Assembly: GCA_038064835.1 (NCBI GenBank)
Contig: JBBTSD010000001.1
Coordinates: forward strand, 234,361 to 298,360
Direction: 5' to 3'
From: Patescibacteria group bacterium
Lineage (GTDB): Bacteria > Patescibacteriota > Minisyncoccia > Phycocordibacterales > UBA2100
DNA length: 64,000 nucleotides
Part shown: positions 1 through 64,000 of the stretch, piece by piece
How positions within the stretch are numbered: position 1 is the stretch's first letter
Layout of the letters: every line of letters begins with the position of its first letter
Made by a program: the position numbers and the translations under genes
The notes under the pieces: model-generated
Databases searched by the model: none
Seen by the model: the letters and a program-made list of their open reading frames with translations, nothing else
What the model was told of the DNA's origin: nothing

Positions 1-284
1 TCACTGACCTGATAGACATCGCTCGCCATAGGTTCTGGTTTTATCCGACCCTTCTTTTAGTGAAGAATGCTTTTGATAATCAAAGTCTGCTTTCGCGTTA
101 TCTGGGACCGGTACTTGTTTTACACGGAGATGCCGATACCATTATACAAACGAGTCTTGGTAAAGAATTGTTCGAATCACTTCAATCCAAGGAGAAGCAT
201 ATGGAAATTATTCAGGGTGCAGGGCATAACACTATGTTTGAATACCCTGCAACATACGAAAGTATTGGAGCGTTTGCACGGTAA
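1..284 (+). CDS. C-terminal fragment of an alpha/beta-hydrolase (5' partial, continues upstream of window)
   Basis: Open frame runs from the window edge. It has HGDAD and GAGHN motifs typical of the Asp/His region of alpha/beta-fold hydrolases. Stop at 282-284. Confidence 0.4.
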   Translation, partial: TDLIDIARHRFWFYPTLLLVKNAFDNQSLLSRYLGPVLVLHGDADTIIQTSLGKELFESLQSKEKHMEIIQGAGHNTMFEYPATYESIGAFAR

Positions 285-320
285 TAAAGCTACCCAAGTA
301 GACGACCCGAAGGCAGGGAC

Positions 321-349
321 TTGCATTCCTTGTCAGGGTGTTGTATAAT
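321..349 (+). promoter_or_regulatory. Sigma70-like promoter TTGCAT-17bp-TATAAT, probably producing a leaderless mRNA starting about 7 nt before ATG 357
   Basis: TTGCAT at 321-326, 17-bp spacer, TATAAT at 344-349. The first ATG of the downstream ORF follows at 357 with no room for an RBS. Confidence 0.45.
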
Positions 350-356
350 TGAGGAT

Positions 357-857
357 ATGACACCATTCAAGAAAGGCGGGTTTAAAAAGCCCTTTAATAA
401 GGGCTCTTTTGGAGGACACGGCAAGAGGGAAAATCGTGGAGAAATGCATCCAGCGACTTGCTCGACATGTGGCAAATCATGCGAGGTGCCGTTTCGTCCT
501 ACTGGCGAGCGCCCTATTTATTGTCGCGATTGTTTCTCGAGCAATGCACCATCTCGCGATGGGCACGATGCCCCTCGCAAAAATTTCGGCGATTCATCTC
601 AGCGCTCGTTCCGTCCGTCACACGATGGTGGATCGCGCGACGCGCGTCCATCAGCACCACCACCAATGCCTTTGCATTACTCGCCAGAAATCAGCAAACT
701 CACCAAGCAAATCGAAGCTCTCAATGCATCTATTATAAAACTCGCAGGAGCACTCGAAGTATCATCAGTCACTGCACCGGTGTCAGTTGCTGTTGCTTCA
801 GATGAGGCAGAAGTACCAACCGATAAGAAACCTCGTCGCAAAAAGAAAACGGCGTAA
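357..857 (+). CDS. Small basic zinc-ribbon protein (CxxC...CxxC) with lysine/arginine-rich tail; hypothetical
   Basis: CSTCG...CRDC forms a four-cysteine ribbon, followed by a low-complexity R/S/P-rich region and a terminal KKPRRKKKT. The track ORF begins at TTG 321; the first ATG is 357. Confidence 0.45.
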   Translation: MTPFKKGGFKKPFNKGSFGGHGKRENRGEMHPATCSTCGKSCEVPFRPTGERPIYCRDCFSSNAPSRDGHDAPRKNFGDSSQRSFRPSHDGGSRDARPSAPPPMPLHYSPEISKLTKQIEALNASIIKLAGALEVSSVTAPVSVAVASDEAEVPTDKKPRRKKKTA

Positions 858-873
858 CAAAAAGAGGACACAG

Positions 874-896
874 AAAAACCCCGTACGGGGTTTTTC
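874..896 (+). terminator. Rho-independent terminator
   Basis: aaaaaccccgtacggggttttt: GC stem flanked by A and T tracts, immediately after the stop at 857. Confidence 0.7.
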
Positions 897-964
897 TGTT
901 TCCGTGACTCGGATTGTTTCAAGAGGCATGGATTCATGGCGTAATAATGGTACAGTGCAACGCT

Positions 965-2428
965 ATGGCTCGCGCAGAATCACTACTGTCATTCGAAGGA
1001 GTCTCCTTTGAATACGGTCCCAACAAGCCGATACTCGATACGGTGGATTTTTCTGTACGCCGCGGCGCCAAGGTCACTTGCATGGGGCAAAACGGTGCGG
1101 GCAAGAGCACTATTTTTCAGTTGGTAACAGGGGCGCTTTCTCCCGAGAGTGGCAAGATCAATATTCCGCACGGCCTCTCGATTGCGGTATCGCGACAGGT
1201 CATTTCTCGCGACCAGCTTGATCTGACGGTGCGTGATTTTTTCCGCGCTTGCTTCGACACACCCATCTACGATATCGACCCACGCATCGACGAGATGCTC
1301 GAGGTGGTGCATCTGCGTGGACACGAAAAAATCCATGACCGCATCATGCGATCATTTTCGGGTGGGCAACAGGCACGACTGCTTCTCGCTTCCGCCCTGA
1401 TTCAAAACCCAGATTTGCTATTACTTGACGAGCCAACTAACAACTTAGATAAGGCCGGCATTGAGCACCTTACAGATTTTTTGGTCCACTATTCAAAAAC
1501 AGTCATGGTGATTTCGCACGACGCGGAATTTCTAAATGCCTTTAGCAACGGTGTGCTGTATTTGGATGTACGCACTCGCAAGGTCGAGCAATACTCAGGA
1601 AACTATCACGATGCAATCAAGGAAATCGCGGCGCGCATCGAGAAGGAGAATCGCAAAAACGCTCAGCTTGCGAAAGAGATTCAAGAAAACAAAGACAAGG
1701 CAAACTTTTTTGCGAACAAAGGAGGGCAGATGCGTCTGGTCGCCAAACGCATGCGCACCAAGGCGGAAGAGCTAGAGGAAGAAAAGGTTGATGTGCGCAA
1801 AGAGGACAAGACAATCCGTCCCTTTACCTTTCCCGTGCAAGAACGCCTTGGCGGGAATGTGGTCACCTTTTCTTCGTACACAGTGATCGGCAAGAAGAAC
1901 AAGCCGGTGACAAAGAAATTCAATCTGGTGCTTCGTCGTGGTGTGCGCCTGTTGTTGCGCGGACCAAACGGTATTGGCAAGACTACTCTGCTTGAGACAA
2001 TCGCCAAGCGAACAGCTGTGGGTATCGAAGTTCCACCTGAAGTAAAAATTGGGTATTATCGGCAGGATTTTTCGACACTCAATTTTGACGAGACAGTGAT
2101 GAGTGCACTGATGCACGCGTCACCAAAAAAAGATGAGGAATTTGTGCGTAGTCTAGCCGCAGGTTTTCTGGTCACGGGTGAAATGATGCGCACCAAAATC
2201 GGGAATCTTTCCGAGGGGCAAAAAGGACTGGTGGCGTTTGCGCGCCTGGTGCTCGAGCGACCAGGACTTCTCATTCTGGACGAGCCGACCAACCACATCA
2301 ATTTTCGACACATTCCCGAGATTGCCAAAGCGCTTGATCAGTTTGAAGGAGTAATGATTTTAGTGAGCCATGTCCCTGATTTTGTCGCACAAATTCGTAT
2401 TGATGAAGTGTTGGACTTGGAAAGATAA
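965..2428 (+). CDS. ABC-F family ATPase (two ABC domains; translation-associated EttA/Uup-like)
   Basis: Two Walker A motifs (GQNGAGKST, GPNGIGKTT). Two ABC signatures (LSGGQQARL, LSEGQKGLV). Two Walker B (LLLLDEPTN, LLILDEPTN) with a charged linker between them. No transmembrane domain. Track ORF starts at TTG 914; ATG 965 gives MARAESLL. Confidence 0.85.
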   Translation: MARAESLLSFEGVSFEYGPNKPILDTVDFSVRRGAKVTCMGQNGAGKSTIFQLVTGALSPESGKINIPHGLSIAVSRQVISRDQLDLTVRDFFRACFDTPIYDIDPRIDEMLEVVHLRGHEKIHDRIMRSFSGGQQARLLLASALIQNPDLLLLDEPTNNLDKAGIEHLTDFLVHYSKTVMVISHDAEFLNAFSNGVLYLDVRTRKVEQYSGNYHDAIKEIAARIEKENRKNAQLAKEIQENKDKANFFANKGGQMRLVAKRMRTKAEELEEEKVDVRKEDKTIRPFTFPVQERLGGNVVTFSSYTVIGKKNKPVTKKFNLVLRRGVRLLLRGPNGIGKTTLLETIAKRTAVGIEVPPEVKIGYYRQDFSTLNFDETVMSALMHASPKKDEEFVRSLAAGFLVTGEMMRTKIGNLSEGQKGLVAFARLVLERPGLLILDEPTNHINFRHIPEIAKALDQFEGVMILVSHVPDFVAQIRIDEVLDLER

Positions 2429-2467
2429 CCAACTGGCCCCTGCCCCATTTCGTGCTATAAATGGTGC

Positions 2468-4222
2468 ATGAAAAATATCCTTGCGTTCCTATTGCTTGTT
2501 GCGGTGCTTGCTTCAGCAGTACCTGTTCCGGCTTTTGCGCTTACTAAAAAAATCGAGACTGCGGGGAGCCCGTACACAATTGTCGACAAACGCGACTACC
2601 CGATTATTTTCATTCACGGTGCGGCGGGTGCCGAGCTTGAAAAGAACGGTGCAAGCTTGTGGCCAGGGAACCTGGGTGGGGTAGTAAACGATTCGGCGGC
2701 GGCCCAGTTGGCACTCAATAGCGATGGCAAGACAGACTGTTGTGGCACCATCGACGCGCCACGAATCATGAAGTATGCATCGGGTTATGATTCAGTGGGC
2801 GCAGGGTTTATCTCTGTCTACGCCGGGTTCTACACCTACATGGAAGAGCAGGGTTTTGGGTATGAGAAGAAACACGACGGAAAAGTGTTTTACGATTTTG
2901 TGTACGACTGGCGCGAAGACAATCGCACTTGGACGAAAGATTTGGACAAGAAAGTAGACCAAGTACTAAAGGAGACCGGTGCGGAAAAAGTGTACCTCAT
3001 TGGTCACTCGATGGGTGGCTTGCAGGCGCGCTTGTATATGAAAGACGCAGGGCGTGCCAAAAAAGTTGCAGGAGTCATCTTCCTTGGCACCCCACACCAC
3101 GGGGCACCCCAGGTGTATTGGGCATATACCTATGGCTACAATTTCGGGAACCCAAAAGTAGGCATTACGCGCATGTGGGAGGTGATGAAGAACTGGCCAG
3201 CAGGATACCAGTTGCTCCCCGATTATCCGACTGTCCAGGACGAAAGCGGAAAATTCTGGACGCTAGATCAGATGTACAGCGGAGGCACTTTCTACAGTGA
3301 GCAAGAATATTCGCACAAAATCGATGGCGCGATGCAGAGAAAAGACTATTTGATGACATCCGGTCTTCCGAATACGCGTTTTGCAAAAGATGCTGTTGAG
3401 TTCCATAAATATCTCGGCGATAGTGTCGACAAATATCCGGGAGTGAAATATGTGCACATTGCTGGCACCGGACAAAAAACTCTGCAGTATCTCGAGGCAA
3501 CGATGGTGAATCGTCCAGGCTTTGACCTGCCGATTCTCACAATGAAGCGCATCGAAAATACCCATGGTGATGGCACAGTGGCAGCGGCGGGGGCGAAAAT
3601 CGAAGGAGTCGATGAGTATCTGACAGTTGTCGGGGAACACGCGGCGCTTCCAGGGATTCCCGAGGTCACCGGGCATATTACGCGTCTGCGCGAATCATGG
3701 AATGACGAAAAGGCACGCGTGGCTCTTGCACGAAAAGTGAAAGCGTATGCAGAAAACCGTTTGCCACAGCTCGAAGCCATGCGAAGCGCCGGCCTTTCGA
3801 GTGGAGCAAAGCCTGCTGACAACGAAACATCACTCGTCAGTATTTTGTTCCGAGCGCTTTTCTTTGGTGCTCCAGACGAGCAAAAGATTAAACAGCGCGA
3901 TGATCTGCGCCGCTATGTGGCAAAGATATTCGAAGACGGAAATGTGAATGTAAAGATTTTGGCGAGTGATGGTCGTTCCGAAGAAGATTTGTTTGCGGTA
4001 ATTCGCGGATTCAAGGTGATAGAGACAGGTACAGGTATCGCGTCACCACAACGCGCCTTGGTAACCGTGAAAGACTATGCCACATTCGAGGCGCTGACGA
4101 ATGGAAATATGGATGCGCGCGACGCGCTCAAGTCTGGTGCCATTAGCCTTTCAGGGGGCGGCCTTATTGATGGTCTCAAAACAAAAGTCTATAGCTGGTG
4201 GCTGAAGTATGGAGCAAAGTAG
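2468..4222 (+). CDS. Secreted alpha/beta-hydrolase, lipase/esterase-like (GHSMGG nucleophile elbow)
   Basis: N-terminal signal peptide MKNILAFLLLVAVLASAVPVPAFA. IGHSMGG lipase motif, then FLGTPHHGAP, as in class-2 lipase / PGAP1 / LCAT-like folds. Confidence 0.7.
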   Translation: MKNILAFLLLVAVLASAVPVPAFALTKKIETAGSPYTIVDKRDYPIIFIHGAAGAELEKNGASLWPGNLGGVVNDSAAAQLALNSDGKTDCCGTIDAPRIMKYASGYDSVGAGFISVYAGFYTYMEEQGFGYEKKHDGKVFYDFVYDWREDNRTWTKDLDKKVDQVLKETGAEKVYLIGHSMGGLQARLYMKDAGRAKKVAGVIFLGTPHHGAPQVYWAYTYGYNFGNPKVGITRMWEVMKNWPAGYQLLPDYPTVQDESGKFWTLDQMYSGGTFYSEQEYSHKIDGAMQRKDYLMTSGLPNTRFAKDAVEFHKYLGDSVDKYPGVKYVHIAGTGQKTLQYLEATMVNRPGFDLPILTMKRIENTHGDGTVAAAGAKIEGVDEYLTVVGEHAALPGIPEVTGHITRLRESWNDEKARVALARKVKAYAENRLPQLEAMRSAGLSSGAKPADNETSLVSILFRALFFGAPDEQKIKQRDDLRRYVAKIFEDGNVNVKILASDGRSEEDLFAVIRGFKVIETGTGIASPQRALVTVKDYATFEALTNGNMDARDALKSGAISLSGGGLIDGLKTKVYSWWLKYGAK

Positions 4223-4224
4223 GT

Positions 4225-4411
4225 CCCTAAGGGCACTTCCATAAATAACACCATCATCTTTCGCCCACTGCATCACCGTATACAACCCTTGCTCTGTCGC
4301 GAAATATCTCGGCGTACTTATAGTACGACTCGATATTTCACTCGGTCGCAAGGGCCGTCTACGGTGCGCATTAAGCGAAATCTGAAGCAGTTATTTACGG
4401 AAGTGCCCTAA
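4225..4411. mobile_element. MITE-like element, family A, copy 1 (about 187 bp, 22-bp terminal inverted repeats)
   Basis: About 99% identical to 40423..40609 (one internal mismatch). The ends ttagggcacttccataaataac and gttatttacggaagtgccctaa are inverted complements. There is an internal palindrome around gaaatatctcgg...cgactcgatatttc. Confidence 0.65.
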
Positions 4412-4560
4412 GAAGCTGTCTAACTTCAGTGGGCTACTGAAGAGCTTGAATTGGTCTACACGGAGCGCGGAGGAGTGCTCAAGCTCATGTGCGTCAATAG
4501 TTTTCGCCAGAGCACAACAGAGCAGGGGTCACAAGCCTCTGCTTTTGCTATAATTGAGTC

Positions 4561-4911
4561 ATGACTATCGATGAGCTGACCGAATTCATCGACGAACAAG
4601 ACGCGCTCTTCCGCACGGTAAAAGATACTCACCAGACTGAACGGGAACGGACTTTTTCTCGCACGATTAAAATGGCAGAAGAATTTGGAGAGCTCTGCAA
4701 CGAAGTTCTTGCGTCGGTGGGAGATCAGCGTAAAGAGAAGCTAGATGCCCACGATGGACAGAGTCTTCGCGATGAGTTTGCCGATGTCATCATCACCACA
4801 TTCCTGCTTGCAAAATCTATGCGGGTGGATGTGATGGGCGCACTAGATCACAAGGTGAAAAAAATTCGCGAAAAACATAACAAGCAACTTCTTGCGGATA
4901 GACAGCTATGA
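4561..4911 (+). CDS. MazG-like nucleoside triphosphate pyrophosphohydrolase (small all-alpha type)
   Basis: EEFGELCNEV and EFADVII match the helix pair of MazG/HisE-like NTP-PPases at about 116 aa. There is a 4-bp ATGA overlap with the next gene. Confidence 0.55.
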   Translation: MTIDELTEFIDEQDALFRTVKDTHQTERERTFSRTIKMAEEFGELCNEVLASVGDQRKEKLDAHDGQSLRDEFADVIITTFLLAKSMRVDVMGALDHKVKKIREKHNKQLLADRQL

Positions 4912-5207
4912 AAAAGAGTTATCGTATGAAAGCGAAAATATGGCTGTATCCAGGCGACACGGCGTGGCATTTTGCGAGTGTTGGCGAGAAGCATGCCGCT
5001 GTTATAAAAAAAGCGCACGGCGCACACGCGCGAGGATTTGGCTCACTACCAGTGCGCGCGACGGTCGGGAAAACTTCCTGGGACACTTCGATTTTCCCAG
5101 ACAAAAAAAGTGGCACCTACCTTTTGCCACTCAAGTTGGCAATTCGCCGCAAGGAGGGGATTGCAGACGGTGACATTATTTTGCTGACCCTTGAAGTACG
5201 CGTGTAA
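4908..5207 (+). CDS. DUF1905-family protein
   Basis: WHF..V, GSLPVRATVGKTSWDTSIFP and LPLK..IRRKEGI..GD match the DUF1905 signature. Confidence 0.55.
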   Translation: MKKSYRMKAKIWLYPGDTAWHFASVGEKHAAVIKKAHGAHARGFGSLPVRATVGKTSWDTSIFPDKKSGTYLLPLKLAIRRKEGIADGDIILLTLEVRV

Positions 5208-5254
5208 CCCCCCGCTACCTACTGTGTACGAGTGCGGGTGTATACTGGCTTTGT

Positions 5255-5650
5255 ATGAAAGGATATACAGGAAACATCGAGACAGACACACGGGCCAATG
5301 CCGATTTTCGGCGCGTACTTTATACGGGGAGACATAGCCAGCTAGTTCTCATGAATCTGCGGCCCGGCGAAGAAATTGGTCTCGAGGTGCATACTGACAC
5401 AGATCAATTTTTCAGGTTTGAGACGGGGCAAGGGCAAGTGATTATTGACGAATCTGTGTATGAGGTGGCTGACGGAGTAGCGGTTATTGTGCCTGCAGGC
5501 GCCCAACATAATGTGGTGAATACAGGGGATATAGATTTAAAGTTGTACACCATCTACTCACCGGCTCATCATAAGGACGGTATCGTACGCACAACAAAAG
5601 AAGATGCTGTGGCACAGGATGCGCCGTTTGATGGTGTGACAACTGAGTGA
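5255..5650 (+). CDS. Cupin-domain protein
   Basis: The G(X)5HXH..E and later H pattern (EVHTDTDQFF ... PAGAQHNV) indicates a single cupin barrel. Confidence 0.5.
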   Translation: MKGYTGNIETDTRANADFRRVLYTGRHSQLVLMNLRPGEEIGLEVHTDTDQFFRFETGQGQVIIDESVYEVADGVAVIVPAGAQHNVVNTGDIDLKLYTIYSPAHHKDGIVRTTKEDAVAQDAPFDGVTTE

Positions 5651-5651
5651 T

Positions 5652-5972
5652 ATGAAAAGTGAAATCGAGAAATCAATAGGCACGCTTTTTCAAAAAAAGG
5701 TGTGGCATGAGTTGTGCAAAATTAAAAAGGGTCAGGTGATTACCTACGCCGAGCTTGCGCGGAGGATTGGAAAACCAAAAGCCATTCGCGCAGTGGGAAA
5801 TGCGGTGGGGAAGAATCCTTTGGCGCCAGAAGTACCGTGCCATCGTGTGATACGCACTGATGGAAGTCTGGGCGGATATTCAGGCAAGGGTGGTGTCAAA
5901 ACAAAGTTGGCATTACTAAAAAAGGAGGGAGCTGCTCTCGCGCTCATCAAAAACATCTCCGCCAGAGGATGA
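5652..5972 (+). CDS. ogt: Methylated-DNA-protein-cysteine methyltransferase, C-terminal (active-site) domain only
   Basis: The PCHRV active-site motif has the cysteine present. The helix-turn-helix YAELARRIG and the downstream GGY..G motif are also present. The 106-aa length lacks the N-terminal domain of classical Ogt. Confidence 0.7.
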   Translation: MKSEIEKSIGTLFQKKVWHELCKIKKGQVITYAELARRIGKPKAIRAVGNAVGKNPLAPEVPCHRVIRTDGSLGGYSGKGGVKTKLALLKKEGAALALIKNISARG

Positions 5973-5986
5973 AGAAGAAGTAGAAA

Positions 5987-6012
5987 GGGCCCCACCGAAG
6001 TTGGTGGGGCCC
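5987..6012. terminator. Bidirectional GC hairpin between convergent genes
   Basis: gggccccaccgaagttggtggggccc has an 11-bp stem, but the T-tract is weak. Confidence 0.4.
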
Positions 6013-6038
6013 CTGTCGTCAGTGTCGCGTTGCCGGTA

Positions 6039-6704
6039 TTAGCGGCCCGCCCATCCTGTAGGCACCATGCACCCAGTGCCGACATCCGCCGGGAAGGCGC
6101 TCGGGTCCGGATCGAGGCGGAAACCTCGGCGGATGAGCCCTTCTCGGTCGTCGTATCGGACGATCAGGGTCTGCAGAGTCGAGGGATCGCGGTCGAAGTC
6201 GACCTCGGTCACCTCGTGCCGAGCACGATCGCCGAAGCCGGTGCCGATTCCGCGAGTCGCTCCTTTCGAAGCGCCCATAGACTCGGGCACGCCACCAAAC
6301 CCGCGCGTCACCGCGAATCGCTTGTGCTCGAGGAAGAACGCCGCGCCGATGATGCCGAGGTTGCCCCCGCGCTTCATCTGGGTGGCATACGCCTCGGGTT
6401 GCGACGCGAAGACGAATTTAGCAACCTCGTTGTTGTTGAGGCGCCAACCCGGTATGGTCGTCGTCTTCTGGGCACCGATCACATAGCCGTCGCCGCCGGA
6501 TGAAGCCAGCTTACCATCGATGATCGACAGGCCGTCGACGGCGATGACAGCGAGCGCGCGGTGATTGCTCCGGTTCGAGATGCGAAGCTCGTAGTCGGTG
6601 CTCCGCAGACCTTCGATGAACGGGTCGGCATAGTTGGCGTTGACATACTCACGAGCCGGCTTGCCAGCGACGAGGACGGTCAGTTCGAAATTGGCCTTGA
6701 ACAT
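6039..6704 (-). CDS. Hypothetical protein encoded in a high-GC island (probable horizontal acquisition)
   Basis: 221-aa ORF with ATG start. The local GC is far above the roughly 50% background, with a strong GC3 bias. Long spurious ORFs appear on other frames, as expected for high-GC DNA. Confidence 0.5.
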   Translation of the reverse strand: MFKANFELTVLVAGKPAREYVNANYADPFIEGLRSTDYELRISNRSNHRALAVIAVDGLSIIDGKLASSGGDGYVIGAQKTTTIPGWRLNNNEVAKFVFASQPEAYATQMKRGGNLGIIGAAFFLEHKRFAVTRGFGGVPESMGASKGATRGIGTGFGDRARHEVTEVDFDRDPSTLQTLIVRYDDREGLIRRGFRLDPDPSAFPADVGTGCMVPTGWAGR

Positions 6705-6864
6705 GTGCTTGGCTTCCTTCGTCTGTTTTTTCTCTCGAAGTTACGCCACTCGATCGTCAGAGCTGCGCAATCTTCATTATATACCACATAAATGTTCTTG
6801 TCAAGTTTCAAAGGAAAAACGCCTAACTATGGTATGTTTTCCCGAGATAGAATGGAGGAGAAGT

Positions 6865-7458
6865 ATGGACATTATTCTGGCGACAAGAAATGTCACCAAA
6901 ACCAGGCAGATTCGGGCAATTTTTATAGGCTCGCCCGTCACAGTCTGGTCGCTTGACGATGCGCGGATTCAGGGTGATTTCGTTGAAGACGGCGCCACCC
7001 TCGAAGAGAACGCGCTCAAAAAGGCGTTGTTTGCCTGGAAGCGTTCGGGTGAAAGATGTATGGCAGACGACACTGGTCTATTCATCGATGCGCTTGGTGG
7101 TGAACCAGGAATTCATGCGGCTCGTTGGGCGGGCGAAGGAAAGAATACTGAAGACATAATGCGGTACACACTCAACCGTCTCGAAGATGTGCCGACGGGG
7201 AAGCGACAAGCAACTTTCAAAACCGTGGCCGCATTTGTTGATCTCACGGGTGCTCATTCTTTTTTCACAGGCCAACTGCGCGGAACAATCTTGCGAGAGC
7301 CCCGCGTACCGTGTCAATCCAAGATGCCGTACAGTGGAATTTTTCTGCCCGATGGGCACGACAAGGTATGGGCTGAAATGTCGGTTTCAGAAGAGAATGC
7401 TATCAGTCATCGTGGAAAGGCTTTTTGGCAATTACGGGATAGCTTGATGTGCGAATAA
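6865..7458 (+). CDS. rdgB: Non-canonical purine NTP pyrophosphatase (dITP/XTP), RdgB/HAM1 family
   Basis: Begins MDIILATRN.K..E, consistent with the family. GGAGGAG RBS lies 4 nt before ATG 6865. The track ORF is extended upstream. Confidence 0.8.
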   Translation: MDIILATRNVTKTRQIRAIFIGSPVTVWSLDDARIQGDFVEDGATLEENALKKALFAWKRSGERCMADDTGLFIDALGGEPGIHAARWAGEGKNTEDIMRYTLNRLEDVPTGKRQATFKTVAAFVDLTGAHSFFTGQLRGTILREPRVPCQSKMPYSGIFLPDGHDKVWAEMSVSEENAISHRGKAFWQLRDSLMCE

Positions 7459-7460
7459 TC

Positions 7461-7488
7461 AGCGGCCGTTATATGGCCGCTTTTTTAT
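7461..7488 (+). terminator. Rho-independent terminator
   Basis: agcggccgttatatggccgc followed by ttttttat. Confidence 0.7.
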
Positions 7489-7501
7489 ACCCGTATTTTT
7501 C

Positions 7502-7666
7502 CTAGTACCCCATTCATAAAATTTTGTCCATAAAACCGCATAATCGTGGCTGCGGCTCGGCAAAAATTCCTTGCCAATGCCCCTGCATTGCCTCGGTATT
7601 TTTACCTTCGCCTCGCTCACGATTCTCCGGTTTTCTCAGGACAAAATTTTACGAACGTGGCACTAG
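7502..7666. mobile_element. MITE-like element, family B, copy 1 (about 165 bp)
   Basis: The first 88 bp are near-identical to 39652..39739. The ends ctagtaccccattcataaaattttgtcc and ggacaaaattttacgaacgtggcactag are degenerate inverted complements. Confidence 0.6.
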
Positions 7667-7697
7667 ACGCCCGCGCGGTGTGCGGTATAGTTTTCGC

Positions 7698-8573
7698 ATG
7701 ATACATAAGTCTTGGATTCTGGGAGGGGTCACTGCACTGTCACTGTTACTTGTGACCAGTGTTCACGCGGCACCAAAAACTGAGTTGCATATAAAAGCTG
7801 ATGGCACCATCGTCGCTACTAATGTAGTTGTTCGGCAAAAATCTGGATCTAATCTTTTCTCGCGCATGACTTGGGGAGAGGCTGTCTATGCGCGCCTGGT
7901 TGTTTTGACGAAAGACACGACAGTGGTAACCAAGGCCTATGGCGAACGCGCGACCAAGGATGATATTCGCGAAGGCGATGTGCTTGATGTGGAGGGCAAG
8001 CTGGTAGGGGCTGACGGATCTATCACTATCGACGCGACGAGTGTGCGCGACCACTCACTACTTAAAGAGTCGAAAGTTATTTCTGGTATTGTAAAAAGTA
8101 TTGACGGTTCGGCACACTCATTCATTCTCCCCAACGCTGAATTCAAAGACACGACAGTTATGGTAACTAGTACCACCACCATTCAGAAAGGTGCCCGTTC
8201 GATCGGCTTTGGCGAACTCACACCTGGGTCAAAAATCATTTCCGTCTCTGGTGTCTACAGCTATCCCACCAATACGCTTTCAGCGATGCATGTAGAAGTG
8301 CACCAAGACAAATTGATTTTCACGCCAAAGAATTTCCAAGGTAAGCTCAAGGAGATTATTGGAACAAGTTTGCCAACTACACTAGTAGTTACCGTGGAAG
8401 GAACCGACTACACCGTGTATCTGTCTGCAACGACTAGTGTTTTGAATGGCGCGAAGGCAAAGACTACCCTCAGTCGGTACGAACTAGGGGACACCGTTCG
8501 TTTCTATGGTGCAATTCGGCCGGTAAATCTATCGGAGATTGACGCAGAAATCGTTCGCGACATCGATTTCTAG
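7698..8573 (+). CDS. Secreted hypothetical protein (signal peptide, beta-rich repeats)
   Basis: Signal peptide MIHKSWILGGVTALSLLLVTSVHA. The track ORF starts inside the MITE; ATG 7698 is used instead. Confidence 0.5.
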   Translation: MIHKSWILGGVTALSLLLVTSVHAAPKTELHIKADGTIVATNVVVRQKSGSNLFSRMTWGEAVYARLVVLTKDTTVVTKAYGERATKDDIREGDVLDVEGKLVGADGSITIDATSVRDHSLLKESKVISGIVKSIDGSAHSFILPNAEFKDTTVMVTSTTTIQKGARSIGFGELTPGSKIISVSGVYSYPTNTLSAMHVEVHQDKLIFTPKNFQGKLKEIIGTSLPTTLVVTVEGTDYTVYLSATTSVLNGAKAKTTLSRYELGDTVRFYGAIRPVNLSEIDAEIVRDIDF

Positions 8574-8631
8574 TACCTATATTCTTCATAAAAATCCTGG
8601 CGTACACGGGAATGATGAGTATAATCCCCGA

Positions 8632-9168
8632 ATGAAAACATATCTTATTGCGGGTGTTATAGCGGTTGTGGTTTTGGGAGGTGGGTGGATGCTGTGGTCG
8701 GGAAGCGATTCGACGACTCCAGAGGCTGAGGTACCGGTCGCTGTAGCAGATACAAATGACACATTGGTAGTCGACGGAAAATTCAACGGATCAATCTTTG
8801 ATTTGGCAAAAAGCGGCAAGTCGTACAAGTGTACCCTGTCACACACCATTCAGGGCGTGACTACAAACGGTACTATCTATGTTTCTGGATCAAATGTCCG
8901 AGGAGATTTTTCGAGCACCGTGCCTGTTGTGGGCACAGTTGAAATGCACATGATTTCTGACGCCGATTTCGTGTACAACTGGAGCTCGATGATGCCGACA
9001 GGTTTTAAGGCAAAGCGAACGGACGGAGGTGTCACTGACGGAGGTGACGCACTGTCCGGACAATCGTTCGATGCGGACATGGTATACGAGTACGACTGTG
9101 TACAGACACCAGCAGACGCATCACTGTTTATTGTCCCTACAGACATCATCTTCAAAACGACAGGCTAA
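8632..9168 (+). CDS. Membrane-anchored hypothetical protein
   Basis: N-terminal TM anchor MKTYLIAGVIAVVVLGGGWMLW. No recognisable domain. Confidence 0.45.
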   Translation: MKTYLIAGVIAVVVLGGGWMLWSGSDSTTPEAEVPVAVADTNDTLVVDGKFNGSIFDLAKSGKSYKCTLSHTIQGVTTNGTIYVSGSNVRGDFSSTVPVVGTVEMHMISDADFVYNWSSMMPTGFKAKRTDGGVTDGGDALSGQSFDADMVYEYDCVQTPADASLFIVPTDIIFKTTG

Positions 9169-9222
9169 GTAATTGTTCATACGACCGCTTGATTTTCAGG
9201 TGGTGTCTGGTAAAGTGTCGCC

Positions 9223-9615
9223 ATGTTAAAGATTCGCTTTCAGCGCACAGGTCGTATCAATGATGCTGCTTTTCGCGTGGTAGTTGTCGAACATACCATG
9301 AGCCCAAAGAGTGGTCGCTTCGTTGAACGCCTTGGATCATATAATCCAAAGACCAAGGTCCATACGATCGATGCTGAACGCGTTACCTACTGGCTTTCAA
9401 AAGGCGCAAAGGCCAGCGACACACTCCACAACCTTCTTTTGAAATCAGGTATTATCAAAGGCAAGAAGATAAACATTCTCCCCAAGCGCAAAATCCTCGC
9501 AAAGATTGAGGCAGAACAAAAGAGTGCAGCCGACAAAGCGGCCGTAGAAGCTGAAAAGACCGCACCAGTCGTCGAGGCTGCCCCTACAGGAGGTGCAACG
9601 CCGGTCGCCGCTTAA
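9223..9615 (+). CDS. rpsP: 30S ribosomal protein S16 (with Ala/Lys-rich C-terminal extension)
   Basis: N-terminus MLKIRFQRTGRINDAAFRVVVVE and GSYNP are the bS16 signature. Confidence 0.85.
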   Translation: MLKIRFQRTGRINDAAFRVVVVEHTMSPKSGRFVERLGSYNPKTKVHTIDAERVTYWLSKGAKASDTLHNLLLKSGIIKGKKINILPKRKILAKIEAEQKSAADKAAVEAEKTAPVVEAAPTGGATPVAA

Positions 9616-9709
9616 GTGCACACCGCGCTTCCGATTGACCGTGCCTCTAAAAGCGAGTACCATAGAAATACAGGTGCAATAGCACCCCTTACGAGTTAGC
9701 TATATCAGC

Positions 9710-10015
9710 ATGGAACGAGATCAGGAATTTCTTGAGTATGTAGTGAAGGGATTGGTAGACAATCCAGACTCCATTCAGATTACCCGCAAAGTAGACGAGA
9801 TGGGTGTGCTCCTCACGCTCACTGTGCACAAGGACGATATGGGCAAAGTAGTAGGTCGCGCTGGCGCAACAGCCAAGGCGATTCGTACGCTTTTGCGCGT
9901 TGTCGGTATGAAGAACGACGCACGCGTTAACCTAAAAATAAACGAACCAGAAGGTGGAACCCGCGCATTCGAGCAACGAGAAAAGAGCGTTGACGAGGCC
10001 ATTGCCGATTTGTAG
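9710..10015 (+). CDS. KH-domain RNA-binding protein (UPF0109/YlqC-like)
   Basis: VGRAGATAKAIRTLL is a KH GXXG-type motif. The position immediately after rpsP is conserved. Confidence 0.7.
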   Translation: MERDQEFLEYVVKGLVDNPDSIQITRKVDEMGVLLTLTVHKDDMGKVVGRAGATAKAIRTLLRVVGMKNDARVNLKINEPEGGTRAFEQREKSVDEAIADL

Positions 10016-10030
10016 GCAGTGTCGCCTTGA

Positions 10031-10069
10031 GCAACAAGCCGGAGGGCCACAGGCCCTCCGGCTTGTTGC
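10031..10069 (+). terminator. Rho-independent terminator
   Basis: gcaacaagccggagggcc...ggccctccggcttgttgc (18-bp stem) followed by atatttt. Confidence 0.7.
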
Positions 10070-10124
10070 ATATTTTACATTTCGTGATATAAAGATTTCG
10101 GTCCGGACAAACAAAGGGAAGAAA

Positions 10125-10526
10125 ATGCCAGTATCCAGCAAGCCAATGCTCTGCTCGGAAATTAGAGGATATTCTAACGAGGCCGGATGGGCCTTGCTGA
10201 TTCTCTCGAGGCATGGAGTCGTTGCGTCTCAGCTCTCGCATATCATCGTGCTTCGTGATTTTCTGAAGGCATGCGTCGAAAAAGAGACATTACGGCTCAA
10301 TAATATCAATGCCCTCCTAGGGCAAACAAATGCGATTGAGTGGGGTGCGTTAGTTGCGATTCTCGATGAGGTGATTTCGCAGAATGCGAAAAGTCGAAAC
10401 GACATCGAGACCGCCAAGCTGAAGGTCGCGTCGCTCTCGACGGCGATGCACTATGTCGAATCACAGGTGCAGGGATATCGCGCTGGTCTGCAAAGACAAT
10501 ACGACGAACACACACGCAAGTTCTAA
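10125..10526 (+). CDS. Hypothetical protein in the position normally occupied by rimM
   Basis: ATG 10125 with an AGGGAAG RBS. No similarity to RimM motifs could be recognised. Confidence 0.4.
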   Translation: MPVSSKPMLCSEIRGYSNEAGWALLILSRHGVVASQLSHIIVLRDFLKACVEKETLRLNNINALLGQTNAIEWGALVAILDEVISQNAKSRNDIETAKLKVASLSTAMHYVESQVQGYRAGLQRQYDEHTRKF

Positions 10527-10562
10527 ACTATCCGGGCACCGAGTGCCCGTTTTCCATAAGAT

Positions 10563-11201
10563 ATGATCCACTTTCACATTGTCACACTATTTCCCGAATC
10601 AATTGAGCCGTACCTTTCGGCGTCGATTCTAGGGCGCGCACAAGAGAAGAAGCTTATCAAAGTGTCATTTTACAATCCTCGCGACTATACCGATGACAAG
10701 TGGCAACGCGTCGACCGCAAGCCCTATGGCGGTGGACCTGGCATGGTACTTTCCGCTGAACCGTTTTTGCGCGCTGTGAGTGCGGCCTTAAAAGGGCGAA
10801 AGGGCGAGATTGTATTTTTCTCGCCGTCTGGCGAACAGTTTGAGCAGAGCGCCGCAAAAAAATTGGCACAGAAAAAGCATATCGTTTTTATTGCCGGGCA
10901 CTATGAGGGAGTTGATGCTCGTGTGCAAAAAATTCTGAAAGCAAAGCTTGTCTCAGTCGGTCCCTATGTGCTTACGGGTGGCGAGCTTCCTGCGGCAACT
11001 ATGATTGATGCTATTGCGCGCAATATTTCCGGCGTCTTGGGGAAAGAAGAATCTCGCGAAGATGAACGCGTGGCGAGTCCGGAAGTGTATACGCGTCCGG
11101 AAATTTTGGTATGGAAAAAGAAAAAGTACAAAGTTCCCCCAGTTCTTTTGTCGGGCAATCACGCAAAAATCGAAGAGTGGAAGAAGGGTGTTCGTGGTTG
11201 A
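10563..11201 (+). CDS. trmD: tRNA (guanine37-N1)-methyltransferase
   Basis: VTLFPE, NPRDYT, VDRKPYGGGPGMV and GHYEGVD are TrmD SPOUT motifs. Confidence 0.9.
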   Translation: MIHFHIVTLFPESIEPYLSASILGRAQEKKLIKVSFYNPRDYTDDKWQRVDRKPYGGGPGMVLSAEPFLRAVSAALKGRKGEIVFFSPSGEQFEQSAAKKLAQKKHIVFIAGHYEGVDARVQKILKAKLVSVGPYVLTGGELPAATMIDAIARNISGVLGKEESREDERVASPEVYTRPEILVWKKKKYKVPPVLLSGNHAKIEEWKKGVRG

Positions 11202-11227
11202 CATTTTTAGCTTAGTGCGAGCCCTAA

Positions 11228-11352
11228 GCGCAGGTAGTTCGCCGAGGGCTCGCGGAACCAAAAAGGCATGGTTTGCGAAGCAACTTTTTGGTGAGCGGGA
11301 GCGCGGGTGCCTGCTGGGGCACCCGACGCGTACCTCGCCGAACTACCTGCGC
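11228..11352. repeat. Structured intergenic element: 20-bp inverted repeat (1 mismatch) enclosing nested hairpins
   Basis: gcgcaggtagttcgccgagg at 11228-11247 pairs with cctcgccgaactacctgcgc at 11333-11352. Internal hairpins are ccaaaaag...ctttttgg and gggtgcctgctggggcaccc. Confidence 0.45.
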
Positions 11353-11392
11353 GGCCACAATAGCAAAAGGGGTGCGCGAGATACGCACCCCC

Positions 11393-12493
11393 CTAGATTG
11401 AGAAGAGGATCGGCATCGATACCGTCTTCCCGCGTTTCTTGTCGAACAAAAAGAACGATTGCTGTGGCGGTTCGAACCCAAAGCCTTTGTGAATCGCGAA
11501 CGCGCTATAGCCGATGAGTGATCCATTCCCAGACGCTCGCGGAAGTGGCATGTAGGTATGCAAGTGCCCAAAGACATCCATATGGGCGGGTTGTTCCTTG
11601 TTCCATCCCGCAATAACGCGATTGAGAGGAACAGTGATACCGCCGACGCCGCCATGATACTTGATGGCGTGACCGTGGTGGAAGCGGATGACTTTCCCAT
11701 AGATTGGCACCAGGGTGTGATAGGCATCTTCGATAATGAAACGCACACGGTCCTTGGTCGAAAAGCGCTGAGCAAGTGTGTGATACATCATCCATTCGAG
11801 CGAATTGCCCGTTTCGGTGGCCATGTGGATTTTTGCGGTCGTTCGACCGTGGTTGCCTACCTTACAGATGCAAGTGATGCGTAGCTTGGTGTGATTGAGC
11901 AAGAATTCGATACCTGATTGCAACAGCTCCTGGGCAAAGATTGCCGCGTCGAGCGGAAGCAGAAGAGCCTTTTCACGGTCCTCCTCGCGCAGGACACCAC
12001 TAATGAAATCACCCAAAAGCCCGAGCACAAGCTCTGTAATCACCACATCCTGCTGTTCCTTGCGGGCCAGCCGAGCGATGCGTTCAAAGAACTCGGTCGC
12101 ACGCTTTTTTGCGATCTCGAGGTTATACCTATTGAGTCCGTTCACCGTCGAGGGCTTCACTTCCTCCTCGATATGCCAGTCTGAAGCGATAGCAAACGCA
12201 GTTGCTTCGCTGTCGCGTTGAGATGCGCGAGGCTCAATCTTGAATGCCGACACGCCGGTCTTGAGTGCAAGAGCGGCCGTTAGCTCTTCCTCGAGGCGTT
12301 CGTTTGCCTGGAGGACATGCTTGTACTTCTTTGAGAGAGTACCTTTTTCGAGAGACAGTCGACCAAGTCGTTTGTCGCTCTCAATGGCTTGCTCGGTTGC
12401 TACCAGGTCTTCTTGGGTAGCTTGTGCTTTTGAGAGTTTCTTTACCACCGGGGCAGTGCCCGCATTTTTTAAGCCAGTCTTCCTACGCGTCAT
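11393..12493 (-). CDS. Calcineurin-like metallophosphoesterase with lysine-rich coiled-coil N-terminus
   Basis: All five metallophosphoesterase motifs are present (DWH, GDFISG, GNHG, HHGH, GHLH). The track start is GTG 12502; the first ATG is 12493. The hairpin ggggtgcgcgagatacgcaccccc lies downstream on the minus strand. Confidence 0.7.
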   Translation of the reverse strand: MTRRKTGLKNAGTAPVVKKLSKAQATQEDLVATEQAIESDKRLGRLSLEKGTLSKKYKHVLQANERLEEELTAALALKTGVSAFKIEPRASQRDSEATAFAIASDWHIEEEVKPSTVNGLNRYNLEIAKKRATEFFERIARLARKEQQDVVITELVLGLLGDFISGVLREEDREKALLLPLDAAIFAQELLQSGIEFLLNHTKLRITCICKVGNHGRTTAKIHMATETGNSLEWMMYHTLAQRFSTKDRVRFIIEDAYHTLVPIYGKVIRFHHGHAIKYHGGVGGITVPLNRVIAGWNKEQPAHMDVFGHLHTYMPLPRASGNGSLIGYSAFAIHKGFGFEPPQQSFFLFDKKRGKTVSMPILFSI

Positions 12494-12835
12494 CTGGTTC
12501 ACCTTTATTCAAAGACCATTCTCATCACAGCGATACCGGCCTGTGACACGCCGGCCCGCACGCACTAAATGCATACGGGCCGGAGCGCCACCTAGGGGGA
12601 GGTTGGCGAAGGTTTTTGCACACCTCTCATGGAAACTATTGTATGAACTTGATATAACGAAGCAAGTTTTTATCCCCATAAAATACAGTGAGGACACAGA
12701 GATTTACGCGAGGGAAATGCTGTGAGAGGGAAATCACACTACCCACAGTGACCTCTTGACGAGATGTGCGAATGGCAGGCATACTGAATTTCAGTCGTTC
12801 TTGAAACGACATTACTAGGGAAGGGAAGGCCACAC

Positions 12836-13069
12836 ATGGCCCACCAAAGTCATTCTGAGACAAAGAAACCGGTGATGCGACGGCCGTATATCCGTCACAC
12901 TGCAGGTGAAAATGCCCGCGCGTGGCAAATACTCCGTGACACCCCTGAGCTTTTCGGAGAGGATGTTGCTGAGACCCTCTATGATCCTGACTGTGACCCC
13001 GAAGTGATACGGGAACAGATTTCTGAGGTGAGGGAACAGTACCCCCGCTTCCACAAAGGCAATGAGTAG
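12836..13069 (+). CDS. Small hypothetical protein (77 aa)
   Basis: ATG with a GGGAAGGGAAGG RBS upstream and a terminator downstream. No domain recognised. Confidence 0.35.
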   Translation: MAHQSHSETKKPVMRRPYIRHTAGENARAWQILRDTPELFGEDVAETLYDPDCDPEVIREQISEVREQYPRFHKGNE

Positions 13070-13086
13070 TAGTTTCAATATAAGAA

Positions 13087-13109
13087 AACGGGCGCCATTG
13101 GCGCCCGTT
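13087..13109 (+). terminator. Rho-independent terminator
   Basis: aacgggcgccattggcgcccgtt followed by ctttgt. Confidence 0.6.
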
Positions 13110-13198
13110 CTTTGTAGGGGTATTGACTTTATTATAATACAGTGTAGAGTCTTTTTAGGACGGAGTCCCGTCCTTCGACTACACGAGAAGGAGAGACG

Positions 13199-13648
13199 AT
13201 GACAGGGTATGCATCTGCTGTCGTGGCAATTATGCCCGACGGAACATTTCCGATGGTCAAGGATTATCGGAAACATCCCGAAGATCCGCGCTGGAAGTTT
13301 CCTGGCGGTAAGAGTCAGGGAAACGAGACAGCGCAGGAATGCGCCGCACGCGAACTCGACGAAGAGACGGGGGTCAAGGTCGATCCTGAACAGCTTGTGG
13401 CAATTCACCGTGAGCGGCGTCGGAATCGTGATGATGGTGGCTGGCACGACCTTGTCGTGTTCCAGACGACTCTTCCGATGCTTCAAGAAGTGAAGCGCAC
13501 TGGGAACCACGGCGAACATGTTGCCCTCTGGAGCTCTGAAGACCTCCTCGACCCCCGGTCGGAGATGGATGTGTTCGCGCCACACCTCAGTATCGCCAAG
13601 AATCTGGTGCGATTCAACGATGCACGCGCGCTTGAAGCGGCTGAGTGA
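13199..13648 (+). CDS. NUDIX hydrolase
   Basis: GGKSQGNETAQECAARELDEETGV matches the Nudix box GX5EX7REUXEEXGU. GAAGGAGAG RBS. Confidence 0.8.
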   Translation: MTGYASAVVAIMPDGTFPMVKDYRKHPEDPRWKFPGGKSQGNETAQECAARELDEETGVKVDPEQLVAIHRERRRNRDDGGWHDLVVFQTTLPMLQEVKRTGNHGEHVALWSSEDLLDPRSEMDVFAPHLSIAKNLVRFNDARALEAAE

Positions 13649-13731
13649 TTAACCTCGCGCGATTTTTGACCCAAGATTGTACCCCGGCATGACCGGGGTA
13701 TCTTCACATCTACCCCATCCCCACCCACTTG

Positions 13732-13760
13732 TTGACTTCGCTCTACTGTTCTGCTACTAT
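13732..13760 (+). promoter_or_regulatory. Candidate sigma70 promoter upstream of rpoB (TTGACT-17-TACTAT)
   Basis: TTGACT at 13732-13737 and TACTAT at 13755-13760 with a 17-bp spacer, about 140 nt before rpoB ATG. Confidence 0.4.
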
Positions 13761-13898
13761 CCTCGAGTAGATTTTGTGCGAATGAGTCCTGCCTGCAACG
13801 AAATTTTAAGTACATCGGAGGCTGTATTTAATAGGCGGTAACCGCATACCAAGAGGCGTCACCACTTTCACAGAGAAAGCGGGCGTTTCATTACCCAT

Positions 13899-16800
13899 AT
13901 GGCACACAAGAAAAGCCTGCCGCAGAAGTTTTTTGGCCGGTTCAAGGAGCCCCTTGTAGAACTCCCCAATCTCGTCGGCCCCCAGGTCGAGTCTTTTCGT
14001 TTGCTTATCGAGAAGGGCACAGAACAGGTATTGAAGGAATTTTCTCCCATCTCTGACCACTCCTCAAAGAAGTTTGAATTGACCATAAAAAAGTTTGTGT
14101 ACGGTAAACCAAAGTGGGACGAGCACTATGCCAAACGAATGCAGCGATCATACGAAGCCCCACTTTCCGTCACGGTGAAATTGAAGAATCGCATCACCAA
14201 TGAAGAGCGCGAACAAGAAATTTTCCTTGCAGATTTTCCGTGGATGACCGATCACGGCACATTCGTTATCAACGGCGTTGAGCGTATCGTGGTGCCCCAA
14301 CTCGCCCGCTCATACGGTGTCTTTTTTGAAGGTGTCCCTTACCGCGGTGTGAACTACTTTATGGGAAAGATCATCCCATCTCGTGGTGTATGGATTGAAA
14401 TCGAATCCGATCCAGACAAAGCAGTCTATGTAAAAATTGATCGCAAACGACGCTTTCCGGTGACCAGTCTTCTTCGGGTCTTGGGCGCAGCCAAGGACGA
14501 AGACATGATCAAACTCTTCGAAACTATTCCTGGTGGTACAGAAATGATCAAAGCGACACTGGCGCTCGACCACGCAAAAACAGTACAAGAAGCATTTGTC
14601 GAGATTTATCGCCGTCTTCGCGACGGGGATATTGCTACGGCGGATACCGCCCGTGATTATGTCACCCTCATGCTCTCGCGTGAACGCTACGATCTCTCTC
14701 GCGTCGGTCGTTTTCATTTTAACCGTCGCTTTGGTCTCTCTACTGCCGACAAAGATTTGAACGAGACAGTGCTTTCGGCGGATGACATCGTACGCATCAT
14801 CGGACACATGCTCGAGCTCAACGAAGATCCGTCAAAGCATGCTGACGATATCGATCACCTTGGCTTCCGCCGTGTGCGTTTCGTGGGCGAGCTCCTTGAA
14901 CAAAAAATGCGCGTTGGCCTTTCACGCATGAAGCGCAATATCCAGGATCGTATGTCCATGGTAGATACGACTACTGTTCTGCCAGCTCAAATCATGAACC
15001 CGCGACCATTTGCGGCAAGTATTCGTGAATTTTTCACAGGAAACCCGTTGGCGCAGCTCATGGATCAATTCAACATTCTTGACGAAATGGAGCATCTCCG
15101 CACACTCTCCACACTCGGTCCCGGTGGGCTCACATCAGAGCGCGCAGGCCTCGAAGTGCGTGATGTACACTCGTCTCACTATGGTCGTGTGTGCCCCGTG
15201 CACACACCTGAAGGAAAGAATATTGGTCTTGTGCTCCACATGTCTTTGTACGCTCGGCCAAACGAATTTGGCATCATCGAAACGCCATACGCAAAAGTTG
15301 AGAAAGGAAAACTTACTAAAGAAATTGTGTACCTCAACGCGCTTGATGAAGAGCAGTATGCGATTGCGCACGCAGGTGTCGAGCGCGACGAAGACGGTAC
15401 CCTCACCGGCAAGCTTATTGAAGTGCGTCGTGCAGGAGAGCCAACACTGGTAAAGAAGGAAAATGTCGACCTCATGGAGGTTGCCACCAACCAGGCTTTT
15501 TCTGTCGCCACTTCACTTATTCCATTCGTCGAGCACGACGATGCAAACCGCGCGCTCATGGGTTCAAACATGCAGAAACAGTCAGTCCCCTGCATCATTC
15601 CTGCTGCTCCGGTTGTCGCGACAGGTGTCGAGGCAGTCGTTGCACGCGACTCCGGCCGTCTTGTTCATGCTGAAGAGGCAGGTGAAGTTACGCTCTCTGA
15701 TGCCCGTAAAATCGTTGTTGAAAACAAAGAAGGGAAGTCGAAAGAGTACATGTTGGTCAACTACTCGCGTACCAATGGATTCACCATGTTCCACCAACGC
15801 CCCCGCGTGTCGGTGGGCGATAAAGTAAAGCGCGGAGAGGTCCTTGCTGATATGTCCTCGACTGTCGATGGTAATTTGGCAATCGGCCAGAATGTGCGCA
15901 TCGCCTTCATTCCGTGGTCAGGCGCAAACTTCGAAGATGCAATCATTGTGTCTGAAAAAATGGCAAAGGACGGTCGCTTCACTTCAATCCATGTCGAAGA
16001 GTTTGAGTGCGTTGTTCGCGACACCAAGCTCGGGCCTGAGGTTACTACGCACGACATTCCTAATGTGAGCGAATTCAAACTCCGCAATCTCGACGAAGAC
16101 GGCATCATTCGCGTGGGAGCCGAAGTGCGTCCCGGCGACATTCTTGTTGGAAAGGTAACACCAAAAGGTGAGGCACAACTCACTCCTGAAGAGCGCCTCC
16201 TTCACTCAATTTTCGGTGAGAAAGCAAAGGATGTGAAAGATACTTCGCGTCGCATGGATGGCGGCAAGCGTGGCCGTGTGGTGAGCGTCAAAGTCTTTGC
16301 TCGCGAGAACGGTGATGTACTTGAATCAGGTGTCATCAAGCGCATTCATGTCGAAGTTGCTCAGCTCCGTACAATCTCAGTGGGCGACAAGCTCGCCGGT
16401 CGCCACGGAAACAAAGGTGTCATTTCTCGTATTCTTCCAGAAGAAGACATGCCGTTCGATGAAAATGGTGAGCAGGTAGACATCATCCTCACGCCGCTCG
16501 GTGTGCCAAGCCGTATGAACCTTGGCCAGATTCTCGAACTTCATCTTGGTCTTGCCGCAGAGGCCCTCGGCTACCAGGCAATCGTACCGTCCTTTGTCGG
16601 TGCTACCGAGGAGGAAATTCGCGCAGAGCTTAAGAAAGCCGGCTTTAGCGAGGATGGCAAGCGCAAAATGTTTGATGGACGGACTGGTGAAGCATTTGCA
16701 CAGCCAATCGCCGTGGGAGTGATGTATATGCTTAAGTTGCATCACATGGTGGAAGACAAGATCCACATGCGATCAATCGGTCCCTACTCGCTCACCACAC

Positions 16801-17090
16801 AGCAGCCACTTGGAGGAAAGGCGCAAAACGGCGGTCAACGATTGGGAGAAATGGAGGCCTGGGCATTCCTCGGATATGGTGCCGCGTACACACTCCGTGA
16901 AATGCTCACTATCAAATCCGACGATATCCTTGGTCGTTCTGCCGCGTTCGATTCAATTGTGTCCCAGTCGCGCATTCGCGAACCAGGAATTCCAGCCACC
17001 TTCAATGTCTTTGTTCGTCACCTGCGTGGATTGGGTATCGACATCACCTTTAATGGCCAGACGGAGCGCGAGCCTCGTCCATTTAACTAA
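13899..17090 (+). CDS. rpoB: DNA-directed RNA polymerase subunit beta
   Basis: 1063 aa. Has the NIGLV, rifampicin-region SQLSQFMDQ-like QLMDQ, and GGQRLGEMEAWA motifs. Confidence 0.97.
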   Translation: MAHKKSLPQKFFGRFKEPLVELPNLVGPQVESFRLLIEKGTEQVLKEFSPISDHSSKKFELTIKKFVYGKPKWDEHYAKRMQRSYEAPLSVTVKLKNRITNEEREQEIFLADFPWMTDHGTFVINGVERIVVPQLARSYGVFFEGVPYRGVNYFMGKIIPSRGVWIEIESDPDKAVYVKIDRKRRFPVTSLLRVLGAAKDEDMIKLFETIPGGTEMIKATLALDHAKTVQEAFVEIYRRLRDGDIATADTARDYVTLMLSRERYDLSRVGRFHFNRRFGLSTADKDLNETVLSADDIVRIIGHMLELNEDPSKHADDIDHLGFRRVRFVGELLEQKMRVGLSRMKRNIQDRMSMVDTTTVLPAQIMNPRPFAASIREFFTGNPLAQLMDQFNILDEMEHLRTLSTLGPGGLTSERAGLEVRDVHSSHYGRVCPVHTPEGKNIGLVLHMSLYARPNEFGIIETPYAKVEKGKLTKEIVYLNALDEEQYAIAHAGVERDEDGTLTGKLIEVRRAGEPTLVKKENVDLMEVATNQAFSVATSLIPFVEHDDANRALMGSNMQKQSVPCIIPAAPVVATGVEAVVARDSGRLVHAEEAGEVTLSDARKIVVENKEGKSKEYMLVNYSRTNGFTMFHQRPRVSVGDKVKRGEVLADMSSTVDGNLAIGQNVRIAFIPWSGANFEDAIIVSEKMAKDGRFTSIHVEEFECVVRDTKLGPEVTTHDIPNVSEFKLRNLDEDGIIRVGAEVRPGDILVGKVTPKGEAQLTPEERLLHSIFGEKAKDVKDTSRRMDGGKRGRVVSVKVFARENGDVLESGVIKRIHVEVAQLRTISVGDKLAGRHGNKGVISRILPEEDMPFDENGEQVDIILTPLGVPSRMNLGQILELHLGLAAEALGYQAIVPSFVGATEEEIRAELKKAGFSEDGKRKMFDGRTGEAFAQPIAVGVMYMLKLHHMVEDKIHMRSIGPYSLTTQQPLGGKAQNGGQRLGEMEAWAFLGYGAAYTLREMLTIKSDDILGRSAAFDSIVSQSRIREPGIPATFNVFVRHLRGLGIDITFNGQTEREPRPFN

Positions 17091-17101
17091 CACCACTCTC
17101 T

Positions 17102-20100
17102 ATGCAAAAACGAGATTCAATTCCGCACGACTTCACCGAACTGACTGTGAAGCTTGCGTCGCCAGAGCGAGCACTGGAGTGGTCACATGGTGAAGTGACG
17201 AAGCCAGAAACTATCAACTACCGCACCCAACGCCCAGAAAAGAGCGGACTATTCGATGAGAAAATATTCGGTCCAGAGCGCGACTACGAATGTTACTGCA
17301 GTAAGTACCGAGGCATCCGCTTCAAAGGTATTGTGTGTGAAAAATGTGGCGTCGAAATTACCCGCGCTATCGTCCGGCGCGAGCGCATGGGCCACATTGA
17401 TTTGGCCACCCCGGTGGCGCACATCTGGTATCTTCGCAACATTCCTTCGCGCATCGCGCTCATCCTCGGTCTCTCATCAGGAGATGCAGAAAAAGTGGTC
17501 TACTTCGCTGGCTATATTATCGTCAAAGTAAATCCTGAAGAGAAAACTCGAGTGCTCAAAGATCTCGAGCAGGAGCTTGAAATCAAGGTAAAGGCGGCAA
17601 ACAACGATGCAGAAAAGCTCCGCCTCAAGAATTTGGCGACACAGGCAAAGAAAGATATCGAACATATCGAAGTGGGTGCAGTTTTGGACGAAGCGGCATA
17701 TCACCTTTCTGCGGTGAAATATGGCGCATTCTTCGAAGCTGAAATCGGTGCAGAAGCCCTGTACACAATTCTTAAGAATATCAACATGACGAAGCTTCTT
17801 GAGGAGCTTAAAAAGAAACTCGAAAAGGCCCCAGCATCAGATCGCGAAAAGCTCAAGCGCCGAGTGTCGCTCGTGGAAACCATGCACCGTGCAGGCATTC
17901 GCCCTGAGTGGATGTTCCTCACGCGCCTACCAGTGGTGCCACCGGCACTTCGTCCGATGGTCGCGCTCGAAGGAGGACGCCATGCATCGTCAGATCTCAA
18001 TGATCTCTACCGTCGTGTCATCAACCGCAACAATCGTCTCAAGAAATTGCTTTCAATCAAGGCGCCAGAAGTTATTTTGCGCAACGAGAAGCGTATCTTG
18101 CAGGAGGCGGTGGATGCACTCATGGATAACACCATCCGCAAGAACAGTGGTTCCGGTGCGGTCCTCGGTGCTCGCCGTCGCGAACTCAAGTCGCTTGCAG
18201 ACTACTTGAAGGGCAAGCACGGATACCTCCGCCAAAACCTTCTCGGTAAGCGCGTCGACTACTCGGGTCGTTCAGTCATTGTTGTTGGTCCAGAGTTGGA
18301 TCTCGATGAATGCGGTTTGCCAAAGCATATGGCGCTTGAGCTTTTCCGTCCGTTTGTGATTGCGGGACTTCTCGAACGAGAACTTGCTTACAACATCCGT
18401 GGTGCCGGGCGGCTTATCGAAGACGGTGTGCCGGAAGTCTGGGCGATTCTGGAAGATGTCATCAAAGACAAACATGTTCTTTTGAACCGCGCACCAACGC
18501 TTCACCGCCAAAGTTTCCAAGGATTTCGTCCGACTCTTATCGAAGGAAACGCAATTCAGCTGCACCCGCTCGTATGTTCAGCCTTCAACGCTGACTTCGA
18601 CGGCGACCAGATGGCCGTGCATGTGCCACTTTCGCCAGAAGCACAGTGGGAAGCGCGTGAAATCATCTCGGCCAACAAAAACATCCTCAAGCCAGGATCT
18701 GGTGAGCCAGTGGTTATGGCGAAACTCCTTGATATCCTCCTTGGCTGTTACTGGATGACACAGGAAATTCCAGGACTTAAGGGCGAGGGGACAGCATTCC
18801 CGACAGCAAATGCGGCAATCACTGCACTTGATTTTGGTCATGTCGATATTCGCGCAAAAATCTGGGTCTTGCCAAGCAAGAACGAAAAGTACGCACAGTA
18901 CAACGGGGAGCGCTTCGAGACTACTATCGGAAGACTTCTCTTCAACTCATCTCTTCCAAACGACTTCCCGTACATCAACGAAGCGGTTGTTTCGAAAAAG
19001 ATGCGCAGTATCGTTGGCGACCTGGTCAAGCGCTATGGTCTCAGTGGCATTCCCGCAATCATCAACAAGGTAAAAACATTCGGTTTCAACAACGCGACGC
19101 GCGCAGGTATTACCTGGGGCCTTTCCGACCTCAAGACACCAAAATCAAAACCACAGATTGTGAAGGATGGCCAAGACCAAGTTGCAGAATATTGGCGCCA
19201 ATACAACGATGGACTTCTCACAGAACGCGAACGCTACCTCAAGGTCATCGAAGCATGGACATCGGTTAGTGATCGTATTCGCAAGGCGCTGGTGGAAGAG
19301 CTCGATCCGACTACTTCCGTACACAACATGGCTATATCTGGTGCTCGTGGCTCGATTGGTAACTTGCATCAGATGGCGGGCATGAAGGGGCTCATCACCA
19401 ACCCACGCGGAGAGACAATCGAATTCCCGATTATTGCTTCGATGAAAGAAGGACTTACTCCGATTGAGTATTTCATTTCAACTCACGGCTCGCGAAAAGG
19501 TTTGGCTGACACCGCACTCAACACCGCTCGCGCAGGGTACCTCACCCGTCGCCTCTTCGATGTGGCACAGGATGTTGTGGTGCTCGAAGACGATTGTGGT
19601 ACAAAAGATTCCATTGTCATCAAACGACCAGGCAAGGAAAATCTCGGTAGTGGTTTTGCTGACCGCTTAAGCGGGCGTGTCCTCGCAGACGCTATACCAG
19701 GCACCGAATGGAAACGAGGCGATCTCTTGAGTGCGCTCGATGCGCAAAAAGTGGAGCCACTTCCAGTATCTGAAGTATCTGTGCGCTCACCGATGACTTG
19801 CGCAACCATGCGTGGCGTTTGTCGAAAGTGCTATGGGATCGATCTTGCAACACAAGAAATGATTGATGTGGGTGAAGCTGTTGGTGTGGTGGCGGCCCAG
19901 GCGATCGGTGAGCCAGGGACCCAGCTGACTATGCGTACATTCCATGCCGGTGGTGTGGCGGCTGCAGGGGGCGACATCACCATGGGTCTGCCACGCGTGG
20001 AAGAGGTATTCGAACGACGCAAGCCGAAAGTTCCTGCAGTAGTTTCTCGCATTAACGGTACCGTCACCAGCATCGAAGAGGTTGAAGGAGAGATGATGAT

Positions 20101-20785
20101 TCGTGTTACTCCTGAAAGTGGCAAGGGTGGTAAGCGCGATACTGAATACACCATTCACCCCGCACGCATCATTCATGTAAAGGCTGGAGACACTGTCGTG
20201 AAGGGACAGTTCCTCACTGACGGCTCTGCAAACCTCGAAGACCTCTTTGCCTATTCGGGTCGCACAGCTACACAGGAGTACATCATCGAAGAGATTACAC
20301 GCATCTACGAAATGCAGGGCGCCTCAATCTCGCGCAAACACCTCGAACTTATCGTGAAGCAAATGTTCTCGCGCGTTACCATCACTGATGTTGGTGACAC
20401 CGAGTTTTCGTCCGATGACACAATCGAAGATTTCGAAGTTGAGCGCATTAACAAAAAGATGAAGGCAGAGGGCAAGGAACCTGCAAAGAGCAAGCCATTG
20501 GTTCTGGGTATTGCAGAAGTCGCACTTACTCGGAGTAGCTTCCTTTCATCGGTTTCTTTCCAGCACACGACACGGAAAGTCGTTGAGTCGTCGCTTGCTG
20601 GTACGGTAGATACGCTGATCGGGCTTAAAGAGAATGTGATTGTTGGCCGGCTTATTCCAGCCGGTACTGGATTCAAGGGAAGTCCAAAATACAATCGCCT
20701 CAAGGCACTTCAAGCAGAGATTTACAAGGATGTTGAAGAGCGAGAGCCGCGCGAGCGCCGTCCGCAGTCCGACGACCGCTCCTAA
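17102..20785 (+). CDS. rpoC: DNA-directed RNA polymerase subunit beta'
   Basis: 1227 aa. Has the zinc motif CxxYxxxRxxGxxCxxC and the catalytic NADFDGDQM motif. Confidence 0.97.
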   Translation: MQKRDSIPHDFTELTVKLASPERALEWSHGEVTKPETINYRTQRPEKSGLFDEKIFGPERDYECYCSKYRGIRFKGIVCEKCGVEITRAIVRRERMGHIDLATPVAHIWYLRNIPSRIALILGLSSGDAEKVVYFAGYIIVKVNPEEKTRVLKDLEQELEIKVKAANNDAEKLRLKNLATQAKKDIEHIEVGAVLDEAAYHLSAVKYGAFFEAEIGAEALYTILKNINMTKLLEELKKKLEKAPASDREKLKRRVSLVETMHRAGIRPEWMFLTRLPVVPPALRPMVALEGGRHASSDLNDLYRRVINRNNRLKKLLSIKAPEVILRNEKRILQEAVDALMDNTIRKNSGSGAVLGARRRELKSLADYLKGKHGYLRQNLLGKRVDYSGRSVIVVGPELDLDECGLPKHMALELFRPFVIAGLLERELAYNIRGAGRLIEDGVPEVWAILEDVIKDKHVLLNRAPTLHRQSFQGFRPTLIEGNAIQLHPLVCSAFNADFDGDQMAVHVPLSPEAQWEAREIISANKNILKPGSGEPVVMAKLLDILLGCYWMTQEIPGLKGEGTAFPTANAAITALDFGHVDIRAKIWVLPSKNEKYAQYNGERFETTIGRLLFNSSLPNDFPYINEAVVSKKMRSIVGDLVKRYGLSGIPAIINKVKTFGFNNATRAGITWGLSDLKTPKSKPQIVKDGQDQVAEYWRQYNDGLLTERERYLKVIEAWTSVSDRIRKALVEELDPTTSVHNMAISGARGSIGNLHQMAGMKGLITNPRGETIEFPIIASMKEGLTPIEYFISTHGSRKGLADTALNTARAGYLTRRLFDVAQDVVVLEDDCGTKDSIVIKRPGKENLGSGFADRLSGRVLADAIPGTEWKRGDLLSALDAQKVEPLPVSEVSVRSPMTCATMRGVCRKCYGIDLATQEMIDVGEAVGVVAAQAIGEPGTQLTMRTFHAGGVAAAGGDITMGLPRVEEVFERRKPKVPAVVSRINGTVTSIEEVEGEMMIRVTPESGKGGKRDTEYTIHPARIIHVKAGDTVVKGQFLTDGSANLEDLFAYSGRTATQEYIIEEITRIYEMQGASISRKHLELIVKQMFSRVTITDVGDTEFSSDDTIEDFEVERINKKMKAEGKEPAKSKPLVLGIAEVALTRSSFLSSVSFQHTTRKVVESSLAGTVDTLIGLKENVIVGRLIPAGTGFKGSPKYNRLKALQAEIYKDVEEREPRERRPQSDDRS

Positions 20786-20836
20786 AAGATGTAATTCTTG
20801 GGTGGATGTATCGTCTAGAGCAGTTCGATACATGCT

Positions 20837-23074
20837 CTAGTATTCCATCCCACCCCACTCAATCACACTGAATCCCGTGCGCGTGAATGACTGCAAATTT
20901 TGCGGAACAACCTCAGTGAATGTGTCGCGTGGCTTGAATGCCATGAATACACGCAGTACTGAGTCTGGTTGTGGCGAGATGGTGAGTGGAGCGCTCTCGG
21001 TGTATGCACTGCCAACAAAATGAATGAAGTTGTACGGATTATGTTGCATTTTCGGAAGCCAGAAAACGATGAATTCGTTATATTCGCGCGGAGTGAGTCC
21101 GAGTTTTGCAAGTGTGGTCTGTAGGAACGCACGCGTTTCGCTTCCTTTTACAACGAAGCCGTGGGTCTCGTCCACTCCGATGGGGTAGTGCGCCCCCTCC
21201 CAAAAGAGGTAGCTGTATTCGCGAGCGTTGCTTATGAGTGTGCCATCGGGATGTGCTGTAACGCGCCACCCCCCGATTGCGTCGTCGTATTCTGGATAGG
21301 TTGTGGAAAGTGTACCCTTGAATTGCAGGCCCACAGTCACTTCCTGCGTCTGTGTTGGATATAGATATATGACAGGTTTTAGAGCAATTGGGTAGGGATA
21401 TGGGTACGGAGTTCCCGTTTCAACTCTAGTCCACGCGCCATTGTCGCACTTATACCGGACAAGAATCCCTGGGCCGCAACCGACGACACACGCGACAGCA
21501 CTTGCTGCATTTGTGAGCACAAACGCCGCGGTACGGCTTCTTGAGTAGTCGACTCCCGATGATGATACAGGGCTGAAAGGAAGAATGGTGCCGTGGGGAT
21601 ATTCTTGGCCGTTAAAAGTACAGGCTAGGTCTGTTCTTAAAACACCAACGATTTGTATGCGCGCAGTTCGTGACAGTTGACTTCCCGGCGGGCCGTATGA
21701 AAGACGCAGTGTGTAGGGTATGGTTCCCTGTGCAGATGGATAGGTGTGTACATGCTCCTGCGCATCTGTGCTCGCGTTACAGCCTACCGTGGTGTGCGCA
21801 CGAGTGATTGGAGTGCTACCGTCGCCCCAATCAAGAGTAAATCCAGTGCACCCATTTTCAAGTGTGAAGCGGGCCTGGACTTGTCTCACCACACCGCCAA
21901 AGCCAGGAACAACAGACAAGTCATTCGCCGATGCAAATCCACTCGCGGCTTCACTCACTGATACGGTTTCTACTCTGGCTGCGTTGGTGTAGGCACCAAC
22001 CTGTGTCGTGGGGAGCGGATAGAGTTTGACAACTTTTGCACCCGGGGTGTCATAGCGATGGGTGATGCTAAATTCGGTTGGGCGACATGAGTCTCCTGGG
22101 TAAACCAAGGGAATTCGGTCGCCATCACCGAAATCCAGAGTATATTCGCCTCCGCCACACGATGCAGCTCCGTTGACGCGCACACTAAAGTTAACGGAGA
22201 GGGGTGCGACTCCTGACAGAGGAGAGGCAGTCAACGAGTCGGGAAAAATGGTTTTTGATTGTGTAGGTGGCGCATCTGCGACACGCACCGTGACGGCAGT
22301 TTTGTGCGCGCCAGATGATAGGGTTACCAGATAACTGCCCGGGAGTGCATAAGTATGAGCAATCGACTGAGTCATTTCGACACAGCGCGTTGCTGGGACC
22401 GACAGCTCGAATGGCGTAGTGCCGTCACCAAAATCAAGAAGATAGCTAGATCGTTCACATGAGCGCGAGGTATTTACCGTAGCAGTGGCGGTGACGGTGA
22501 GCGGTGCGCCGCCCGAGATGGGCTCTACCCGAATAAATGCGCCGACTTCTGTAGGGATGACAGAAGGACACCCTTCGGCAAGGGCCTTTCTGGTCCTCGG
22601 GCCGACACGGCCATAGCCAGTGCTCGTATATTCACCAACGGATACAATGCCACAGGAAACTTGGAAACGGCGAACGGCTGTTTCGGTGAGTGAGAGATAT
22701 CGTCCTGAGACGACACCTTCAGGATATATAGAGAAGTCTTGCGCCAAGAATGATTGAAGTCTCGCCACATCTTCTCCATTGCTTCCGCGGGCAATGTCAC
22801 GCGTTAGGAAAAGGCCACCGTGAAGCAGACTACCACTTTCTAAGTTTGTATTGGAACTTGAGGGGGTGTTTTTCAAATAGGGGGTAGTATTTGTGTTTGT
22901 CGGTTGCCCTCCCAAGTCGTTCTGAAGCATTTTGATTCGGTCGAGAAGTACTTTTATTTCTGATTCGAGTTCGGCTGAAGTTTGAGCGTGCGATATGAGT
23001 GGCAAGATGACCAGAGACAGGAGTAGTCCAACCACCACCTTCTGTACGCATATATGAGTAGTCATAGGCCTCAT
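20837..23074 (-). CDS. Large secreted protein with peptidoglycan-binding (PG_binding_1-like) domain and three PKD-like domains
   Basis: Signal peptide. ARLQSFLAQ...VRRFQ matches the PG-binding helix pair. DFGDGT, DFGDGD and DWGDGS are PKD signatures. It is convergent with rpoC. Confidence 0.7.
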   Translation of the reverse strand: MRPMTTHICVQKVVVGLLLSLVILPLISHAQTSAELESEIKVLLDRIKMLQNDLGGQPTNTNTTPYLKNTPSSSNTNLESGSLLHGGLFLTRDIARGSNGEDVARLQSFLAQDFSIYPEGVVSGRYLSLTETAVRRFQVSCGIVSVGEYTSTGYGRVGPRTRKALAEGCPSVIPTEVGAFIRVEPISGGAPLTVTATATVNTSRSCERSSYLLDFGDGTTPFELSVPATRCVEMTQSIAHTYALPGSYLVTLSSGAHKTAVTVRVADAPPTQSKTIFPDSLTASPLSGVAPLSVNFSVRVNGAASCGGGEYTLDFGDGDRIPLVYPGDSCRPTEFSITHRYDTPGAKVVKLYPLPTTQVGAYTNAARVETVSVSEAASGFASANDLSVVPGFGGVVRQVQARFTLENGCTGFTLDWGDGSTPITRAHTTVGCNASTDAQEHVHTYPSAQGTIPYTLRLSYGPPGSQLSRTARIQIVGVLRTDLACTFNGQEYPHGTILPFSPVSSSGVDYSRSRTAAFVLTNAASAVACVVGCGPGILVRYKCDNGAWTRVETGTPYPYPYPIALKPVIYLYPTQTQEVTVGLQFKGTLSTTYPEYDDAIGGWRVTAHPDGTLISNAREYSYLFWEGAHYPIGVDETHGFVVKGSETRAFLQTTLAKLGLTPREYNEFIVFWLPKMQHNPYNFIHFVGSAYTESAPLTISPQPDSVLRVFMAFKPRDTFTEVVPQNLQSFTRTGFSVIEWGGMEY

Positions 23075-23180
23075 TAGGTTTCAGTAATGTCTGGATTATA
23101 CACTGCTCAGGATAGTGGTTACGGTTCTTGAGTAAATGAACTGGGTGGTGGCTAGCCTCTACCCGTCGTATGATGTAGGT

Positions 23181-24899
23181 ATGTCGGACACAGTAGAACA
23201 GATAAAGGCACGGCTTTCCATCGTGGATGTCGTGGCTCCTTATGTAAAGCTGGTCAGGGCGGCAGGCAATTACAAAGCACGGTGTCCCTTTCACTCAGAG
23301 CGAACCCCCTCCTTCACGCTTTCACCAGACAGGGGTACTTATCACTGTTTCGGCTGTAATGTGGGGGGCGATATGTTCTCTTTTGTGCAGGCAATAGAAG
23401 GAACTGACTTTAAGGGGGCACTGAAAATACTTGCAGACAAAGCAGGTGTTCCTCTGGTATATGGCCGTAGCGACAAGAAGGACCCAACTGACAAATTGTA
23501 CGCCGCACTCGAAGAGGCGTGCTTGTTTTCAGAAAATTTGCTCACTAAAACACATCCTGCGTATGCCTACCTTGAAAAACGCGGACTCACCGAAGAGACG
23601 ATACGGTCCTTCCGTATCGGATGGGTGCCGAACGAGTGGCGTGCGCTCGCGACTCATTTGCGCGCAAAAGGTTTTACTGATGCGGATATTGAATCTGCTG
23701 GATTGGGCAAACGAACCGATAAAGGCCTCTACGACAGATTTCGAAGTAGGATTATGTTTCCACTCTGTGATTCTGCCGGTCGGGTGGTGGGGTTTTCTGG
23801 TAGAATCTTTGCCGAATCGGGAGATGTTCCGGCGGATGCGCCAAAATATCTCAATAGCCCAGAGACTCCGCTCTATCATAAATCAAAAATTCTGTATGGA
23901 TTTGATCGGGCAAAACAACATATTCGGAAACTCACTTTCTCGATTCTTGTTGAAGGACAGATGGATTTGGTCTCAGTGCACCAGGCGGGGTGGAAAAATG
24001 CAGTGGCTGTGTCGGGAACGGCACTTACTGAAGATCATATAAACTTGCTTCGTAGGATGGCAGACAATGTAGTGCTTGCGCTTGATGCGGACAAGGCAGG
24101 AGTTGAGGCGGCGCGCAAAAGTGCGCTAATCGCGCTCGCTGCCGGTATGGATGTAAAAGTTGCGCTCCTTCCTGCAGGAAGCGATCCTGCAGATTTTATA
24201 CTTACAGAAGGGAAGGATGCTTGGCGCAGTAGGGTACGAGACGCAAAGCATGTTGTTGAGTTTCTATTGACTGCTCTGACGACACAGCATGACGAAGCAC
24301 GAGCATACGCAAAGGCCGTGCGCCAAGTAGTGCTCCCGTTTATCGCTATGATACAAAGCCCTATCGACCGTGATCATTTTGTGCGCATGGTTGCCGGTCG
24401 TTTGGGTGTCGGTGAAGACGCAGTGCGTGCGGAAGTGGGTGGTGTACCTAGCAGAGAGGGAACACCACCCCTCGCTACGACAGCTTCTGTGGTGGAAAAA
24501 AAAAGAGCGTCATCGCCACGACTGCGGCAGATCTATGGCATTGTGCTTTGGCAGGGGCAGGCAAAAGACCCTGTGTGGGACAAGGAAAGAATTGCGTCAG
24601 TGCTTAGTGAAAGTGTGGGTAGTGGTGCGCTGGACTCACTTAATACACTCGATGAAGCGGTGAAGGAGAAGTTGCGGTTTGAAGCAGAAGAGCAATTTGC
24701 GCATGTGAAAGATGTCGCACAGGCTATCGAATCACTATTCCGTCTGGTTCGGCTCGATAGATTGCGCCGAGAGCTTTCCGAAGTACGCGTGCGCCTTGCC
24801 GAGGCTGAACAGACTGCCGACGGAACCCTTTCCGATGAGATGCTCGCGTTATCCACAGTCTTGACAAATGATATTGCCAAGATTGAAAGAATGCGCTAA
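23181..24899 (+). CDS. dnaG: DNA primase
   Basis: CHC2 zinc finger [11 protein letters not shown]...[10 protein letters not shown]. Toprim LVEGQMD...LDADKAG. The first ATG with family-like [10 protein letters not shown] is at 23181. Confidence 0.9.
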
Positions 24900-24981
24900 T
24901 ATGTCCCACACAGGCGCCGTGAGAACGGCGCAGCTAATTTTGTATATAAAAGGGAAGAGAGGCTTTTTATCGTTACTTATC

Positions 24982-26226
24982 ATGGCAAAAAAGAAAAAAG
25001 GAAACACAAAAAAGGTGGTACTTCGCAAAAAAACGGCGAAGGTTGCGAAACTACCCAAGCCAAAAAAAGTCGTCTCAAAGCGTGCCCCCATCAAGACAGT
25101 TGTTCGCCCCCAGAAACCCGTCCCCAAGAAAAAGACCAGCAAGAAAATAGACGCCGAAGAAAAGAAGGCACTCACACTGCTCTCGCTTGGCAAAGAACGA
25201 GGATATGTAACCTACGATGAAATATTGCGCTCTTTTCCGACAATCGAAGAAAACATCCTCCTTCTCGAAGAGATGTACGAACGATTTGCAACTGCGGGTG
25301 TCGATGTACTCGAGACAGGTAGCATGCTCGACAATGCGCATGCAGATGAAGTTCTTGAACGCAAGAAATTGCATCGTCGTCGGAGTGATTCGTCGTACGA
25401 CTCAATTCAGATGTATCTCCGCGAGATTGGCCAGTACCCCCTGCTTAACGCTCAGCAAGAACGAGAGCTGGCACAGCGCATCGTGGCAGGTGATATGGAG
25501 GCCCAAAACATCCTCGCGCGCTCAAACCTCCGTCTCGTTGTTTCTATTGCAAAAAAATATGCCAACCGCTCTCCAGACCTGACTCTGCTTGATTTGATTC
25601 AAGAAGGGAACTTGGGTCTTGCCAAAGCGGTGGTTAAATTCGATTGGACCAAGGGATACAAGTTTTCTACCTACGCAACCTGGTGGATTCGCCAGGCTAT
25701 TACGCGCGCGCTTGCCGATCAATCGCGCACTATTCGTATCCCTGTGCACATGGTGGAGACAATCGCCAAATACAAGCAAAAGATGCGCGAGCTCTCTCAG
25801 CACCTGGGGCGCGACCCACTACCAGAGGAAGTTGCCTCAGAAATGGGTGTTGAAGTAGAGAAAATTTATACCATCCAAAAAATCAGCCAGGATACCGTTT
25901 CGCTCGAAACTCCTGTGGGAAGTGACGATGATGACAAATCGAGCCTTGGAAGCTTTGTTGCTGACGAGACCATCGAATCACCGGATCATGGGGCCTCGCA
26001 TCGTATTTTGAGTGAGCAGATTCAGTCGGTTCTCGATGAATTGTCACCGAAGGAGCGCAAGATTCTTGAGCTCCGTCATGGACTCACCGAAGAGGGGATT
26101 TGCTACACCCTCGAAGAGGTAGGACGCGAATTCGGCGTTACGCGCGAACGCATTCGCCAAATTGAAGCAAAAGCACTTGAAAAAATCCGCTCACACGGCC
26201 GTGCCAAACAACTTCGCAGTTACTAG
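24982..26226 (+). CDS. rpoD: RNA polymerase sigma factor, sigma-70 family, with lysine-rich N-terminal tail
   Basis: Region 2 ([29 protein letters not shown]) and region 4 ([21 protein letters not shown]) are present. It follows dnaG, as in the conserved macromolecular-synthesis operon. Confidence 0.9.
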
Positions 26227-26314
26227 TCAGCTTTAGGGACGAGCCCTCGCACCTACCTGTGCTGCTTTTGCATACGAGAAGATCAGACCTTCTCATTTCC
26301 GCAACCCCCTGCCC

Positions 26315-26355
26315 AAAACCCCATGTCGGACTTACGAAGTCCGACATGGGGTTTT
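26315..26355 (+). terminator. Strong rho-independent terminator after rpoD
   Basis: aaaaccccatgtcggac...gtccgacatggggtttt, a 16-bp stem with flanking A/T runs. Confidence 0.8.
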
Positions 26356-26437
26356 GGAGGGTGTGAGCAGTTACCTCCACAATTTTGCCAGAGAGTAGAC
26401 AATCCACTCGTTCAGGAGTAGATTTTCTGTTCGTCAT

Positions 26438-26974
26438 ATGTCCAGTGTTTTACGAGTTTTACGAAAAGTAGCCAGCGTTGGCACCCCCACCGAGCCTGCT
26501 CCCGAGGCTGTTTTCGTTGCAAAAGAGCTACCTGTAGGGGAGAACTTGCGCAAAGCCATTGAACAATTATATGGCGGACGGGCACTGCGTATTCGACATG
26601 TGGATGCAGGATCGAACAATGGAGAGGAATATGAAATGACGGCACTCAACAATGCCTTCTACGACATCGAACGATTCGGCCTTTCTTTCGTCGCGTCTCC
26701 TCGACATGCGGATGTGCTCACCGTTTCCGGTCCGGTGACGAGAAATATGGAACACGCCCTGCGGGTGTGTTATGAAATGACACCTGCTCCGAAAATAGTG
26801 ATTGCTGTGGGTGATGGTGCATGCACCGGCGGTATCTGGAAAGACTCCTATGCAGTTGTTGGCGCTGTCGAAAATGTCATTCCTGTTGATCTCAAAATAC
26901 CGGGTGATCCGCCATCACCCAACGAGATTCTTTCAGGGATTCTGCATGCGCTGACGCATGCGCGAGTTCGTTGA
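26438..26974 (+). CDS. NuoB / group-4 hydrogenase small-subunit homolog lacking 3 of 4 Fe-S cysteine ligands (EhrS-like)
   Basis: It aligns to NuoB: RHVDAGSNNGEEYE replaces the CCxxE motif, IAVGDGACTGG replaces GSCAxSGG, and IPGDPP replaces GCPP. The conserved DIERFG and RHADVL regions are retained. Confidence 0.75.
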   Translation: MSSVLRVLRKVASVGTPTEPAPEAVFVAKELPVGENLRKAIEQLYGGRALRIRHVDAGSNNGEEYEMTALNNAFYDIERFGLSFVASPRHADVLTVSGPVTRNMEHALRVCYEMTPAPKIVIAVGDGACTGGIWKDSYAVVGAVENVIPVDLKIPGDPPSPNEILSGILHALTHARVR

Positions 26975-28940
26975 TATTTCTATGGGCTTACTTACTGAAC
27001 TTTTGGTGATTACTGGGTGCGCCGCACCATGTGTCGCGGGTTTTGTGGTTCTCCTTGCCCCGCACCGGAACACGGTCATGCAATCAGTGCTTGTTCTCGG
27101 TTCTCTCGCCGGCTTTTGCGGGACCATCCTTTCGTTCTTTATTGAGAATCCAATTTTCGCGTTGCTCGCACCATACACTATGGTTGACGCGGTGTCTTTG
27201 TTCTTTCTGTTGCTTGTTTTTGCAGGAACGGGCATCACCTCGTTTTTTGCCATCGCGTATGTACCACTATACAAGTATGCATTTCCCGCATCACGCGTGA
27301 ACGGAGCAACAGCATTTTTTGTGACCGGTATGCTGGGTGTTGTAGTTGCAGGGAGCGTTCCGCTGTTCCTTTTCTTTTGGGAAGTAATGTCTATAGCAGC
27401 ATACTTTCTGGTAGTTTCTGATCGTTCGGCAGAATCTATTAAGGCCGGACTCATTTACTTCGTCATGACCCATCTGGGGCTTGTTTCACTCCTTGGTGGA
27501 TTTGCGCTGATTGCGCCCGACTCGATTTTTGCTACCTGGCAAGATGTGGTAATTGCCGCGGGCGGAGCGTCCTACTGGTCGTTGGCGTTTGCCTTCGCGC
27601 TTTTCTGCATTGGATTTGGGTCAAAGGCTGGAATAGTGCCATTTCACGCATGGCTTCCGTATGCTCATCCGCAAGCTCCAAGTCACTCATCCGCACTTCT
27701 CTCTGGCGTTATGCTTCCTGTCGCTGTGTTTGGTTTTATTCGCATCAGCTCGCTATTTCCCTTTATCCCATTTGAATGGGCGTGCATGGTGATTGCGGCA
27801 GGACTCCTCTCCGCCTTCTTCGGGTCACTGCACGCCGCTGTCGAAAAAGATATGAAAAGACTGCTTGCCTATTCGTCAATTGAGCACATGGGGCTGATCT
27901 TTACCGGCATAGGCGTTCTATTGGTCTTGAAAACCGCACCACATGAAATTGCGGGGCCACTCATCGAGGGGGTTTCATTGTTCATAGCGCTTCATCTCGT
28001 CAATCATATGTTTTTCAAGGCAGGGCTTTTTATGTCTGCTGGTATCGTCGCCGCTAAGACACACACACGAAACCTGGATGAGTTGGGAGGTCTCGCAAAA
28101 CGCTGGCCTCTCTTTTCTGGGGGCGTTTTGCTCCTCTCGCTTTCGGCAGCAGCTCTTCCGCCTCTCGGTACTTTTTTTGGTGAGTGGGCTTTGATGCAAT
28201 CACTCGCACTCGGTATTGCTCAGCTACCTTTGCTTTTTGCGGGCGTTCTTTCCATTGTGCTTATGGTTGTCGCGCTCGCTGCTGGTCTTGCGCTCCTGGC
28301 ATCAATCAAATTGTTTAGTGTTGCATTCTTGGGACGAGCGCGTACAGAAAAAGCGGCGCATGTTGAGTCCTTGCCGTGGTCTTTGATGCTGGCTCCTCTG
28401 TTCTGTGCGGTGGGAGGGGTTCTTACTGCATTTATTGCCGTTCCATTTTTTGCGGCCCACACAATGCGGGGGGCAAACATTGTGTTTTCAGACATTAGTC
28501 TTGCCCCGACTGCCAGCGTAAATGTATGGGCGACTGCTGCCACGGTCCTCGTATTGGCCGGTCTCATACTGCTAGTGAGACGCTTGTTTGGTGCAGAAAA
28601 AGTTCGTATCACGGCAACATGGGATTGTGGTGCGCCACTCACGCCACGGATGCAATACACTGCAACAGGATTTGCAGGACCCGTTCGCTTCTTTTTTCGC
28701 CCGTTTCTCTTTTTAAAGAAAACACTCACCGTGACCCCGCTTGCAGGACATTCGTGGATTGCGAGTCGCGTGCTCATTTCAGAAGTAGGATCTGTCTGGG
28801 AGCGATGGGTGTACCAGCCTGTTGCGGATAGTGTGCTTTCAGTCGCGTCGTATGCAGCGCGTATACAAAGCGGAATAGTTCAGGTATATATTCTCATAAT
28901 TTTTGTGACCCTGGTTGCAACACTTACGCTCGCCATATGA
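26958..28940 (+). CDS. NuoL/MnhA-like antiporter-type membrane subunit (HyfB/EhrA-like)
   Basis: 660 aa, about 16 TM segments. WLPYAHPQAPSHSSALLSGV matches the NuoL/M/N signature [22 protein letters not shown]. The start overlaps the stop of the preceding gene. Confidence 0.75.
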   Translation: MREFVDISMGLLTELLVITGCAAPCVAGFVVLLAPHRNTVMQSVLVLGSLAGFCGTILSFFIENPIFALLAPYTMVDAVSLFFLLLVFAGTGITSFFAIAYVPLYKYAFPASRVNGATAFFVTGMLGVVVAGSVPLFLFFWEVMSIAAYFLVVSDRSAESIKAGLIYFVMTHLGLVSLLGGFALIAPDSIFATWQDVVIAAGGASYWSLAFAFALFCIGFGSKAGIVPFHAWLPYAHPQAPSHSSALLSGVMLPVAVFGFIRISSLFPFIPFEWACMVIAAGLLSAFFGSLHAAVEKDMKRLLAYSSIEHMGLIFTGIGVLLVLKTAPHEIAGPLIEGVSLFIALHLVNHMFFKAGLFMSAGIVAAKTHTRNLDELGGLAKRWPLFSGGVLLLSLSAAALPPLGTFFGEWALMQSLALGIAQLPLLFAGVLSIVLMVVALAAGLALLASIKLFSVAFLGRARTEKAAHVESLPWSLMLAPLFCAVGGVLTAFIAVPFFAAHTMRGANIVFSDISLAPTASVNVWATAATVLVLAGLILLVRRLFGAEKVRITATWDCGAPLTPRMQYTATGFAGPVRFFFRPFLFLKKTLTVTPLAGHSWIASRVLISEVGSVWERWVYQPVADSVLSVASYAARIQSGIVQVYILIIFVTLVATLTLAI

Positions 28941-29872
28941 CACTTCTTTTCGCATGTATAAATACCATAGTGATTGTTGCGATCGCCCCACTGACCATTG
29001 GTATAATCCGGAAAGGAAAGGCATATTTGCAGAATAGAAGAGGAGCATCAATTTTTCTCCCATACCTGCAAATTGCGTCACTTATGCGCAAGGAGATGAC
29101 TATAACGGAACATAGCTCATGGGTCTTTCGTAGTGTCCCGTTCGTTGTGCTTGCTAGCGCACTTTTTATAACTATCGCTATTCCTGCGGTGGTTATCGGA
29201 GTGATGCCCAGTGCCCTCACTAATATATTTGTGGTTGTGGGTGCGCTTGCGTTTGGTGCGGTTTTTCTCGTGATGGGCGGAATGGATACCGCTAGCACAT
29301 TTGGCAACATGGGATCCAGTCGAGAAATGACATTATCCGCTCTCGTAGAGCCCGTGATTGTTATCACCCTCTCCACACTTGCACTTCTGGCGGGGAGTTG
29401 GGGAGTGGACGGTATTCTTACAAACGCAGTTTTGAATCCATGGGCAGATGGTGGGGCATTCGCACTCACGCTTTGCGCGCTTCTGTTGATTACACTTCTT
29501 GAAAATGCTCGTTATCCAGTCGACAACCCTGCAACCCATCTCGAGCTGACCATGGTGCATGAGGCAATGATTTTAGAGTACTCGGGCCCGTATCTCGCGC
29601 TACTTGAATATGCAGCGGCAATCAAGCTTACAGTGATGGCTGTTTTTGTAGCAAACCTTGCGCTGCCATACGGACTGGTGGTGGCACCAGTATCGCTTGT
29701 AGGCATTCTGGTGGGCATCAGTTTGTTCTGCGGGAAGGTCGGACTTGCTGCCTTGGTGATTGCGCTAGTAGAGACCCTGGTTGTAAAAATGCGTTTCTAT
29801 CGAATGCAAGAGTATGTGTTACTCTCGCTTGCATTTGCCCTCGCTGGCTTGAGTGTTGCTCTACTCACCTAA
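28937..29872 (+). CDS. NuoH/HycD-like membrane subunit (EhrB-like)
   Basis: 311 aa. IRKGKAYLQNRRGASIFLPYLQ resembles the N-terminal loop motif of the NuoH/HycD family. ATGA start/stop overlap. Confidence 0.65.
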   Translation: MTLLFACINTIVIVAIAPLTIGIIRKGKAYLQNRRGASIFLPYLQIASLMRKEMTITEHSSWVFRSVPFVVLASALFITIAIPAVVIGVMPSALTNIFVVVGALAFGAVFLVMGGMDTASTFGNMGSSREMTLSALVEPVIVITLSTLALLAGSWGVDGILTNAVLNPWADGGAFALTLCALLLITLLENARYPVDNPATHLELTMVHEAMILEYSGPYLALLEYAAAIKLTVMAVFVANLALPYGLVVAPVSLVGILVGISLFCGKVGLAALVIALVETLVVKMRFYRMQEYVLLSLAFALAGLSVALLT

Positions 29873-29880
29873 TACATAGT

Positions 29881-30528
29881 ATGACTTCACTATCAGATAT
29901 AATTGTTATTTTTTCAGGCGGTATCTTGCTGGTGTCATTTTTCATGGTAAGCAGGATGCGCCTGAGGACAATGGTTTCTTTGTTCCGTGCGCAGTCTCTC
30001 TTGCTCGCTGGGTACACCAGTGTACTCGCACTTATTCTGGACGAGCCTGCCATGCTCATACCCGCCGGATTGATATTTGTTGCGAAAGTATTCGCCGTGC
30101 CTTACTTGATTCGTTCGTCCAGTAGGCGGATGAACGCTTCAGAGCGCCTCTCCTCCTTCTTGCGTCCTACAGGGTTATCAATTGCGGCACTTGTTTTAAT
30201 TAGCGGAGCTTTTCTCGTCGCACAATCACTGCCGTTCACTACATCAGAGCAGGGGATTGTGGGTACCGCTTTTGCTCTTATTGCACTCGGGTTTCTTCTG
30301 CTTGTAACACGCACAGATATGTATGGGCAGACGCTCGGTTTTCTGACGCTCGAAAATGGCATTTTTGCTTTCGGGCTTTCGCTCACCCATGGTATGCCGT
30401 TACTTGTCGAGCTCGGCGTTGTATTCGATGTTATGGTTGCATTCCTTCTGATGACGGCACTGTTGGCGAGAGCCCAAAAAGAATACCGATCAGTAGGTAC
30501 TGAAAACTTACGCGAGCTTATCGGCTAA
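29881..30528 (+). CDS. Small polytopic membrane subunit (HyfE/EhrC-like)
   Basis: 215 aa with about 6 TM segments. The size and operon position correspond to HyfE. Confidence 0.45.
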   Translation: MTSLSDIIVIFSGGILLVSFFMVSRMRLRTMVSLFRAQSLLLAGYTSVLALILDEPAMLIPAGLIFVAKVFAVPYLIRSSSRRMNASERLSSFLRPTGLSIAALVLISGAFLVAQSLPFTTSEQGIVGTAFALIALGFLLLVTRTDMYGQTLGFLTLENGIFAFGLSLTHGMPLLVELGVVFDVMVAFLLMTALLARAQKEYRSVGTENLRELIG

Positions 30529-30536
30529 TTACTTGT

Positions 30537-32015
30537 ATGCTTCCTTCTCTCCTACTGCTCTCATCTTTGGCAAGTGGCGTGCTGGTATTTATAGTGCGGC
30601 CCGATCGATTTGTGTGGGGGGTTGCTTTTCTCGGCTCATGCATTGCTCTGGGGTTTGGAGTTTTTGTTGGAGTCATTGCGATCACTGGTGGTGGGATTTT
30701 TGGAGGGGGTGCATGGTACCTCAATGGGATCACCGGCGTTATGGTGGTCTTGATAGCAGTGATTCAATTCACTGCGACACTCGTGAGTATTTCACATCTC
30801 TCACATGAAGTGCATCACCAGGTGGTGACAGTGGCGCAGGCGCGCCGTTACTTTGCACTCCTGTCACTCTTCACTCTTTCTATGTTTGCTAGCGTGATGG
30901 CCAACAACCTGGGCATTCTGTGGGTTGCTCTGGAAGCAACGACCCTCGCAACCACGCTTCTTGTCGCATTCTATGCCCGTCCAGGATCACTGGAGGCCGC
31001 GTGGAAGTATCTCACGCTCTGTTCTGTAGGAATTGCTATCGGACTCTTGGGTCTTTTTGTGGCCTACTATGCTGCCTATGTTGCCCATGTGGGCGATCGC
31101 CTCACCAGTATCCAGTGGACAACATTGTTCGAAAACGCACACCTCCTTTCTCCCGAACTTATGCAGTTTGCATTTGTCCTTGTGCTCATCGGTTATGGCA
31201 CTAAGGCGGGATTTGCGCCAATGCACGCATGGCTTCCCGATGCACATTCTCGCGCCCCTGCGCCTATCTCAGCACTTCTTTCCGGAGTGCTTTTACCTGT
31301 TGCTTTTTTTGCAGTGATTCGTTTCAAGGCAATCGTTGATGGAGCGATGGGTGGAAGCGAATGGAGCAGCAGCCTCCTTATCATCTTTGGTGTGTTTTCT
31401 ATAGTAGTTAGCGCGATTTTTATCGTGCGGCAAAGTGATTACAAACGACTGCTTGCCTATTCATCGATCGAACATATGGGTATTGCGGCGTGTGCTTTTG
31501 CACTTGGTGCCTTCGGATCGGTTATTGGTCTAGTGCACATTGTCGGGCACGCTCTCATCAAGTCCGCCTTGTTCTTTGGTGCGGGCGAATTGTTCCTTCG
31601 TTTCAAAACAACGCTCTGTTCCCGTGTTGGTTTTATTTCAGAAACACTTCCACTGACCGCGACATCATTCACTATCGCTCTAGGTGCGTTACTGGCTATC
31701 CCCCCGTCTCCTCTTTTCTTTACTGAGTATCAGCTCGTGTTGTATGGCATGCGCTTTGAGCCGCTTTCTATTTCGCTCCTGCTTGTTGCTTTGGTGGTTA
31801 CCGCGGCTGGCTTCATGAGAACTGTGGTGCCTCTTTTAGTGGCACCAGCGACTGCTGTTGAAACACATGAAGTCCCCAAGGGTGAGTTCTGGACATTGGC
31901 TCATGTAGCAGTGTATGTGCACTTGCTGCTTGCCGTTATGTTGGGTGTTATGGTATGGACGCCACAAGGCCTGGCCTTTTTTGCGCATATTAGTATGGTG
32001 TCACCACACATATGA
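30537..32015 (+). CDS. NuoM/N-like antiporter-type membrane subunit (HyfF/EhrD-like)
   Basis: GYGTKAGFAPMHAWLPDAHSRAPAPISALLSGV is the canonical antiporter-subunit motif. 492 aa. Confidence 0.75.
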   Translation: MLPSLLLLSSLASGVLVFIVRPDRFVWGVAFLGSCIALGFGVFVGVIAITGGGIFGGGAWYLNGITGVMVVLIAVIQFTATLVSISHLSHEVHHQVVTVAQARRYFALLSLFTLSMFASVMANNLGILWVALEATTLATTLLVAFYARPGSLEAAWKYLTLCSVGIAIGLLGLFVAYYAAYVAHVGDRLTSIQWTTLFENAHLLSPELMQFAFVLVLIGYGTKAGFAPMHAWLPDAHSRAPAPISALLSGVLLPVAFFAVIRFKAIVDGAMGGSEWSSSLLIIFGVFSIVVSAIFIVRQSDYKRLLAYSSIEHMGIAACAFALGAFGSVIGLVHIVGHALIKSALFFGAGELFLRFKTTLCSRVGFISETLPLTATSFTIALGALLAIPPSPLFFTEYQLVLYGMRFEPLSISLLLVALVVTAAGFMRTVVPLLVAPATAVETHEVPKGEFWTLAHVAVYVHLLLAVMLGVMVWTPQGLAFFAHISMVSPHI

Positions 32016-33550
32016 CCCTTTCATTATTGCGCGAACAAATAGGTGTGGCACAAGGGTCGAACGATCTTGTTTCGATTGCCAGAGCCGAGTTTCGTACTAT
32101 GGCCGTGCGTTGTGTGCAGGCGGGTGCGCCACTGGTGTTTATGTACGCGCTTGACGAGCGATCGACGCGTCGTGTGTTTGTTGTGCGTGCAGTGTTTTCT
32201 GTGCCTGGATCGGGATTCCTCACCCTCACCGTCGATGTTCCTGAGCAAGAGTTATCCTACCCGTCTCTAACTACGGAAATCATGGCCGCCCACTGGTTCG
32301 AACGGCTTATCTTCGATCAGTATGGTCTAGTGGCTGAAGAGCATCCAGATTGGAGGCGACTCATGCATCATGAAAATATTCCTGCACATGTGTACCCGTT
32401 GCGCAAGGATTTTGCGTGGAACACCAAGCTTCCTTATGCGAGCGAACCATATCCCATGCACGCGGTGCAGGGCGATGGTATCTATGAAATCCCTGTGGGA
32501 CCAATTCACGCAGGAATTATTGAGCCAGGTCACTTTCGTTTCAATGTACGAGGTGAGAGAATCGTCACACTCGAAGGAAAGTTGTTTTTCAAACATAAAG
32601 GAGTAGAAAAACTAGTCGAAGGAAAAACCCCTGCAGAGGCACTGCCTTTTATTGAACGGGTGTCCGGTGACATGGTAGTGGCACATACACTTGCGTTTGC
32701 AGAAGCAGTTGAGCACGCATCCGGCATGTCAATAAGTGCGCGTGCTGATTCGTTGCGTATGCTGTGGCTCGAAATGGAGCGACTCACGGCTCATATCTTT
32801 GACATTGGCAACATGGGGGGTATGGGGACTGGATTTACTTTCATGGCGGCGCAGTGTTTTCGTGTAGTTGAGGAGTTACGACGCATGCACTATGCAATTG
32901 TTGGGCATCGATATCTCCGGGGTGCAATCACGCTTGGCGGCGCTCACGATATTAGTCAAAAGAATAGAGAAGATCTCGATGCGTTACTGACAAAGGTTGA
33001 AACCGAGCTCGAGACGCTTTGCGGGATTGCGTATGCGAATGATGGCCTCATGGAACGATTTGAAACAACCGGGGTTCTTTCTCGTGCTGCAGCGATTGCC
33101 TACGGTGCGCGTGGAGTGCCGGCCAGAGCATCTGGTGTTACTAGTGACATGCGTCGCGATCATCCGTCAGGTGCTTATACTCGCATCCCGGTAACGGTTG
33201 CTACCAAGACTTCTGGGGATGTGCGCGCACGGTTTTCGGTCCGTGTCCTTGAATGTGCAGAATCTCTTCGTTTGGCTCGTCTCTGTTTGACGCAACTGCC
33301 ACAAGGACCGGCATATACAAAGTTTTCGGTGCATGCAGGAAGTTCGCTTGGATGGGCTGAAAGTTTCCGTGGAGCAGTCATTGATTGGGTACGCATTGAC
33401 ACATCGGGAAAGTTGGATCGTGTAGCGATATCCGATCCGTCATTCTGTAACTGGTCACTGTTCGGAGAAATTGGCCCCGGCAACATCGTCCCCGATTTTC
33501 CTTTGTGTAACAAAAGCCTTAACCTGTCGTACTCAGGAACCGATCTGTAG
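32012..33550 (+). CDS. Fused NuoC-NuoD / hydrogenase large-subunit homolog without Ni-Fe binding cysteines (EhrL-like)
   Basis: N-terminal NuoC-like region, then a NuoD/HycE-like region (GPIHAGIIEPGHFRF). No N-terminal CxxC is present. The C-terminal motif is DPSFCNW instead of DPCxxCxxH. ATGA overlap with the upstream gene. Confidence 0.75.
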   Translation: MTLSLLREQIGVAQGSNDLVSIARAEFRTMAVRCVQAGAPLVFMYALDERSTRRVFVVRAVFSVPGSGFLTLTVDVPEQELSYPSLTTEIMAAHWFERLIFDQYGLVAEEHPDWRRLMHHENIPAHVYPLRKDFAWNTKLPYASEPYPMHAVQGDGIYEIPVGPIHAGIIEPGHFRFNVRGERIVTLEGKLFFKHKGVEKLVEGKTPAEALPFIERVSGDMVVAHTLAFAEAVEHASGMSISARADSLRMLWLEMERLTAHIFDIGNMGGMGTGFTFMAAQCFRVVEELRRMHYAIVGHRYLRGAITLGGAHDISQKNREDLDALLTKVETELETLCGIAYANDGLMERFETTGVLSRAAAIAYGARGVPARASGVTSDMRRDHPSGAYTRIPVTVATKTSGDVRARFSVRVLECAESLRLARLCLTQLPQGPAYTKFSVHAGSSLGWAESFRGAVIDWVRIDTSGKLDRVAISDPSFCNWSLFGEIGPGNIVPDFPLCNKSLNLSYSGTDL

Positions 33551-33600
33551 AATTCGGTCACATCTTCCAAAAAAGAAGTCCGCACTAATGCGGACTTTTG

Positions 33601-34290
33601 CTAACTAAGAAGTCGTTGGCGAATGACCGCCATAGCTTCTTTGCACATATGGGCATGAGAGAGAGCAGCGTTCAACATGTGCGGAACCTTCTGTCCGTGC
33701 CCGGGGTCGAAGTACGCGTCAATAATGGCCTCTTCTTTTTCGATAAAACTGTGGCAAGCATCTTTGCCCATCCCGACCAGCACAGAAGAGGCAAGATAAC
33801 AGCTAACAACTTCACTGTCCGCTCGGGTAATGAAATACTCGGGCGGCTCGATTCCCTGCTCTTTGATGCGCGCGGCCACAATACCGTGGTGCATTGAAAG
33901 GACTTCGTTGTCCACACTTTCGCAATCAACGCATGCGGTTGCGTAGAGAACGGCGTTAAGCCCATAGCCGTCAGTAATTACGACATCATGTGCCGCGAGC
34001 GCTGGCTTCAAGTGTCGCGCATTGAATTCATTCAGGTGCGCCCAACATTTGAATAGGCGCGTTACAGGGTGCTGTGTTCGCTCACTTTCAGCCCATAAAA
34101 GTGGGTGTGGCAGTTTCCCAAACGGGTCCTCCAGGAAGGCACATGAATGTTGAGGAAATGTGATTGGCACCGTGCGCTTGAGTCCTTTGAATACCTCTGT
34201 TCGTCCGCTTCCTCGCATTCCTGAAACGGAAAAGAAATGGACTTTCTTGGCAGACTGGCTCTGCTGTTTCTGTGCTGTGCTTTCGTGCAT
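33601..34290 (-). CDS. Thymidylate-kinase-like protein with atypical P-loop (GSGRTE, Lys to Arg)
   Basis: Aligns to dTMP kinase: VSGMRGSGRTE versus EGxDGxGKTT, IKPALAAHDVVITDGYG versus IKPAL....VIxDRY, and a LID-like region. The track start is TTG 34344; the first ATG is 34290. Confidence 0.5.
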   Translation of the reverse strand: MHESTAQKQQSQSAKKVHFFSVSGMRGSGRTEVFKGLKRTVPITFPQHSCAFLEDPFGKLPHPLLWAESERTQHPVTRLFKCWAHLNEFNARHLKPALAAHDVVITDGYGLNAVLYATACVDCESVDNEVLSMHHGIVAARIKEQGIEPPEYFITRADSEVVSCYLASSVLVGMGKDACHSFIEKEEAIIDAYFDPGHGQKVPHMLNAALSHAHMCKEAMAVIRQRLLS

Positions 34291-34425
34291 GTAACCCTCT
34301 TTCAGTGCGGTCGCTATGGTACTCCGGGCATTGCTAGTTTTCAAATGATCTTTGTGTTATGGAAACAAGAAAAAGAAGGGCGCGAGCCTCACTTTTTGGA
34401 GCACTCTCTATGGTATAGTGCCCCC

Positions 34426-37392
34426 ATGAAGAGAGATCAAGGAGGATTCGCGAGTCTCTATGCGAAACTCAACCAGATTCAAAAGCACGCAGTTGATTTG
34501 ATTGAAGGACCAGTGATGGTAGTGGCGGGTCCGGGGACAGGAAAGACGCAGATTCTTACCGTACGAATTGCAAACATTCTTAAAAAGACCGACACGCCAC
34601 CCGATGCGATTCTCGCTCTGACCTTCACCGAGTCTGGTGTTGCCGCAATGCGGCGCAGGCTTGTCGAGATTACAGGCTCCGCAGGGTACAAAATAAATAT
34701 CCACACCTTTCACGGTTTTTGTAACGAAATCATTCGTCGTTATCCAGATGAATTTCCACGCATCATCGGCGCAAAGCCTATTTCTGAAGTGGTTCGTATT
34801 GAACTCTTCCGACTCTTGCTGGATACTTTGCCCCTTGCGCTTCTGCGCCCGTTTGGTGATCCCTACTACCATGTGTCGTCTCTTCGTCGCGTTATTGGTG
34901 AGCTGAAACGAGAGAATATTTCACCAGAAAAACTTCACTCACATGTCAGTCGTGCGATGAGCGAGCTTGAGGACACACCGGATCTATATCACGAAAAAGG
35001 AGTACACAAAGGATCAATGAAGGGAAAGTATCAAACAGAAGAGCGGCGCCTTGAGCGAACTCGAGAGCTTGCGCAGGTATACGAAGCCTATGAATCCGCA
35101 TTGCGTGAACGCAGGCTTTTTGACTTTGAAGATATGATTGTCGAAGTTGTTTCCCAACTCGAAACAAACAAAGATCTCCTCTTGCGTTTGCAAGAGGAGT
35201 ATCATTATATTCTGGCCGATGAGCATCAGGATGCGAACGGTGCACAAAATCGTCTGCTCGAATTACTATCGGGTTTTCATGAGCGTCCAAATCTTTTTAT
35301 TGTGGGAGACGAGAAACAGGCAATCTTTCGCTTTCAGGGGGCGTCACTCGATAACTTCCTTTACTTCAAAAAACTGTATCCGGATGCCGAACTCATCACC
35401 CTGACGGAAGCATATCGCTCTGGACAAAAGATTCTTGACTCCGCACATGCCATGATTGGGCGCGATGGGGTGGCTGGGCGTATTCCACTGGTATCACGGG
35501 CGAATATCTTGAAAGATACGGTTGAGTTGAGAAGCTACCCAACGCATGATGACGAAGTGCGCGGTGTGGCGCGAGAGGTGCGGAGACTTATTGATGAAGG
35601 TGTTGCATCGCAAGAAATCGCACTCCTATTTCGTGCAAACGCAGAAGCTGAGGCACTTGCGCGGGCACTGGAACAAGAGGGGATTGTGGTTGCAATTGAA
35701 TCAGATCAAAATGCTTTGGCTGACCCTGATATCCGCTCGCTTATGCTTTTGTTTGAAGCCGTGGCGCACCCCGGGAGCGACGAAGCGCTGGGAAAAGTCT
35801 TGCATGCACCCTTTCTTGGGCTCTCACCCGTTGATGTGTATCGAGTGGGCAGTTTTGCGTACAAGCGACGCATCCCACTGGCGGATGTGCTTGAAAGCAG
35901 AAAGCTAATCGAGGAGGCAAAAGTACGCGAACCAGATGCTCTACATGCTGTATTCACGCTTATCGAAAGTCTGGCCAAAAAGCGCGGCTCGGTTCTCGAT
36001 AGGTGCGACGAGGCTATTCACGAATCGCAGTTTTTTGCCCATGTGTTAAAACTTCCACGGGCTGTTGAGGTAGTAGAAAAACTAGCTGGACTATTGAGTG
36101 ATATTGAGGCGCTTGCTGATGGTAACCCCGATTACTCAATGCGTGATTTGGTTGGACACCTGCGCCTCCTTGCCGAATACCACATTCCAGTGCGTAAGGA
36201 AATTCGAGCAAAACCCAGGTCGGGGGCAGTGCGCTTAATGACCGCACACAAATCAAAAGGTCTCGAGTTCGACTATGTATTTGTGACGAATGTGGTAGAT
36301 GGTGCGTGGGGTGGCAAGCGTGAGAAGTCACTGTTCGAGCTTCCAACCGGGGGTGCGGAGGGTAGTGATGACGACGAGAGACGATTGTTATATGTGGCAC
36401 TGACTCGCGCTCGTTACGGAGTCTTTATGAGCCACCCCGAAGAAAAGGAGGGTAAGGCGCTACTGCCGTCTCGGCTTATTGAAGAAATCGATGAAACACA
36501 TATTGCACGGGTTGCCGTACGCGATGCCCCAGGTCCTGAAGAGCGGATACGCGCACGCCGGCGAGTCAATCAAAGCCCCGATATTCATAGCAAGGTTTTC
36601 TTGCGTGAGCTCTTTGTGGCACAAGGGATATCGGTTACTGCTATAAATAATTACCTGAACTGTCCATGGCGCTATTTCTACCAAAATCTTATTCGCCTAC
36701 CTCAAGCTCCGCACAAACATTTGCTCTACGGTAACGCGGTGCATGCGGCGCTCAGTGAATTTTTTAACATGCGCACCCGTGGAAAACCTGCAACACCTCA
36801 GACGCTTGTAAGCGCATTTGTGGACGCACTCGAGCGCACATCAATTGGCCGAGCGGATCTCGAAGTGGCGCGGGCACGAGGTACTGAACACTTGATTGGC
36901 TGGTACAAAAACGCAGAATCCCGTTTCCCTAAAGAAGTTTTGACTGACTACCGTATTTCTCATGAGTTTGAAACTGATCATGCCGAAATCCCTGTCATTA
37001 AAGTAGTTGGTGCGCTTGACCGCGTCGATATTCATCCCGAAGGTGATGTCTCTGTCGTTGACTACAAAACGGGAAATCCCAAAAGTAGAAATGAAATTAC
37101 GGGCAAGACAAAAAGTAGTGAGGGAGAGTATTGGCGGCAGCTCGTCTTTTACAAAATGCTGTTAGACATGGAAGGGAAGTACCACATGCGCCAAGCTTCT
37201 CTCGACTTTATTGAGCCAGACAAGAAAGGTAAGTATCATCGTGAAGATTTTATTGTTACCACAGAAGATGTGGAGATACTTCGTGCGGAAACTAAGCGTG
37301 TGGTGGGAGAGGTATGGGACTTTTCATTCTGGGAGAGGACTTGCGACGAGAAAGGATGCGAACATTGCGCTTTGAGAGATATAGTGCTATAA
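34426..37392 (+). CDS. UvrD/PcrA-like SF1 helicase fused to a C-terminal PD-(D/E)XK nuclease with 4-Cys cluster (Cas4/AddB-like)
   Basis: Walker A VVAGPGTGKTQ. DEHQD (motif II). Helicase motifs III-VI are present. C-terminal LDRVDI...VSVVDYKTG and the cysteines YLNCPWRYF...CDEKGCEHC. Confidence 0.85.
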   Translation: MKRDQGGFASLYAKLNQIQKHAVDLIEGPVMVVAGPGTGKTQILTVRIANILKKTDTPPDAILALTFTESGVAAMRRRLVEITGSAGYKINIHTFHGFCNEIIRRYPDEFPRIIGAKPISEVVRIELFRLLLDTLPLALLRPFGDPYYHVSSLRRVIGELKRENISPEKLHSHVSRAMSELEDTPDLYHEKGVHKGSMKGKYQTEERRLERTRELAQVYEAYESALRERRLFDFEDMIVEVVSQLETNKDLLLRLQEEYHYILADEHQDANGAQNRLLELLSGFHERPNLFIVGDEKQAIFRFQGASLDNFLYFKKLYPDAELITLTEAYRSGQKILDSAHAMIGRDGVAGRIPLVSRANILKDTVELRSYPTHDDEVRGVAREVRRLIDEGVASQEIALLFRANAEAEALARALEQEGIVVAIESDQNALADPDIRSLMLLFEAVAHPGSDEALGKVLHAPFLGLSPVDVYRVGSFAYKRRIPLADVLESRKLIEEAKVREPDALHAVFTLIESLAKKRGSVLDRCDEAIHESQFFAHVLKLPRAVEVVEKLAGLLSDIEALADGNPDYSMRDLVGHLRLLAEYHIPVRKEIRAKPRSGAVRLMTAHKSKGLEFDYVFVTNVVDGAWGGKREKSLFELPTGGAEGSDDDERRLLYVALTRARYGVFMSHPEEKEGKALLPSRLIEEIDETHIARVAVRDAPGPEERIRARRRVNQSPDIHSKVFLRELFVAQGISVTAINNYLNCPWRYFYQNLIRLPQAPHKHLLYGNAVHAALSEFFNMRTRGKPATPQTLVSAFVDALERTSIGRADLEVARARGTEHLIGWYKNAESRFPKEVLTDYRISHEFETDHAEIPVIKVVGALDRVDIHPEGDVSVVDYKTGNPKSRNEITGKTKSSEGEYWRQLVFYKMLLDMEGKYHMRQASLDFIEPDKKGKYHREDFIVTTEDVEILRAETKRVVGEVWDFSFWERTCDEKGCEHCALRDIVL

Positions 37393-37437
37393 TACAAAAA
37401 GCATGCCTTGAGCATGTGGCCAGAGAAGGGGCTAAAA

Positions 37438-37728
37438 ATGAATGAGATCTTTTCGGCGAGCTGGCAGATTCAGCTCTATATGATGCTTGCGATCGGCGTG
37501 GCGGCACTGCCATTGCTCGGTCTTTTCAAGGTGGTCAGTCGGCCAGTGGCGATGCTGGGATTCGTGGCCCTGAATGTGATTGGTGTTGCAGTCCTTGTGA
37601 CACTCTTGCCAGGGGACTTTCGGCGTGCCCATGAAGATGTGTGGCATGTGGCCCGCATGCTTGACCTGACGACGACCGTCTTTGGAGTACTCTGCTTGTC
37701 ACTTCTCTATCTGCGGAAAGAGGAGTGA
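37438..37728 (+). CDS. Small membrane protein, hypothetical
   Basis: GAAGGGG RBS before ATG 37438. Two or three TM helices. Confidence 0.35.
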   Translation: MNEIFSASWQIQLYMMLAIGVAALPLLGLFKVVSRPVAMLGFVALNVIGVAVLVTLLPGDFRRAHEDVWHVARMLDLTTTVFGVLCLSLLYLRKEE

Positions 37729-37731
37729 ACC

Positions 37732-38013
37732 ATGATTGTCGATCTACTGACCTGGCTGGTTGCACTTGGGGCAACGACAGCACTTATTATGGGGACCCTG
37801 GGGCTCGATGCTCCTTTTCCTCAGAAATGGGTTGCAATAGGGGCTGGTATCTGGGGGCTTGGTGTCCTCGTGCCATGGCTTGCAAATCCACTGCCCTACC
37901 TCGAATTGGTATTCGCAGTAGCGACTGCGGCAGCCTTGGTCTTGTTTCTTGGCAAGGAGCCACACAAAGGCGAGATTGGAGGGAACCCCAACGACCCCAA
38001 TGACCGTCGCTAA
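37732..38013 (+). CDS. Small membrane protein, hypothetical
   Basis: AGGAGTG RBS and ATG. Three hydrophobic helices. Confidence 0.35.
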   Translation: MIVDLLTWLVALGATTALIMGTLGLDAPFPQKWVAIGAGIWGLGVLVPWLANPLPYLELVFAVATAAALVLFLGKEPHKGEIGGNPNDPNDRR

Positions 38014-38033
38014 CAGCTCGATTTCATGAAAAT

Positions 38034-38070
38034 AGAAAAGCCGGACCTCCACGGGTCCGGCCTTCTCTTG
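38034..38070. terminator. Bidirectional terminator hairpin
   Basis: aaaagccggacctccacgggtccggcctt, with T-runs on both strands. Confidence 0.6.
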
Positions 38071-38086
38071 TGTATGGCTTTGAAAT

Positions 38087-38794
38087 TTATTCGCTCTTTG
38101 CGAGAAGCGCGTCAATCATCCCTTTCACCACTTCATACGGTTGCCCGCCTTCGATTGGGAACTGTTCGCCAGCAAAGATAACAATTGAGTGGGGTGTACC
38201 GCGTCCGCCGGCCGCGATTACTTCGTCCATGTCTGTAGAGACACGATCAGCGTGTTTACCACTAGCAAGACATTTCTCGAACGCCACTTTGTTTAGACCG
38301 TTCTTCTCGGCGAGCACAGGAAGTTGCGCGGCATCGAATCCATTATTGGAAGGAGTTGCCTCGTACAATGCATCGGTGTACTTCCAGAATCCATCGTTAC
38401 CTCCAAGTTCGGCAGCACATTCGAGTGCTTGCGCCTCGTTTTCGGCCTTTGGGTGAAGCTGGGTAAGAGGGAAGTGCCGATAGACCCATGCGACTTTTCC
38501 GTCTGCACCATATTCAGACGCAATTTGCTTCATGGTGTTGTGGAAGTTCTTGCAGAATGGGCATTCAGTATCTGAATATTCGACAATAACCACTTCGGCG
38601 TTTGGGTTACCTCGGATATGGTCGTCGGCCTGTGGGCCACGAACCTTCTCGAGAACAACACCTGCTGGTGGCTGTTCGCCTCCGGCGGGGGTGGGGGCAG
38701 GTTTTCCTTGATTAACAAAGTAGAGGGCGCCGGCAATCAAAGCGCCAGCAAGGACGATGGCAATTGGGACTGCGAGTTTCTGAACTGTCTCCAT
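38087..38794 (-). CDS. DsbA-family thiol:disulfide oxidoreductase (membrane-anchored)
   Basis: CPFC active site in a thioredoxin fold. N-terminal anchor. The start is taken as METVQK. Confidence 0.7.
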   Translation of the reverse strand: METVQKLAVPIAIVLAGALIAGALYFVNQGKPAPTPAGGEQPPAGVVLEKVRGPQADDHIRGNPNAEVVIVEYSDTECPFCKNFHNTMKQIASEYGADGKVAWVYRHFPLTQLHPKAENEAQALECAAELGGNDGFWKYTDALYEATPSNNGFDAAQLPVLAEKNGLNKVAFEKCLASGKHADRVSTDMDEVIAAGGRGTPHSIVIFAGEQFPIEGGQPYEVVKGMIDALLAKSE

Positions 38795-38850
38795 ACGAAT
38801 TACAACACAGACTATTATGATTAACCGCATCAGTATAGCATACTGTTGTC

Positions 38851-39669
38851 ATGAACATACTTGACGCGATTATACTCGGAGTGGTGCAGGGGCTCACTGA
38901 ATTCCTGCCTGTTTCTTCGTCCGGTCACCTTATTTTGGCTCGTGAGCTGTTTGGCGTTGGTATAGAGGGGGGACTTGCATTTGATGCAGCCCTTCATTTT
39001 GCGACCGCATGCGCTGTGATAATGTACTTCCGCGCTGACATAGTCGTCCTTGTGCAGTCGTGCTTTCGATTCATTATGCGTCATGAGGACTCTGCGGACG
39101 GCAAGGCTATGATGTGGGGCATTGCCCTTGCAACTATCCCCGCATTCGCACTAGGCCTTTTGCTTGAAAGTGTCATGGAAACAGTCTTTCGAAATGGCTC
39201 GTTGGTGGCAGGTACGCTTGTCGCAGGATCAGTAATTATGTATGCGGCAGAAAAATGGGTGTCGGTGGACACTAAAAGCCAAGTACCCACATTACGCACA
39301 GCGTTTCGGATAGGGCTCTTTCAATCACTCGCCTTGATTCCTGGTATGAGCAGATCGGGTATGGCTATTGCGGGAGGTATGTTTTTAGGGCTTTCACGAG
39401 AAGCGTCGGCGCGGTTTGCATTTCTGATTGCTGTGCCACTTATGCTGGGCGCCGGCTTGAAAAAAATTATAGACCTGGGGGCTGAAGGGTTGGCGGCGGA
39501 GGGAAATATATTGGCGGCGGGGATGATCACCGCGTTTTTGGTCGGGGTGTTCGTTATTCACTACTTGATGCAGTTTTTGCGTACGAATTCACTTACGGTA
39601 TTCATATGGTATCGCATGATCCTGGCGATGCTAGTACTTGGATCTATATGGCTAGTACCCCATTCGTAA
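38851..39669 (+). CDS. uppP: Undecaprenyl-diphosphatase
   Basis: GVVQGLTEFLPVSSSGHL and PGMSRSG are BacA/UppP motifs. The last 5 codons and the stop lie inside MITE-B copy 2. Confidence 0.9.
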   Translation: MNILDAIILGVVQGLTEFLPVSSSGHLILARELFGVGIEGGLAFDAALHFATACAVIMYFRADIVVLVQSCFRFIMRHEDSADGKAMMWGIALATIPAFALGLLLESVMETVFRNGSLVAGTLVAGSVIMYAAEKWVSVDTKSQVPTLRTAFRIGLFQSLALIPGMSRSGMAIAGGMFLGLSREASARFAFLIAVPLMLGAGLKKIIDLGAEGLAAEGNILAAGMITAFLVGVFVIHYLMQFLRTNSLTVFIWYRMILAMLVLGSIWLVPHS

Positions 39670-39802
39670 AATTTTGTCCATAAAACCGCATAATCGTGGC
39701 TGCGGCTCGGCAAAAATTCCTAGCCAATGCCTCTGCATTTTTCAGATATGGGGAAGATTATGAACAGCTACTTAGGACAAAATTTTACGAATGGGGTACT
39801 AG
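39652..39802. mobile_element. MITE-like element, family B, copy 2 (151 bp, perfect 28-bp terminal inverted repeats)
   Basis: ctagtaccccattcgtaaaattttgtcc and ggacaaaattttacgaatggggtactag are exact inverted complements. The first 88 bp match 7502..7589. Confidence 0.65.
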
Positions 39803-39805
39803 TGT

Positions 39806-39829
39806 GAAAAAACCCTCGAGAAGAGGGTT
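39806..39829 (-). terminator. Terminator for clpP (minus strand)
   Basis: aaaccctcgagaagagggttt hairpin with a T-run on the minus strand. Confidence 0.55.
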
Positions 39830-40366
39830 CTACACTATCTTATCTATCAGTCCCATGCGCCGTGCCTCAAGCGCAGTTACTTCGCGTTCGTCGTTCAACA
39901 GTTTGATCATTGTGTCGCGGGAGCGACCAGAACGATCTGTAAGGATGTCGAGGATTTGATTTTGCACACCGCGTGCTTGTTTCTCGCGTTCGCGCATGAG
40001 TCCCGTATCCTTGAGGCGATTGTAGGGAACCGACATGTTACTGAGGACATTATGGAAGAACATACGAGCATTGCGGGCACATTCGCGAGTAGTACCTGCT
40101 TGCACCAAGAGCGCCGCCATGGAATTGGCATAACCAATGACGCGGGTGGTTTTTTTGCCTGGGTAGAGACGGAGGGAATCATAAATCAAGAATCCTGCCG
40201 CCGCGTCGCCGCCATGGCTCGTGATCAGCACCGAAATGTCTGGGGAGCCCTGAGCTATGAGCGTACTAGTTGCGTGGCGAACATAATCCGCCATATTTCC
40301 GCACACCTCTCCGGTCAGATCGATGTGGTGGTGAAGTAAAAGACGAGCAAGTAGATCCTCTGTCAT
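39830..40366 (-). CDS. clpP: ATP-dependent Clp protease proteolytic subunit
   Basis: ITSHGGDAAAGFLIYDS, GYANSMAALL (catalytic Ser) and MFFHN (His) are present. The track ORF is extended 5' through MITE-A; ATG 40366 with a GAGGTG RBS is used. Confidence 0.8.
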   Translation of the reverse strand: MTEDLLARLLLHHHIDLTGEVCGNMADYVRHATSTLIAQGSPDISVLITSHGGDAAAGFLIYDSLRLYPGKKTTRVIGYANSMAALLVQAGTTRECARNARMFFHNVLSNMSVPYNRLKDTGLMREREKQARGVQNQILDILTDRSGRSRDTMIKLLNDEREVTALEARRMGLIDKIV

Positions 40367-40422
40367 GGCACACCTCATCCTGTCTATACCGAGCATCCTC
40401 TGTAAAAAGGATTTACGCAAGG

Positions 40423-40609
40423 CACTTAGGGCACTTCCATAAATAACACCATCATCTTTCGCCCACTGCATCACCGTATGCAACCCTTGCTCTGTCGCGA
40501 AATATCTCGGCGTACTTATAGTACGACTCGATATTTCACTCGGTCGCAAGGGCCGTCTACGGTGCGCATTAAGCGAAATCTGAAGCAGTTATTTACGGAA
40601 GTGCCCTAA
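40423..40609. mobile_element. MITE-like element, family A, copy 2
   Basis: About 99% identical to 4225..4411 (one internal mismatch), with the same terminal inverted repeats. Confidence 0.65.
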
Positions 40610-41181
40610 AAACCAAGTGTTTGTGTCAACGGGCGCGAGGAGGGCTTGAGCCACTGTCGGGTATCAAGTTTTAAATCTTTCAACTTACCAAGCTCACGAT
40701 AGCGGACAGCCCCATTTTTAAGTGCAAAATCAAAAATCTTTCGTGTAATTTCAACATCTTTAAGGCAATATTCCCGCACCTGATCAATCTTGCCTTCTCG
40801 CCACCACTTCAGCGATTGAAGGCCATGACCGCTTTTGCGCTCGCCCAAAGTACCCTCGGCAATGGTATCCAATTTGATGCGCCTACCAAGGACAGCATAC
40901 ACTTCTTTGAGTAGGTCAAGACTTTTGAGTTGGGTGAGATCGCCTGGATAATATTTATTGAGTAGCGGAATATCGAAGTGATCGGAATTAAATCCGACAA
41001 GCATATCTGCTTTTTCAAGTACTTTCCAAAGACGAGGGAGGTCGCTCATTAAAAATGAGTCGTAGGAGCCATCTTGTGAATCGTGAATGCCAACAATCGC
41101 AAGTTCAAGTGCCGCGGGGTCTGATGATCCGACATCGGAGAACTGATTCGTAGTTTCAATATCAAAGGTGATGATGCGCAT
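40606..41181 (-). CDS. DEDD-family 3'-5' exonuclease (DnaQ/RNase T-like)
   Basis: FDIETT (Exo I), HFDIP (Exo II) and YCLKDVE (Exo III). The stop codon lies in the MITE-A terminal repeat. Confidence 0.65.
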   Translation of the reverse strand: MRIITFDIETTNQFSDVGSSDPAALELAIVGIHDSQDGSYDSFLMSDLPRLWKVLEKADMLVGFNSDHFDIPLLNKYYPGDLTQLKSLDLLKEVYAVLGRRIKLDTIAEGTLGERKSGHGLQSLKWWREGKIDQVREYCLKDVEITRKIFDFALKNGAVRYRELGKLKDLKLDTRQWLKPSSRPLTQTLGF

Positions 41182-41202
41182 GGCGACAGTGTACTACAGC
41201 GA

Positions 41203-42459
41203 CTATCCCTGCGCCGATAACAAGTGTGATGCGATGCGATCCGCGGCGAGGACTGTTTCTTTTGCTGAAGGAAGGTGTTTGAGAGTGTACTGCCCGGTCT
41301 CGCGTTCGTGTGAACCGATGCAAATGATCGAGGATATACCCATCTTGAGCGCGTGTTTAATCTGGTCCCCTGCGCGCTTGCCAGAAAAATTGACGGCGAC
41401 AGTTACATCTTCGGTACGCAAATCATGCGCCAGCTTCATTGCGTGTGCCATGTGCCCCGGTTCGAGGACACATAACATGAGCTCGGTTGCGGGTGTGTAT
41501 GAAGGGAGTAAGCCGTGGGTATCGAGGAAGTCGCGGGCCGTGACATCGCCCATGCCAAACCCGACAGCGCTCATTTGCTCGTCGTCAAAGAGCCCAAAGA
41601 GATTGTCGTAACGACCGCCACCAAAAAGAGAGCGGGTGTTCTCGGGCGAGGTGTCGAACACTTCAAAAATCATACCTGTGTAATAGTCGAAGCCGCGTAC
41701 GATACTGGTGTCTATGTGCACATTTTCAATACCAAGTGTGTAGAGTAAGGAAAGTAGCTCCTCAAGATAGGCGCTTGAATTTGCGCGTGCAAGTTCCTTT
41801 TCAACAATGGCGGCGCGATCGGCTCCGATGTGCCCTACCAGCTGTGCACTAAAGTCGTCAATCTTGTCCCTACGGTCGAGCAGACGCATGACAAAGGATT
41901 TCTGGCTATCATCAAGTTCAGTTTTCGTAAATATTTCATTGAGAAGACGGCGGTCATTCACGCGAATTTCGAAAGCTTGCGGGGATGCACCCATGTCGAG
42001 CATAAGCTGGTGGGCGAGTGCGATGATTTCCGCGTCGGCTTCTACGCCCGGTGCGCCAAAAATATCAGCATTGAGCTGCCAGTGCTCGCGCACACGCCCT
42101 CGCTGTGGGCGCTCATAGCGAAACATATTGGCTATGGTGTACCAGCGTAATGGAAAGACCAGCTCGCGTCTTTTTCCGGCAACCATGCGGGTGACTGTAG
42201 GGGTCATCTCTGGGCGAAGAGTGACTTCGCGCCCGCCACGATCCGTGAAAGTGTAAGTCTGATCATTTACGATTTCTTCGCTCGTCTTGCTGCGGTAGAG
42301 TTCTGCGGGTTCAAGAATGCTGGCATGGTAGGATTCGTATCCAAAGCGTTCGCAGGTTGTGCGCATCGTTTCAAAGAGGTACTCCTGAATGAATTGGTCT
42401 TGCGGGTAAAAATCCCGAACACCCTTGTACGACTCGGTAGAAAGTTTCTGGTTACTCAT
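41203..42459 (-). CDS. hisS: Histidine--tRNA ligase
   Basis: Class II motifs: GVRDFYP, RYERPQRGR and GGGRYD. 418 aa. Confidence 0.9.
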   Translation of the reverse strand: MSNQKLSTESYKGVRDFYPQDQFIQEYLFETMRTTCERFGYESYHASILEPAELYRSKTSEEIVNDQTYTFTDRGGREVTLRPEMTPTVTRMVAGKRRELVFPLRWYTIANMFRYERPQRGRVREHWQLNADIFGAPGVEADAEIIALAHQLMLDMGASPQAFEIRVNDRRLLNEIFTKTELDDSQKSFVMRLLDRRDKIDDFSAQLVGHIGADRAAIVEKELARANSSAYLEELLSLLYTLGIENVHIDTSIVRGFDYYTGMIFEVFDTSPENTRSLFGGGRYDNLFGLFDDEQMSAVGFGMGDVTARDFLDTHGLLPSYTPATELMLCVLEPGHMAHAMKLAHDLRTEDVTVAVNFSGKRAGDQIKHALKMGISSIICIGSHERETGQYTLKHLPSAKETVLAADRIASHLLSAQG

Positions 42460-43021
42460 GTTGATTGCGCTGACTCATAATATCCTTGAAGTCGGAGTCG
42501 TTTGGGTTCTTGGCAAACCGGTCTGCTTGGGTGAGGACAAAGCGCTTCACCTCCTCGGGGCGAGGGATGTCGTGCATCAGCACATCGTTTTCCGACGCTC
42601 CCGCGCTCTGAACGCGCAGTGTACCAAAATCGAGTACTGTTTCAATGAAGTTCCCGTAGCGCACAGTGGCGTCTTGGATGCGCTCGAGGGGGAGTGTTGT
42701 GACTTCGCGCACAAAAAAGCGAACTTGCTCGACATAGACGACACGGCGTTCGGTGATGACCCACATATCGAGATAATGATTCGTCCAGGCAACAGCCATC
42801 ATCATCCATGCAATCAAAAGCCACAGAGAGCCAAAGAAAAGAACTAGCGCGCCGATAAGTGGATTTGTGCCTAGTGCGCCTGCAAGAAATCCGGCCACAA
42901 TAAAGGGGAGTATGCCGGCGAGCGTCAAGCCGAACAGATTTTCCACAAGGACAAACCAATGCTTACGCACTTTTGCAAGGATGCGTTCGTCTGGATGGAT
43001 GTTGAATGTGGTATGCGACAT
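42452..43021 (-). CDS. Membrane protein with bacterial PH (bPH_2/YdbT-like) domain
   Basis: Two TM helices followed by YLDMWVITERRVVYVEQ, as in the bPH_2 fold. Confidence 0.5.
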   Translation of the reverse strand: MSHTTFNIHPDERILAKVRKHWFVLVENLFGLTLAGILPFIVAGFLAGALGTNPLIGALVLFFGSLWLLIAWMMMAVAWTNHYLDMWVITERRVVYVEQVRFFVREVTTLPLERIQDATVRYGNFIETVLDFGTLRVQSAGASENDVLMHDIPRPEEVKRFVLTQADRFAKNPNDSDFKDIMSQRNQHE

Positions 43022-43022
43022 A

Positions 43023-43244
43023 TCAAAGGATAGTGATCAGAGAAAAAAGCATGATGGCGACAAGTACGACACAACCTATGGCGTAGGTAACTATAGAAAA
43101 GAATGCAACCAGTGGGCTCGCGGCAAATCGTATCCAGTGGTACGAAAGTATAAGTCCGAAGATTGCACTAACAAGCACTGCGAGCGCAAGTAGAATCCAA
43201 AAAAGTGGCGCGAACGCTGCGAATGAGCCAACAGAAGCATCCAT
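43023..43244 (-). CDS. Small membrane protein, hypothetical
   Basis: Two TM helices. ATG at 43244 (track GTG at 43283). Confidence 0.3.
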   Translation of the reverse strand: MDASVGSFAAFAPLFWILLALAVLVSAIFGLILSYHWIRFAASPLVAFFSIVTYAIGCVVLVAIMLFSLITIL

Positions 43245-43315
43245 CGCTTTAGTATGCAACAAGATGACAAAATTGCACGCCACCGATGAGGTAACCCCTC
43301 ACGGGGATTATTAGG

Positions 43316-43457
43316 GAACCTCTGGCAGTAAGGTTTCTGGAGTGTAGGACCGGTTAGCGATCAAGAAAACAAGGAGTGGCTACGACTATGTTTTTGGAAG
43401 CACCCTTTGTGGTGCGGCCTTGGAGCGCACTCCAGAAACCTTACTGCCAGAGGTTCC
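43316..43457. repeat. 29-bp perfect inverted repeat enclosing an 83-nt loop that contains an RBS plus 28-codon ORF
   Basis: ggaacctctggcagtaaggtttctggagtg at 43316-43344 pairs with cactccagaaaccttactgccagaggttcc at 43428-43457. aaggag at 43371-43376 and ATG at 43388. Confidence 0.55.
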
Positions 43458-43570
43458 TCACTCGGAGGTGTGAGAGGTTTTACACCGAGTAGGTAAATTC
43501 CCTTGCGTGGCGGCATGCAGTTACGCTGGAGGATTCATTCACGGAAGGTGGTATCGGGTATACTGCCTAC

Positions 43571-44152
43571 ATGACACCGCGCGAGAAAAGACTACACGAT
43601 GTTGTTCGCGCACGGCGACGGGGTATCAGGATTATTCTGGAAGATATTCATGACCCGCACAATGCAGGGGCAATCATGCGCACGGCAGATGCTTTCGGCA
43701 TTCAGGAAGTGTGGTTTATCTTTGCGCAGGAAAAGCCCTACAATCCCAGGCGTGTGGGCAAGGGGTCATCGAGCTCGGCCAATAAATGGCTTTCTTTTCG
43801 GATCTTTCAGAGTACTGAAGACTGCGTCGCGGCGCTTGCAGTAGAAGAATGTGTATCTGTCGCAACGACCCTTCACGGAGGTGTGCCTATAGGAGAGGTC
43901 GCTCTTGAGAGTTTTCCAGAGGTGGCTCTGTGGGTAGGGAACGAGCATCGAGGACTTTCAGAGGTAGCGATCGCTTCCGCCGCTGTGCGTGTACTGCTCC
44001 CTATGGAGGGAATGGTCGAGAGTTTGAATGTTTCAGTCGCCACAGCGTTGTGCATTCAGTATCTCGTTGGGGCACGCATCCGTGCGGGGAAAGACGAGCG
44101 ATTGACCGACACTGAGGCTACAGCGCTTGCACAAGAGTTTCTTGCGCGGTAG
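43571..44152 (+). CDS. SpoU/TrmH-family RNA 2'-O-methyltransferase
   Basis: DPHNAGAIMRTA, GNEHRGLS and ESLNVSVA are SPOUT motifs. Confidence 0.75.
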   Translation: MTPREKRLHDVVRARRRGIRIILEDIHDPHNAGAIMRTADAFGIQEVWFIFAQEKPYNPRRVGKGSSSSANKWLSFRIFQSTEDCVAALAVEECVSVATTLHGGVPIGEVALESFPEVALWVGNEHRGLSEVAIASAAVRVLLPMEGMVESLNVSVATALCIQYLVGARIRAGKDERLTDTEATALAQEFLAR

Positions 44153-44163
44153 TTTTTTCTTTC

Positions 44164-44613
44164 ATGACTAAAATTATCAAAATATCTGTGCGGCCTGCAC
44201 AAACAGGCGAAGGTCTTTTTGCTGATGCACCAATCCTCGAAGGTTCGGTGATTGTCGAGTATACCGGAGTCACTATGCCGACAACTGTTGCCGATACGCT
44301 CGCATCCCGTTTTCTCTTTGATTTGGAGAATGGGTGGACCATCGACGGAGAAGCCAAGAGCAACACCGCGCGTTATGTGAACCATGCCTGTGATCCCAAT
44401 AGTGAGGCAGAGATTGAAGGGAAACGCGTTTTGTTTCGGGCGGCGCGTAACATAGCTGCCGGAGAAGAAATAACTATCGATTATGGAGAAGAATATTTTG
44501 ATGAGTATATAAAACCGTATGGATGTTTGTGCGAGGAGTGTAAGAAAAAGCCGTCAGGTAAATACCTAACGGCTACTCCACCAACGACGGGGACGAACGG
44601 GGTGAATCGGTAG
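44164..44613 (+). CDS. SET-domain protein (putative lysine methyltransferase)
   Basis: ARYVNHACDPN, EEITIDYG and the post-SET CLCEEC. Confidence 0.75.
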   Translation: MTKIIKISVRPAQTGEGLFADAPILEGSVIVEYTGVTMPTTVADTLASRFLFDLENGWTIDGEAKSNTARYVNHACDPNSEAEIEGKRVLFRAARNIAAGEEITIDYGEEYFDEYIKPYGCLCEECKKKPSGKYLTATPPTTGTNGVNR

Positions 44614-45090
44614 GTGCGGATGAACCAGCATCTCGTTGATCGCTTGAACAACCACATCGGGTGTCGTGCGCGCACCAAAAAGGGTATTCCACGCATCCCG
44701 TTGGTCCCCGGTCATTTTCGAGTGAATATTTCTGAGATTCCCACCACGACCATGTCCAGACCAAGGGCGGAGACGAAACCATCCGCCAGTACTCTCCTCC
44801 TGTTCAGTTTCTTTGCACACAAAACGCAGTCGCTTTTCTCCCTTAAAGATGTAGCCCCATGCCATCCATACCGTCAGCTGGATTGCGATCTCTCGTGAGG
44901 TTTTGTTGCGAAAGATTTCATGCCAGTGAGCATGGAGAACCTGATTGATTTCGACAAGATTTTCAGGACTGTTGTCGCCACCGCGGCTACGCGGAAGACG
45001 ATGATGTATATTACGCGGCCCTGTTCGTAGGTGGGCGCGTACATCCTCGATTGCTCGTTTGGTGCCATGAGCTTCGTCTGGCTTTGGCAC
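44566..45090 (-). CDS. HNH-like nuclease domain protein (cysteine-less HNH), hypothetical
   Basis: HHRLPRSRGGDNSPENLVEINQVLHAHWH follows the H-x(P)-GG-N-L-H-H spacing of the HNH motif. GTG start with a GAGGAAAGGGG RBS. Its 3' end overlaps the SET gene by 48 bp. Confidence 0.4.
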   Translation of the reverse strand: MPKPDEAHGTKRAIEDVRAHLRTGPRNIHHRLPRSRGGDNSPENLVEINQVLHAHWHEIFRNKTSREIAIQLTVWMAWGYIFKGEKRLRFVCKETEQEESTGGWFRLRPWSGHGRGGNLRNIHSKMTGDQRDAWNTLFGARTTPDVVVQAINEMLVHPHLPIHPVRPRRWWSSR

Positions 45091-45218
45091 AGAAAGCCCC
45101 TTTCCTCTGAGTTACTAATTGTTCTTTATCATGCATACGCAGAGTACACAAGGAAGTGTAGGGTAAGCCCTCGCACGGGTTATGGGGTACAGTGCAGGCT
45201 CTGTGCTACCATCGCGCT

Positions 45219-45878
45219 ATGCGGGTGAATATCGAACCGTCGTGGAAAGAGAAGTTGGCGCCAGAATTCTCTCAGATGTATTTCGCTGACATGAGTGCCT
45301 TTGTGCGTAGCGAATACTTGTCCAAGACGGTGTATCCAAAACCAGGCAATGTATTTCGCGCATTTTCATTGTGTCCGTTTGATCAAGTAAAAGTAGTCGT
45401 CTTGGGACAAGATCCCTATCATGGTGCAGGACAGGCGAACGGCCTTTGTTTTGCTGTTGATGACGGGATGCGGATACCACCCTCGCTGCAAAATATCTTT
45501 AAGGAAATCGAATCCGATATCGGGAGTGCAACTCGTGTGGGAAATCTGGAAACCTGGGCAAAGCAGGGAGTCTTGCTACTCAATGCAACACTGACGGTAC
45601 GCGCTCAGTCACCAGGAAGTCATCAGGGGCGTGGGTGGGAGCGATTCACTGATGCAGCAGTGCAGGCACTCTCGGATGAAAAAGAACATCTGGTATTTCT
45701 ATTATGGGGAAATTACGCGCGTCAAAAAGGTGCGCGTATCGATCGCGAGAAACATCGGGTGCTTGAGGCACCACATCCATCACCATTTTCAGCACATACA
45801 GGATTTCTGGGGTGCAAACATTTTAGCAAGGTGAATGAGTACCTAATTGAGAAAGGAAAGCAGCCGATTGTATGGTAG
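45219..45878 (+). CDS. ung: Uracil-DNA glycosylase, family 1
   Basis: VVVLGQDPYHGAGQANGLCF and HPSPFSA are UDG family 1 motifs. Confidence 0.85.
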   Translation: MRVNIEPSWKEKLAPEFSQMYFADMSAFVRSEYLSKTVYPKPGNVFRAFSLCPFDQVKVVVLGQDPYHGAGQANGLCFAVDDGMRIPPSLQNIFKEIESDIGSATRVGNLETWAKQGVLLLNATLTVRAQSPGSHQGRGWERFTDAAVQALSDEKEHLVFLLWGNYARQKGARIDREKHRVLEAPHPSPFSAHTGFLGCKHFSKVNEYLIEKGKQPIVW

Positions 45879-45895
45879 CAGCTGAGAGCAAAACA

Positions 45896-45925
45896 AAAAC
45901 CCCCGGCTTACGCCGGGGGTTTTTG
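45896..45925. terminator. Bidirectional terminator between ung and csp
   Basis: aaaaacccccggcttacgccgggggttttt. Confidence 0.8.
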
Positions 45926-45933
45926 TTTTAGGC

Positions 45934-46134
45934 TTATGCCTTTGCAACGTTGACGGCGCTAGGGCCTTTCGGTCCCTCAGTGATCTCAAAAGTCACTCGG
46001 TCGCCCTCACGAAGATCGTCGTAGCGGAGTCCCTGAAGATCCTTGGCATGGAAGAAGACATCCTTGTCTCCGCCCTCTGGCTTGATGAAGCCGTAGCCAC
46101 GATCCGTGAGACGCGCGATAGTTCCTGAACTCAT
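45934..46134 (-). CDS. cspA: Cold-shock protein (CspA family)
   Basis: GYGFI (RNP1) and VFFH (RNP2). 66 aa. Confidence 0.9.
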   Translation of the reverse strand: MSSGTIARLTDRGYGFIKPEGGDKDVFFHAKDLQGLRYDDLREGDRVTFEITEGPKGPSAVNVAKA

Positions 46135-46393
46135 GTGATGTGTATGATAGTGCTAAATGCTTTCTGCAATCGTCTTGAAAAAACCGACCCCTTTTCCTCT
46201 CGACGGCGCTGTGCCCAATAGTCTCCTCAGAGACTTCAGAGCCTGCATATCGGAATTACCCGATATGGCTATGATAACACGGGGCATACTGGAAGTCAAT
46301 CGGTACTACTTTGGATTGACGACTTCCCTGCACAGGCATATAAAGACTACAGGAAGAAGGAAGGGGCTCCTTGAAACAAGACAGGAGAAGGGA

Positions 46394-47065
46394 ATGAGTA
46401 AAATCAGGCCAATTACAGGGCTCGGTCCCGTTCGTGTGACCGCAGACTACAATCGCGTACGGTTCTTGGTCTCACTCCTTTTTGCTGCCGCACTAATCCT
46501 CGGGATTATGTGGGCGCAGTATGAAGGATATATCGCGCTGGTAAACAGACTGCAAACAATAGTCTTCACGATTGTGTTTGCTATCGTTCTGGTGGTCGGT
46601 GTGTCGCGTGGTTTGTACGAGTCATGGCACTATTCGAATGCAATCGACGCGATCAAGCGCGTCAATCTTGATACTGAAGAGTTGAAACGACTTCTCGATG
46701 TCCACGACCTCTCTGAGCGCAGTGTTGATCTGTTGCAAAATGAGATTGAAGACGAAGCTTTCCGTCGCGTTGAGAAAATCGAATACTTCGCCTTCATCGC
46801 AGTGCAGGTCGGTCTCTTTGGTACGGTCTTGGGCATGATGCTGGGCATTCTAGAGATCGCCGACAAGGTGCGCTCTATAGAAAGCATGGTTTCCAATCTC
46901 CCGACAATCATCGGCTATATCGCTGTTGCTCCTGCGACGACCCTGGTCGGCATCGTAGTGAGTTTGGCTGTTCTGCAAGTTGCACGAATGGCTCGTGATT
47001 CTGCAATGGCCTTTACGCATCGCGTTGCACGGACATTGCACGACCATCTCGCGCGGAAGGAGTAA
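46394..47065 (+). CDS. MotA/TolQ/ExbB-family proton-channel protein
   Basis: GLFGTVLGMMLGI and AVAPATTLVGIVVSLAVL match the C-terminal motifs GLLGTVxGM and AxxTTxxGLxVAIP. AGGAGAAGGG RBS. Confidence 0.6.
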   Translation: MSKIRPITGLGPVRVTADYNRVRFLVSLLFAAALILGIMWAQYEGYIALVNRLQTIVFTIVFAIVLVVGVSRGLYESWHYSNAIDAIKRVNLDTEELKRLLDVHDLSERSVDLLQNEIEDEAFRRVEKIEYFAFIAVQVGLFGTVLGMMLGILEIADKVRSIESMVSNLPTIIGYIAVAPATTLVGIVVSLAVLQVARMARDSAMAFTHRVARTLHDHLARKE

Positions 47066-47071
47066 TTACTC

Positions 47072-47794
47072 ATGGCCAGAAAGAGTAGATGGCAAGGAGG
47101 TGAATCAGTAGCGCAAAGAGCGCAAGCGGTTACTTTCAATGATGCGCTCTTCAATATGATCGTGGGAATGGTGCTGTTGATTGCGCTGTTCATGCTTATG
47201 CTCAATCCGAAGGGCGCACAGAGCACCAATGTGGCTGCGCCCCCAGGCAACATCATTATCGAGGCCTATTGGAATCAGATTGATTCGCGCACAAAAAAAC
47301 CTGTCGACACGGATGTCGATCTGTGGGTGAAGTGTGTCAATGATCAGCCTGTAGGGTACTCCAATAAGGGCACAGCGCTTTGTAACTATTTGCGCGATGA
47401 CCTGGGTAATCGTTCGCCGGATGATCCGGTGAATTACGAGCTCACGACGAGTCGTGGCATCGCCCATGGGCAGTACTGCGTTAATGTGCATTTGTACAGC
47501 AATCGTAGCAATGTGTATCCGATTACTGTAAAGGTGACAGTAAAGATTGCAAAGAGCGCTCCTGGAGCGAGTGGTGGTGACAAAGTTGCATCAACCCCCG
47601 TGCTTGTGTCCGATGTCGTGTTGAAACGCACTGGCCAAGAGCTCAATGTATTCTGCTTTACCATCAACGAAGGCGGGGCACTCGTGGCGTCGCAAACATT
47701 TACTTCGCAAGGCATCTGCTTGCGCAGTCCTGCGAATGCTGCGACAGGTAAGTGTGATGAAGGCACTGCTCCTTTTTCGCAGCAACAGCCATAG
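47072..47794 (+). CDS. Membrane-anchored periplasmic protein (ExbD/TolR-position partner, atypically large)
   Basis: Single N-terminal TM helix followed by a beta-rich domain of about 200 aa. It starts 6 bp after the channel gene. Confidence 0.4.
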   Translation: MARKSRWQGGESVAQRAQAVTFNDALFNMIVGMVLLIALFMLMLNPKGAQSTNVAAPPGNIIIEAYWNQIDSRTKKPVDTDVDLWVKCVNDQPVGYSNKGTALCNYLRDDLGNRSPDDPVNYELTTSRGIAHGQYCVNVHLYSNRSNVYPITVKVTVKIAKSAPGASGGDKVASTPVLVSDVVLKRTGQELNVFCFTINEGGALVASQTFTSQGICLRSPANAATGKCDEGTAPFSQQQP

Positions 47795-47803
47795 GAGAGT
47801 CAC

Positions 47804-48385
47804 ATGGAAGAGAGATCTTGGTTCTATGATCTGATGTCGTGGTTTGAAGTGCCAACGGTATTGTTTGGTGACTTCACCTTCAGTGCGCTCATCCTCGTTG
47901 TATTGATGGGGACGCTGGGGCTTGTCTACTTTGCTGTGCGCGCACCTAAGTTGCCGCAAAAAATAACGGCAATGATTTTGTGCGTCGCTGTGTGGGGCAT
48001 GCTCTTTGTGTCCCATGTCGAGCAACTCTCATATCCCAAAAAGCTCTCGCTCACCTGGGTGAAGCAACAAGGAAAAGTAGGTATGGCAGTTCACTCTGCC
48101 GTGATGCGTCCGCCCAAGCGAATTTATCTCTCGCTCGATATTGCTGGAGAACCTCGAGGTTTTTGGATTCCCTGGACAAAGGAGCTTGAAAAATCTCTCG
48201 GTACTGCCCTTGAAGAACGACGCAAAAAGGAAGGCCGTGGAACACTGATGTTCAAGTTTGAACCTTCGGAAGAGAAAGAGCGGTTTCGTTTCTATCTCAT
48301 GCCGTGGCCAGTGCCACCGGACAAAGATGAAAACACTCGTCCGCCCGAGCCGTATCGTCTCAAACGGCCGGAACAGGAAGCATGA
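47804..48385 (+). CDS. Membrane protein with proline-rich C-terminus, hypothetical
   Basis: Two TM helices, then a soluble region ending PWPVPPDKDENTRPPEPY. AGGAGAG RBS. Confidence 0.4.
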   Translation: MEERSWFYDLMSWFEVPTVLFGDFTFSALILVVLMGTLGLVYFAVRAPKLPQKITAMILCVAVWGMLFVSHVEQLSYPKKLSLTWVKQQGKVGMAVHSAVMRPPKRIYLSLDIAGEPRGFWIPWTKELEKSLGTALEERRKKEGRGTLMFKFEPSEEKERFRFYLMPWPVPPDKDENTRPPEPYRLKRPEQEA

Positions 48386-48456
48386 TCAGAGCGCCCGCGT
48401 TATAGCGGGCGCTTCTCTGTGGGTATAGGATATAGATAGTAGTAGAGGAGACTTTC

Positions 48457-49191
48457 ATGCCACAAAGCATGCTTTCATCTTCGGTTTTAATTGAAAACAA
48501 AAACGGTAGCTCGGGTTCGGGCACTATCATTTTCTCAGGGAAACATGCCCGCGAGGCTGACGGTCGGGTGCATACCTATGTGTTGACCAATTGGCATGTT
48601 ATCGATCCCAGTATGCTCTTTCGATTCACACGACCACACACGCGCCGCGCACACGCAAAAGGTGAGCAACGCGAACGCTGGAAAGTGAAACGACTTGCGG
48701 TGAAGGTAACGGTGTATCGCTATGCGGCAAGTGGTGTTATGAGCGAAATTTCGCATCAAGCCGATATCGTGGCTTGTGACAAAGAAAAAGACTTGGCACT
48801 GCTTCGGCTTCGTACCGGCAACCTACTTCCTTGCGCCCGCTTTGCGGCACGAACGCATGTGGTCGAAACCTTTGGAAAAGTGTGGGCAGTGGGATGCCCG
48901 ATAGGGTATAGTCCATTCCCGACAGAGGGTATTGTTGGAGGTATTAAGAAGGCGGGTCGGGCACTACGCATACTCGCTTCTACTCCTATTTTTTTCGGGA
49001 ACTCTGGTGGTGGGTTGTACCAGCTTCACGATGAAACAGGACACAAGCTGATCGGTGTTACAACCGAAGTGGGATCGGATGATGGGGTTGCTGTGGCGCA
49101 TCTTTCGCTGAGCATCCCTATCCGCAGTGTCTATGAGTTTCTGGAGCGGCACTCATTCGGTTTTATTGCACGAGTGCAAACAGCTCCCTAG
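48457..49191 (+). CDS. Trypsin-like (S1) serine peptidase without signal peptide
   Basis: Catalytic triad context TNWHV (His), DLALLRL (Asp) and GNSGGG (Ser). AGAGGAG RBS. Confidence 0.65.
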   Translation: MPQSMLSSSVLIENKNGSSGSGTIIFSGKHAREADGRVHTYVLTNWHVIDPSMLFRFTRPHTRRAHAKGEQRERWKVKRLAVKVTVYRYAASGVMSEISHQADIVACDKEKDLALLRLRTGNLLPCARFAARTHVVETFGKVWAVGCPIGYSPFPTEGIVGGIKKAGRALRILASTPIFFGNSGGGLYQLHDETGHKLIGVTTEVGSDDGVAVAHLSLSIPIRSVYEFLERHSFGFIARVQTAP

Positions 49192-49275
49192 CCCCGGTCA
49201 TGCCGGGGTTTGTTTTTTCTTGTGTATAGTGCGCAATACTTTATACTCGCCCCAGTCTACAAAGGGGAAACAAAG

Positions 49276-49764
49276 ATGGGGAACACTCACTTCAAGCCGT
49301 TTGCAGGACTCACGGCAGAGGCACACAGTGTGGTAGTGCTTGTCAGCTTCTTTGGATGCCAGTGTGATTCAGAGCTTTTGAAAGGGGCACATCGGGGCAC
49401 ATTACTCGACATGCTTCGTCGCGCGGTCGAAGGAGCTGGATTCGGTGTTATCGGCGAGTCTATTCAGCCGTTTGGGATGACGACTGGAGAACAGGTCGAG
49501 CATGGTGCCACCATTAATCTGGTTCTTGCCGACTCGGGCATCTCGTTCGATTGCTACCCTGATGCACAACCTGTGCATGGTACGGTGCAGATGAATCTAC
49601 ACTACTGCAATATTACCAACGACAATGATCACAAGGTGAAGCCATGCATCGAGGCGATCGAGCAGGTGTTTAGGCCTCGGGTGACCCAGCGCTATCCGCG
49701 CATGGTAATGCCTATCAATGTGAAGGCGGCTCTCGATCAGGAGTATGAAAAGCTTCCTCGATGA
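49276..49764 (+). CDS. Pyruvoyl-dependent decarboxylase family protein (S-adenosylmethionine decarboxylase SpeH-like)
   Basis: LADSGISFDCYPD versus the SpeH self-cleavage region [13 protein letters not shown]. An upstream FGCQCD corresponds to LWGCD. Confidence 0.5.
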   Translation: MGNTHFKPFAGLTAEAHSVVVLVSFFGCQCDSELLKGAHRGTLLDMLRRAVEGAGFGVIGESIQPFGMTTGEQVEHGATINLVLADSGISFDCYPDAQPVHGTVQMNLHYCNITNDNDHKVKPCIEAIEQVFRPRVTQRYPRMVMPINVKAALDQEYEKLPR

Positions 49765-49820
49765 ACGAGAGCGAAAAACGACGGCGATTCTCGCCGTCGT
49801 TTCTCTTTTCCCAGGTCTTG

Positions 49821-50363
49821 CTAGCGAGTAAATCCGTTGGGCTCACTCACGCAGTGAGGATAGGGAGTTAGCGGGCTATCATACTCGTATGGGTAGCGGA
49901 CATCAAAGAAAATGGAAGTATCTTTGGTCGCCTTAAAAGTATTCATCAGGTAATCATGTACCGGCTTTGGGTCAAACACTTTGCACGAGAATATATCAAC
50001 GCACACTTCTCGAGGTTTCGAAAATGTGTGTATGCCAATATGAGAGAAGTCTACGATACAGACCGCGGTAAAACCCGGGTTCGAGGGAATACCTTTCACT
50101 GCATGCGGTCCGGAGACAATTTTCATATCGCACAACCGCGCGATATCTCGAAGGGCTTTTTCAAGGAGGTTTTTATCGAGCGTCACTGCCCTAGGTACAT
50201 TTGTTGCATCGAATATCCAATGATGCAGACCAGTTTTTAGTAATGCGCGGGGATGCTCTTTCCGTTTTGACGGAGCCGAAGCGGGCTTGCGGATCGTGGA
50301 CGCAGAAGGACGACGAGCCGACAAAGTTGCAGTTTTCACTAGCCAACGGGGAGGGATTAGCAC
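49821..50363 (-). CDS. Second pyruvoyl-dependent decarboxylase family protein (SpeH-like paralog)
   Basis: IVDFSHIGIHTFSKPREVCVDIFSCKVFD versus [28 protein letters not shown]. The start is uncertain: the track uses GTG and there is a basic N-terminal extension. Confidence 0.5.
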   Translation of the reverse strand: MLIPPRWLVKTATLSARRPSASTIRKPASAPSKRKEHPRALLKTGLHHWIFDATNVPRAVTLDKNLLEKALRDIARLCDMKIVSGPHAVKGIPSNPGFTAVCIVDFSHIGIHTFSKPREVCVDIFSCKVFDPKPVHDYLMNTFKATKDTSIFFDVRYPYEYDSPLTPYPHCVSEPNGFTR

Positions 50364-50595
50364 GGGGTTTTTCCCTCCCAGGTTAGAAAGTTAATAAGTG
50401 GGATTGATTGCTTTCGCAATCTCGTCCAACAACGCGCCGCCCGTGGCTCGCGGTTTCGCTCCGCGCAGCTTCTGCTTGCCGCAATTGTGATGCGAGTATA
50501 CAAAACATCACAGGTCTGTAAAGAGTTTCGGGACATTTTCTTATGTGTATAACTTTTGTTAATAAAAGTTTCTAAAAATATTCTTCGGATGAAAA

Positions 50596-50621
50596 GAAAA
50601 GACCCCCGTTAGTGGGGGTCG
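50596..50621 (-). terminator. Terminator for M48 peptidase gene (minus strand)
   Basis: gcgacccccactaacgggggtc followed by ttttcttttc on the minus strand. Confidence 0.6.
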
Positions 50622-50633
50622 CAGTGCACGCGC

Positions 50634-51584
50634 TTACTCTTCGGTGAGCCTCACATTGCCGTGGCGGTCAGCGCGGTACTTTACACCAATCACTGCCGCG
50701 CGGTTGCCCGCGTCGGGGTGACTGGCAAAGATTTCCATGCCGGTTTTTTGCAAAAGCTTGAACGGGCTCTTGCCACTCATGACATGACCCACTTTGATGA
50801 GTCCCGCGACAAGTTCGTCGCGATAGTCCCATCCGGCAATTGCCAGGCCACCAGCATCTGCCAAGTATTCACGGCAACGAGAGTGCGCTGCCGCAAGCAA
50901 GCTGTAGCAGAGCTGTACGAGACTGATGCAAAGCCAAGTAATCACCAGGACTCGGAAGTCACCCCACAATTCAGGTCCCGCCACTCCAGCGAAACAGGTC
51001 ATCATGAGCACAAGCCATTTCTGCCACCTGATGGCCATCTGGCCAGCCATGATGATTGCTCGTGCGGGGACATCCAGGTGTATCAGATGCGCAATTTCGT
51101 GCGCAAACACCACTTCCTCCTCACGATCTTCGAGGAGTTCGATTACACCGCCAATAGCGAGAATTTGATTGCCGTGGAAGATACTTCCGGCGGCGGCGGC
51201 GTTGAGCCCGATCATTCCAGGTACTGGAGCATCGATGATTATTATGTCCGGTGTCCGGCTTAATCCTGCCTTGCGGGCGAGGTGCCGGATTCGTGCCTGG
51301 AAGTTGGGTCGGTTACTCGGGTGCGCTTTTTGTTGAGCCAAAGCTTTCGCCTGGCCCTCGAGTGCAACCCACGCACCAATAAAGCAACCCAGGATGATGA
51401 AGAGATGATTGTCGAACAGATTCTTGGCTAACGGTCCGGGCCTGAGCCCGAGCATGCCATGCAAGTGTTCCACAATAGTGGGAAGGAACCAGAACAGCCC
51501 ACCCATGAGGAGGAACAGTATCCAACCCTTGGTGAACTGCCAAAAGATGTGGCCGTTGAGTCCGCGACACCACGAAAGTAGCAT
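50634..51584 (-). CDS. M48-family zinc metalloprotease (HtpX-like)
   Basis: HEIAHL (HExxH) and membrane helices. ATG 51584 with an AGGAAAGGAGAG RBS; the track ORF starts at TTG 51614. Confidence 0.8.
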   Translation of the reverse strand: MLLSWCRGLNGHIFWQFTKGWILFLLMGGLFWFLPTIVEHLHGMLGLRPGPLAKNLFDNHLFIILGCFIGAWVALEGQAKALAQQKAHPSNRPNFQARIRHLARKAGLSRTPDIIIIDAPVPGMIGLNAAAAGSIFHGNQILAIGGVIELLEDREEEVVFAHEIAHLIHLDVPARAIIMAGQMAIRWQKWLVLMMTCFAGVAGPELWGDFRVLVITWLCISLVQLCYSLLAAAHSRCREYLADAGGLAIAGWDYRDELVAGLIKVGHVMSGKSPFKLLQKTGMEIFASHPDAGNRAAVIGVKYRADRHGNVRLTEE

Positions 51585-51854
51585 CGATCTCTCCTTTCCT
51601 TCATTGTGTTTCAACTTGGACCAGCTCAGAGAGCTAGCTGTCGGTATTATATCATATACACATAGAAAAGCAATCTATAGGACAGTAAAGGACATCGTGT
51701 CCTTTACATGCTGGTGCAAGGATACCACCCGAAAAAAAGGAGTTCCCACATCAAAGAACAGTAATCGGCACAAGTCCATTACTTTACGAGGATGTGCGTG
51801 GTACTGTTGCCCATATTTTAGTAATCGCCGTTATTAATACAGAAATTATTTATA

Positions 51855-54800
51855 TGTTCGTGCGCAATCATCAAGGTGGAAAAAAGGGGTGGATGCAAGT
51901 GGCCCATAGCGCAAAGAAAGGCTTATCAGTTTTTGCAATCGTTGCTCTCGTTGTGATGAGCGTTCCTACCAGCGTTGTGCTTGCCGCGATTAGTTTTGGC
52001 TCCGTTGCTTCCGCAGCAAATGAATCAAGTCCTGGTAGCACTGACGACATAACAATTACTAAGCCAGCGTCCACCGTTTCTGGCGATTTTCTTGTCGCCG
52101 GGATTACCATCAATGGTGGTGATGAGGTGGATATCAACTCTGTCCCGAGTGACTGGGTCCTCATAGAACGCACAGATAATGACGACGATGTGATGTTGGC
52201 GACCTATTACAAATTTGCAGGTGGTTCTGAACCAGCCTCCTATACTTGGTCTTTTGACCGTGACGACAGCGGTGATGTACGCGCTGCGGGTGGTATTATA
52301 AGATACACGGGAGTACACACATCCTCTCCAATAGACGAAGAAGCGGAGAATGAGGGTGGGGACGATGAGCTCGATGCCCCCTCGGTAGATACAGACTATG
52401 CGAATGACATGGTCGTTGTATTCTATGCCCAAGATGACAACCGGGTGCATTCGACACCTTCGGGCACGACAGCTCGCTTTGATGCGGTCAACCCGGATAG
52501 TTCTGGCCCTCGTGTTTCTTCGGCAGATTTTGTCCAAGCGAGCGCAGGAGCAACTGGCGTCAAGACTGCGGAGATTGATGGCAACGAAGATTGGATTGCC
52601 CAAACAGTCGCGCTTCGCATGGCCCCGACCGCGTCAATCACCATTGTGAAAGAGGCGACTCCTGAACACTCGCAAAATTTTGAGTTCTCCACTTCAGGCG
52701 AAGGTCTTTCCGATTTTCTCCTTGACGACGATGCCGACGAAACGCTTTCAAACTCCGTTGTGTTCGACGAACTTGAGGCCGGAGTCTACTCAATCACAGA
52801 AGATGTAGTTGCTGGATGGACACAAACGAGTGCTGTTTGCTCTGACGGGAGCCTCGTTTCAGCCATAGATCTTTCTGAAGACGAGGACATCACATGTACA
52901 TTTGCTAACACTAAGCTCAGCTCAATCACTATCGTGAAGGACACAGTGCCGAATGACGCGCAAGATTTCGCGTTCAGCACCACAGGCACAGGTCTATCCG
53001 CCTTCTCGCTGGATGACGATGCCGACGGCACGCTCTCAAACACGAAGGTGTTTAGCGACCTCGTCGCAGGCGAGTACACCGTGGCAGAAATGACGGTCGC
53101 AGGTTTCGATCTCACCGGCCTTTCCTGCAGTGATGGAAGCGCGGTGGATATAGCAACTGGAACCTCTACGATCAGCCTCGCTGTTGGCGAGGATGTAACC
53201 TGTACCTACACAAACACCAAACGAGCAACATTCCAGATGGTGAAGTACACCGATCCAGCGGTTGGATCCTACGAATTCACTCTTGGCGATGGTGAACTTG
53301 AGCAAGATGGTTTCCCCATGACGCACACATTCACTCCAGCGGGTGAGTGGGGAGTGCTCAGTAATCTTTTGCCAGGTTCCTACAGCCTGAGCGAGACTAT
53401 TCTCGAACTTCCTGAAGAGAACGAGTATCCATCGTGGGAGCGCAACGCATCGTGTAACGGTATCTTTTCTGACCCATCTGGTTCAGTCGAAGGTGAAGGC
53501 CTTGCGCTTTCACTTGTCGCCGGAGAGGAGATGAGTTGTATCGTCAACAATACGCAAAATGCAGTTATCTCGGGCAAAAAGTTTGAGGATACTGACGGCC
53601 ATGGCGCAGAAGCTACAGGCTCGACCTTGAGTGGCTGGACAATCACCATCAAAGAAATCGTGGCGGACATTCCAGAGACTGAAGAAATTGACGAGAGCGA
53701 GGGAACCTATACTAATTCAAACAACACCAACGAGAGTGGCGACTACCTCTTCTTGGTTCCTCCTGGTACCTATCGTGTATGCGAAAGTCCAGAGCCATCC
53801 TGGTACCAATCGTTCCCAACCAGCAATTACAACTGCAACGATGAAGGATCATCCTACGACAATGGCTACGAGATCACTGTCGAGGCAGGTGATGTGGTGA
53901 CCGGCAAAGATTTTGGCAATTATCAACGCGGCACGATTGCTGGCGTGAAGTGGCATGATGCCAACGCAAACGGCACTGTCGAGGATGGAGAGAACGGTCT
54001 CGAAGGGTGGACTATCAATCTCTTAAAAGACCTTGGCGGGGGTTTTGAGTGGGTTGCATCTGCTGTCACTGACTCTGCAGGTGTCTACGAATTTTCAGGT
54101 GAAGGAGCACTTGATCCAGGAACTTACCAGCTTGAAGAGGTACAGCAAGGCGGATGGGTGCAGACATACCCAACCGATCCAACTACCCACACCACCACGC
54201 TCTCATCTGGAGGCTCGAATGTGAACAAGAACTTCGGAAATGTGGGAGATGCAACCATCTCCGGACAAAAGTGGAATGATGAGGACAACAACAGCGAATG
54301 GGATGAAGGCGAAGATGTGGTTACAGGCGATTCATTCACCTTTACGCTCCTACGCGTCGTAGGCGAAGGTGAGCCAGAGTTTGTCATCGCGACCACAACG
54401 ACAACAGGCTTTTACCGATTCATCAACTTGCTTCCAGGAACCTACATCGTTCTTGAGAACTCTGCAGAAGGTTGGATGCAAACATCCCCAACAGATCAAG
54501 GTGGTCACACAGTGACAGTTGGAGCAAACGAAGATTCTACCGACAATGATTTCGGCAACATCGAAGTTATTGAGCTCTATGGCTACAAGTGGAACGATTT
54601 AGACAAGAACGGTATCTGGTACAACGAAGAAGAAGGTGACGATGAGGAGAGTTATGAGCCGGGGATTCAGGACTGGAAGATTCACGCAACCCCGATAGTG
54701 GCAGAAGGTGGGGAAGTTGCGACGACTACCGATCGCATCGCAAAAATCGCACTCACGGACGAGGAAGGAGAATACGAATTTGAATTTCTTGGAAGTGAAA

Positions 54801-56464
54801 GTGGTTGGTGGCGCATTACCGAAGACAATCACCGCGGATGGACACAGACATATCCAGGTGGTATCGACGATGCCTACCATTACGATGTGTTCATCAGTCC
54901 AGAAGGTGATGGTGATGACTGTGAGGGGCCAGGATGGTGCGAGGGCGGATACTACGATTACAACTTCGGCAACTGGCAGTGGCCACTTATCAATGTGTTC
55001 AAGTGGCGTGATGTGAACCGTGATGGTCTATTCCTCGGCGAAGAAGCATCAACCACAGAGCCAGGCGTATCAGGAACACTGATTGGTGTAGGTCGCACTT
55101 TGCCGATTCCAGAGGAATCTCCAGAAGGGACACCGGTGCCTATCGAATTGGTTGCACTTGGTCTCACTGGTAATAATGGCTGGGCGCACATTCCGGTGCC
55201 ACAACAAGGAGATTATGTTGTGTTCGAAGCCGACCATCAATTCTGGGACAAGATGTTCCCTACAGCAACGCGCACTAATCCGTTCGCTCTCCAAAATCCT
55301 AGTGGACAGACTCCGTTTTACATCGACTCATTCTTCGATGTCTTTGCTGAGTTCGGTGCGCCCGCTCCGTTCCCTGGAGCCCCAACAACACAGTTCCCAG
55401 TGGACTCATTCTTTGACATCTTTGTGGACATGAGTGTTGATGGAACACCGACACCAATTCCAGCCCCCACAGCAGTTGATTCATTCTTCGATATCTTTAC
55501 CGAAGTGACTCCGGAACAGCGTGCAGACTCATTCTTCGACATCTTCGTGGAACTTCCTGAAGGTGTGAGCTTGCCTCCATTCCATCTGGACTCATTCTTC
55601 GATGTGTATGTCGGTCCGCTGTCTGGCGGTGAGGTCGCAAACGGTACAACTGGCGGTGAGTACGGTACTTCACCACTTCGTTTCGGCAACGCATTCACTG
55701 TCGCTTGTTCAGACGGTCTTGATAACGATGGTGATGGCCTGATCGATTACCCAGCTGATCCAGGATGTGGTGGCCCACTTGATGGTGATGAACCGCACAC
55801 TACTGGCAGTACCAGTTCGGGTAGTGGCGGCGGAAGCAATGGCCCTATCAGCGGTAGCTTCGGTGGCTCTAATGGTAATGGCCAGGTTCTCGGCGTATCG
55901 ACATCGACGAATGGTCTACCAGGACTTACGATACCTTCAGGCGAACAGTGCACCGACTACATCACTGAAAACATGGGTCCAAACCGCGTAAACAATCCAG
56001 AACAGGTACGACGCCTCCAGGAGATTCTCTTGCGCGAAGGATTCACTGTAGTAGTGAATGGCGTGTTCGACGCGGAAACGCTTGCGGCGGTGAAAGCATT
56101 CCAACTCAAGTACGCGGCAGACATCCTTGCACCGTGGGGTCTCACACAACCGACAGGTTTTGTGTACCTTACGACCAAGAAAAAGCTGAACGAGGTATTC
56201 TGTGGTGTGACAAGAACACTTTCCCCAGCCGAGCAAGCTATTATTGATGGCTTCCGCAGTGGGCAAGGTGGTGGAAATACCGGCGGTGGCGCAGGTGGCA
56301 ACAGTGCTCCTGGTACGCCAACCCCGTCGACTTCTCCGGCTGACACAAACGATGACGCACCAACAGACAATTCGCAGGTAGGTGCGGCAGCAGCGGCAAC
56401 CGACGATACCAAGACCGACAGCAAAGGATTCTGGGGCAAACTCCGTGGATTCTTTGGTCTTTAA
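51855..56464 (+). CDS. Giant surface protein: signal anchor, multiple Cna-B/SdrD-B-like domains, DSFFD[IV]F tandem repeats, C-terminal peptidoglycan-binding domain
   Basis: Repeated modules carry TxxxDxxAGWTQT and EGWxQTYP. DSFFD[IV][FY] occurs six times between 55320 and 55610. PG_binding_1-like NPEQVRRLQEILLREGF...AVKAFQ. Gly-rich tail. The start is uncertain (track GTG 51794; ATGs at 51855 and 51893). Confidence 0.75.
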
Positions 56465-56485
56465 TTGAGTTGATTAAGTAGAAAC

Positions 56486-56515
56486 AAAACCCGCCCTGTG
56501 GCGGGTTTTGTTTTT
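56486..56515 (+). terminator. Rho-independent terminator
   Basis: aaaacccgccctgtggcgggttttgttttt. Confidence 0.8.
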
Positions 56516-56643
56516 CAAAGAGGAATACTTCCTTCGCGACCGCACCTTTTCGGAGACCGCTCCAAGGCCGCTTGGCCAGTCTTAGGGTCGCTCCGTCTGC
56601 AGACCTGTGGATAGACCCCTTTTTAATATGCGACAATGGATTC

Positions 56644-57681
56644 ATGGCAGTAAAGAAGGGGATATTTCAAAAGATTAAACGACATCGCAGAAAGGGCGAC
56701 ACACCATACGAAATGTCGGGCATCACTATCGGTATCGCTTCGGTGACACTGGTCCTTTTTGGTGCGTCGATTTTGCAGCACTTCTCACTGCAAGCAAACA
56801 ATTTTGCTACGGTAGTGACTGCAGTTTTGGTTGATCTGGCAAACAATGACCGCATAAGTGCGGGTGTTGAACGGCTCGCATCCAACGACGCACTGACTCG
56901 TGCCGCCCAGGCAAAGGCCAGTGATATGGCATCTCGTGGATATTTCGCACACACAAGCCCTGACGGGCGCGAGCCGTGGGATTTTATGAAGGACGCACAG
57001 TATAATTTTGAATACGCAGGCGAGAATCTCGCGATACAATTTGCAGACTCTGAACAGGTAGAAAAAGCATGGCTAGATTCGGCTCCGCACCGCGCAAATC
57101 TTCTCGACACCCGGTTTACCGAGGTGGGTATTGCCACGGCCCAAGGTTTCTACCAAGGGCAATCTACTGTCTTTGTTGTACAGATGTTTGGGAAACCGCG
57201 TAAAGACGAACTCATTCGCACAACGCCAGAACCAATCGCAGAAATTACTGAGACGCCGGTTGTCGCAAGTGATTCGCCTGTTACACCGACTGAAAACGAA
57301 GTGGTCATTCCGGCCGAGAGTGCGGTCCTCGGTGTTGCGGCGGCATTAGGAAACACCGATGCCACCCGCCGTAAAATCGACCAGGATCCCCCAGTTGTTT
57401 CAGAAATAAAGTCAGCAATCGCACCAAACGAAGCGCCGTGGTGGAAGCATCTGGCAGCATCGCCCCGCACCTATATAAACTATGCACTGTGGTCCCTGGT
57501 AGCACTCCTTATTTTATTTACAGGGTACATCGTGTATGCCGAAGCTCGACAGCACCACGCGCGGCACATCATATTCGCACTCGCGCTCTGTGTCGCTATA
57601 CTGGCTCTCCTCTATCTTGCTAATGTGTATATTTTTGGCGATGCGGTCATTGGACCACCGTTGCCTATTGTAACCGGATGA
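56644..57681 (+). CDS. CAP/SCP (PR-1-like) domain protein with C-terminal membrane anchor
   Basis: YFAHTSPDG, GENLA and APHRANLL are CAP-domain motifs. N-terminal TM and two C-terminal TM helices. Confidence 0.7.
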   Translation: MAVKKGIFQKIKRHRRKGDTPYEMSGITIGIASVTLVLFGASILQHFSLQANNFATVVTAVLVDLANNDRISAGVERLASNDALTRAAQAKASDMASRGYFAHTSPDGREPWDFMKDAQYNFEYAGENLAIQFADSEQVEKAWLDSAPHRANLLDTRFTEVGIATAQGFYQGQSTVFVVQMFGKPRKDELIRTTPEPIAEITETPVVASDSPVTPTENEVVIPAESAVLGVAAALGNTDATRRKIDQDPPVVSEIKSAIAPNEAPWWKHLAASPRTYINYALWSLVALLILFTGYIVYAEARQHHARHIIFALALCVAILALLYLANVYIFGDAVIGPPLPIVTG

Positions 57682-57723
57682 TATGCGTGGCATAGTACAG
57701 GCAGAAGTTTAAGAGGTATATCG

Positions 57724-58086
57724 ATGGAGAGTCAGAAAAAGCAAGGAATCCTTGCGCGTGTTCAAAACTCACTCCGGGGTATTTTATGTGCCGTCCAGAC
57801 CGAAGGGAGTATTCGCTTGCATGTAGTGGGGTGGGTGGTACTTGCAGTTTTAGGCTTCACGCTTGGCTTCAGTATCACGGATTGGCGCTGGGTATGTTTT
57901 GCCACCACCATCGCTTTTGTGGTGGAATTACTGAACACAGCGCTTGAGGATGTCTGCGACATGTATTCCAAGGAGTACCACCCTATGATCAAACGAATCA
58001 AAGATGTTGCCTCAGGTGCGGTCTTGGTTTCGACTTTGGCATGCTTGGGTGTAGTTGTCAGTGTTGTCTACCCATTTTTTCGGTGA
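57724..58086 (+). CDS. dgkA: Diacylglycerol/undecaprenol kinase (DgkA family)
   Basis: ELLNTALEDVCD and three TM helices. 120 aa. Confidence 0.75.
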   Translation: MESQKKQGILARVQNSLRGILCAVQTEGSIRLHVVGWVVLAVLGFTLGFSITDWRWVCFATTIAFVVELLNTALEDVCDMYSKEYHPMIKRIKDVASGAVLVSTLACLGVVVSVVYPFFR

Positions 58087-58094
58087 GTCTTGAC

Positions 58095-58124
58095 CAGCAG
58101 TCACTATCGGTGACTGCTTTTTTC
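58095..58124 (+). terminator. Rho-independent terminator
   Basis: cagcagtcactatcggtgactgctttttt. Confidence 0.75.
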
Positions 58125-58154
58125 ATTATCGCGTAAAGCGAGTATACTGGCACC

Positions 58155-59546
58155 ATGAAGCTTGAACAATCGATGTTTCGTGAATATGACATCCGTGGGC
58201 GTGAGTCACCTGAAGAACTAAACGAAAAATCGATCGAGCATATCACCCGCGGTTTCGGGGCGCTTTTGCGAGAAAAAGGCATCACGCAAGTGGTAGTGGG
58301 TCATGATGCGCGCGGTACTTCAAAAGCTTTCTACGCTATTGCGCTCCAAACACTGAAAGACTCAGGACTTGAGGTGTCTGCAATCGGGGTGTGTATCACG
58401 CCCATGGGGTACTGGGCGCAATATCACCTGCAAGTTCCCGGACTTTGTATGATTACAGCAAGTCACAATCCCACTGGGTGGAATGGCCTCAAACTCGGGT
58501 GCGGTCTTTCGAAAACACTGTTGCCTGACGAAGTGCAACACCTCTACAGCATTATTGAACGCGAAGCGTATGTTACAGGACCCGGCTCTATCAAAGAAGA
58601 AACTATCATCAGCGCTTACTATAGCGACTTGGTTTCAAGGGCACCTATCCAACACCCTCTGAAAGTGTTGGTCAATACAGGAAACGGCACCGCAGGGTTG
58701 TTTGCTCCCGTTTTGTTGCGCCAAGCGGGCTGTGAGGTCGTCGAACATTACACCGAAGTCGATCCGACTTATCCGCACTACACGGCAAATCCAGATGGCA
58801 CGGCGATGATGCAAGATACAGGTAACCAAACACGGCTGAACCAGTGCGATGTCGGGCTTGCGTTCGATGGTGACGGCGACAGATTAGGAGTTGTCGATGA
58901 ACTGGGTCAGACGGTATGGCCCGATCGCTATATGATTCTCCTTTCGCGACTTATGTTGCGCGAGAAGCCCGGCGCCAAGATTATTTTCGATGTCAAAGTT
59001 TCCGAAGCACTACCCGAAGACATTGCGTTACACGGAGGTGTGCCAATTATGTGGCGCACTGGACACTCCTACATCAAAGCAAAGCTCGCCGAGGAAGAGG
59101 CCGCACTCGCGGGCGAGATGAGCGGGCATATTTTCTACAACGAAAACTTTTACGGATTCGACGATGCAGGTTTTGCGGCGCTCAAGCTGTTGCAGTACCT
59201 CTCCACCGAAAGCAAGAAACTCTCAGAACTTATTGCTGAAACGCCGTACTACCAATCCACCCCGACCATCCAGGTAAGGACAACCGATGCCGAAAAATAC
59301 GGCATTGTTGAGCGGCTGACAGCCGAGTTCAAGCAAGATGGTTTTAGAGTTGTGGATATCAATGGCGCTCGTGTGTATACCCCCGATGGGTGGGGATTGG
59401 TCCGCGCATCTTCAAATACCCCTACACTGGTGCTTCGTTTTGAGTCAAAGACTACAGAGGGTCTTGAGAAAATAAAGACATTTTTTGAGGGAAGGCTTGA
59501 AAAACAGGGGATTGCGAAAGCGGCGTGGGACACAAGCGGGAATTAG
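58155..59546 (+). CDS. Phosphomannomutase/phosphoglucomutase
   Basis: TASHNPTGWNGLK phosphoserine loop. GDGDR metal loop. GEMSGH sugar-binding loop. Confidence 0.85.
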   Translation: MKLEQSMFREYDIRGRESPEELNEKSIEHITRGFGALLREKGITQVVVGHDARGTSKAFYAIALQTLKDSGLEVSAIGVCITPMGYWAQYHLQVPGLCMITASHNPTGWNGLKLGCGLSKTLLPDEVQHLYSIIEREAYVTGPGSIKEETIISAYYSDLVSRAPIQHPLKVLVNTGNGTAGLFAPVLLRQAGCEVVEHYTEVDPTYPHYTANPDGTAMMQDTGNQTRLNQCDVGLAFDGDGDRLGVVDELGQTVWPDRYMILLSRLMLREKPGAKIIFDVKVSEALPEDIALHGGVPIMWRTGHSYIKAKLAEEEAALAGEMSGHIFYNENFYGFDDAGFAALKLLQYLSTESKKLSELIAETPYYQSTPTIQVRTTDAEKYGIVERLTAEFKQDGFRVVDINGARVYTPDGWGLVRASSNTPTLVLRFESKTTEGLEKIKTFFEGRLEKQGIAKAAWDTSGN

Positions 59547-59578
59547 CGACCCCAGAGGCTCTTGGTGTGGATTATGAA

Positions 59579-59965
59579 ATGCCAACTGTATCTGCGTGGT
59601 ATAATCCGCCCATGTTACGCCCCGAACCATATCGAGAGGATCGCCCTTGGGGAAATTTTACGCGGTTTACGCTAAACGAGCCTGTCACCGTGAAAATTAT
59701 CGAGGTTGGTCCGGGTGAAATGACCAGTTTGCAATCACACAAAAACCGCGAAGAGTTTTGGGAGATTCTTGAAGGCGAGTTTCTGATTACGATGGGTGAT
59801 CTTCAAGAGAAAGGGGTGGCTCGAGACAGATTTTGGGTTTCCCAAGGCACCAAGCATCGTATTACTGGCGTTGGTGCTTCCAATCGGCTCCTCGAAATAT
59901 CGTATGGCACCTTTGATGAAAATGACATTGAGCGGTTTGACGACCAATACGGCCGTGTTTCTTGA
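59579..59965 (+). CDS. Cupin, mannose-6-phosphate isomerase type II C-terminal-domain-like
   Basis: DRPWGNF...VKIIEV.PGEMTSLQSHKNREEFWEILEG is the ManC-type cupin signature. Confidence 0.55.
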   Translation: MPTVSAWYNPPMLRPEPYREDRPWGNFTRFTLNEPVTVKIIEVGPGEMTSLQSHKNREEFWEILEGEFLITMGDLQEKGVARDRFWVSQGTKHRITGVGASNRLLEISYGTFDENDIERFDDQYGRVS

Positions 59966-59968
59966 GCT

Positions 59969-61714
59969 ATGGTTACAAAGAAGGCAAGTTCTCAAAAAAA
60001 AGGGAAGGCCGTAGTAAAAGCTAAGAAGCCTGCTCCTACTCGCACGGCGCGTGGCGTCAAAAAAACAAAGACACTCAAGGAAGTCGCCACCAAAGTAGCG
60101 ATACCTAAAAAGAAGGTTGTTTCAAAAAAGTCTGTTGCTAGAAAAATCCCCAAAGACTTTGCATCGGCACCGCTCTTTGTAACTGATAAAGGTGCTCGTG
60201 TGGGTCTGATAAACAAAGATGGCGCGGGGTATCCCGTTCTCACGCAAGGTCGGTCTGTGCAACTCGGGGCAGAGCCTGCTATTCGTTCGCGTGGGCGAGA
60301 TCACGACCCCAATCGTGGTGAATTTTACTTTGATACGCAAGGGGTCGAAGTCGTTGGTGTTTTTCGTATCAAAGAAGGCGTCCTTGTTGTCTACCAGACA
60401 GGTGGCGCACACGATGGTATATACGCAATTAAAATCGGCGCGGCACTTTTCCATGTGGACGGTCTTTCGTGGCACGAACGATGGCGTACTGAGGCTCCAA
60501 TTTTGGACACACAATGGTCACTTACCAAGGGCGAGGTGGTTGCCCCCAGTAGTGTTTTTATCGATGACACGATTACACTCTTTTGGAAAAGTCCAAAAAA
60601 CAGTCGATCGTATGCTTTTCCAAATCCTTTTGGATTCTTGTATGCAGATGCAAAAAAAGGTGCGTACTTAACTCGATACGAAGGAAATCCAATTGTCTCG
60701 CCCGACCCGACGCAATCGTGGCAGTCAGTTGCCACATTCAATCCCGGTGCGGTCCTTGTCGATGGTAAGGTCCATCTTTTTTACCGCGCGGTTGGTATGG
60801 GTGGGCGCTCTGTTATCGGGCATGCAGTATCTAATGACGGCCTTCATTTTACGCGCCATACTGATCCTGCATATGCGCCACATACTCGCGATGAGGGAGT
60901 CCGTATTCCAAAATCTAAGAAGAACCATCTTTTTCGCTCGCCAACACCGTACGGAGTGGATGGTGCCGAAGACCCACGGGTTACCGCGCTCGAAGGAGAT
61001 ATACACATGCTGTACGCAGCTTTTAATGGATATGAACAGGCACGAAGCGCTCATGTGAAAGCGTCAATTCATGGACTCGCAGAAAATGATCTTGATTGGA
61101 CGGAGCCAACCTTGCTAACGCGACCACCAACGCGCTGGGGAACGGGTGGGAAAAACGCAGCGCTTCTCCCCGGGAAGGTTAACGGGAAGTATGTTGTGTT
61201 GCATCGTATGTGGCCCGATATTTGCATCGACTACATCGATACACTCGATTTTGCAGAGTTCAAGCACCCAGAACGGTGGCTTGCTGATCGATGTCGTATT
61301 GCGATTCGACCTACGCACTGGGATTCTGGCAAAGTACTGGTAGGAGCGCCACCTATCGAAACTGACGCTGGTTGGCTTTTGATTTACAATGCAGTATCAC
61401 ATCAGCATGATGGTGGTGGCTACAAAATGGGCGCGATGATTCTTGATCGTGACGATCCTTCACGCGTGCTGTTTCGCACCAAACGACCGATTCTTGAGGC
61501 GCAGACCTGGTATGAGGAAGCTGGCTTAGTTCCTCGCGTTACCTATGCATGTGGCGCTGTGGTAAAAGATGGCACTTTGTTTGTCTATTATGGGGCCGCT
61601 GATACTTACACCGCAGTTGCCACTGCTCCTTTTACGGAATTTGTAGCGGCTGTTATGCGTGATTCTGTCGAACAGGTGGTGCCCACATGCACACCGGTGA
61701 AGCGCAGGGTATAA
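59969..61714 (+). CDS. GH130-like (beta-mannoside phosphorylase family) protein with lysine-rich histone-H1-like N-terminal tail
   Basis: FNPGAVLVDGKVHLFYRAVG, GAEDPRVTAL...YAAFNG and YYGAADTYT are GH130/DUF377 motifs. The N-terminal 70 aa are K/A/P-rich. Confidence 0.6.
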   Translation: MVTKKASSQKKGKAVVKAKKPAPTRTARGVKKTKTLKEVATKVAIPKKKVVSKKSVARKIPKDFASAPLFVTDKGARVGLINKDGAGYPVLTQGRSVQLGAEPAIRSRGRDHDPNRGEFYFDTQGVEVVGVFRIKEGVLVVYQTGGAHDGIYAIKIGAALFHVDGLSWHERWRTEAPILDTQWSLTKGEVVAPSSVFIDDTITLFWKSPKNSRSYAFPNPFGFLYADAKKGAYLTRYEGNPIVSPDPTQSWQSVATFNPGAVLVDGKVHLFYRAVGMGGRSVIGHAVSNDGLHFTRHTDPAYAPHTRDEGVRIPKSKKNHLFRSPTPYGVDGAEDPRVTALEGDIHMLYAAFNGYEQARSAHVKASIHGLAENDLDWTEPTLLTRPPTRWGTGGKNAALLPGKVNGKYVVLHRMWPDICIDYIDTLDFAEFKHPERWLADRCRIAIRPTHWDSGKVLVGAPPIETDAGWLLIYNAVSHQHDGGGYKMGAMILDRDDPSRVLFRTKRPILEAQTWYEEAGLVPRVTYACGAVVKDGTLFVYYGAADTYTAVATAPFTEFVAAVMRDSVEQVVPTCTPVKRRV

Positions 61715-61723
61715 TGACTCGCT

Positions 61724-63643
61724 ATGTTTGTTGTCCGCAGACTTCCTGAGAATCCGCTTCTGCGCCCAAACTTTGATAGGGCGTGGGATGGTTTCGGAGC
61801 CTTTAATTGGTGTCCGGTTGACAAAGAAGGTAAGACACATGTGGTGTATCGGGCTATGTCACTTGCAGATCCGTTGCGTGAAGGGCCACACAATATCTCG
61901 ACGGTCGGATACGCGGTTTCCGAAGACGGAGTGCATTTTAGCGGTAATAGACAACTCATTGCACCCGAGCACGACTGGGAAAAATATGGATGCGAAGATC
62001 CCCGAGTGACCTACTTCGAGGGAACCTACTGTATTTTTTATACCGCTCTTTCACAATTCCCGTTTCGTCCCGAAGGGATTCGCACGGCACTTGCGACAAC
62101 CCGTGATTTTAAAAAAATAGACAGCAAACATCTCATCACCCCATTCAATTCAAAAGCGATGGCGTTGTTTCCCGAGCGAGTCAACGGAAAAATTACCGCT
62201 ATCTTGACTGCCGATTCTGAACGAATGCCGAAAAAAGTTGCGATTGCACAATTTGATACTGACTCCGATCTGATTGATCAGGAATGGTGGAAGAAGTGGT
62301 ATGAAAACATTGATGCGCATCGTATCTATCCAGAGCGTACAAACAATGATCAAGTTGAAGTCGGATCGCCCCCACTCAAAACCGACCGAGGCTGGCTGGT
62401 CATTTACTCGCTTATCGAGAATCATTTTGACAAAGGTATTCAATACCAATATGTCTATGGTATTGAAGCGGTCCTTCTCGATATGCACGACCCGCACAAA
62501 ATTATCGGTGCCACAAAAGGGCCGATGCTGACACCGTTTGAAGGGTACGAACGAGCGGGAATTGTAGGGAATGTCATTTTCCCAAGTGGCGCCCGCATTC
62601 ACGGAGATCAACTCGAAATATACTATGGAGCGGCAGATACAACAGGGTGTGTGGCATCGGTTCGTCTTACAGATCTTCTGGATACCATGCACCCAGAGAC
62701 TGCTTCGCGCATGAGTCTGACTCGTTCATCAGAAGAACCCATCATTACTCCTCGTCCAGAGAACGCATGGGAGAACAAAGCGACTTTTAATCCGGCAGCT
62801 ATCGATATCGATGGCACGGTGCATATCTTGTATCGGGCAATGGGCAATGACGATACTTCAGTCATTGGCTATGCGACAAGTGAGGATGCTGTGCATATTA
62901 CCGAACGACTGAGCGATCCGGTCTATGTGCCCCGTTCAGATTTCGAGCAGAAGCGACGCGGCGGAAATTCGGGGTGCGAAGATCCGCGTATCACGCGGAT
63001 TGGCGACACTCTCCACATGATGTATACCGCGTATGATGGCATTGGGCCTCCCCGTGTGGCAACATCGTCGATTTCAATTTCTAATTTCACAAAAAGGAAA
63101 TGGGAGTGGAGCGAGCCACAACTTGTCACACCGGCAGGTGTCGACGACAAAGACGCCTGTTTGTTTCCACGCACGATAGAGGAAAAATATGTCCTTGCGC
63201 ATCGTATTGCGAATACGATATGTCTATTTCGTTTTGATACGCTCGATTTTGCACACCAAAAAGCAAATACCTGCACACATGTGTTGGGGCCACGACCTGG
63301 CATGTGGGACAATCTAAAGGTAGGACTTGCGGGACCTCCCCTTGAGACACCGGGTGGCTGGCTCCTTTTTTATCACGGTGTTTCCGGATTTCAGAAAACC
63401 TATCGTATGGGCGTGGCGCTCTTGGATCTGAAAGACCCGTCGATTGTTCTAGGGCGCAGTACCGATGCGATTTTCTCTCCCGAAGCCAAGTACGAGAAAG
63501 AGGGTATTGTGCCGAATGTAGTATTCCCCTGCGGACATATTTTGCGAAACGGTATTGTGTACTCTTACTATGGCGGGGCAGATACAGTCATTAATGTCGC
63601 CGAAATGAAGCTCGATACGATACTTACTGCACTCAGACCCTAA
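61724..63643 (+). CDS. Tandem double GH130-like domain protein
   Basis: There are two complete motif sets: NWCPV..VVYRAMS / CEDPRVTYF..YTALS / YYGAADT, and FNPAAIDIDGTVHILYRAMG / CEDPRITRI..YTAYDG / YYGGADT. Confidence 0.6.
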   Translation: MFVVRRLPENPLLRPNFDRAWDGFGAFNWCPVDKEGKTHVVYRAMSLADPLREGPHNISTVGYAVSEDGVHFSGNRQLIAPEHDWEKYGCEDPRVTYFEGTYCIFYTALSQFPFRPEGIRTALATTRDFKKIDSKHLITPFNSKAMALFPERVNGKITAILTADSERMPKKVAIAQFDTDSDLIDQEWWKKWYENIDAHRIYPERTNNDQVEVGSPPLKTDRGWLVIYSLIENHFDKGIQYQYVYGIEAVLLDMHDPHKIIGATKGPMLTPFEGYERAGIVGNVIFPSGARIHGDQLEIYYGAADTTGCVASVRLTDLLDTMHPETASRMSLTRSSEEPIITPRPENAWENKATFNPAAIDIDGTVHILYRAMGNDDTSVIGYATSEDAVHITERLSDPVYVPRSDFEQKRRGGNSGCEDPRITRIGDTLHMMYTAYDGIGPPRVATSSISISNFTKRKWEWSEPQLVTPAGVDDKDACLFPRTIEEKYVLAHRIANTICLFRFDTLDFAHQKANTCTHVLGPRPGMWDNLKVGLAGPPLETPGGWLLFYHGVSGFQKTYRMGVALLDLKDPSIVLGRSTDAIFSPEAKYEKEGIVPNVVFPCGHILRNGIVYSYYGGADTVINVAEMKLDTILTALRP

Positions 63644-63701
63644 GAAGCTGTCTAAAATCTTTCCCCCTGGCAGGGTACCACGAAGATTTTAGACAGCTTC
63701 T
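63644..63701 (+). terminator. 19-bp perfect stem hairpin after the GH130 operon; member of a short repeat family sharing ccctaagaagctgtctaa with 4405..4422
   Basis: agaagctgtctaaaatctt at 63644-63662 pairs with aagattttagacagcttct at 63683-63701. The loop contains cccctggcagggg. Confidence 0.5.
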
Positions 63702-64000
63702 AAGCAGATGAGAGTGTTGTAGAGCTCTTGAATTTTAAACATTTAGTGGTAGGGTACATCTAGCTAAAACCAGACAGACGAGTCAGGGAGAAGCTGTGTG
63801 CAGCAGTCGGAAGCAGAGCTCTCGGCGTCATTTCTGTGCGAAATGAGGTATGCCCTCAGGGCTCATCCTGAAAAAGAAGAGTCCCTTGAACTATTACGCT
63901 CGGACATTGCCTTTCGGCGTTGTACCGAAGAAAGCATTCTCAAGCTGCTAAAAAAGATTAGTCGGGCAAAAGCGCTCGACTATCATGATGTCTCACTGAT

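What the first reader, a model, noticed from the sequence alone, without database searches (positions are those of the whole stretch)
4225..4411. MITE family A: 187-bp element with 22-bp terminal inverted repeats, two nearly identical copies
4225..4411 and 40423..40609 are identical except for one internal position. Each is bounded by ttagggcacttccRtaaataac and its reverse complement, and each contains a second internal palindrome, so the element should fold into a long hairpin. Both copies sit in the 3' flanks of genes, after the lipase gene in copy 1 and between the exonuclease gene and clpP in copy 2. The near identity implies recent mobilisation by a transposase that is not encoded in this window.
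Basis: seen in the sequence. Interest (0 to 1): 0.65.

Follow-up and report, generated by a model that had tools for sequence, protein, structure and literature searches.

The report
New MITE family in Patescibacteria
The two near-identical 184-bp repeats are copies of a small non-coding transposon (a MITE) that inserts at TAA/TTA sites in a tiny-genome groundwater bacterium; this is an ordinary kind of element in a group where none seems to have been described.

Summary
Window 4228-4411 and 40426-40609 differ only at 4282/40480 (A/G) and 4229/40427 (A/T), and homology stops at the ends.

The whole core folds as one hairpin (z about -11). The host is a Patescibacteria MAG (GCA_964361175.1).

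A second subfamily, 69% identical with the same termini, occupies six other sites in contigs of another Parcubacteria lineage (Staskawiczbacteria). All 16 flanks are T-W-A. Six of seven independent sites have a perfect TAA/TAA or TTA/TTA duplication, usually in a C|TWA|G context.

That signature fits IS5-family / PIF-Harbinger DDE transposases. No transposase lies in the window or about 8 kb either side of it, and no full-length partner was found.

Twelve stem pairs changed on both sides between the subfamilies, so the foldback itself is conserved. Copy 2 landed on the exonuclease stop codon and rebuilt it (TA of the duplication plus G of the element tip).

Verdict: a genuine MITE, a new member of a known kind, of modest interest. 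The genome-wide copy number and the parent element remain unknown.

The parts
4228..4230 (.). Copy 1, left target-site duplication TAA
   Evidence: Read directly. It matches the right-hand TAA at 4409-4411. The T-W-A pattern holds in all related copies.
4231..4408 (+). Copy 1, 178-bp MITE core (GGGCAC...GTGCCC), a full-length foldback
   Evidence: Fold z-scores are -10.9 (DNA) and -11.6 (RNA). The nhmmer profile gives E = 2.8e-54.
4231..4249 (+). Copy 1, left terminal inverted repeat GGGCACTTCCATAAATAAC
4390..4408 (-). Copy 1, right terminal inverted repeat GGGCACTTCCGTAAATAAC (read on the - strand)
4409..4411 (.). Copy 1, right target-site duplication TAA
40426..40428 (.). Copy 2, left flank triplet TTA (expected TAA; one mismatch to the right duplication)
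40429..40606 (+). Copy 2, 178-bp MITE core; differs from copy 1 only at 40480 (G, against A at 4282)
40429..40447 (+). Copy 2, left terminal inverted repeat
40588..40606 (-). Copy 2, right terminal inverted repeat
40607..40609 (.). Copy 2, right target-site duplication TAA (the original target)
   Evidence: Relatives end the exonuclease gene with GGG TTT TAG. The target was therefore TTA on the gene's strand.
40606..40608 (-). Stop codon TAG of the exonuclease ORF, made of two bases of the duplication plus the terminal G of the MITE
   Evidence: The ORF is 40606..41181 (-). All homologues end ...TLGF* at the same position.

Best explanation
This is a non-autonomous DNA transposon, a MITE. It has a 178-bp core with 19-bp terminal inverted repeats GGGCACTTCC(A/G)TAAATAAC.

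**Mobilisation (inferred).** A DDE transposase supplied in trans binds the two termini, makes cuts staggered by 3 nt at a T-W-A target (preferred context C|TWA|G), and joins the element in. Repair then leaves TAA or TTA on both sides. That signature is the one given by IS5-family / PIF-Harbinger-type transposases, so a transposase of that kind is the most likely mobiliser.

**What is shown.**
- The termini and the duplications.
- Dispersed copies with unrelated flanks, in two Parcubacteria lineages.
- The absence of a transposase in or near the window.
- The conserved foldback.

**What is inferred.**
- The transposase family.
- That the element is still mobile.
- That the foldback helps mobilisation, or simply mirrors protein-binding sites that must be the same on both arms.

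**Effects on the host (inferred).** When transcribed, the element would put a very stable hairpin into the 3' end of the hydrolase mRNA and into the exonuclease-clpP spacer. That could affect mRNA processing or stability, as known for other bacterial MITEs.
For: - **Copies and ends.** The two window copies are 99.4% identical and homology ends exactly at the termini. The terminus occurs 4 times against 0.02 expected by chance.
- **Second subfamily.** It is 69% identical overall but has identical termini. It occupies six further loci in metagenome contigs: L011, L010 (same as L009 and L004), L007, L008, and L013 twice. L011 shares its flank with L002, a Candidatus Staskawiczbacteria MAG.
- **Flanks.** All 16 flanks read T-W-A. 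Six of seven independent sites are perfect direct duplications (TAA/TAA four times, TTA/TTA twice). The base next to the duplication is C, or G on the right-hand side, in 10 of 14 flanks.
- **Variable middle base.** The middle base of the triplet varies among otherwise near-identical copies, so it comes from the target and not from the element.
- **Non-coding.** The frame that is open in subfamily 1 is closed in subfamily 2. Its peptides have no database match.
- **Position.** All insertions lie between predicted ORFs or at gene 3' ends.
- **Stop-codon insertion.** At the exonuclease site, relatives end with TTT TAG and homologues end ...TLGF*. That reconstructs an insertion into TTA across the stop codon, with the stop regenerated.
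- **No transposase.** No transposase Pfam family is recorded in the window or about 8 kb beyond it.
- **Literature.**
  - PIF/Harbinger elements have 14-25-bp TIRs, 3-bp TTA/TAA duplications and an IS5-like DDE transposase (PMC2213677).
  - General features of prokaryotic MITEs are given in PMC10969869.
Against: - **No partner.** No autonomous partner with these termini was found in any collection searched. No strong transposase hit appeared among 37 ORFs of the subfamily-2 contigs.
- **Few host copies.** Only two copies are seen in about 79 kb of the host contig. The genome-wide count could not be obtained.
- **Imperfect duplications.** Copy 2 has an imperfect duplication (TTA/TAA), and so does L013b (TAA/TTA).
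- **Weak statistic.** Six matches out of seven sites is not by itself significant against a coin flip for the middle base.
- **TIR motif.** The plant PIF/Harbinger motif G(N)5GTT is not present in the terminus.
- **Unexpected foldback conservation.** Conservation of the whole foldback by paired substitutions is more than a purely TIR-driven model requires.
Confidence: 0.8

Rival explanations
1. It is a host-selected structured RNA or regulatory palindromic repeat that is no longer mobile, or never was transposase-driven. Candidates are an mRNA-stabilising hairpin, an RNase III target or a terminator, in the manner of REP or ERIC elements.
For: - The fold is very stable (RNA -85 kcal/mol, z = -11.6).
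- Twelve stem pairs are kept by changes on both sides between the subfamilies, against 0-2 in the slid controls.
- Copies sit just downstream of genes, where they would be transcribed.
Against: - There is no Rfam match, even at E <= 1.
- There is no terminator-like or promoter-like site.
- Orientation relative to the upstream gene is opposite in the two window copies.
- Pairs are almost all Watson-Crick with hardly any G-U, so the symmetry holds equally on both strands. That is typical of a DNA-level palindrome rather than an RNA selected on one strand.
- Precise termini plus T-W-A duplications are unexplained by an RNA function.
- Changes within a single locus (the two L015 differences, and the 40480 G) break or weaken pairs. 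This argues against selection acting on individual copies.
Confidence: 0.08
2. It is a hairpin-dependent element moved as single-stranded DNA by an HUH (IS200/IS605-type TnpA) enzyme, or by another structure-specific recombinase. That would make it a PATE-like element rather than a DDE-type MITE.
For: - The whole element is an imperfect hairpin.
- The hairpin has conserved internal loops, for example the left-arm-only motif CGCCCACTGCATC.
- The stems covary between the subfamilies.
Against: - IS200/IS605 derivatives lack terminal inverted repeats and make no duplication (own knowledge of the family).
- This element has 19-bp terminal repeats reaching the very tips.
- Its flanking triplet varies (TAA or TTA) and is matched on both sides in 6 of 7 sites.
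Confidence: 0.04
3. The two copies arose by segmental duplication or gene conversion, and are not a mobile element.
For: Only two copies are seen in the window, and they are nearly identical.
Against: - Homology stops exactly at the inverted repeats.
- The same unit occurs at six unrelated loci in another lineage, with the same boundaries.
Confidence: 0.02

Closest known systems
Tourist-like MITEs and their PIF/Harbinger partners (eukaryotes), related to the bacterial IS5 family
   Same: - A 3-bp TTA/TAA target-site duplication.
- Terminal repeats within the 14-25-bp range, starting GGGC.
- Small non-coding elements that fold back on themselves.
- An extended target resembling C-TWA-G. PIF's preferred target CWCTTAGWG is my own recollection and could not be verified in the library.
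- The general features are stated in PMC2213677.
   Different: - The host is bacterial (Patescibacteria).
- The plant TIR motif G(N)5GTT is absent (the terminus reads GGGCACTTC).
- No transposase partner was found, so the relationship rests on the insertion signature alone.
Bacterial IS5-family insertion sequences with short duplications (IS1031, ISL2 and IS427 groups) and the MITEs derived from them
   Same: - Short (2-4 bp) duplications centred on TA or TNA, and termini beginning GG or GA (own knowledge of ISfinder descriptions, not tested here).
- The IS5 family is placed with Harbinger and ISL2EU transposases in the phylogeny of PMC12730594.
   Different: - No IS with these termini could be retrieved.
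- ISfinder could not be queried.
Correia (Neisseria), RUP (Streptococcus pneumoniae) and ERIC (enterobacteria) elements
   Same: - Intergenic non-coding repeats of 100-200 bp with inverted-repeat ends.
- Their transcripts form stable stem-loops and can alter mRNA processing (PMC10969869).
   Different: - Correia and RUP, from my own knowledge, duplicate TA. This element duplicates TWA.
- There is no sequence similarity, and the host phylum differs.
Rickettsia palindromic elements and Coxiella QMITEs (MITEs in reduced genomes)
   Same: Palindromic MITE-like repeats in small, compact genomes, tolerated at gene ends (PMC10969869).
   Different: - RPEs insert in frame within genes.
- Here only the last bases of a gene are touched, and the stop codon is rebuilt.

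Membership tests
MITE (prokaryotic, generic definition as in PMC10969869) | Short (<500 bp) and non-coding | tested here: met
   The core is 178 bp. No frame is open in both subfamilies. The translated frames have no database match.
MITE (prokaryotic, generic definition as in PMC10969869) | Terminal inverted repeats | tested here: met
   The repeats are 19 bp with 18/19 matching, and are identical between the subfamilies.
MITE (prokaryotic, generic definition as in PMC10969869) | Target-site duplication flanking each copy | tested here: met
   All 16 flanks are T-W-A. Six of seven independent sites are perfect direct repeats. No empty site was available for direct proof.
MITE (prokaryotic, generic definition as in PMC10969869) | Several dispersed copies with unrelated flanks | tested here: met
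   There are two sites in the window and six in subfamily-2 contigs. The count for the whole host genome could not be obtained.
MITE (prokaryotic, generic definition as in PMC10969869) | An autonomous IS with matching termini that supplies the transposase | tested here: inconclusive
   None was found in genome, metagenome or viral contig scans, in plasmids or phages, or in the held loci. The scans required exact 19-mers, and the host genome is not in the collections.
IS5 / PIF-Harbinger-derived (Tourist-like) MITE | 3-bp TTA/TAA duplication | tested here: met
   the definition is from PMC2213677.
IS5 / PIF-Harbinger-derived (Tourist-like) MITE | TIR motif G(N)5GTT of plant PIF/Harbinger elements | tested here: not met
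   The terminus reads GGGCACTTC, so positions 7-9 are TTC and not GTT. This motif is plant-specific (PMC2213677) and may not apply to bacterial relatives.
IS5 / PIF-Harbinger-derived (Tourist-like) MITE | Mobilised by a DDE transposase of the DDE_Tnp_1 / DDE_Tnp_4 type | not testable with these tools
   No partner was retrieved. This needs a search of the full host genome and of ISfinder.
IS630 / Tc1-mariner-derived MITE (Stowaway-like, RUP-like) | TA dinucleotide duplication abutting the termini | tested here: not met
   The two bases abutting GGGCAC on the left are AA at four of the seven independent sites.
IS200/IS605-derived palindrome-associated element (PATE) | No terminal inverted repeats and no duplication; subterminal hairpins; insertion 3' of a fixed tetranucleotide | tested here: not met
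   The terminal repeats reach the tips, and the flanking triplets are variable but matched.
Any curated RNA family (Rfam 15) | A covariance-model match | tested here: not met
   There were no matches at gathering score over the window, and none at E <= 1 over 4150-4500.

The most novel reading that the evidence does not exclude
The whole foldback, and not just the 19-bp ends, is required for the element's propagation. It could act as an extruded or single-stranded hairpin during transposition, or as a structured RNA. On this reading the lineage persists across Parcubacteria genomes that carry no cognate transposase, so it would be mobilised by an enzyme from outside the cell's own chromosome, such as a phage, a plasmid or the bacterial host of these episymbionts.
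Probability: 0.1. Interest if true: 0.55.

Novelty: new member of a known kind. Interest (0 to 1): 0.3.

Why it matters
- **Undescribed in this group.** Patescibacteria (CPR) have very small, gene-dense genomes. I know of no MITE described in them, and two full-text searches found no report. The 2024 review of prokaryotic MITEs does not mention the group.
- **Active or recent transposition.** This family shows that transposition shapes these genomes now or did so recently.
- **A harmless landing site.** The element rebuilt the stop codon of the gene it hit. This shows how a TWA-targeting element can land in a genome with almost no intergenic space without harm.
- **Assembly breaks.** The element breaks short-read assemblies exactly at its ends. 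That is relevant to MAG contiguity.
- **A marker.** It offers a marker for strain tracking in the Hainich groundwater series.
- **Limit.** None of this changes what is known about how MITEs work.

Tried and rejected
- **Exact-terminus scan of 185,579 species genomes.** It gave three single hits.
  - L002 is real: a contig-end copy in a Staskawiczbacteria MAG.
  - L001 and L003 are chance matches, with no T-W-A flank and no further similarity.
- **The same scan of metagenome contigs.** L005, L006 and L012 are chance 19-20-mers. The other loci are the subfamily-2 copies.
- **Translated-frame search.** I searched the protein database with the element's translated frames, hoping that gene callers had annotated copies elsewhere.
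- **Apparent inverted pair in L008, 5575-6673, about 1.1 kb apart.** It lies inside the MreB and ProRS genes and is chance.
- **Other collections.**
  - Three viral-contig patterns gave no hit or chance hits only.
  - Plasmids and phages gave nothing.
- **Profile search.** An nhmmer profile of both subfamilies over all 332 kb held found no diverged extra copies.
- **Rfam and promoter/terminator scans.** All were empty.
- **clpP as a cassette carried in by MITE-A and family B.** I considered this and set it aside. The two elements have different termini and duplications. An ordinary hairpin shared by the convergent genes lies between the clpP and bacA stops.
- **Literature check.** The PIF target preference could not be verified in the held library.

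Full report
**1. The observation**

Reading both places and aligning them with 50 nt of flank shows one block of near identity, 4228-4411 and 40426-40609. There are two differences: 4282 A against 40480 G inside the element, and 4229 A against 40427 T in the outermost triplet. Outside the block the sequences are unrelated.

The repeat finder reports the same pair (D1). The 19-nt terminus GGGCACTTCC(A/G)TAAATAAC occurs four times, as two inverted pairs at 4231-4249 (+), 4390-4408 (-), 40429-40447 (+) and 40588-40606 (-). Shuffles give 0.02 matches on average.

The whole element folds into a single long imperfect hairpin. As DNA the energy is -48.4 kcal/mol (z = -10.9). As RNA it is -85.2 kcal/mol (z = -11.6). 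No shuffle does as well.

The first three bases of the stated range are flank. The left 'tta' is 'taa' in copy 1.

**2. Host and context**

The exact proteins of the window are encoded on contig CAYHZP010000001.1 (330,809 bp) of assembly GCA_964361175.1, and the fetched DNA is identical to the window. NCBI labels the exonuclease protein 'Patescibacteria group bacterium'. Its closest named relatives are from Paceibacterota, Parcubacteria and Kaiserbacteria MAGs. Other samples that carry the same genes include a contig labelled 'Hain' (ERZ1292641), which I take to be the Hainich groundwater study.

Copy 2 lies between an RNase-H-like exonuclease and clpP.

The Pfam annotations attached to the called genes cover the whole window and about 8 kb beyond each end. 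They contain no transposase family.

Short-read (Logan) contigs of several samples stop about 30 nt into the element on either side. That is what a repeat present in at least two contexts does to an assembly graph built from short words. I take the word length to be 31.

**3. Relatives elsewhere**

An exact-terminus scan of one genome per species found only one real hit. It is the end of a contig of a Candidatus Staskawiczbacteria MAG (L002).

The metagenome scan found elements of the same length, 69% identical overall but with the same termini. They sit at six distinct loci on contigs of one sample series: L011; L010, which is the same locus as L009 and L004; L007; L008; and two in L013. L011 shares its flank with L002, so this second subfamily lives in a Staskawiczbacteria-like organism, another Parcubacteria lineage.

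A profile of both subfamilies finds no further copies in the 332 kb held. Viral contigs, plasmids and phages hold none.

**4. Ends and target**

When all copies are lined up, similarity ends at GGGCAC on the left and G(T/C)GCCC on the right. The three bases outside are T-W-A at all 16 flanks.

| Site | Left / right triplet |
|---|---|
| Copy 1 | TAA / TAA |
| L011 | TAA / TAA |
| L008 | TAA / TAA |
| L013a | TAA / TAA |
| L010 | TTA / TTA |
| L007 | TTA / TTA |
| Copy 2 | TTA / TAA |
| L013b | TAA / TTA |

L013b is not an independent event. It shares a further 29 nt of flank with L013a.

The middle base varies among otherwise near-identical copies and usually matches on the two sides. The triplet therefore comes from the target and is duplicated, and is not part of the element. 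The next base outward is C on the left, or G on the right, in 10 of 14 flanks, giving a preferred target C|TWA|G.

This 3-bp TAA/TTA duplication, with 14-25-bp terminal repeats, is the hallmark of PIF/Harbinger elements. Their DDE transposase is related to that of bacterial IS5 (PMC2213677; phylogeny in PMC12730594). From my own knowledge, several IS5 subgroups make such short TA-centred duplications.

The alternatives fit poorly. A TA duplication (IS630 type) is contradicted by the AA that abuts the left terminus at four of the seven independent sites. The IS200/IS605 type has neither terminal repeats nor duplications.

**5. The insertion at the exonuclease stop codon**

Most of the closest homologues are 191 aa, and all ten inspected end ...TLGF*. 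In two syntenic relatives the gene ends GGG TTT TAG.

In the window the gene ends GGT TTT TAG. The last T of TTT and the TA of the stop belong to the right-hand duplication (40607-40609). The G is the terminal base of the element (40606). Removing the element and one triplet gives GGT TTT TAG TGC, again with a stop at the same place.

The element therefore landed in the TTA that spans the last codon and the stop. Because its tip begins with G, it rebuilt the stop. This also identifies the right-hand TAA as the original target and the left-hand TTA (40426-40428) as the altered copy.

**6. The foldback is conserved**

A consensus fold of nine copies has 50 pairs, and 99.1% of cells are paired. 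Twelve pairs changed on both sides between the subfamilies, against 0-2 when the partners are slid by 1-3 columns.

Only two lineages are compared, so this represents one divergence, but the signal is clear. The pairs are almost all Watson-Crick, so the symmetry holds equally on both strands. This points to a constraint at the DNA level, or one independent of orientation, and not to an RNA selected on one strand.

Some asymmetric internal loops are shared by both subfamilies, for example the left-arm motif CGCCCACTGCATC. The subfamilies therefore descend from one already asymmetric ancestor, and were not made independently from two IS ends.

By contrast, changes within a single locus break or weaken pairs. 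These are the 40480 G and the two L015 differences. This looks like neutral decay of resident copies, with selection acting only on lineages that keep transposing.

Three readings remain open:
- the hairpin or cruciform helps transposition;
- both arms must carry the same array of protein-binding sites;
- the arms are homogenised by template switching.

I cannot separate these with the data at hand.

**7. What it is not**

- It matches no Rfam family, even at E <= 1.
- It has no sigma-70-like promoter and no intrinsic-terminator pattern.
- It has no ORF shared by the subfamilies.
- The peptides of its frames have no match among 5.8 billion proteins.

**8. What could not be settled**

The parent element was not found. 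The collection scans need exact matches, and the host genome is not in the searchable collections. The held subfamily-2 contigs carry housekeeping genes only. The copy number in the full host genome is unknown.

**9. Verdict**

This is a genuine MITE family with a Tourist / IS5-like insertion signature. It is present in at least two Parcubacteria lineages. It is a new member of a known kind.

I know of no MITE described in Patescibacteria. Two full-text searches found none, and a 2024 review of prokaryotic MITEs does not mention the group. Interest is modest. The points worth keeping are the conserved foldback, the stop-codon-preserving insertion, and the presence of mobile DNA in such reduced genomes.

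Noticed in passing
window 7502-7666 and 39652-39802: This is a second MITE-like family ('B').
- Its termini read TACCCCATTCGTAAAATTTTGTCC.
- Both copies are flanked by CTAG...CTAG, so the duplication is CTAG or TA.
- The left 88 nt are 97% identical between the copies, while the right interior is unrelated.
- Like family A, it has CGTAAA at positions 10-15 from the tip.
   Followed up: partly
window 39652-39669 (3' end of bacA, ORF 38851..39669): The family B copy sits in the last codons of bacA. The protein ends ...WLVPHS*, four residues longer than in two relatives, and its stop TAA (39667-39669) lies inside the element's terminus. Removing the element restores ...WLV*.
   Followed up: partly
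window 39830-40366 (clpP, - strand): clpP is bracketed by MITE-A copy 2 and family B copy 2. In syntenic relatives (L022, L024) the exonuclease gene abuts or lies close to bacA with no clpP between them, and L034 also lacks clpP there. A hairpin, AAAAAACCCTCGAGAAGAGGGTT (39808-39829), lies between the clpP and bacA stops.
   Followed up: partly
L013 2729-2942 and 8401-8767 (Ga0209542_10008537): The two subfamily-2 copies on this contig share 29 extra nt of flank (CTATAAAACACACATTCCAGGATTGGACT). That stretch is the terminus of a third inverted-repeat element (8401-8767), in which one copy is nested. The two 212-nt arms are inverted and enclose a 1710-aa ORF.
   Followed up: partly
L015 1725-1908 against window 40426-40609: An independent assembly of the same locus differs from the window at 2 of 3624 nt, and both differences are inside the 184-bp element. 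The cause could be cross-copy assembly, gene conversion from other copies, or a raised mutation rate in the hairpin.
   Followed up: no
window about 26400-33700: This is a cluster resembling complex I or a group-4 [NiFe]-hydrogenase: Oxidored_q6, two Proton_antipo_M genes, NADHdh, and a fused Complex1_30kDa/49kDa gene. I believe such clusters are uncommon in Patescibacteria genomes. The 49-nt repeat 27844/31432 reflects the two antiporter paralogues.
   Followed up: no
window 55311-55610: Four diverged 36-nt repeats lie inside the 1556-aa SpaA-like surface protein ORF 51794..56464. They are protein-domain repeats and not a DNA element.
   Followed up: no
window about 2270-2275: Several short-read contigs that carry the hydrolase gene begin at this point, inside the upstream ABC-ATPase ORF 914..2428. 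This suggests another repeated or strain-variable stretch there.
   Followed up: no

Follow-up and report, generated by a model that had tools for sequence, protein, structure and literature searches.

Morons are autonomous promoter-gene-terminator units set between phage genes, a concept that is reportedly owed to Hendrix and colleagues, and most accounts give them a composition AT-richer than that of the surroundings, or simply a different one. Acquired genes, too, are more often AT-richer than their host, and the amelioration of compositionally atypical ones is said to follow the framework of Lawrence and Ochman. The integron gene cassette consists of a promoterless ORF and an attC site (R''/L''...L'/R', with a GTTRRRY core) and stands in an array near intI. 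Horizontal gene transfer in CPR genomes has already been documented (PMC12455944), and jumbo phages and archaeal viruses have been described to carry AAA+ (MoxR-type)/vWA chaperone-cochaperone pairs (PMC7824862).

Here we describe a gene of 221 codons in a 64-kb stretch of a Patescibacteria chromosome, the whole of which is called the window below. The gene resembles phage morons in having its own consensus promoter and terminator, in running against the flanking genes, in its odd composition and in belonging to a phage-borne family. However, its neighbours are house-keeping genes of a bacterial chromosome and not those of a prophage, and it is much GC-richer than they are; it is moron-like in layout and is not a moron by location. 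With ameliorating acquired genes it shares atypical GC, GC3, codons and tetranucleotides and a patchy distribution; its relatives, moreover, form a graded series, GC3 nearing the host value before GC1 does. It differs from them in being single, with no mobility genes, tRNA or repeats, in being GC-richer than its host and in having no identifiable donor.

Layout and composition of the locus

The features of the locus are given in Table 1. As the first-pass annotation had reported, the gene is flanked by an ogt-domain gene and rdgB, and it is transcribed against both; genes in its neighbourhood in the window encode MazG-like, DUF1905, cupin, ogt-like, Ham1, S16, KH, TrmD and RpoB proteins. The predicted promoter matches sigma-70 at 12/12 positions and is the sole match between 5600 and 7000, where shuffled sequences give an expectation of 0.7. 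The AT-rich promoter stretch may be native and retained, as the first pass had proposed, or may have come in together with the gene. The leader is devoid of significant structure (RNA fold z -1.4) and of the long hairpin that is present upstream of several relatives, and no Rfam family reached its gathering score in the island or in that upstream hairpin of the relatives. The putative terminator has a stem of 12 bp (GGGCCCCACC / GGTGGGGCCC) with 9 G-C pairs, a 6-nt loop and, on the minus strand, a T-rich tail. With it the GC-rich island ends on the 3' side, and the 221-aa gene and the convergent ogt-like gene have it in common. Two antisense ORFs at 6030-6503 and 6067-6486 (+) were read as by-products of high GC and discounted as genes, because both conservation and the structure model belong to the minus-strand frame.

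Table 1. Coordinates of the 221-aa gene, its predicted signals and its flanking genes in the window
Feature	Position	Strand	Basis or remarks
221-aa CDS	6039..6704	(-)	GC 0.63, GC3 0.77; ORF call, composition, homologs, AF2 model
Predicted intrinsic-terminator-like hairpin of the 221-aa gene	5985..6014	(-)	Terminator scan, inverted repeat, sequence
Predicted sigma-70-type promoter TTGACA-17-TATAAT	6776..6804	(-)	Consensus match only; ~72 nt upstream of ATG
5' leader, ~65-70 nt	6705..6775	(-)	Shine-Dalgarno-like GAAGGAAG at 6713-6720
MGMT/ogt-type DNA_binding_1 protein, 106 aa	5652-5972	(+)	Contains PCHR
Ham1/RdgB	6865-7458	(+)	

In composition, no part of the window is as extreme as the CDS with its terminator. 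The high-GC island noticed in the first pass is real: the GC content of the 666-nt ORF is 0.631, that of the whole window 0.5055, and sliding windows of 666 nt average 0.506 (sd 0.021) and peak at 0.638 in the one that begins at 5991, approximately 6 SD above the mean. Concerning codon positions, GC1/GC2/GC3 of the CDS are 0.64/0.49/0.77; its GC3 stands against 0.52 in the surroundings and values of at most 0.64 in all other plausible window genes, dGC3 to 15 neighbouring ORFs is +0.25 (z 3.8), and the codon run that had been quoted for the GC3 bias was located at ~6149-6213. Tetranucleotide L1 distance, taken in 700-nt windows, is highest at 6001-6700 (z 6.5, the window maximum). Codon usage is likewise beyond the range of the other genes, with a synonymous chi2 per codon of 0.563 that ranks first of 49 genes (remaining genes: mean 0.196, sd 0.107, max 0.477); ATC and TTC each reach 92%, and GCA, CCA, GTA, TTA, TTG, AGA, AGG and ATT are absent. 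This measure was preferred to the codon log-likelihood against pooled usage (z -0.2), which is insensitive here because host codon usage is nearly flat. The rise in GC begins at the terminator hairpin and stops at the ATG (6704), thus coinciding with ORF and hairpin as had been claimed, and the AT-rich stretch described upstream of them was found at 6705-6864, with a GC of 0.42.

The protein and its family

The 221-aa ORF is a real protein, as judged by 52 homologs in the first search, a conserved two-block alignment in which its N-terminus lines up with the homologs' starts, and an AF2 model with a pLDDT of 88.2 and a pTM of 0.80. The model is all-beta and predicts, with confidence, a beta-sandwich that looks novel, and Foldseek against solved structures found no resemblance to it (best E 0.09, TM below 0.3). 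Sequence searches of Pfam, NCBIfam, PHROGs, PADLOC and PDB gave no significant match, in agreement with the earlier remark that the protein has no recognisable domain, and the anti-phage defence models of PADLOC-DB returned no family at E<=1. Two apparent leads were rejected, namely Elf1 as a relative from the PDB profile search, where matches were at chance level only, and a portal protein identity, since it is only a linker insert that gives two family members their match to portal models.

Two partial likenesses emerged. The first is with proteins of eukaryotic large DNA viruses, which Foldseek retrieved from BFVD with E-values of 1e-10 to 1e-4 and a TMq of 0.4-0.62 over ~200 columns; among them are Pithovirus W5S497, ISKNV ORF098, WSSV wsv390 and nudivirus and mimivirid proteins. 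Identity is only 8-18%, however, and these proteins are uncharacterised, some being fused to RING domains; the resemblance is one of fold between predicted structures, with homology unproven. The second is with Pfam DUF7918 (PF25534), which 7 out of 36 aligned family members match, the best (P0046) with 35.8 bits against a cut-off of 27 via its N-terminal 90 residues. The 221-aa protein itself is unmatched at E<=1, and the matches span profile positions 2-98 out of 228 only, in a domain that has no known function and of which the literature searched held no mention; the link is transitive and partial, as it is the relatives that match and not the protein of the window.

The family is very large. 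Its profile retrieved 5,897 cluster representatives (50% identity clusters) at E<=1e-3, and, as lower bounds from scans with one peptide pattern each, at least 50 loci were found in IMG/VR viral contigs, including contigs of 133-607 kb, and at least 8 among 185,579 species genomes, in Patescibacteria, Obscuribacterales, Planctomycetota and one binned phage. A metagenome scan with a single protein added 2 distant loci only. Members occur in the isolated phages RHph_I1_18, Atu_ph07 and Phosso (best isolated-phage identity 31%), and gene neighbourhoods in the viral contigs are phage-like. Named carriers among the matches listed in two family searches were Patescibacteria and Melainabacteria/Obscuribacterales only, to which the genome scan adds a few more distant Planctomycetota copies. 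In the 39 loci outside the nearest-relative group, dGC3 averages +0.010 (sd 0.076, 17 positive), and codon-position GC of the viral controls is in equilibrium with that of their contigs. The family is mainly phage-borne, and in phages it is compositionally matched to its surroundings.

Nearest relatives and amelioration

The best non-self relative in a collection of 5.8 billion proteins is 47-50% identical. The nearest relatives are short-linker forms, present as solo genes at unrelated chromosomal sites (DnaE/ProRS, P-type ATPase/ABC-F, RelB-YafQ, Vault/AcrB, and a site with tRNA, integrase and RadC), and their named hosts are other Patescibacteria. In each of the eight such loci with DNA, overall GC lies above that of the host (+0.07 to +0.23), and it is always at the CDS that it goes up; mean dGC3 is +0.235, which differs from the 39 other loci with a Mann-Whitney p = 9e-5. 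Among the relatives in AT-rich hosts, GC3 drifts to the host value ahead of GC1, dGC3 being 0.00 in L076 and +0.10 in L013 while GC1 lags. The nearest relatives are GC-rich islands at different stages of amelioration. For the 221-aa gene itself, codon positions point to a source of 59.5% GC (from GC1) or 64.6% (from GC3), with the host at 50.5%; both estimates fall at ~60-65%, therefore little amelioration seems to have taken place.

We speak of nearest relatives and claim no monophyly, because the "cellular GC-island clade" of the first NJ tree had a bootstrap support of ~12% in an analysis with more taxa, and the Obscuribacterales copies shift between analyses. A comparison of L015 with L016 as a test of long-term high-GC persistence was also set aside, since the two contigs are ~95% identical in DNA and count effectively as one lineage.

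Origin of the gene

Horizontal acquisition of the single gene is well supported by its outlier composition, by its membership of a patchy, phage-borne family whose phyletic distribution is at odds with vertical descent, and by the unrelated sites of its relatives. The four closest relatives of Ham1 (59-66% identity) share no synteny at all with the window, so that the lack of the gene beside their Ham1 says little about its arrival. The acquisition was probably recent, an age that is read from composition, as nothing exceeds ~50% identity. To this extent the proposal of the first-pass annotation stands, and of the two outcomes that it had named as refuting it, a misassembly and codon statistics inside the normal range of the genome, neither was obtained. 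We favour, with a probability of about 0.7, the reading that the island is a self-contained, acquired single-gene transcription unit, made up of promoter, leader, CDS and terminator and set between two native house-cleaning/repair genes of a CPR chromosome. Its source, from which it would have reached the lineage recently, would be a replicon with a GC of roughly 60-65%, most likely a mobile element, such as a phage, that belongs to some GC-richer organism, and not a cellular genome that has been sampled. A small fragment of DNA may have brought the gene in through illegitimate or short-homology recombination, which is proposed because integrase, tRNA and flanking repeats are lacking, and the predicted strong sigma-70-type promoter would drive it in the manner of a phage moron, outside any prophage.

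It is unlikely that the gene is instead the last remnant of a decayed prophage or integrative element. Such an origin would suit a phage-borne family and a promoter-gene-terminator layout on the opposite strand, which is phage-moron-like (cf. RHph_I1_18), and the nearest relative L012 does lie within 2-3 kb of a tRNA gene, a tyrosine integrase and RadC. In the window, however, at least 10 kb on each side is free of any other phage-like or compositionally odd feature, there is no tRNA at 1-16000, the called genes within +/-10 kb include no integrase, the only flanking or att-like repeats at the island are short and at chance level, and house-keeping genes (MazG-like, cupin, ogt-like, Ham1, S16, TrmD, RpoB) make up the flanks.

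A direct transfer from a high-GC cellular chromosome, such as that of an actinobacterial host of the episymbiont, is the donor that had been suggested in the first pass, and it now appears improbable. The source of ~60-65% GC and the C/G-ending codons, which are common in high-GC bacteria, would agree with it, and the high-GC Planctomycetota L018 and Gemmataceae L019 bear distant members in native composition. Nevertheless, the Planctomycetota copies are just 33-36% identical, no relative in the 5.8-billion-protein collection exceeds 50%, and nothing actinobacterial by name is found among the matches listed. The family is far commoner in viral contigs, including the high-GC phage contigs L033 and L043 that carry it natively and that represent a source type at least as plausible as an actinobacterium or the host. 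In groundwater Patescibacteria, moreover, a published survey attributed 109 donor events to the phylum itself and 1 to Actinomycetota (PMC12455944).

There is similarly little likelihood that the gene is not recent and that a gene-intrinsic force, be it mRNA/codon selection or local mutational bias, maintains its GC above that of the host. The excess with a CDS-confined rise in all eight nearest-relative loci speaks for such a force, as do the fact that gene GC follows host GC among these relatives and the conserved upstream non-coding sequence of four of them, which is AT-rich though part of the same unit. AT-rich promoters and leaders are usual in most genomes, however, and the phage and Planctomycetota members show no GC3 excess (mean +0.01), therefore a bias intrinsic to the family is absent. 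Amino-acid content (GARP 0.36 in the 221-aa protein vs 0.275) accounts for GC1+2 but not for GC3, and in the AT-rich hosts of L076 and L013 a near-equilibrated GC3 with GC1 behind is the order of amelioration and not that of a maintained GC3.

The sharp break in composition and its size of exactly one gene could suggest a chimeric assembly or a contaminant fragment joined into the MAG contig, but this is effectively refuted by four independent assemblies (an NCBI MAG with a 331-kb contig, two Logan assemblies from different runs and an ENA assembly), which all recovered the order Ham1/221-aa gene/ogt-like/cupin, the three further samples being 100% identical in DNA over 2.0-3.1 kb with both junctions covered.

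Two other vehicles were rejected. An integron cassette does not agree with the gene's own consensus promoter, the lack of an array and the lack of an integrase, and the 3' hairpin cannot be read as attC, having a perfect 10-12 bp G+C stem and a T-rich tail with no GTTRRRY core. As for plasmids, no plasmid DNA matched the island, and at the protein level only N-domain-only "hypothetical proteins" of Burkholderia and enterobacterial replicons were met.

Possible function

In 11 viral loci the family gene adjoins a co-oriented small VWA gene (gap sizes from -28 to +26 nt), and 4 loci have an AAA+ ATPase no more than 3 genes away. The VWA partners bear a MIDAS-like invariant D/S/T/D, and in Atu_ph07 the pair stands beside Hsp20 and ClpS. 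This arrangement recalls the MoxR/vWA pairs (PMC7824862), but the ATPases near family genes match classic AAA (PF00004) and not MoxR models, the VWA partner is free of the peptidase fusion of that report, and the window copy has neither partner; the VWA-partner profile found no match at E<=1 in a six-frame translation of the window. Conserved features of the family are a VDGLS motif with invariant D57, a GTGFG loop and acidic and aromatic invariants.

From gene associations in distant phage relatives, we tentatively suggest that the protein is a cytoplasmic non-catalytic binding module, whose phage homologs could be a partner or client of a VWA-AAA+ remodelling/assembly module. Co-transcription of the homolog with the small VWA/MIDAS protein is apparent in one subgroup of phages, and an invariant acidic residue, e.g., D57 of VDGLS, would be a candidate MIDAS ligand. 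A small-molecule or catalytic site would explain the GTGFG loop and the acidic or aromatic invariants equally well. The solo copy of the window, having no VWA partner, may be kept as a captured phage accessory gene. It is quite doubtful, though conceivable, that the short-linker lineage has been captured repeatedly by ultra-small Patescibacteria as a self-expressed cassette, always from GC-richer replicons (possibly phages of the GC-richer bacteria that serve these episymbionts as hosts), and kept for interfering with or replacing the VWA/AAA+ module of a phage; an anti-phage decoy would be one such role.

Significance

The island is one more acquired gene in a CPR genome and does not overturn current understanding. 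It offers a clean case, verified by independent assemblies, in which a streamlined genome has gained a single gene that is GC-richer than itself and essentially unameliorated, and the relatives supply a graded amelioration series. It also highlights a very large family with no annotation, of ~5,900 representatives and with a beta-sandwich model that looks novel, which in phages has a recurrent VWA (sometimes AAA+) partner and, at fold level, relatives in giant and arthropod/fish DNA viruses. If repeated capture were true, the direction of transfer together with composition would be a usable tracer of contact between CPR bacteria, their hosts and phages. The GC-rich source, if identified in the same aquifer, would be a lead on the partners with which these episymbionts exchange DNA.

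Composition and Putative Transcription Unit

The 221-aa ORF has a GC content of 0.631 against 0.5055 for the window, with GC1/GC2/GC3 of 0.64/0.49/0.77, and no other plausible gene of the window exceeds a GC3 of 0.64. In 666-nt sliding windows (mean 0.506, sd 0.021) GC peaks at 0.638 at start 5991, about 6 SD above the mean, and tetranucleotide distance in 700-nt windows is highest at 6001-6700 (z 6.5). Compared with 15 neighbouring ORFs, GC3 is raised by 0.25 (z 3.8) and GC1+2 by 0.06. The gene ranks first of 49 by codon-usage chi2 per codon (0.563; mean of the others 0.196, maximum 0.477); ATC and TTC each make up 92% of their codon sets, while GCA, CCA, GTA, TTA, TTG, AGA, AGG, and ATT are absent. 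It was not flagged by log-likelihood under pooled codon usage, a statistic which is insensitive here because host codon usage is nearly flat. These data confirm the high-GC island of the first-pass annotation, together with its claim that the composition change matches the ORF and its terminator: the GC-rich stretch starts at the G+C-rich terminator hairpin and stops at the ATG, GC is 0.42 in the intergenic stretch upstream of the gene, and the flanking genes are, as named, an MGMT/ogt-type DNA_binding_1 protein and Ham1/RdgB. Elsewhere in the window, tetranucleotide usage deviates second most strongly (z 3.0-3.8) inside a 1,556-aa ORF, in what is probably a domain that is repetitive or unusual in composition.

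The 221-aa gene alone lies on the minus strand, its neighbours being on the plus strand. Direct repeats around the island do not exceed chance, no tRNA was detected in the first 16 kb of the window (1-16000), no integrase occurs among the genes neighbouring the island, and no Rfam family reaches its gathering score there. With its own predicted promoter, leader and terminator, and free of repeats, tRNA and integrase, the island reads from its sequence as a putative autonomous one-gene transcription unit lacking mobility scars. A weak Rfam hit to STnc350 over the 3' end of Ham1 stays below threshold (30.1 bits, E = 0.005; gathering score 60) and most likely reflects a chance match to a terminator-like hairpin.

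Features of the island, the family protein and the compared loci
Locus	Feature	Position	Strand	Detail
Window	Predicted terminator	5985-6014	-	12-bp stem, T-rich tail on the gene's own strand
Window	221-aa ORF	6039..6704	-	
Window	Leader, Shine-Dalgarno-like element	upstream of ATG	-	~70 nt; GAAGGAAG
Window	Predicted promoter	6804-6776	-	TTGACA-17-TATAAT, 12/12 consensus positions
Window	STnc350 match	7450-7517	-	
Window	Tetranucleotide outlier	54900-56000		inside 1,556-aa ORF 51794..56464(+)
Family protein	N-terminal block	~1-126		conserved; invariant VDGLS
Family protein	Linker	between blocks		variable, often long
Family protein	C-terminal block			conserved; GTGFG ... YDD..GL..RGI ... AFP ... 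GC.PP.GW
P0034, P0042	Portal-like linker stretch	~176-218		
L005	Vault protein homolog	4363-6918		851 aa; Vault_3, MVP_shoulder
L005	234-aa gene	7013-7717		between vault homolog and family gene
L005	Upstream hairpin	7861-7915		
L012	tRNA gene	340-412		
L012	Tyrosine recombinase/integrase	941-1804		
L012	RadC-like JAB protein	2990-3706		
L012	Upstream hairpin	~3905-3960		
L013	Upstream hairpin	7803-7856		
L076	Upstream hairpin	3341-3397		
L015	12-tRNA array	1-1147		
L016	12-tRNA array	~5400-6500		
L072	AbiEi/AbiEii toxin-antitoxin pair	3296-4612		upstream of Ham1
L079	N-domain protein, Salmonella	4668-5399		beside speA
L080	N-domain protein, Burkholderia	4614-5393		

Assembly and the Ham1 Locus

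A chimeric join, named beforehand as refuting the claim, is not borne out and is in practice excluded. An identical protein, annotated as hypothetical, is encoded on a 331-kb contig of a Patescibacteria MAG (GCA_964361175.1). The order Ham1, 221-aa gene, ogt-like gene, cupin was recovered independently in assemblies of two Logan runs and in the ENA assembly Hain_H51; over 2.0-3.1 kb that cover both island junctions, these contigs and the MAG share 100% identity. The closest Ham1 homologs are 59-66% identical, and four of their neighbourhoods (L072-L074 and the JGI contig of P0200) each carry a different gene upstream of Ham1, none of this family: besides the AbiEi/AbiEii pair, a 72-aa ORF after CTP synthase, an adenine glycosylase, and a META-domain protein. 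In these genomes the interval appears to vary in gene content.

A Large, Mostly Phage-Borne Family

That the protein has no recognisable domain holds true for sequence searches of Pfam, NCBIfam, PHROGs, PADLOC, and PDB, all of which were negative. The first homology search returned 52 homologs at E ≤ 1e-3 (best non-self identity 47%), and a 36-member profile retrieved 5,897 cluster representatives at E ≤ 1e-3, 2,561 of them at E ≤ 1e-30. Pfam DUF7918, of which no mention was found in the searched literature, is matched by 7 of the 36 members through their N-terminal 90 residues; the window's protein is unmatched. The AlphaFold2 model is all-beta and confident (pLDDT 88.2, pTM 0.80), with disorder confined to the linker. 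Foldseek gave nothing significant against PDB (best E 0.09, TM below 0.3); against predicted viral structures (BFVD) it matched a phage protein (E = 3e-20, TM 0.76) and, at E 1e-10 to 1e-4, uncharacterised proteins of Pithovirus, mimivirids, marseilleviruses, nudiviruses, ISKNV (ORF098), WSSV (wsv390), ascoviruses, a granulovirus (P22.2), and abalone herpesvirus. Some of these eukaryotic-virus proteins carry fused RING domains. In the linker of two homologs, P0034 and P0042, about 40 residues match T4-type portal models (PF07230, E = 5e-7; phrog_213), which looks like a portal-derived insert.

A single pattern scan of IMG/VR gave 50 loci, many on 70-600 kb contigs, and an equivalent scan of 185,579 species genomes gave eight. 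One of the eight, L017 (JALOAT010000003.1, labelled 'Gammaproteobacteria MAG' in GTDB), agrees with IMG/VR locus L040 in length (144,978 nt), match coordinates and gene GC, and is thus apparently a phage genome placed in a bacterial bin. Three isolated phages encode it as a 'hypothetical protein' (RHph_I1_18, 171 kb; Atu_ph07, 490 kb; Phosso, 469 kb). On the long contigs of homologs P0013, P0024, and P0041 the surrounding genes are of phage type, with portal, integrase, T4 RNA ligase, and NAD-salvage genes and runs of small ORFs. Named cellular carriers among the matches listed in two family searches are Patescibacteria lineages and Melainabacteria/Obscuribacterales, to which the genome scan adds Planctomycetota (Phycisphaerae, Gemmataceae). 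No plasmid DNA match to the island was found, and the protein matches from plasmids and chromids were all N-domain-only 'hypothetical proteins.' The proteobacterial L079 and L080 proteins (~240-260 aa, 'hypothetical proteins') likewise match the N-terminal domain alone (~25-130, 33-36% identity), so well-studied bacteria, too, harbour this domain, in another architecture.

Solo GC-Rich Copies in the Nearest Relatives

We computed dGC3, the GC3 of the gene minus that of neighbouring ORFs, at 47 loci. The nearest-relative group of eight comprises the window, L012 (Levyibacteriota), L013 (Moraniibacteriota), the metagenome contigs L005, L075, and L076, and the Obscuribacterales loci L015 and L016, which are ~95% identical and count as one lineage; its mean dGC3 is +0.235, as opposed to +0.010 (sd 0.076, 17 positive) at the other 39, mostly viral, loci (Mann-Whitney p = 9e-5). 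Phage and Planctomycetota copies match their surroundings from 26% to 65% GC, whereas the GC rise matches the CDS in every nearest-relative locus. The nearest relatives are short-linker forms of 221-244 aa, compared with 233-337 aa on viral contigs. A first NJ tree had presented them as a clade; with more taxa bootstrap was ~12% and the Obscuribacterales copies shifted, so they are ranked here by distance and not as a resolved clade.

Their chromosomal sites are unrelated to one another, with neighbours such as DnaE and ProRS, P-type ATPase and ABC-F, RelB/YafQ, a Vault/MVP homolog and AcrB, or S41 peptidase and a histidine kinase. In L012, the Levyibacteriota MAG that holds the closest relative of the window's gene, tRNA, integrase and RadC genes stand just upstream of the GC-rich gene, a setting with the look of an integrated element. 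The L005 contig (38% GC) encodes AcrB and, two genes upstream of the family gene, the bacterial major vault protein homolog; the intervening 234-aa gene has no Pfam match. The tRNA array of L015 and L016 lies ~2 kb upstream of the family gene, the composition of L016 is heterogeneous, and the region could be phage-derived or otherwise mobile.

Four relatives from different hosts share a long conserved hairpin (19-22 bp, core TTGGTGGC...GCCATCAA) 80-110 nt upstream of the family gene; the window's copy has none. Its fold z is -5.5 to -6.5 in L013, L076, and L005 and -1.65 in L012, where the folded stretch began inside the 5' arm and the hairpin was incomplete. The L005 hairpin shows two double compensatory changes (T-A to C-G), and G.U wobbles allow pairing on the sense strand only; this points to an RNA element within the 5' leader. 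Rfam gave no match for the hairpin, and a 15-nt block (TCTTCGTTACAGCAA) just 5' of it is common to L013 and L076.

Age and Probable Source of the Gene

Source GC was estimated from Muto-Osawa/Lawrence-Ochman regressions of codon-position GC on genomic GC; of four viral controls, three returned the GC of their contig to within ~5 points for GC1 and GC3 alike, and L033 was off by 7-9. For the window's gene, in a host of 50.5% GC, the implied source is 59.5% by GC1 and 64.6% by GC3; the two positions agree in direction, and therefore little amelioration has taken place. L012 and L075 follow the window's gene in this. In L005, L013, and L076 (hosts 31-38% GC), GC3 is near the host (implied 39-46%) and GC1 implies 48-57%; GC3 ahead of GC1 is the order expected for amelioration in progress, and it speaks against a force maintaining GC3. 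Horizontal acquisition of a single gene, as first proposed, is thus well supported by the extreme composition, the dGC3 contrast and the unrelated sites of the relatives, and it was probably recent.

The proposed donor, an actinobacterium or the host of an episymbiont, finds no support: no actinobacterial carrier appears among the matches listed in the two family searches or among the genome-scan loci, and a groundwater Patescibacteria survey that included the L012 MAG (nzgw402) counted 109 donor events from Patescibacteria and one from Actinomycetota (PMC12455944). High-GC replicons do carry the family natively, as the phage contigs L033 (0.65) and L043 (0.63) show; their copies are 42-44% identical to the window's protein. 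For the source, the better guess is a GC-rich phage or mobile pool, although the donor itself was not found and no searched collection held a relative above ~50% identity.

Functional Leads and Significance

At 11 viral loci a protein of ~205-265 aa matching VWA models adjoins the family gene on the same strand, directly upstream at ten (L023, L028, L035, L041, L043, L044, L049, L051, L055 of Atu_ph07, and L068) and directly downstream at L046, with gaps of -28 to +26 nt. Invariant D..S.. / T / D residues in these proteins fit the usual pattern of a MIDAS site, and in this phage subgroup the two genes are apparently co-transcribed. A classic AAA+ ATPase lies within three genes of the family gene at L014, L042, L047, and L049, the last having both partners, and in Atu_ph07 the VWA gene and the family gene have Hsp20 and a ClpS adaptor as neighbours. 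Jumbo phages are known to encode MoxR-vWA chaperone-cochaperone pairs with a proposed role in virion assembly (PMC7824862); the adjoining VWA genes resemble these, but the ATPases here are classic AAA+. Tentatively, the family would be a binding module, in phages the partner or client of a VWA/AAA+ machine, and the CPR copy, in a window encoding neither a VWA partner nor a second family copy, may be a captured solo version. The invariant acidic/aromatic residues and the GTGFG loop may instead point to a small-molecule or catalytic role.

In kind, the island is an ordinary HGT event; the recurrence of GC-rich solo copies in CPR genomes, together with the size and reach of an unannotated family, lends it modest extra interest.

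What the first reader, a model, noticed from the sequence alone, without database searches (positions are those of the whole stretch)
7502..7666. MITE family B: second, unrelated inverted-repeat element downstream of rdgB
7502..7666 shares an 88-bp near-identical 5' half with 39652..39739 (3 mismatches). It ends with a degenerate copy of the same 28-bp terminal repeat (ctagtaccccattcataaaattttgtcc ... ggacaaaattttacgaacgtggcactag). Copy 1 is inserted between the rdgB terminator and the next gene. The ORF track's long N-terminal extension of that gene (7524..7697) is element sequence. Two distinct MITE families in one 64-kb window suggest an active or recently active mobile-element population in a compact genome.
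Basis: seen in the sequence. Interest (0 to 1): 0.6.

Follow-up and report, generated by a model that had tools for sequence, protein, structure and literature searches.

The report
Small hairpin transposon in groundwater Patescibacteria
The flagged 165-bp stretch is a real copy of a small, non-coding, hairpin-shaped mobile DNA element (a MITE) that sits at the very ends of genes in a tiny groundwater bacterium; it is a new family, but of an already well-known kind.

Summary
7502-7666 and 39652-39802 share an 88-bp 5' part (3 mismatches) and 28-bp terminal inverted repeats (TIRs). No shuffle of the window produced such a match.

Copy 1 is the canonical form. Its "degenerate" right arm recurs at three unrelated metagenome loci (88-95% identity, no flank homology). 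Copy 2 is the rearranged variant, with perfect TIRs.

The element is a 165-nt imperfect palindrome, bounded by C-TA...TA-G in every copy. It lies at or within about 45 nt of a gene's stop codon. Two unrelated proteins, UppP and TatD, both end in the same element-encoded tail, LVPHS.

Reconstructed empty sites fit a TA duplication inside CTAG, which is the IS630 habit. No transposase lies within 83 kb, and no empty allele was found.

The host is a Patescibacteria MAG from the Hainich aquifer. The family is absent from 185,579 representative genomes, from viral contigs, plasmids, phages and Rfam.

Verdict: a MITE, and a new member of a known kind. Three side observations came up:
- ACGT is almost absent from the genome, and one of its two sites in the window lies inside copy 1.
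- A divergent relative (B') shares a conserved inner module with family B.
- The predicted hairpin stability is strongly strand-asymmetric, and this is unexplained.

The parts
7502..7666 (+). Family-B element, copy 1: the canonical 165-bp full-length form, an imperfect palindrome
   Evidence: It is 94-95% identical to L001:2329-2493 and L003:6907-7071, and 89% identical to L002:1399-1563. Flanks show no homology. It folds as one long hairpin with z-scores of -9.7 (+ strand) and -12.4 (- strand).
7502..7529 (+). Left terminal inverted repeat of copy 1 (C-TA-GTACCCCATTCATAAAATTTTGTCC)
7639..7666 (-). Right terminal inverted repeat of copy 1 (read on the - strand: C-TA-GTGCCACGTTCGTAAAATTTTGTCC). 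It holds one of the only two ACGT sites in the window, at 7655-7658.
   Evidence: This arm variant is conserved in L001, L002 and L003.
7548..7620 (+). Inner module, GGCTGCGGCTCGG...CCTTCGCCTCGC. It is shared with the divergent relative B' at L039:21706-21775, with the two halves 56-57 nt apart in both.
39652..39802 (+). Family-B element, copy 2: a 151-bp variant. It consists of the canonical 5' 88 bp, then 35 unique nt (39740-39774), then a right TIR that is perfectly complementary to the left one.
   Evidence: (I4)
38851..39669 (+). uppP (undecaprenyl-diphosphatase). Its last four codons (VPHS) and its stop codon are element sequence (39655-39669).
   Evidence: Homologues end 3-4 residues earlier. 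The reconstructed empty site reads ...IWLV-TGA. TatD at L001 carries the same LVPHS tail.
7461..7490 (+). Intrinsic terminator of the Ham1/rdgB gene (6865-7458), 12 nt upstream of copy 1
7698..8573 (+). Downstream gene (291 aa, no Pfam domain). A promoter-like site, TAGACG-16 nt-TATAGT (7664-7691), starts at the element's last three bases.
   Evidence: This is a consensus match only.

Best explanation
This is a non-autonomous DNA transposon (a MITE) of a family not previously described. It lives in a Patescibacteria (candidate phyla radiation, CPR) genome from Hainich aquifer groundwater.

The canonical element is 165 bp long and encodes nothing. It carries 28-bp TIRs and is palindromic along its whole length.

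It most likely moves by cut-and-paste, using a DDE transposase of the IS630/Tc1-mariner type supplied in trans. Insertion would go into the TA of a 5'-CTAG-3' site and duplicate that TA. In this gene-dense genome, only insertions at the extreme 3' ends of genes have survived. Many of those CTAG sites contain the TAG stop codon itself, or lie one or two codons before the stop. The element carries stop codons in all three frames within 32 nt of its left end. An interrupted gene therefore gains only a few residues, such as the tail LVPHS.

What is shown:
- It is a discrete, repeated element.
- The TIRs are present.
- It is dispersed to unrelated loci, and to a second host of different GC content.
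- Every copy is bounded by C-TA...TA-G.
- Every copy sits at a gene's 3' end.
- The protein tails are element-encoded.

What is inferred:
- The TA duplication, from open-reading-frame reconstructions rather than from an observed empty allele.
- The transposase family.
- Mobilisation in trans.
For: Repeat and TIRs.

Dispersal. The three full copies at L001, L002 and L003 share only the element with the window. L001 and L003 have the window's GC content (0.49-0.50) and its near-total lack of ACGT (0 observed against 35 and 25 expected). Protein accessions for UppP and TatD lie 572 apart. These loci are therefore probably from the same genome. L002 has GC 0.58 and normal ACGT, so it is a different host.

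Repeat behaviour in assemblies. Logan contigs end inside the element at three loci. L017 is a chimera joined through the shared 88 bp.

Boundaries. All six elements, including B', read C-TA-[element]-TA-G. Two carry single-base deviations.

Target duplication, from reading frames:
- The uppP empty site reconstructs to ...IWLV*, which matches the length of homologues. If the CTAGs were element DNA, the protein would read on for at least 28 more codons with no stop in the sequence read.
- TatD keeps the FGL motif seen in close homologues only if the CTA codon is host DNA.
- The stops of murI (L003), of an unnamed gene (L002) and of pth (B') lie in the CTAG/CTAA junction.

Absent site. The syntenic uppP locus in GCA_964462785.1 lacks the element.

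Literature. IS630-family elements duplicate TA. A cited title (Tenzen & Ohtsubo 1991) reports preferential transposition to TA in 5'-CTAG-3' (PMC2170065). The general features of bacterial MITEs are listed in PMC2229807.

No Rfam family matches.
Against: - No transposase gene lies in contig positions 225,325-308,003. No autonomous element with these ends was found in any collection.
- No empty allele was seen. All sampled strains carry both insertions.
- CTAG is palindromic. The sequence alone therefore cannot separate a TA duplication from a TIR that simply begins with CTAG. Only the reading-frame reconstructions argue for the duplication.
- Only five full copies are known, plus one divergent relative and one remnant.
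- The copies differ by about 5%, so recent activity is unproven.
- The strong strand asymmetry of hairpin stability and the conserved inner module are not predicted by a purely DNA-level transposon model.
Confidence: 0.72

Rival explanations
1. It is a mobile or exapted structured RNA element. On this reading the hairpin works in transcripts, as a 3'-end stabiliser, a terminator or a processing site, as reported for ERIC and Correia/NEMIS elements. Selection on one RNA strand would then maintain the element. This can coexist with a transposon origin.
For: - One strand folds 15-28 kcal/mol better than the other in all four canonical copies. The divergent relative B' shows the same polarity.
- Only 4 of 300 randomly mutated palindromes reach that asymmetry.
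- Three base pairs show compensatory changes among four sequences.
- The inner module, with purine-rich internal loops, is conserved between B and B' although the arms beside it differ.
- Every copy sits in a 3' region. ERIC elements affect mRNA stability in an orientation-dependent way (PMC2229807).
Against: - Covariation is not significant: 39 of 500 shuffles do as well.
- The copies share ancestry, so the asymmetry may trace back to a few events in a master copy.
- In the two contexts where the flanking genes run in tandem (copy 1 and L003), the more stable strand is antisense to both flanking genes.
- Copy 1 follows a complete intrinsic terminator, so it may hardly be transcribed.
- There is no Rfam match and no expression data.
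Confidence: 0.15
2. It is a REPIN-like element: a doublet of extragenic palindromes moved as single-stranded DNA by a RAYT/HUH (Y1) transposase, with no target duplication.
For: - The copies are extragenic and lie at gene 3' ends, often between convergent genes.
- The whole element forms a hairpin.
- The strand asymmetry fits an enzyme that reads one strand.
- No DDE transposase lies nearby.
Against: - The arms are 28-bp TIRs inside a 165-nt palindrome. They are not 20-40-bp REP units carrying a GTAG or CGTC tag, and neither tag is present at the ends (read from the sequence; the REP definition is taken from the abstract of PMC3733652).
- The reading-frame reconstructions favour a duplicated, host-derived TA.
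- No Y1 or RAYT gene lies in the 83 kb examined.
- Few copies are known.
Confidence: 0.08
3. It is not a mobile element. The similarity would then reflect a duplicated regulatory region or a segmental duplication.
For: There are only two copies in the window, and they share just one half.
Against: - Similarity stops exactly at the TIRs.
- Three further full copies lie in unrelated gene contexts, one of them in another host.
- The copies lie downstream of genes, and two overlap coding ends.
Confidence: 0.02

Closest known systems
IS630/Tc1-mariner-derived bacterial MITEs, with IS630 itself as the model for target choice
   Same: - TIRs of about 25-28 bp.
- Each element is flanked by TA inside a CTAG context. 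IS630-family elements duplicate TA, and a cited title (Tenzen & Ohtsubo 1991) reports preference for TA in 5'-CTAG-3' (PMC2170065).
- Small and non-coding, with a presumed transposase acting in trans.
   Different: - No IS630-type transposase, and no IS with matching ends, was found.
- The TIR sequence matches nothing searched.
- The TA duplication is inferred from reading-frame reconstructions, not from an observed empty site.
Correia/NEMIS elements of Neisseria
   Same: - About 107-155 bp long, with 24-bp TIRs, TA at the termini and a target-site duplication.
- Length variants that differ by an internal segment.
- Long stem-loop transcripts (PMC2229807).
   Different: - The host phylum is different, and no sequence relationship was established.
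- Correia elements occur in hundreds of copies, whereas only a handful of copies are known here.
- An IHF site, promoter function and RNase III processing were not tested.
ERIC/IRU (127 bp) and YPAL/RU-2 (168 bp) palindromic repeats of enterobacteria
   Same: - Imperfect palindromes of similar size, extragenic and found at gene ends.
- Sometimes fused to coding sequence.
- Predicted long RNA hairpins, with orientation-dependent effects reported for ERIC (PMC2229807; PMC2759123 abstract).
   Different: - ERIC has only short TIRs (7 bp). YPAL lacks terminal TA and makes duplications of 3-26 bp.
- The element here has 28-bp TIRs and constant C-TA/TA-G junctions.
- There is no functional evidence here.
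Rickettsia palindromic elements (RPE)
   Same: Palindromic repeats in a small genome that become part of protein-coding genes (PMC2229807).
   Different: RPEs insert in frame inside genes and add internal peptide segments. Here the element replaces only the last few codons and supplies the stop codon.

Membership tests
Bacterial MITE (criteria as in PMC2229807) | Small (<200 bp) and without coding capacity | tested here: met
   The elements are 151-165 bp. Most reading frames contain stops. No database protein matches any frame.
Bacterial MITE (criteria as in PMC2229807) | Terminal inverted repeats | tested here: met
   The arms are 28 nt long, 100% complementary in copy 2 and 86% in copy 1.
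Bacterial MITE (criteria as in PMC2229807) | Multiple copies at unrelated loci | tested here: met
   There are two copies in the window, plus L001, L002 and L003, with no flank similarity. Contigs break inside the element.
Bacterial MITE (criteria as in PMC2229807) | Target-site duplication, shown by comparing filled and empty sites | tested here: inconclusive
   No empty allele was found. The distant syntenic relative lacks the element, but it is too diverged for base-level comparison. Reading-frame reconstructions favour a host-derived C-TA.
Bacterial MITE (criteria as in PMC2229807) | Transcript or strand folds into a long, stable stem-loop | tested here: met
   In silico only. MFE is -61 kcal/mol (+ strand) and -89 kcal/mol (- strand), with z-scores of -9.7 and -12.4.
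Bacterial MITE (criteria as in PMC2229807) | A parent IS or transposase whose ends match the TIRs | tested here: not met
   None was found in 83 kb of the contig, in 185,579 genomes, in the metagenome or viral collections, or in plasmids and phages. The rest of the MAG could not be scanned.
IS630/Tc1-mariner-type element | TA target, duplicated on insertion; CTAG preferred by IS630 | tested here: inconclusive
   C-TA...TA-G junctions occur at 6 of 6 elements, two with one-base deviations. This is compatible with a TA duplication, but it is not proven without an empty site.
IS630/Tc1-mariner-type element | A DDE(D) transposase with HTH domains that recognises the TIRs | not testable with these tools
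None was seen in the parts that were read.
REP/REPIN (RAYT-mobilised) | REP units of 20-40 bp carrying a GTAG or CGTC tag | tested here: not met
   The ends read CTAGTACC and CTAGTGCC. Neither tag is present at the termini. The REP definition is taken from the abstract of PMC3733652.
REP/REPIN (RAYT-mobilised) | An associated RAYT (Y1 transposase) gene | tested here: inconclusive
   None lies in the 83 kb examined. The rest of the genome was not seen.
Any Rfam RNA family | Covariance-model match at or above the gathering score | tested here: not met
   No match in the whole window. The permissive scan of 7440-7720 returned only two matches below the gathering score, both lying mainly on the neighbouring terminator region (7440-7517).

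The most novel reading that the evidence does not exclude
The element may be more than selfish DNA. Family B and its divergent relative B' keep three things in common: the same terminal motifs, a conserved inner module with purine-rich internal loops, and the same strong strand bias in hairpin stability. The arms between the termini and the module have been replaced. This would fit a mobile structured-RNA module, or a protein-binding hairpin, that Patescibacteria genomes recruit at gene 3' ends, for instance to form or protect mRNA ends between tightly packed genes. A truncated relative in a eukaryote-like contig (L004) would also allow a cross-domain history for the parent transposon.
Probability: 0.1. 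Interest if true: 0.6.

Novelty: new member of a known kind. Interest (0 to 1): 0.33.

Why it matters
- **Mobile DNA in a reduced genome.** CPR/Patescibacteria genomes are very small and gene-dense. The full-text search paired "miniature inverted-repeat transposable" with "Patescibacteria" in only two papers, neither apparently about such elements judging by title and abstract. A documented MITE family, together with a second family and a divergent relative in the same contig, shows that non-autonomous transposons persist even here. It also shows where they are tolerated: at CTAG sites on or next to stop codons.
- **Consequences for annotation and assembly.**
  - The element creates false N-terminal extensions, as at 7524-7697.
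  - It rewrites C-termini, giving UppP and TatD the same LVPHS tail.
  - It breaks or mis-joins metagenome contigs (L017).
- **A possible timing marker.** The element's ACGT site, in a genome otherwise almost free of ACGT, could help date when the element arrived relative to the restriction or methylation pressure on the host.

Tried and rejected
- **Representative genomes.** Two pattern scans of 185,579 species genomes returned nothing. One used the outer TIR and one required both inner arms. The family is therefore absent from the representatives, and the window's species is apparently not among them.
- **Viral contigs.** A 17-mer gave 17 single hits. None extends beyond the 17-mer, so all are chance matches.
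- **Plasmids and phages.** blastn found nothing meaningful.
- **Six-frame peptide trick.** I concatenated peptides from all six frames of the element and searched 5.8 billion proteins, hoping to find other copies through mis-called ORFs. There were no hits.
- **Empty-site search in other strains.** Every contig read at the two window sites either carries the element or ends inside it. L017 looked like a shorter allele, but it is an assembly chimera.
- **Covariation.** Only four sequences were available. Three pairs show compensatory changes, which is not significant.
- **Family A against family B TIRs.** Only one of four arm comparisons reached a nominal 9/500, so this was rejected as evidence of relatedness.
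- **L005.** The 24-nt match lies in the overlapping ends of two housekeeping genes, so it is chance.
- **Literature.** A search for the TIR strings found nothing.
- **Blocked look-up.** I worked around this through a homology search.

Full report
**Observation.** 7502-7589 and 39652-39739 are 97% identical over 88 nt (D2; alignment). The 28-nt terminal motif CTAGTACCCCATTCRTAAAATTTTGTCC occurs four times in the window, as two inverted pairs: 7502-7529 with 7639-7666, and 39652-39679 with 39775-39802. None was found in 100 dinucleotide-preserving shuffles. The partner copy is itself a complete element, 39652-39802, with 100% complementary arms (I4).

**Which copy is typical.** A pattern scan of metagenome contigs with CCMCRTTCRTAAAATTTTGTCC returned five loci. 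Three hold full-length elements in the reverse orientation:
- L001:2329-2493 and L003:6907-7071, both from Hainich aquifer well H51, 0.1-µm fraction.
- L002:1399-1563.

These are 94%, 95% and 89% identical to copy 1 over its whole length. Nothing outside the element is similar to the window. All three keep the arm pair GTACCCCATTC / GTGCCACRTTC. Copy 1's "degenerate" right arm is therefore the family norm, and copy 2, with its perfect arms and foreign right interior, is the variant.

**Host.**
- The window is positions 234,361-298,360 of contig CAYHZP010000001.1 (330,809 bp) of GCA_964361175.1. Its UppP is named by NCBI as from a "Patescibacteria group bacterium".
- L001 and L003 have the same GC content (0.49-0.50) as the window. 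They also share a very unusual trait: the tetranucleotide ACGT is almost absent. The counts are 2 observed against about 155 expected in the window, 0 against 35 in L001 and 0 against 25 in L003.
- The NCBI accessions of the window's UppP and L001's TatD are 572 apart.
- I infer from these three points that L001 and L003 come from the same genome or a very close one. That genome would then hold at least four copies.
- L002 has GC 0.58 and normal ACGT (5 against 7 expected), so it is a different host.

**Anatomy.** The canonical element is an imperfect palindrome along its whole length and folds into a single long hairpin. Copy 1 gives -61.3 kcal/mol on the + strand (z = -9.7) and -89.3 kcal/mol on the - strand (z = -12.4). 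With DNA parameters the same fold gives z = -7.8. Most reading frames contain stops. No database protein matches a translation of any of its six frames. Rfam has no match at gathering scores in the whole window. The permissive scan of 7440-7720 gave only two weak matches, both lying mainly on the neighbouring terminator region. There are no tRNA genes in the window.

**Where the copies sit.** Every copy lies at the 3' end of a gene.
- *Copy 1* begins 12 nt after the intrinsic terminator of the Ham1/rdgB gene. It ends 31 nt before the start codon of the next gene.
- *Copy 2* supplies the last codons and the stop of uppP, which ends ...IWLVPHS*. Fourteen homologues end 3-4 residues earlier.
- *L001* supplies the same tail to an unrelated protein, TatD, which ends ...RVFGLVPHS*. 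No listed homologue has that tail.
- *L003*: the TAA stop of murI sits in the junction.
- *L002*: the TAG stop of a gene on the opposite strand is the TAG of the terminal CTAG. A serA-like gene stops 10 nt from the other end.

Three sites are between convergent genes and two between tandem genes. None is between divergent genes.

**Junctions and target.**
- All copies read C-TA-[G...C]-TA-G. L001 has CA for one TA, and L003 has one extra A. Because CTAG is its own reverse complement, the sequence alone cannot say whether C-TA is host DNA or element DNA. The reading frames help.
- *uppP.* If TA (or CTAG) is duplicated host DNA, the uppP empty site reads ...ATA TGG CTA GTG TGA. That gives a protein ending ...IWLV*, within one residue of where homologues end. 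If both CTAGs belonged to the element, the protein would read on for at least 28 more codons, with no stop in the sequence read.
- *TatD.* The leucine of the FGL motif, present in several close homologues, is encoded by that CTA. The motif is ancestral only if CTA is host DNA.
- *The relative B'.* It ends CTAA...TTAG. That fits TA inside CTAG, with an element that begins with A. It does not fit a 4-bp direct duplication.
- This pattern is the known habit of IS630-family elements, which duplicate TA. A cited title (Tenzen & Ohtsubo 1991) reports preferential transposition to TA in 5'-CTAG-3' (PMC2170065).
- The window has 59 CTAG sites, 53 of them outside the elements. The restriction of copies to gene ends is therefore best read as survival of harmless insertions, not as a lack of targets elsewhere.
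- The left end has stops in all three frames within 32 nt (read from the sequence). This keeps C-terminal extensions short.

**Evidence of repeat behaviour.**
- Logan contigs carrying uppP end 27 nt after its stop.
- Logan contigs carrying the gene downstream of copy 1 start 76 nt upstream of it.
- Logan contigs carrying L001's TatD end 11 nt after its stop.
- All of these break points lie inside the element. This is what a repeat does to a de Bruijn graph assembly.
- L017 joins the 3' end of uppP to the right half of copy 1 through the shared 88 bp. A real recombinant of that kind would delete 32 kb that includes the RNA polymerase genes, so I read L017 as an assembly chimera.

**Empty sites.**
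- I found no empty allele. All contigs read at both window sites carry the element or break inside it.
- The closest available relative is GCA_964462785.1, whose UppP is 63% identical. It keeps the gene order dsbA-uppP-...-RNase H-hisS-.... It has a 98-nt spacer after uppP with no trace of the element, and it shows no ACGT depletion.
- This agrees with an insertion in the window's lineage. The relative is too distant for a base-level comparison.

**Transposase.** Pfam annotation of contig positions 225,325-308,003 shows only housekeeping and envelope genes. The TIR pattern found no longer element in any collection. The mobilising enzyme is therefore unknown, and the IS630-type assignment rests on the junctions alone.

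**A divergent relative and an inner module.**
- About 9.5 kb past the window's end, L039:21673-21806 is a 134-nt palindrome between pth and a DCC1-like gene. The TAA stop of pth lies in the element's terminal CTAA.
- It shares the end motifs with family B: CTAaCCCATTC and GAACG...TTTAG.
- It also shares an inner module, GCGAGGCGA[AC]GG followed 56-57 nt later by CCGAGCYGCAGCC. The arms in between are different (AAGTGGTGAAAATTA).
- Its more stable strand (-65.5 against -44.6 kcal/mol) has the same polarity as in family B, where the values are -86 to -90 against -61 to -74 kcal/mol.
- A crude null model of randomly mutated palindromes reached the observed 28 kcal/mol difference in 4 of 300 trials.
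- Among the four canonical copies, three base pairs show compensatory changes. However, 39 of 500 shuffles do as well.
- These points hint at a constraint on one strand, at the level of RNA or single-stranded DNA. They do not establish it. In the two tandem-gene contexts the stable strand is antisense to both neighbours.

**Comparison with known elements.**
- The element meets the descriptive criteria for bacterial MITEs: under 200 bp, non-coding, with TIRs, TA at the termini, and a long stem-loop (PMC2229807).
- It most resembles Correia/NEMIS elements in TIR length and in having length variants.
- It resembles ERIC and YPAL in being a whole-length palindrome at gene ends.
- It resembles RPEs in becoming part of proteins.
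- It is not a REP or REPIN, because it lacks a GTAG or CGTC tag and is not built from 20-40-bp units (abstract of PMC3733652).
- The full-text search paired MITEs with Patescibacteria in only two papers, and neither looks relevant from its title and abstract.

**Verdict.** This is a real, discrete mobile-element family. It is new as a family and ordinary in kind.

Noticed in passing
whole window; ACGT sites at 7655-7658 and 45947-45950; also L001 and L003: The tetranucleotide ACGT is almost absent: 2 observed against about 155 expected in 64 kb, 0 against 35 in L001 and 0 against 25 in L003. The closest relative (L038: 32 against 33) and L002 are normal. One of the two sites lies in copy 1's right arm (GAACGTGGC). 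L001 and L003 read GAATGTGGC there, while L002, from the non-avoiding host, keeps ACGT. This suggests an ACGT-specific restriction-modification system or loss through m5C deamination, and it suggests that the element arrived carrying the site.
   Followed up: partly
window 4227-4414 and 40425-40612: 'Family A' is a second palindromic MITE-like element. The two copies are 98.4% identical over 188 bp and about 72% self-complementary. Their ends are TTAGGGCACTTCC...GGAAGTGCCCTAA, flanked by TAA/TTA. A Logan contig (L042) ends 37 nt past the upstream gene's stop, which is inside copy 1 of this element. Its TIR resemblance to family B is not significant.
   Followed up: partly
L039:21673-21806 (contig positions about 307,756-307,889, roughly 9.5 kb beyond the window's end): The divergent relative B' of family B. 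It is a 134-nt palindrome between pth and a DCC1-like gene. It shares the end motifs and the inner module with family B, but its middle arms are different.
   Followed up: yes
L004:300-430 (Ga0209628_10119403): A truncated relative of family B. It holds a 24-nt exact match (AGGACAAAATTTTATGAATGTGGC) and a 14-nt match (GTCCATAAAACCG) in the right order. The contig is 2.7 kb with GC 0.40, (GT)n and (GA)n microsatellites and no ORF above 102 aa, so it looks eukaryotic. Its origin is unknown.
   Followed up: partly
window 43315-43457: A perfect 30-nt inverted repeat (GGAACCTCTGGCAGTAAGGTTTCTGGAGTG) encloses 83 nt in an intergenic region. It may be a third small element or a structured RNA. There is no Rfam hit at gathering score.
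   Followed up: no
window 63640-63704 and 4408-4423: A 65-nt hairpin with 22-nt arms (CTAAGAAGCTGTCTAAAATCTT...). Its first 16 nt recur exactly at 4408-4423, overlapping the right end of family A copy 1 and the adjacent flank.
   Followed up: no
L017 (Hain_H41_01um_R3_68503): A public contig joins the 3' end of uppP to the right half of copy 1 and its downstream gene, through the shared 88 bp. This is a likely assembly chimera caused by the repeat.
   Followed up: yes
window 26438-33550: A cluster of complex-I / group-4 hydrogenase-like subunits (Oxidored_q6, Proton_antipo_M twice, NADHdh, and a fused Complex1_30kDa+49kDa with a weak NiFeSe_Hases hit). From my own knowledge, not checked here, Patescibacteria are usually described as lacking respiratory complexes.
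   Followed up: no
window 7664-7700: A promoter-like site, TAGACG-16 nt-TATAGT, ends 6 nt before the ATG at 7698, which suggests a leaderless transcript. The -35-like hexamer starts with the element's terminal TAG, which a TA/CTAG duplication would also leave at an empty site. This is a consensus match only.
   Followed up: no
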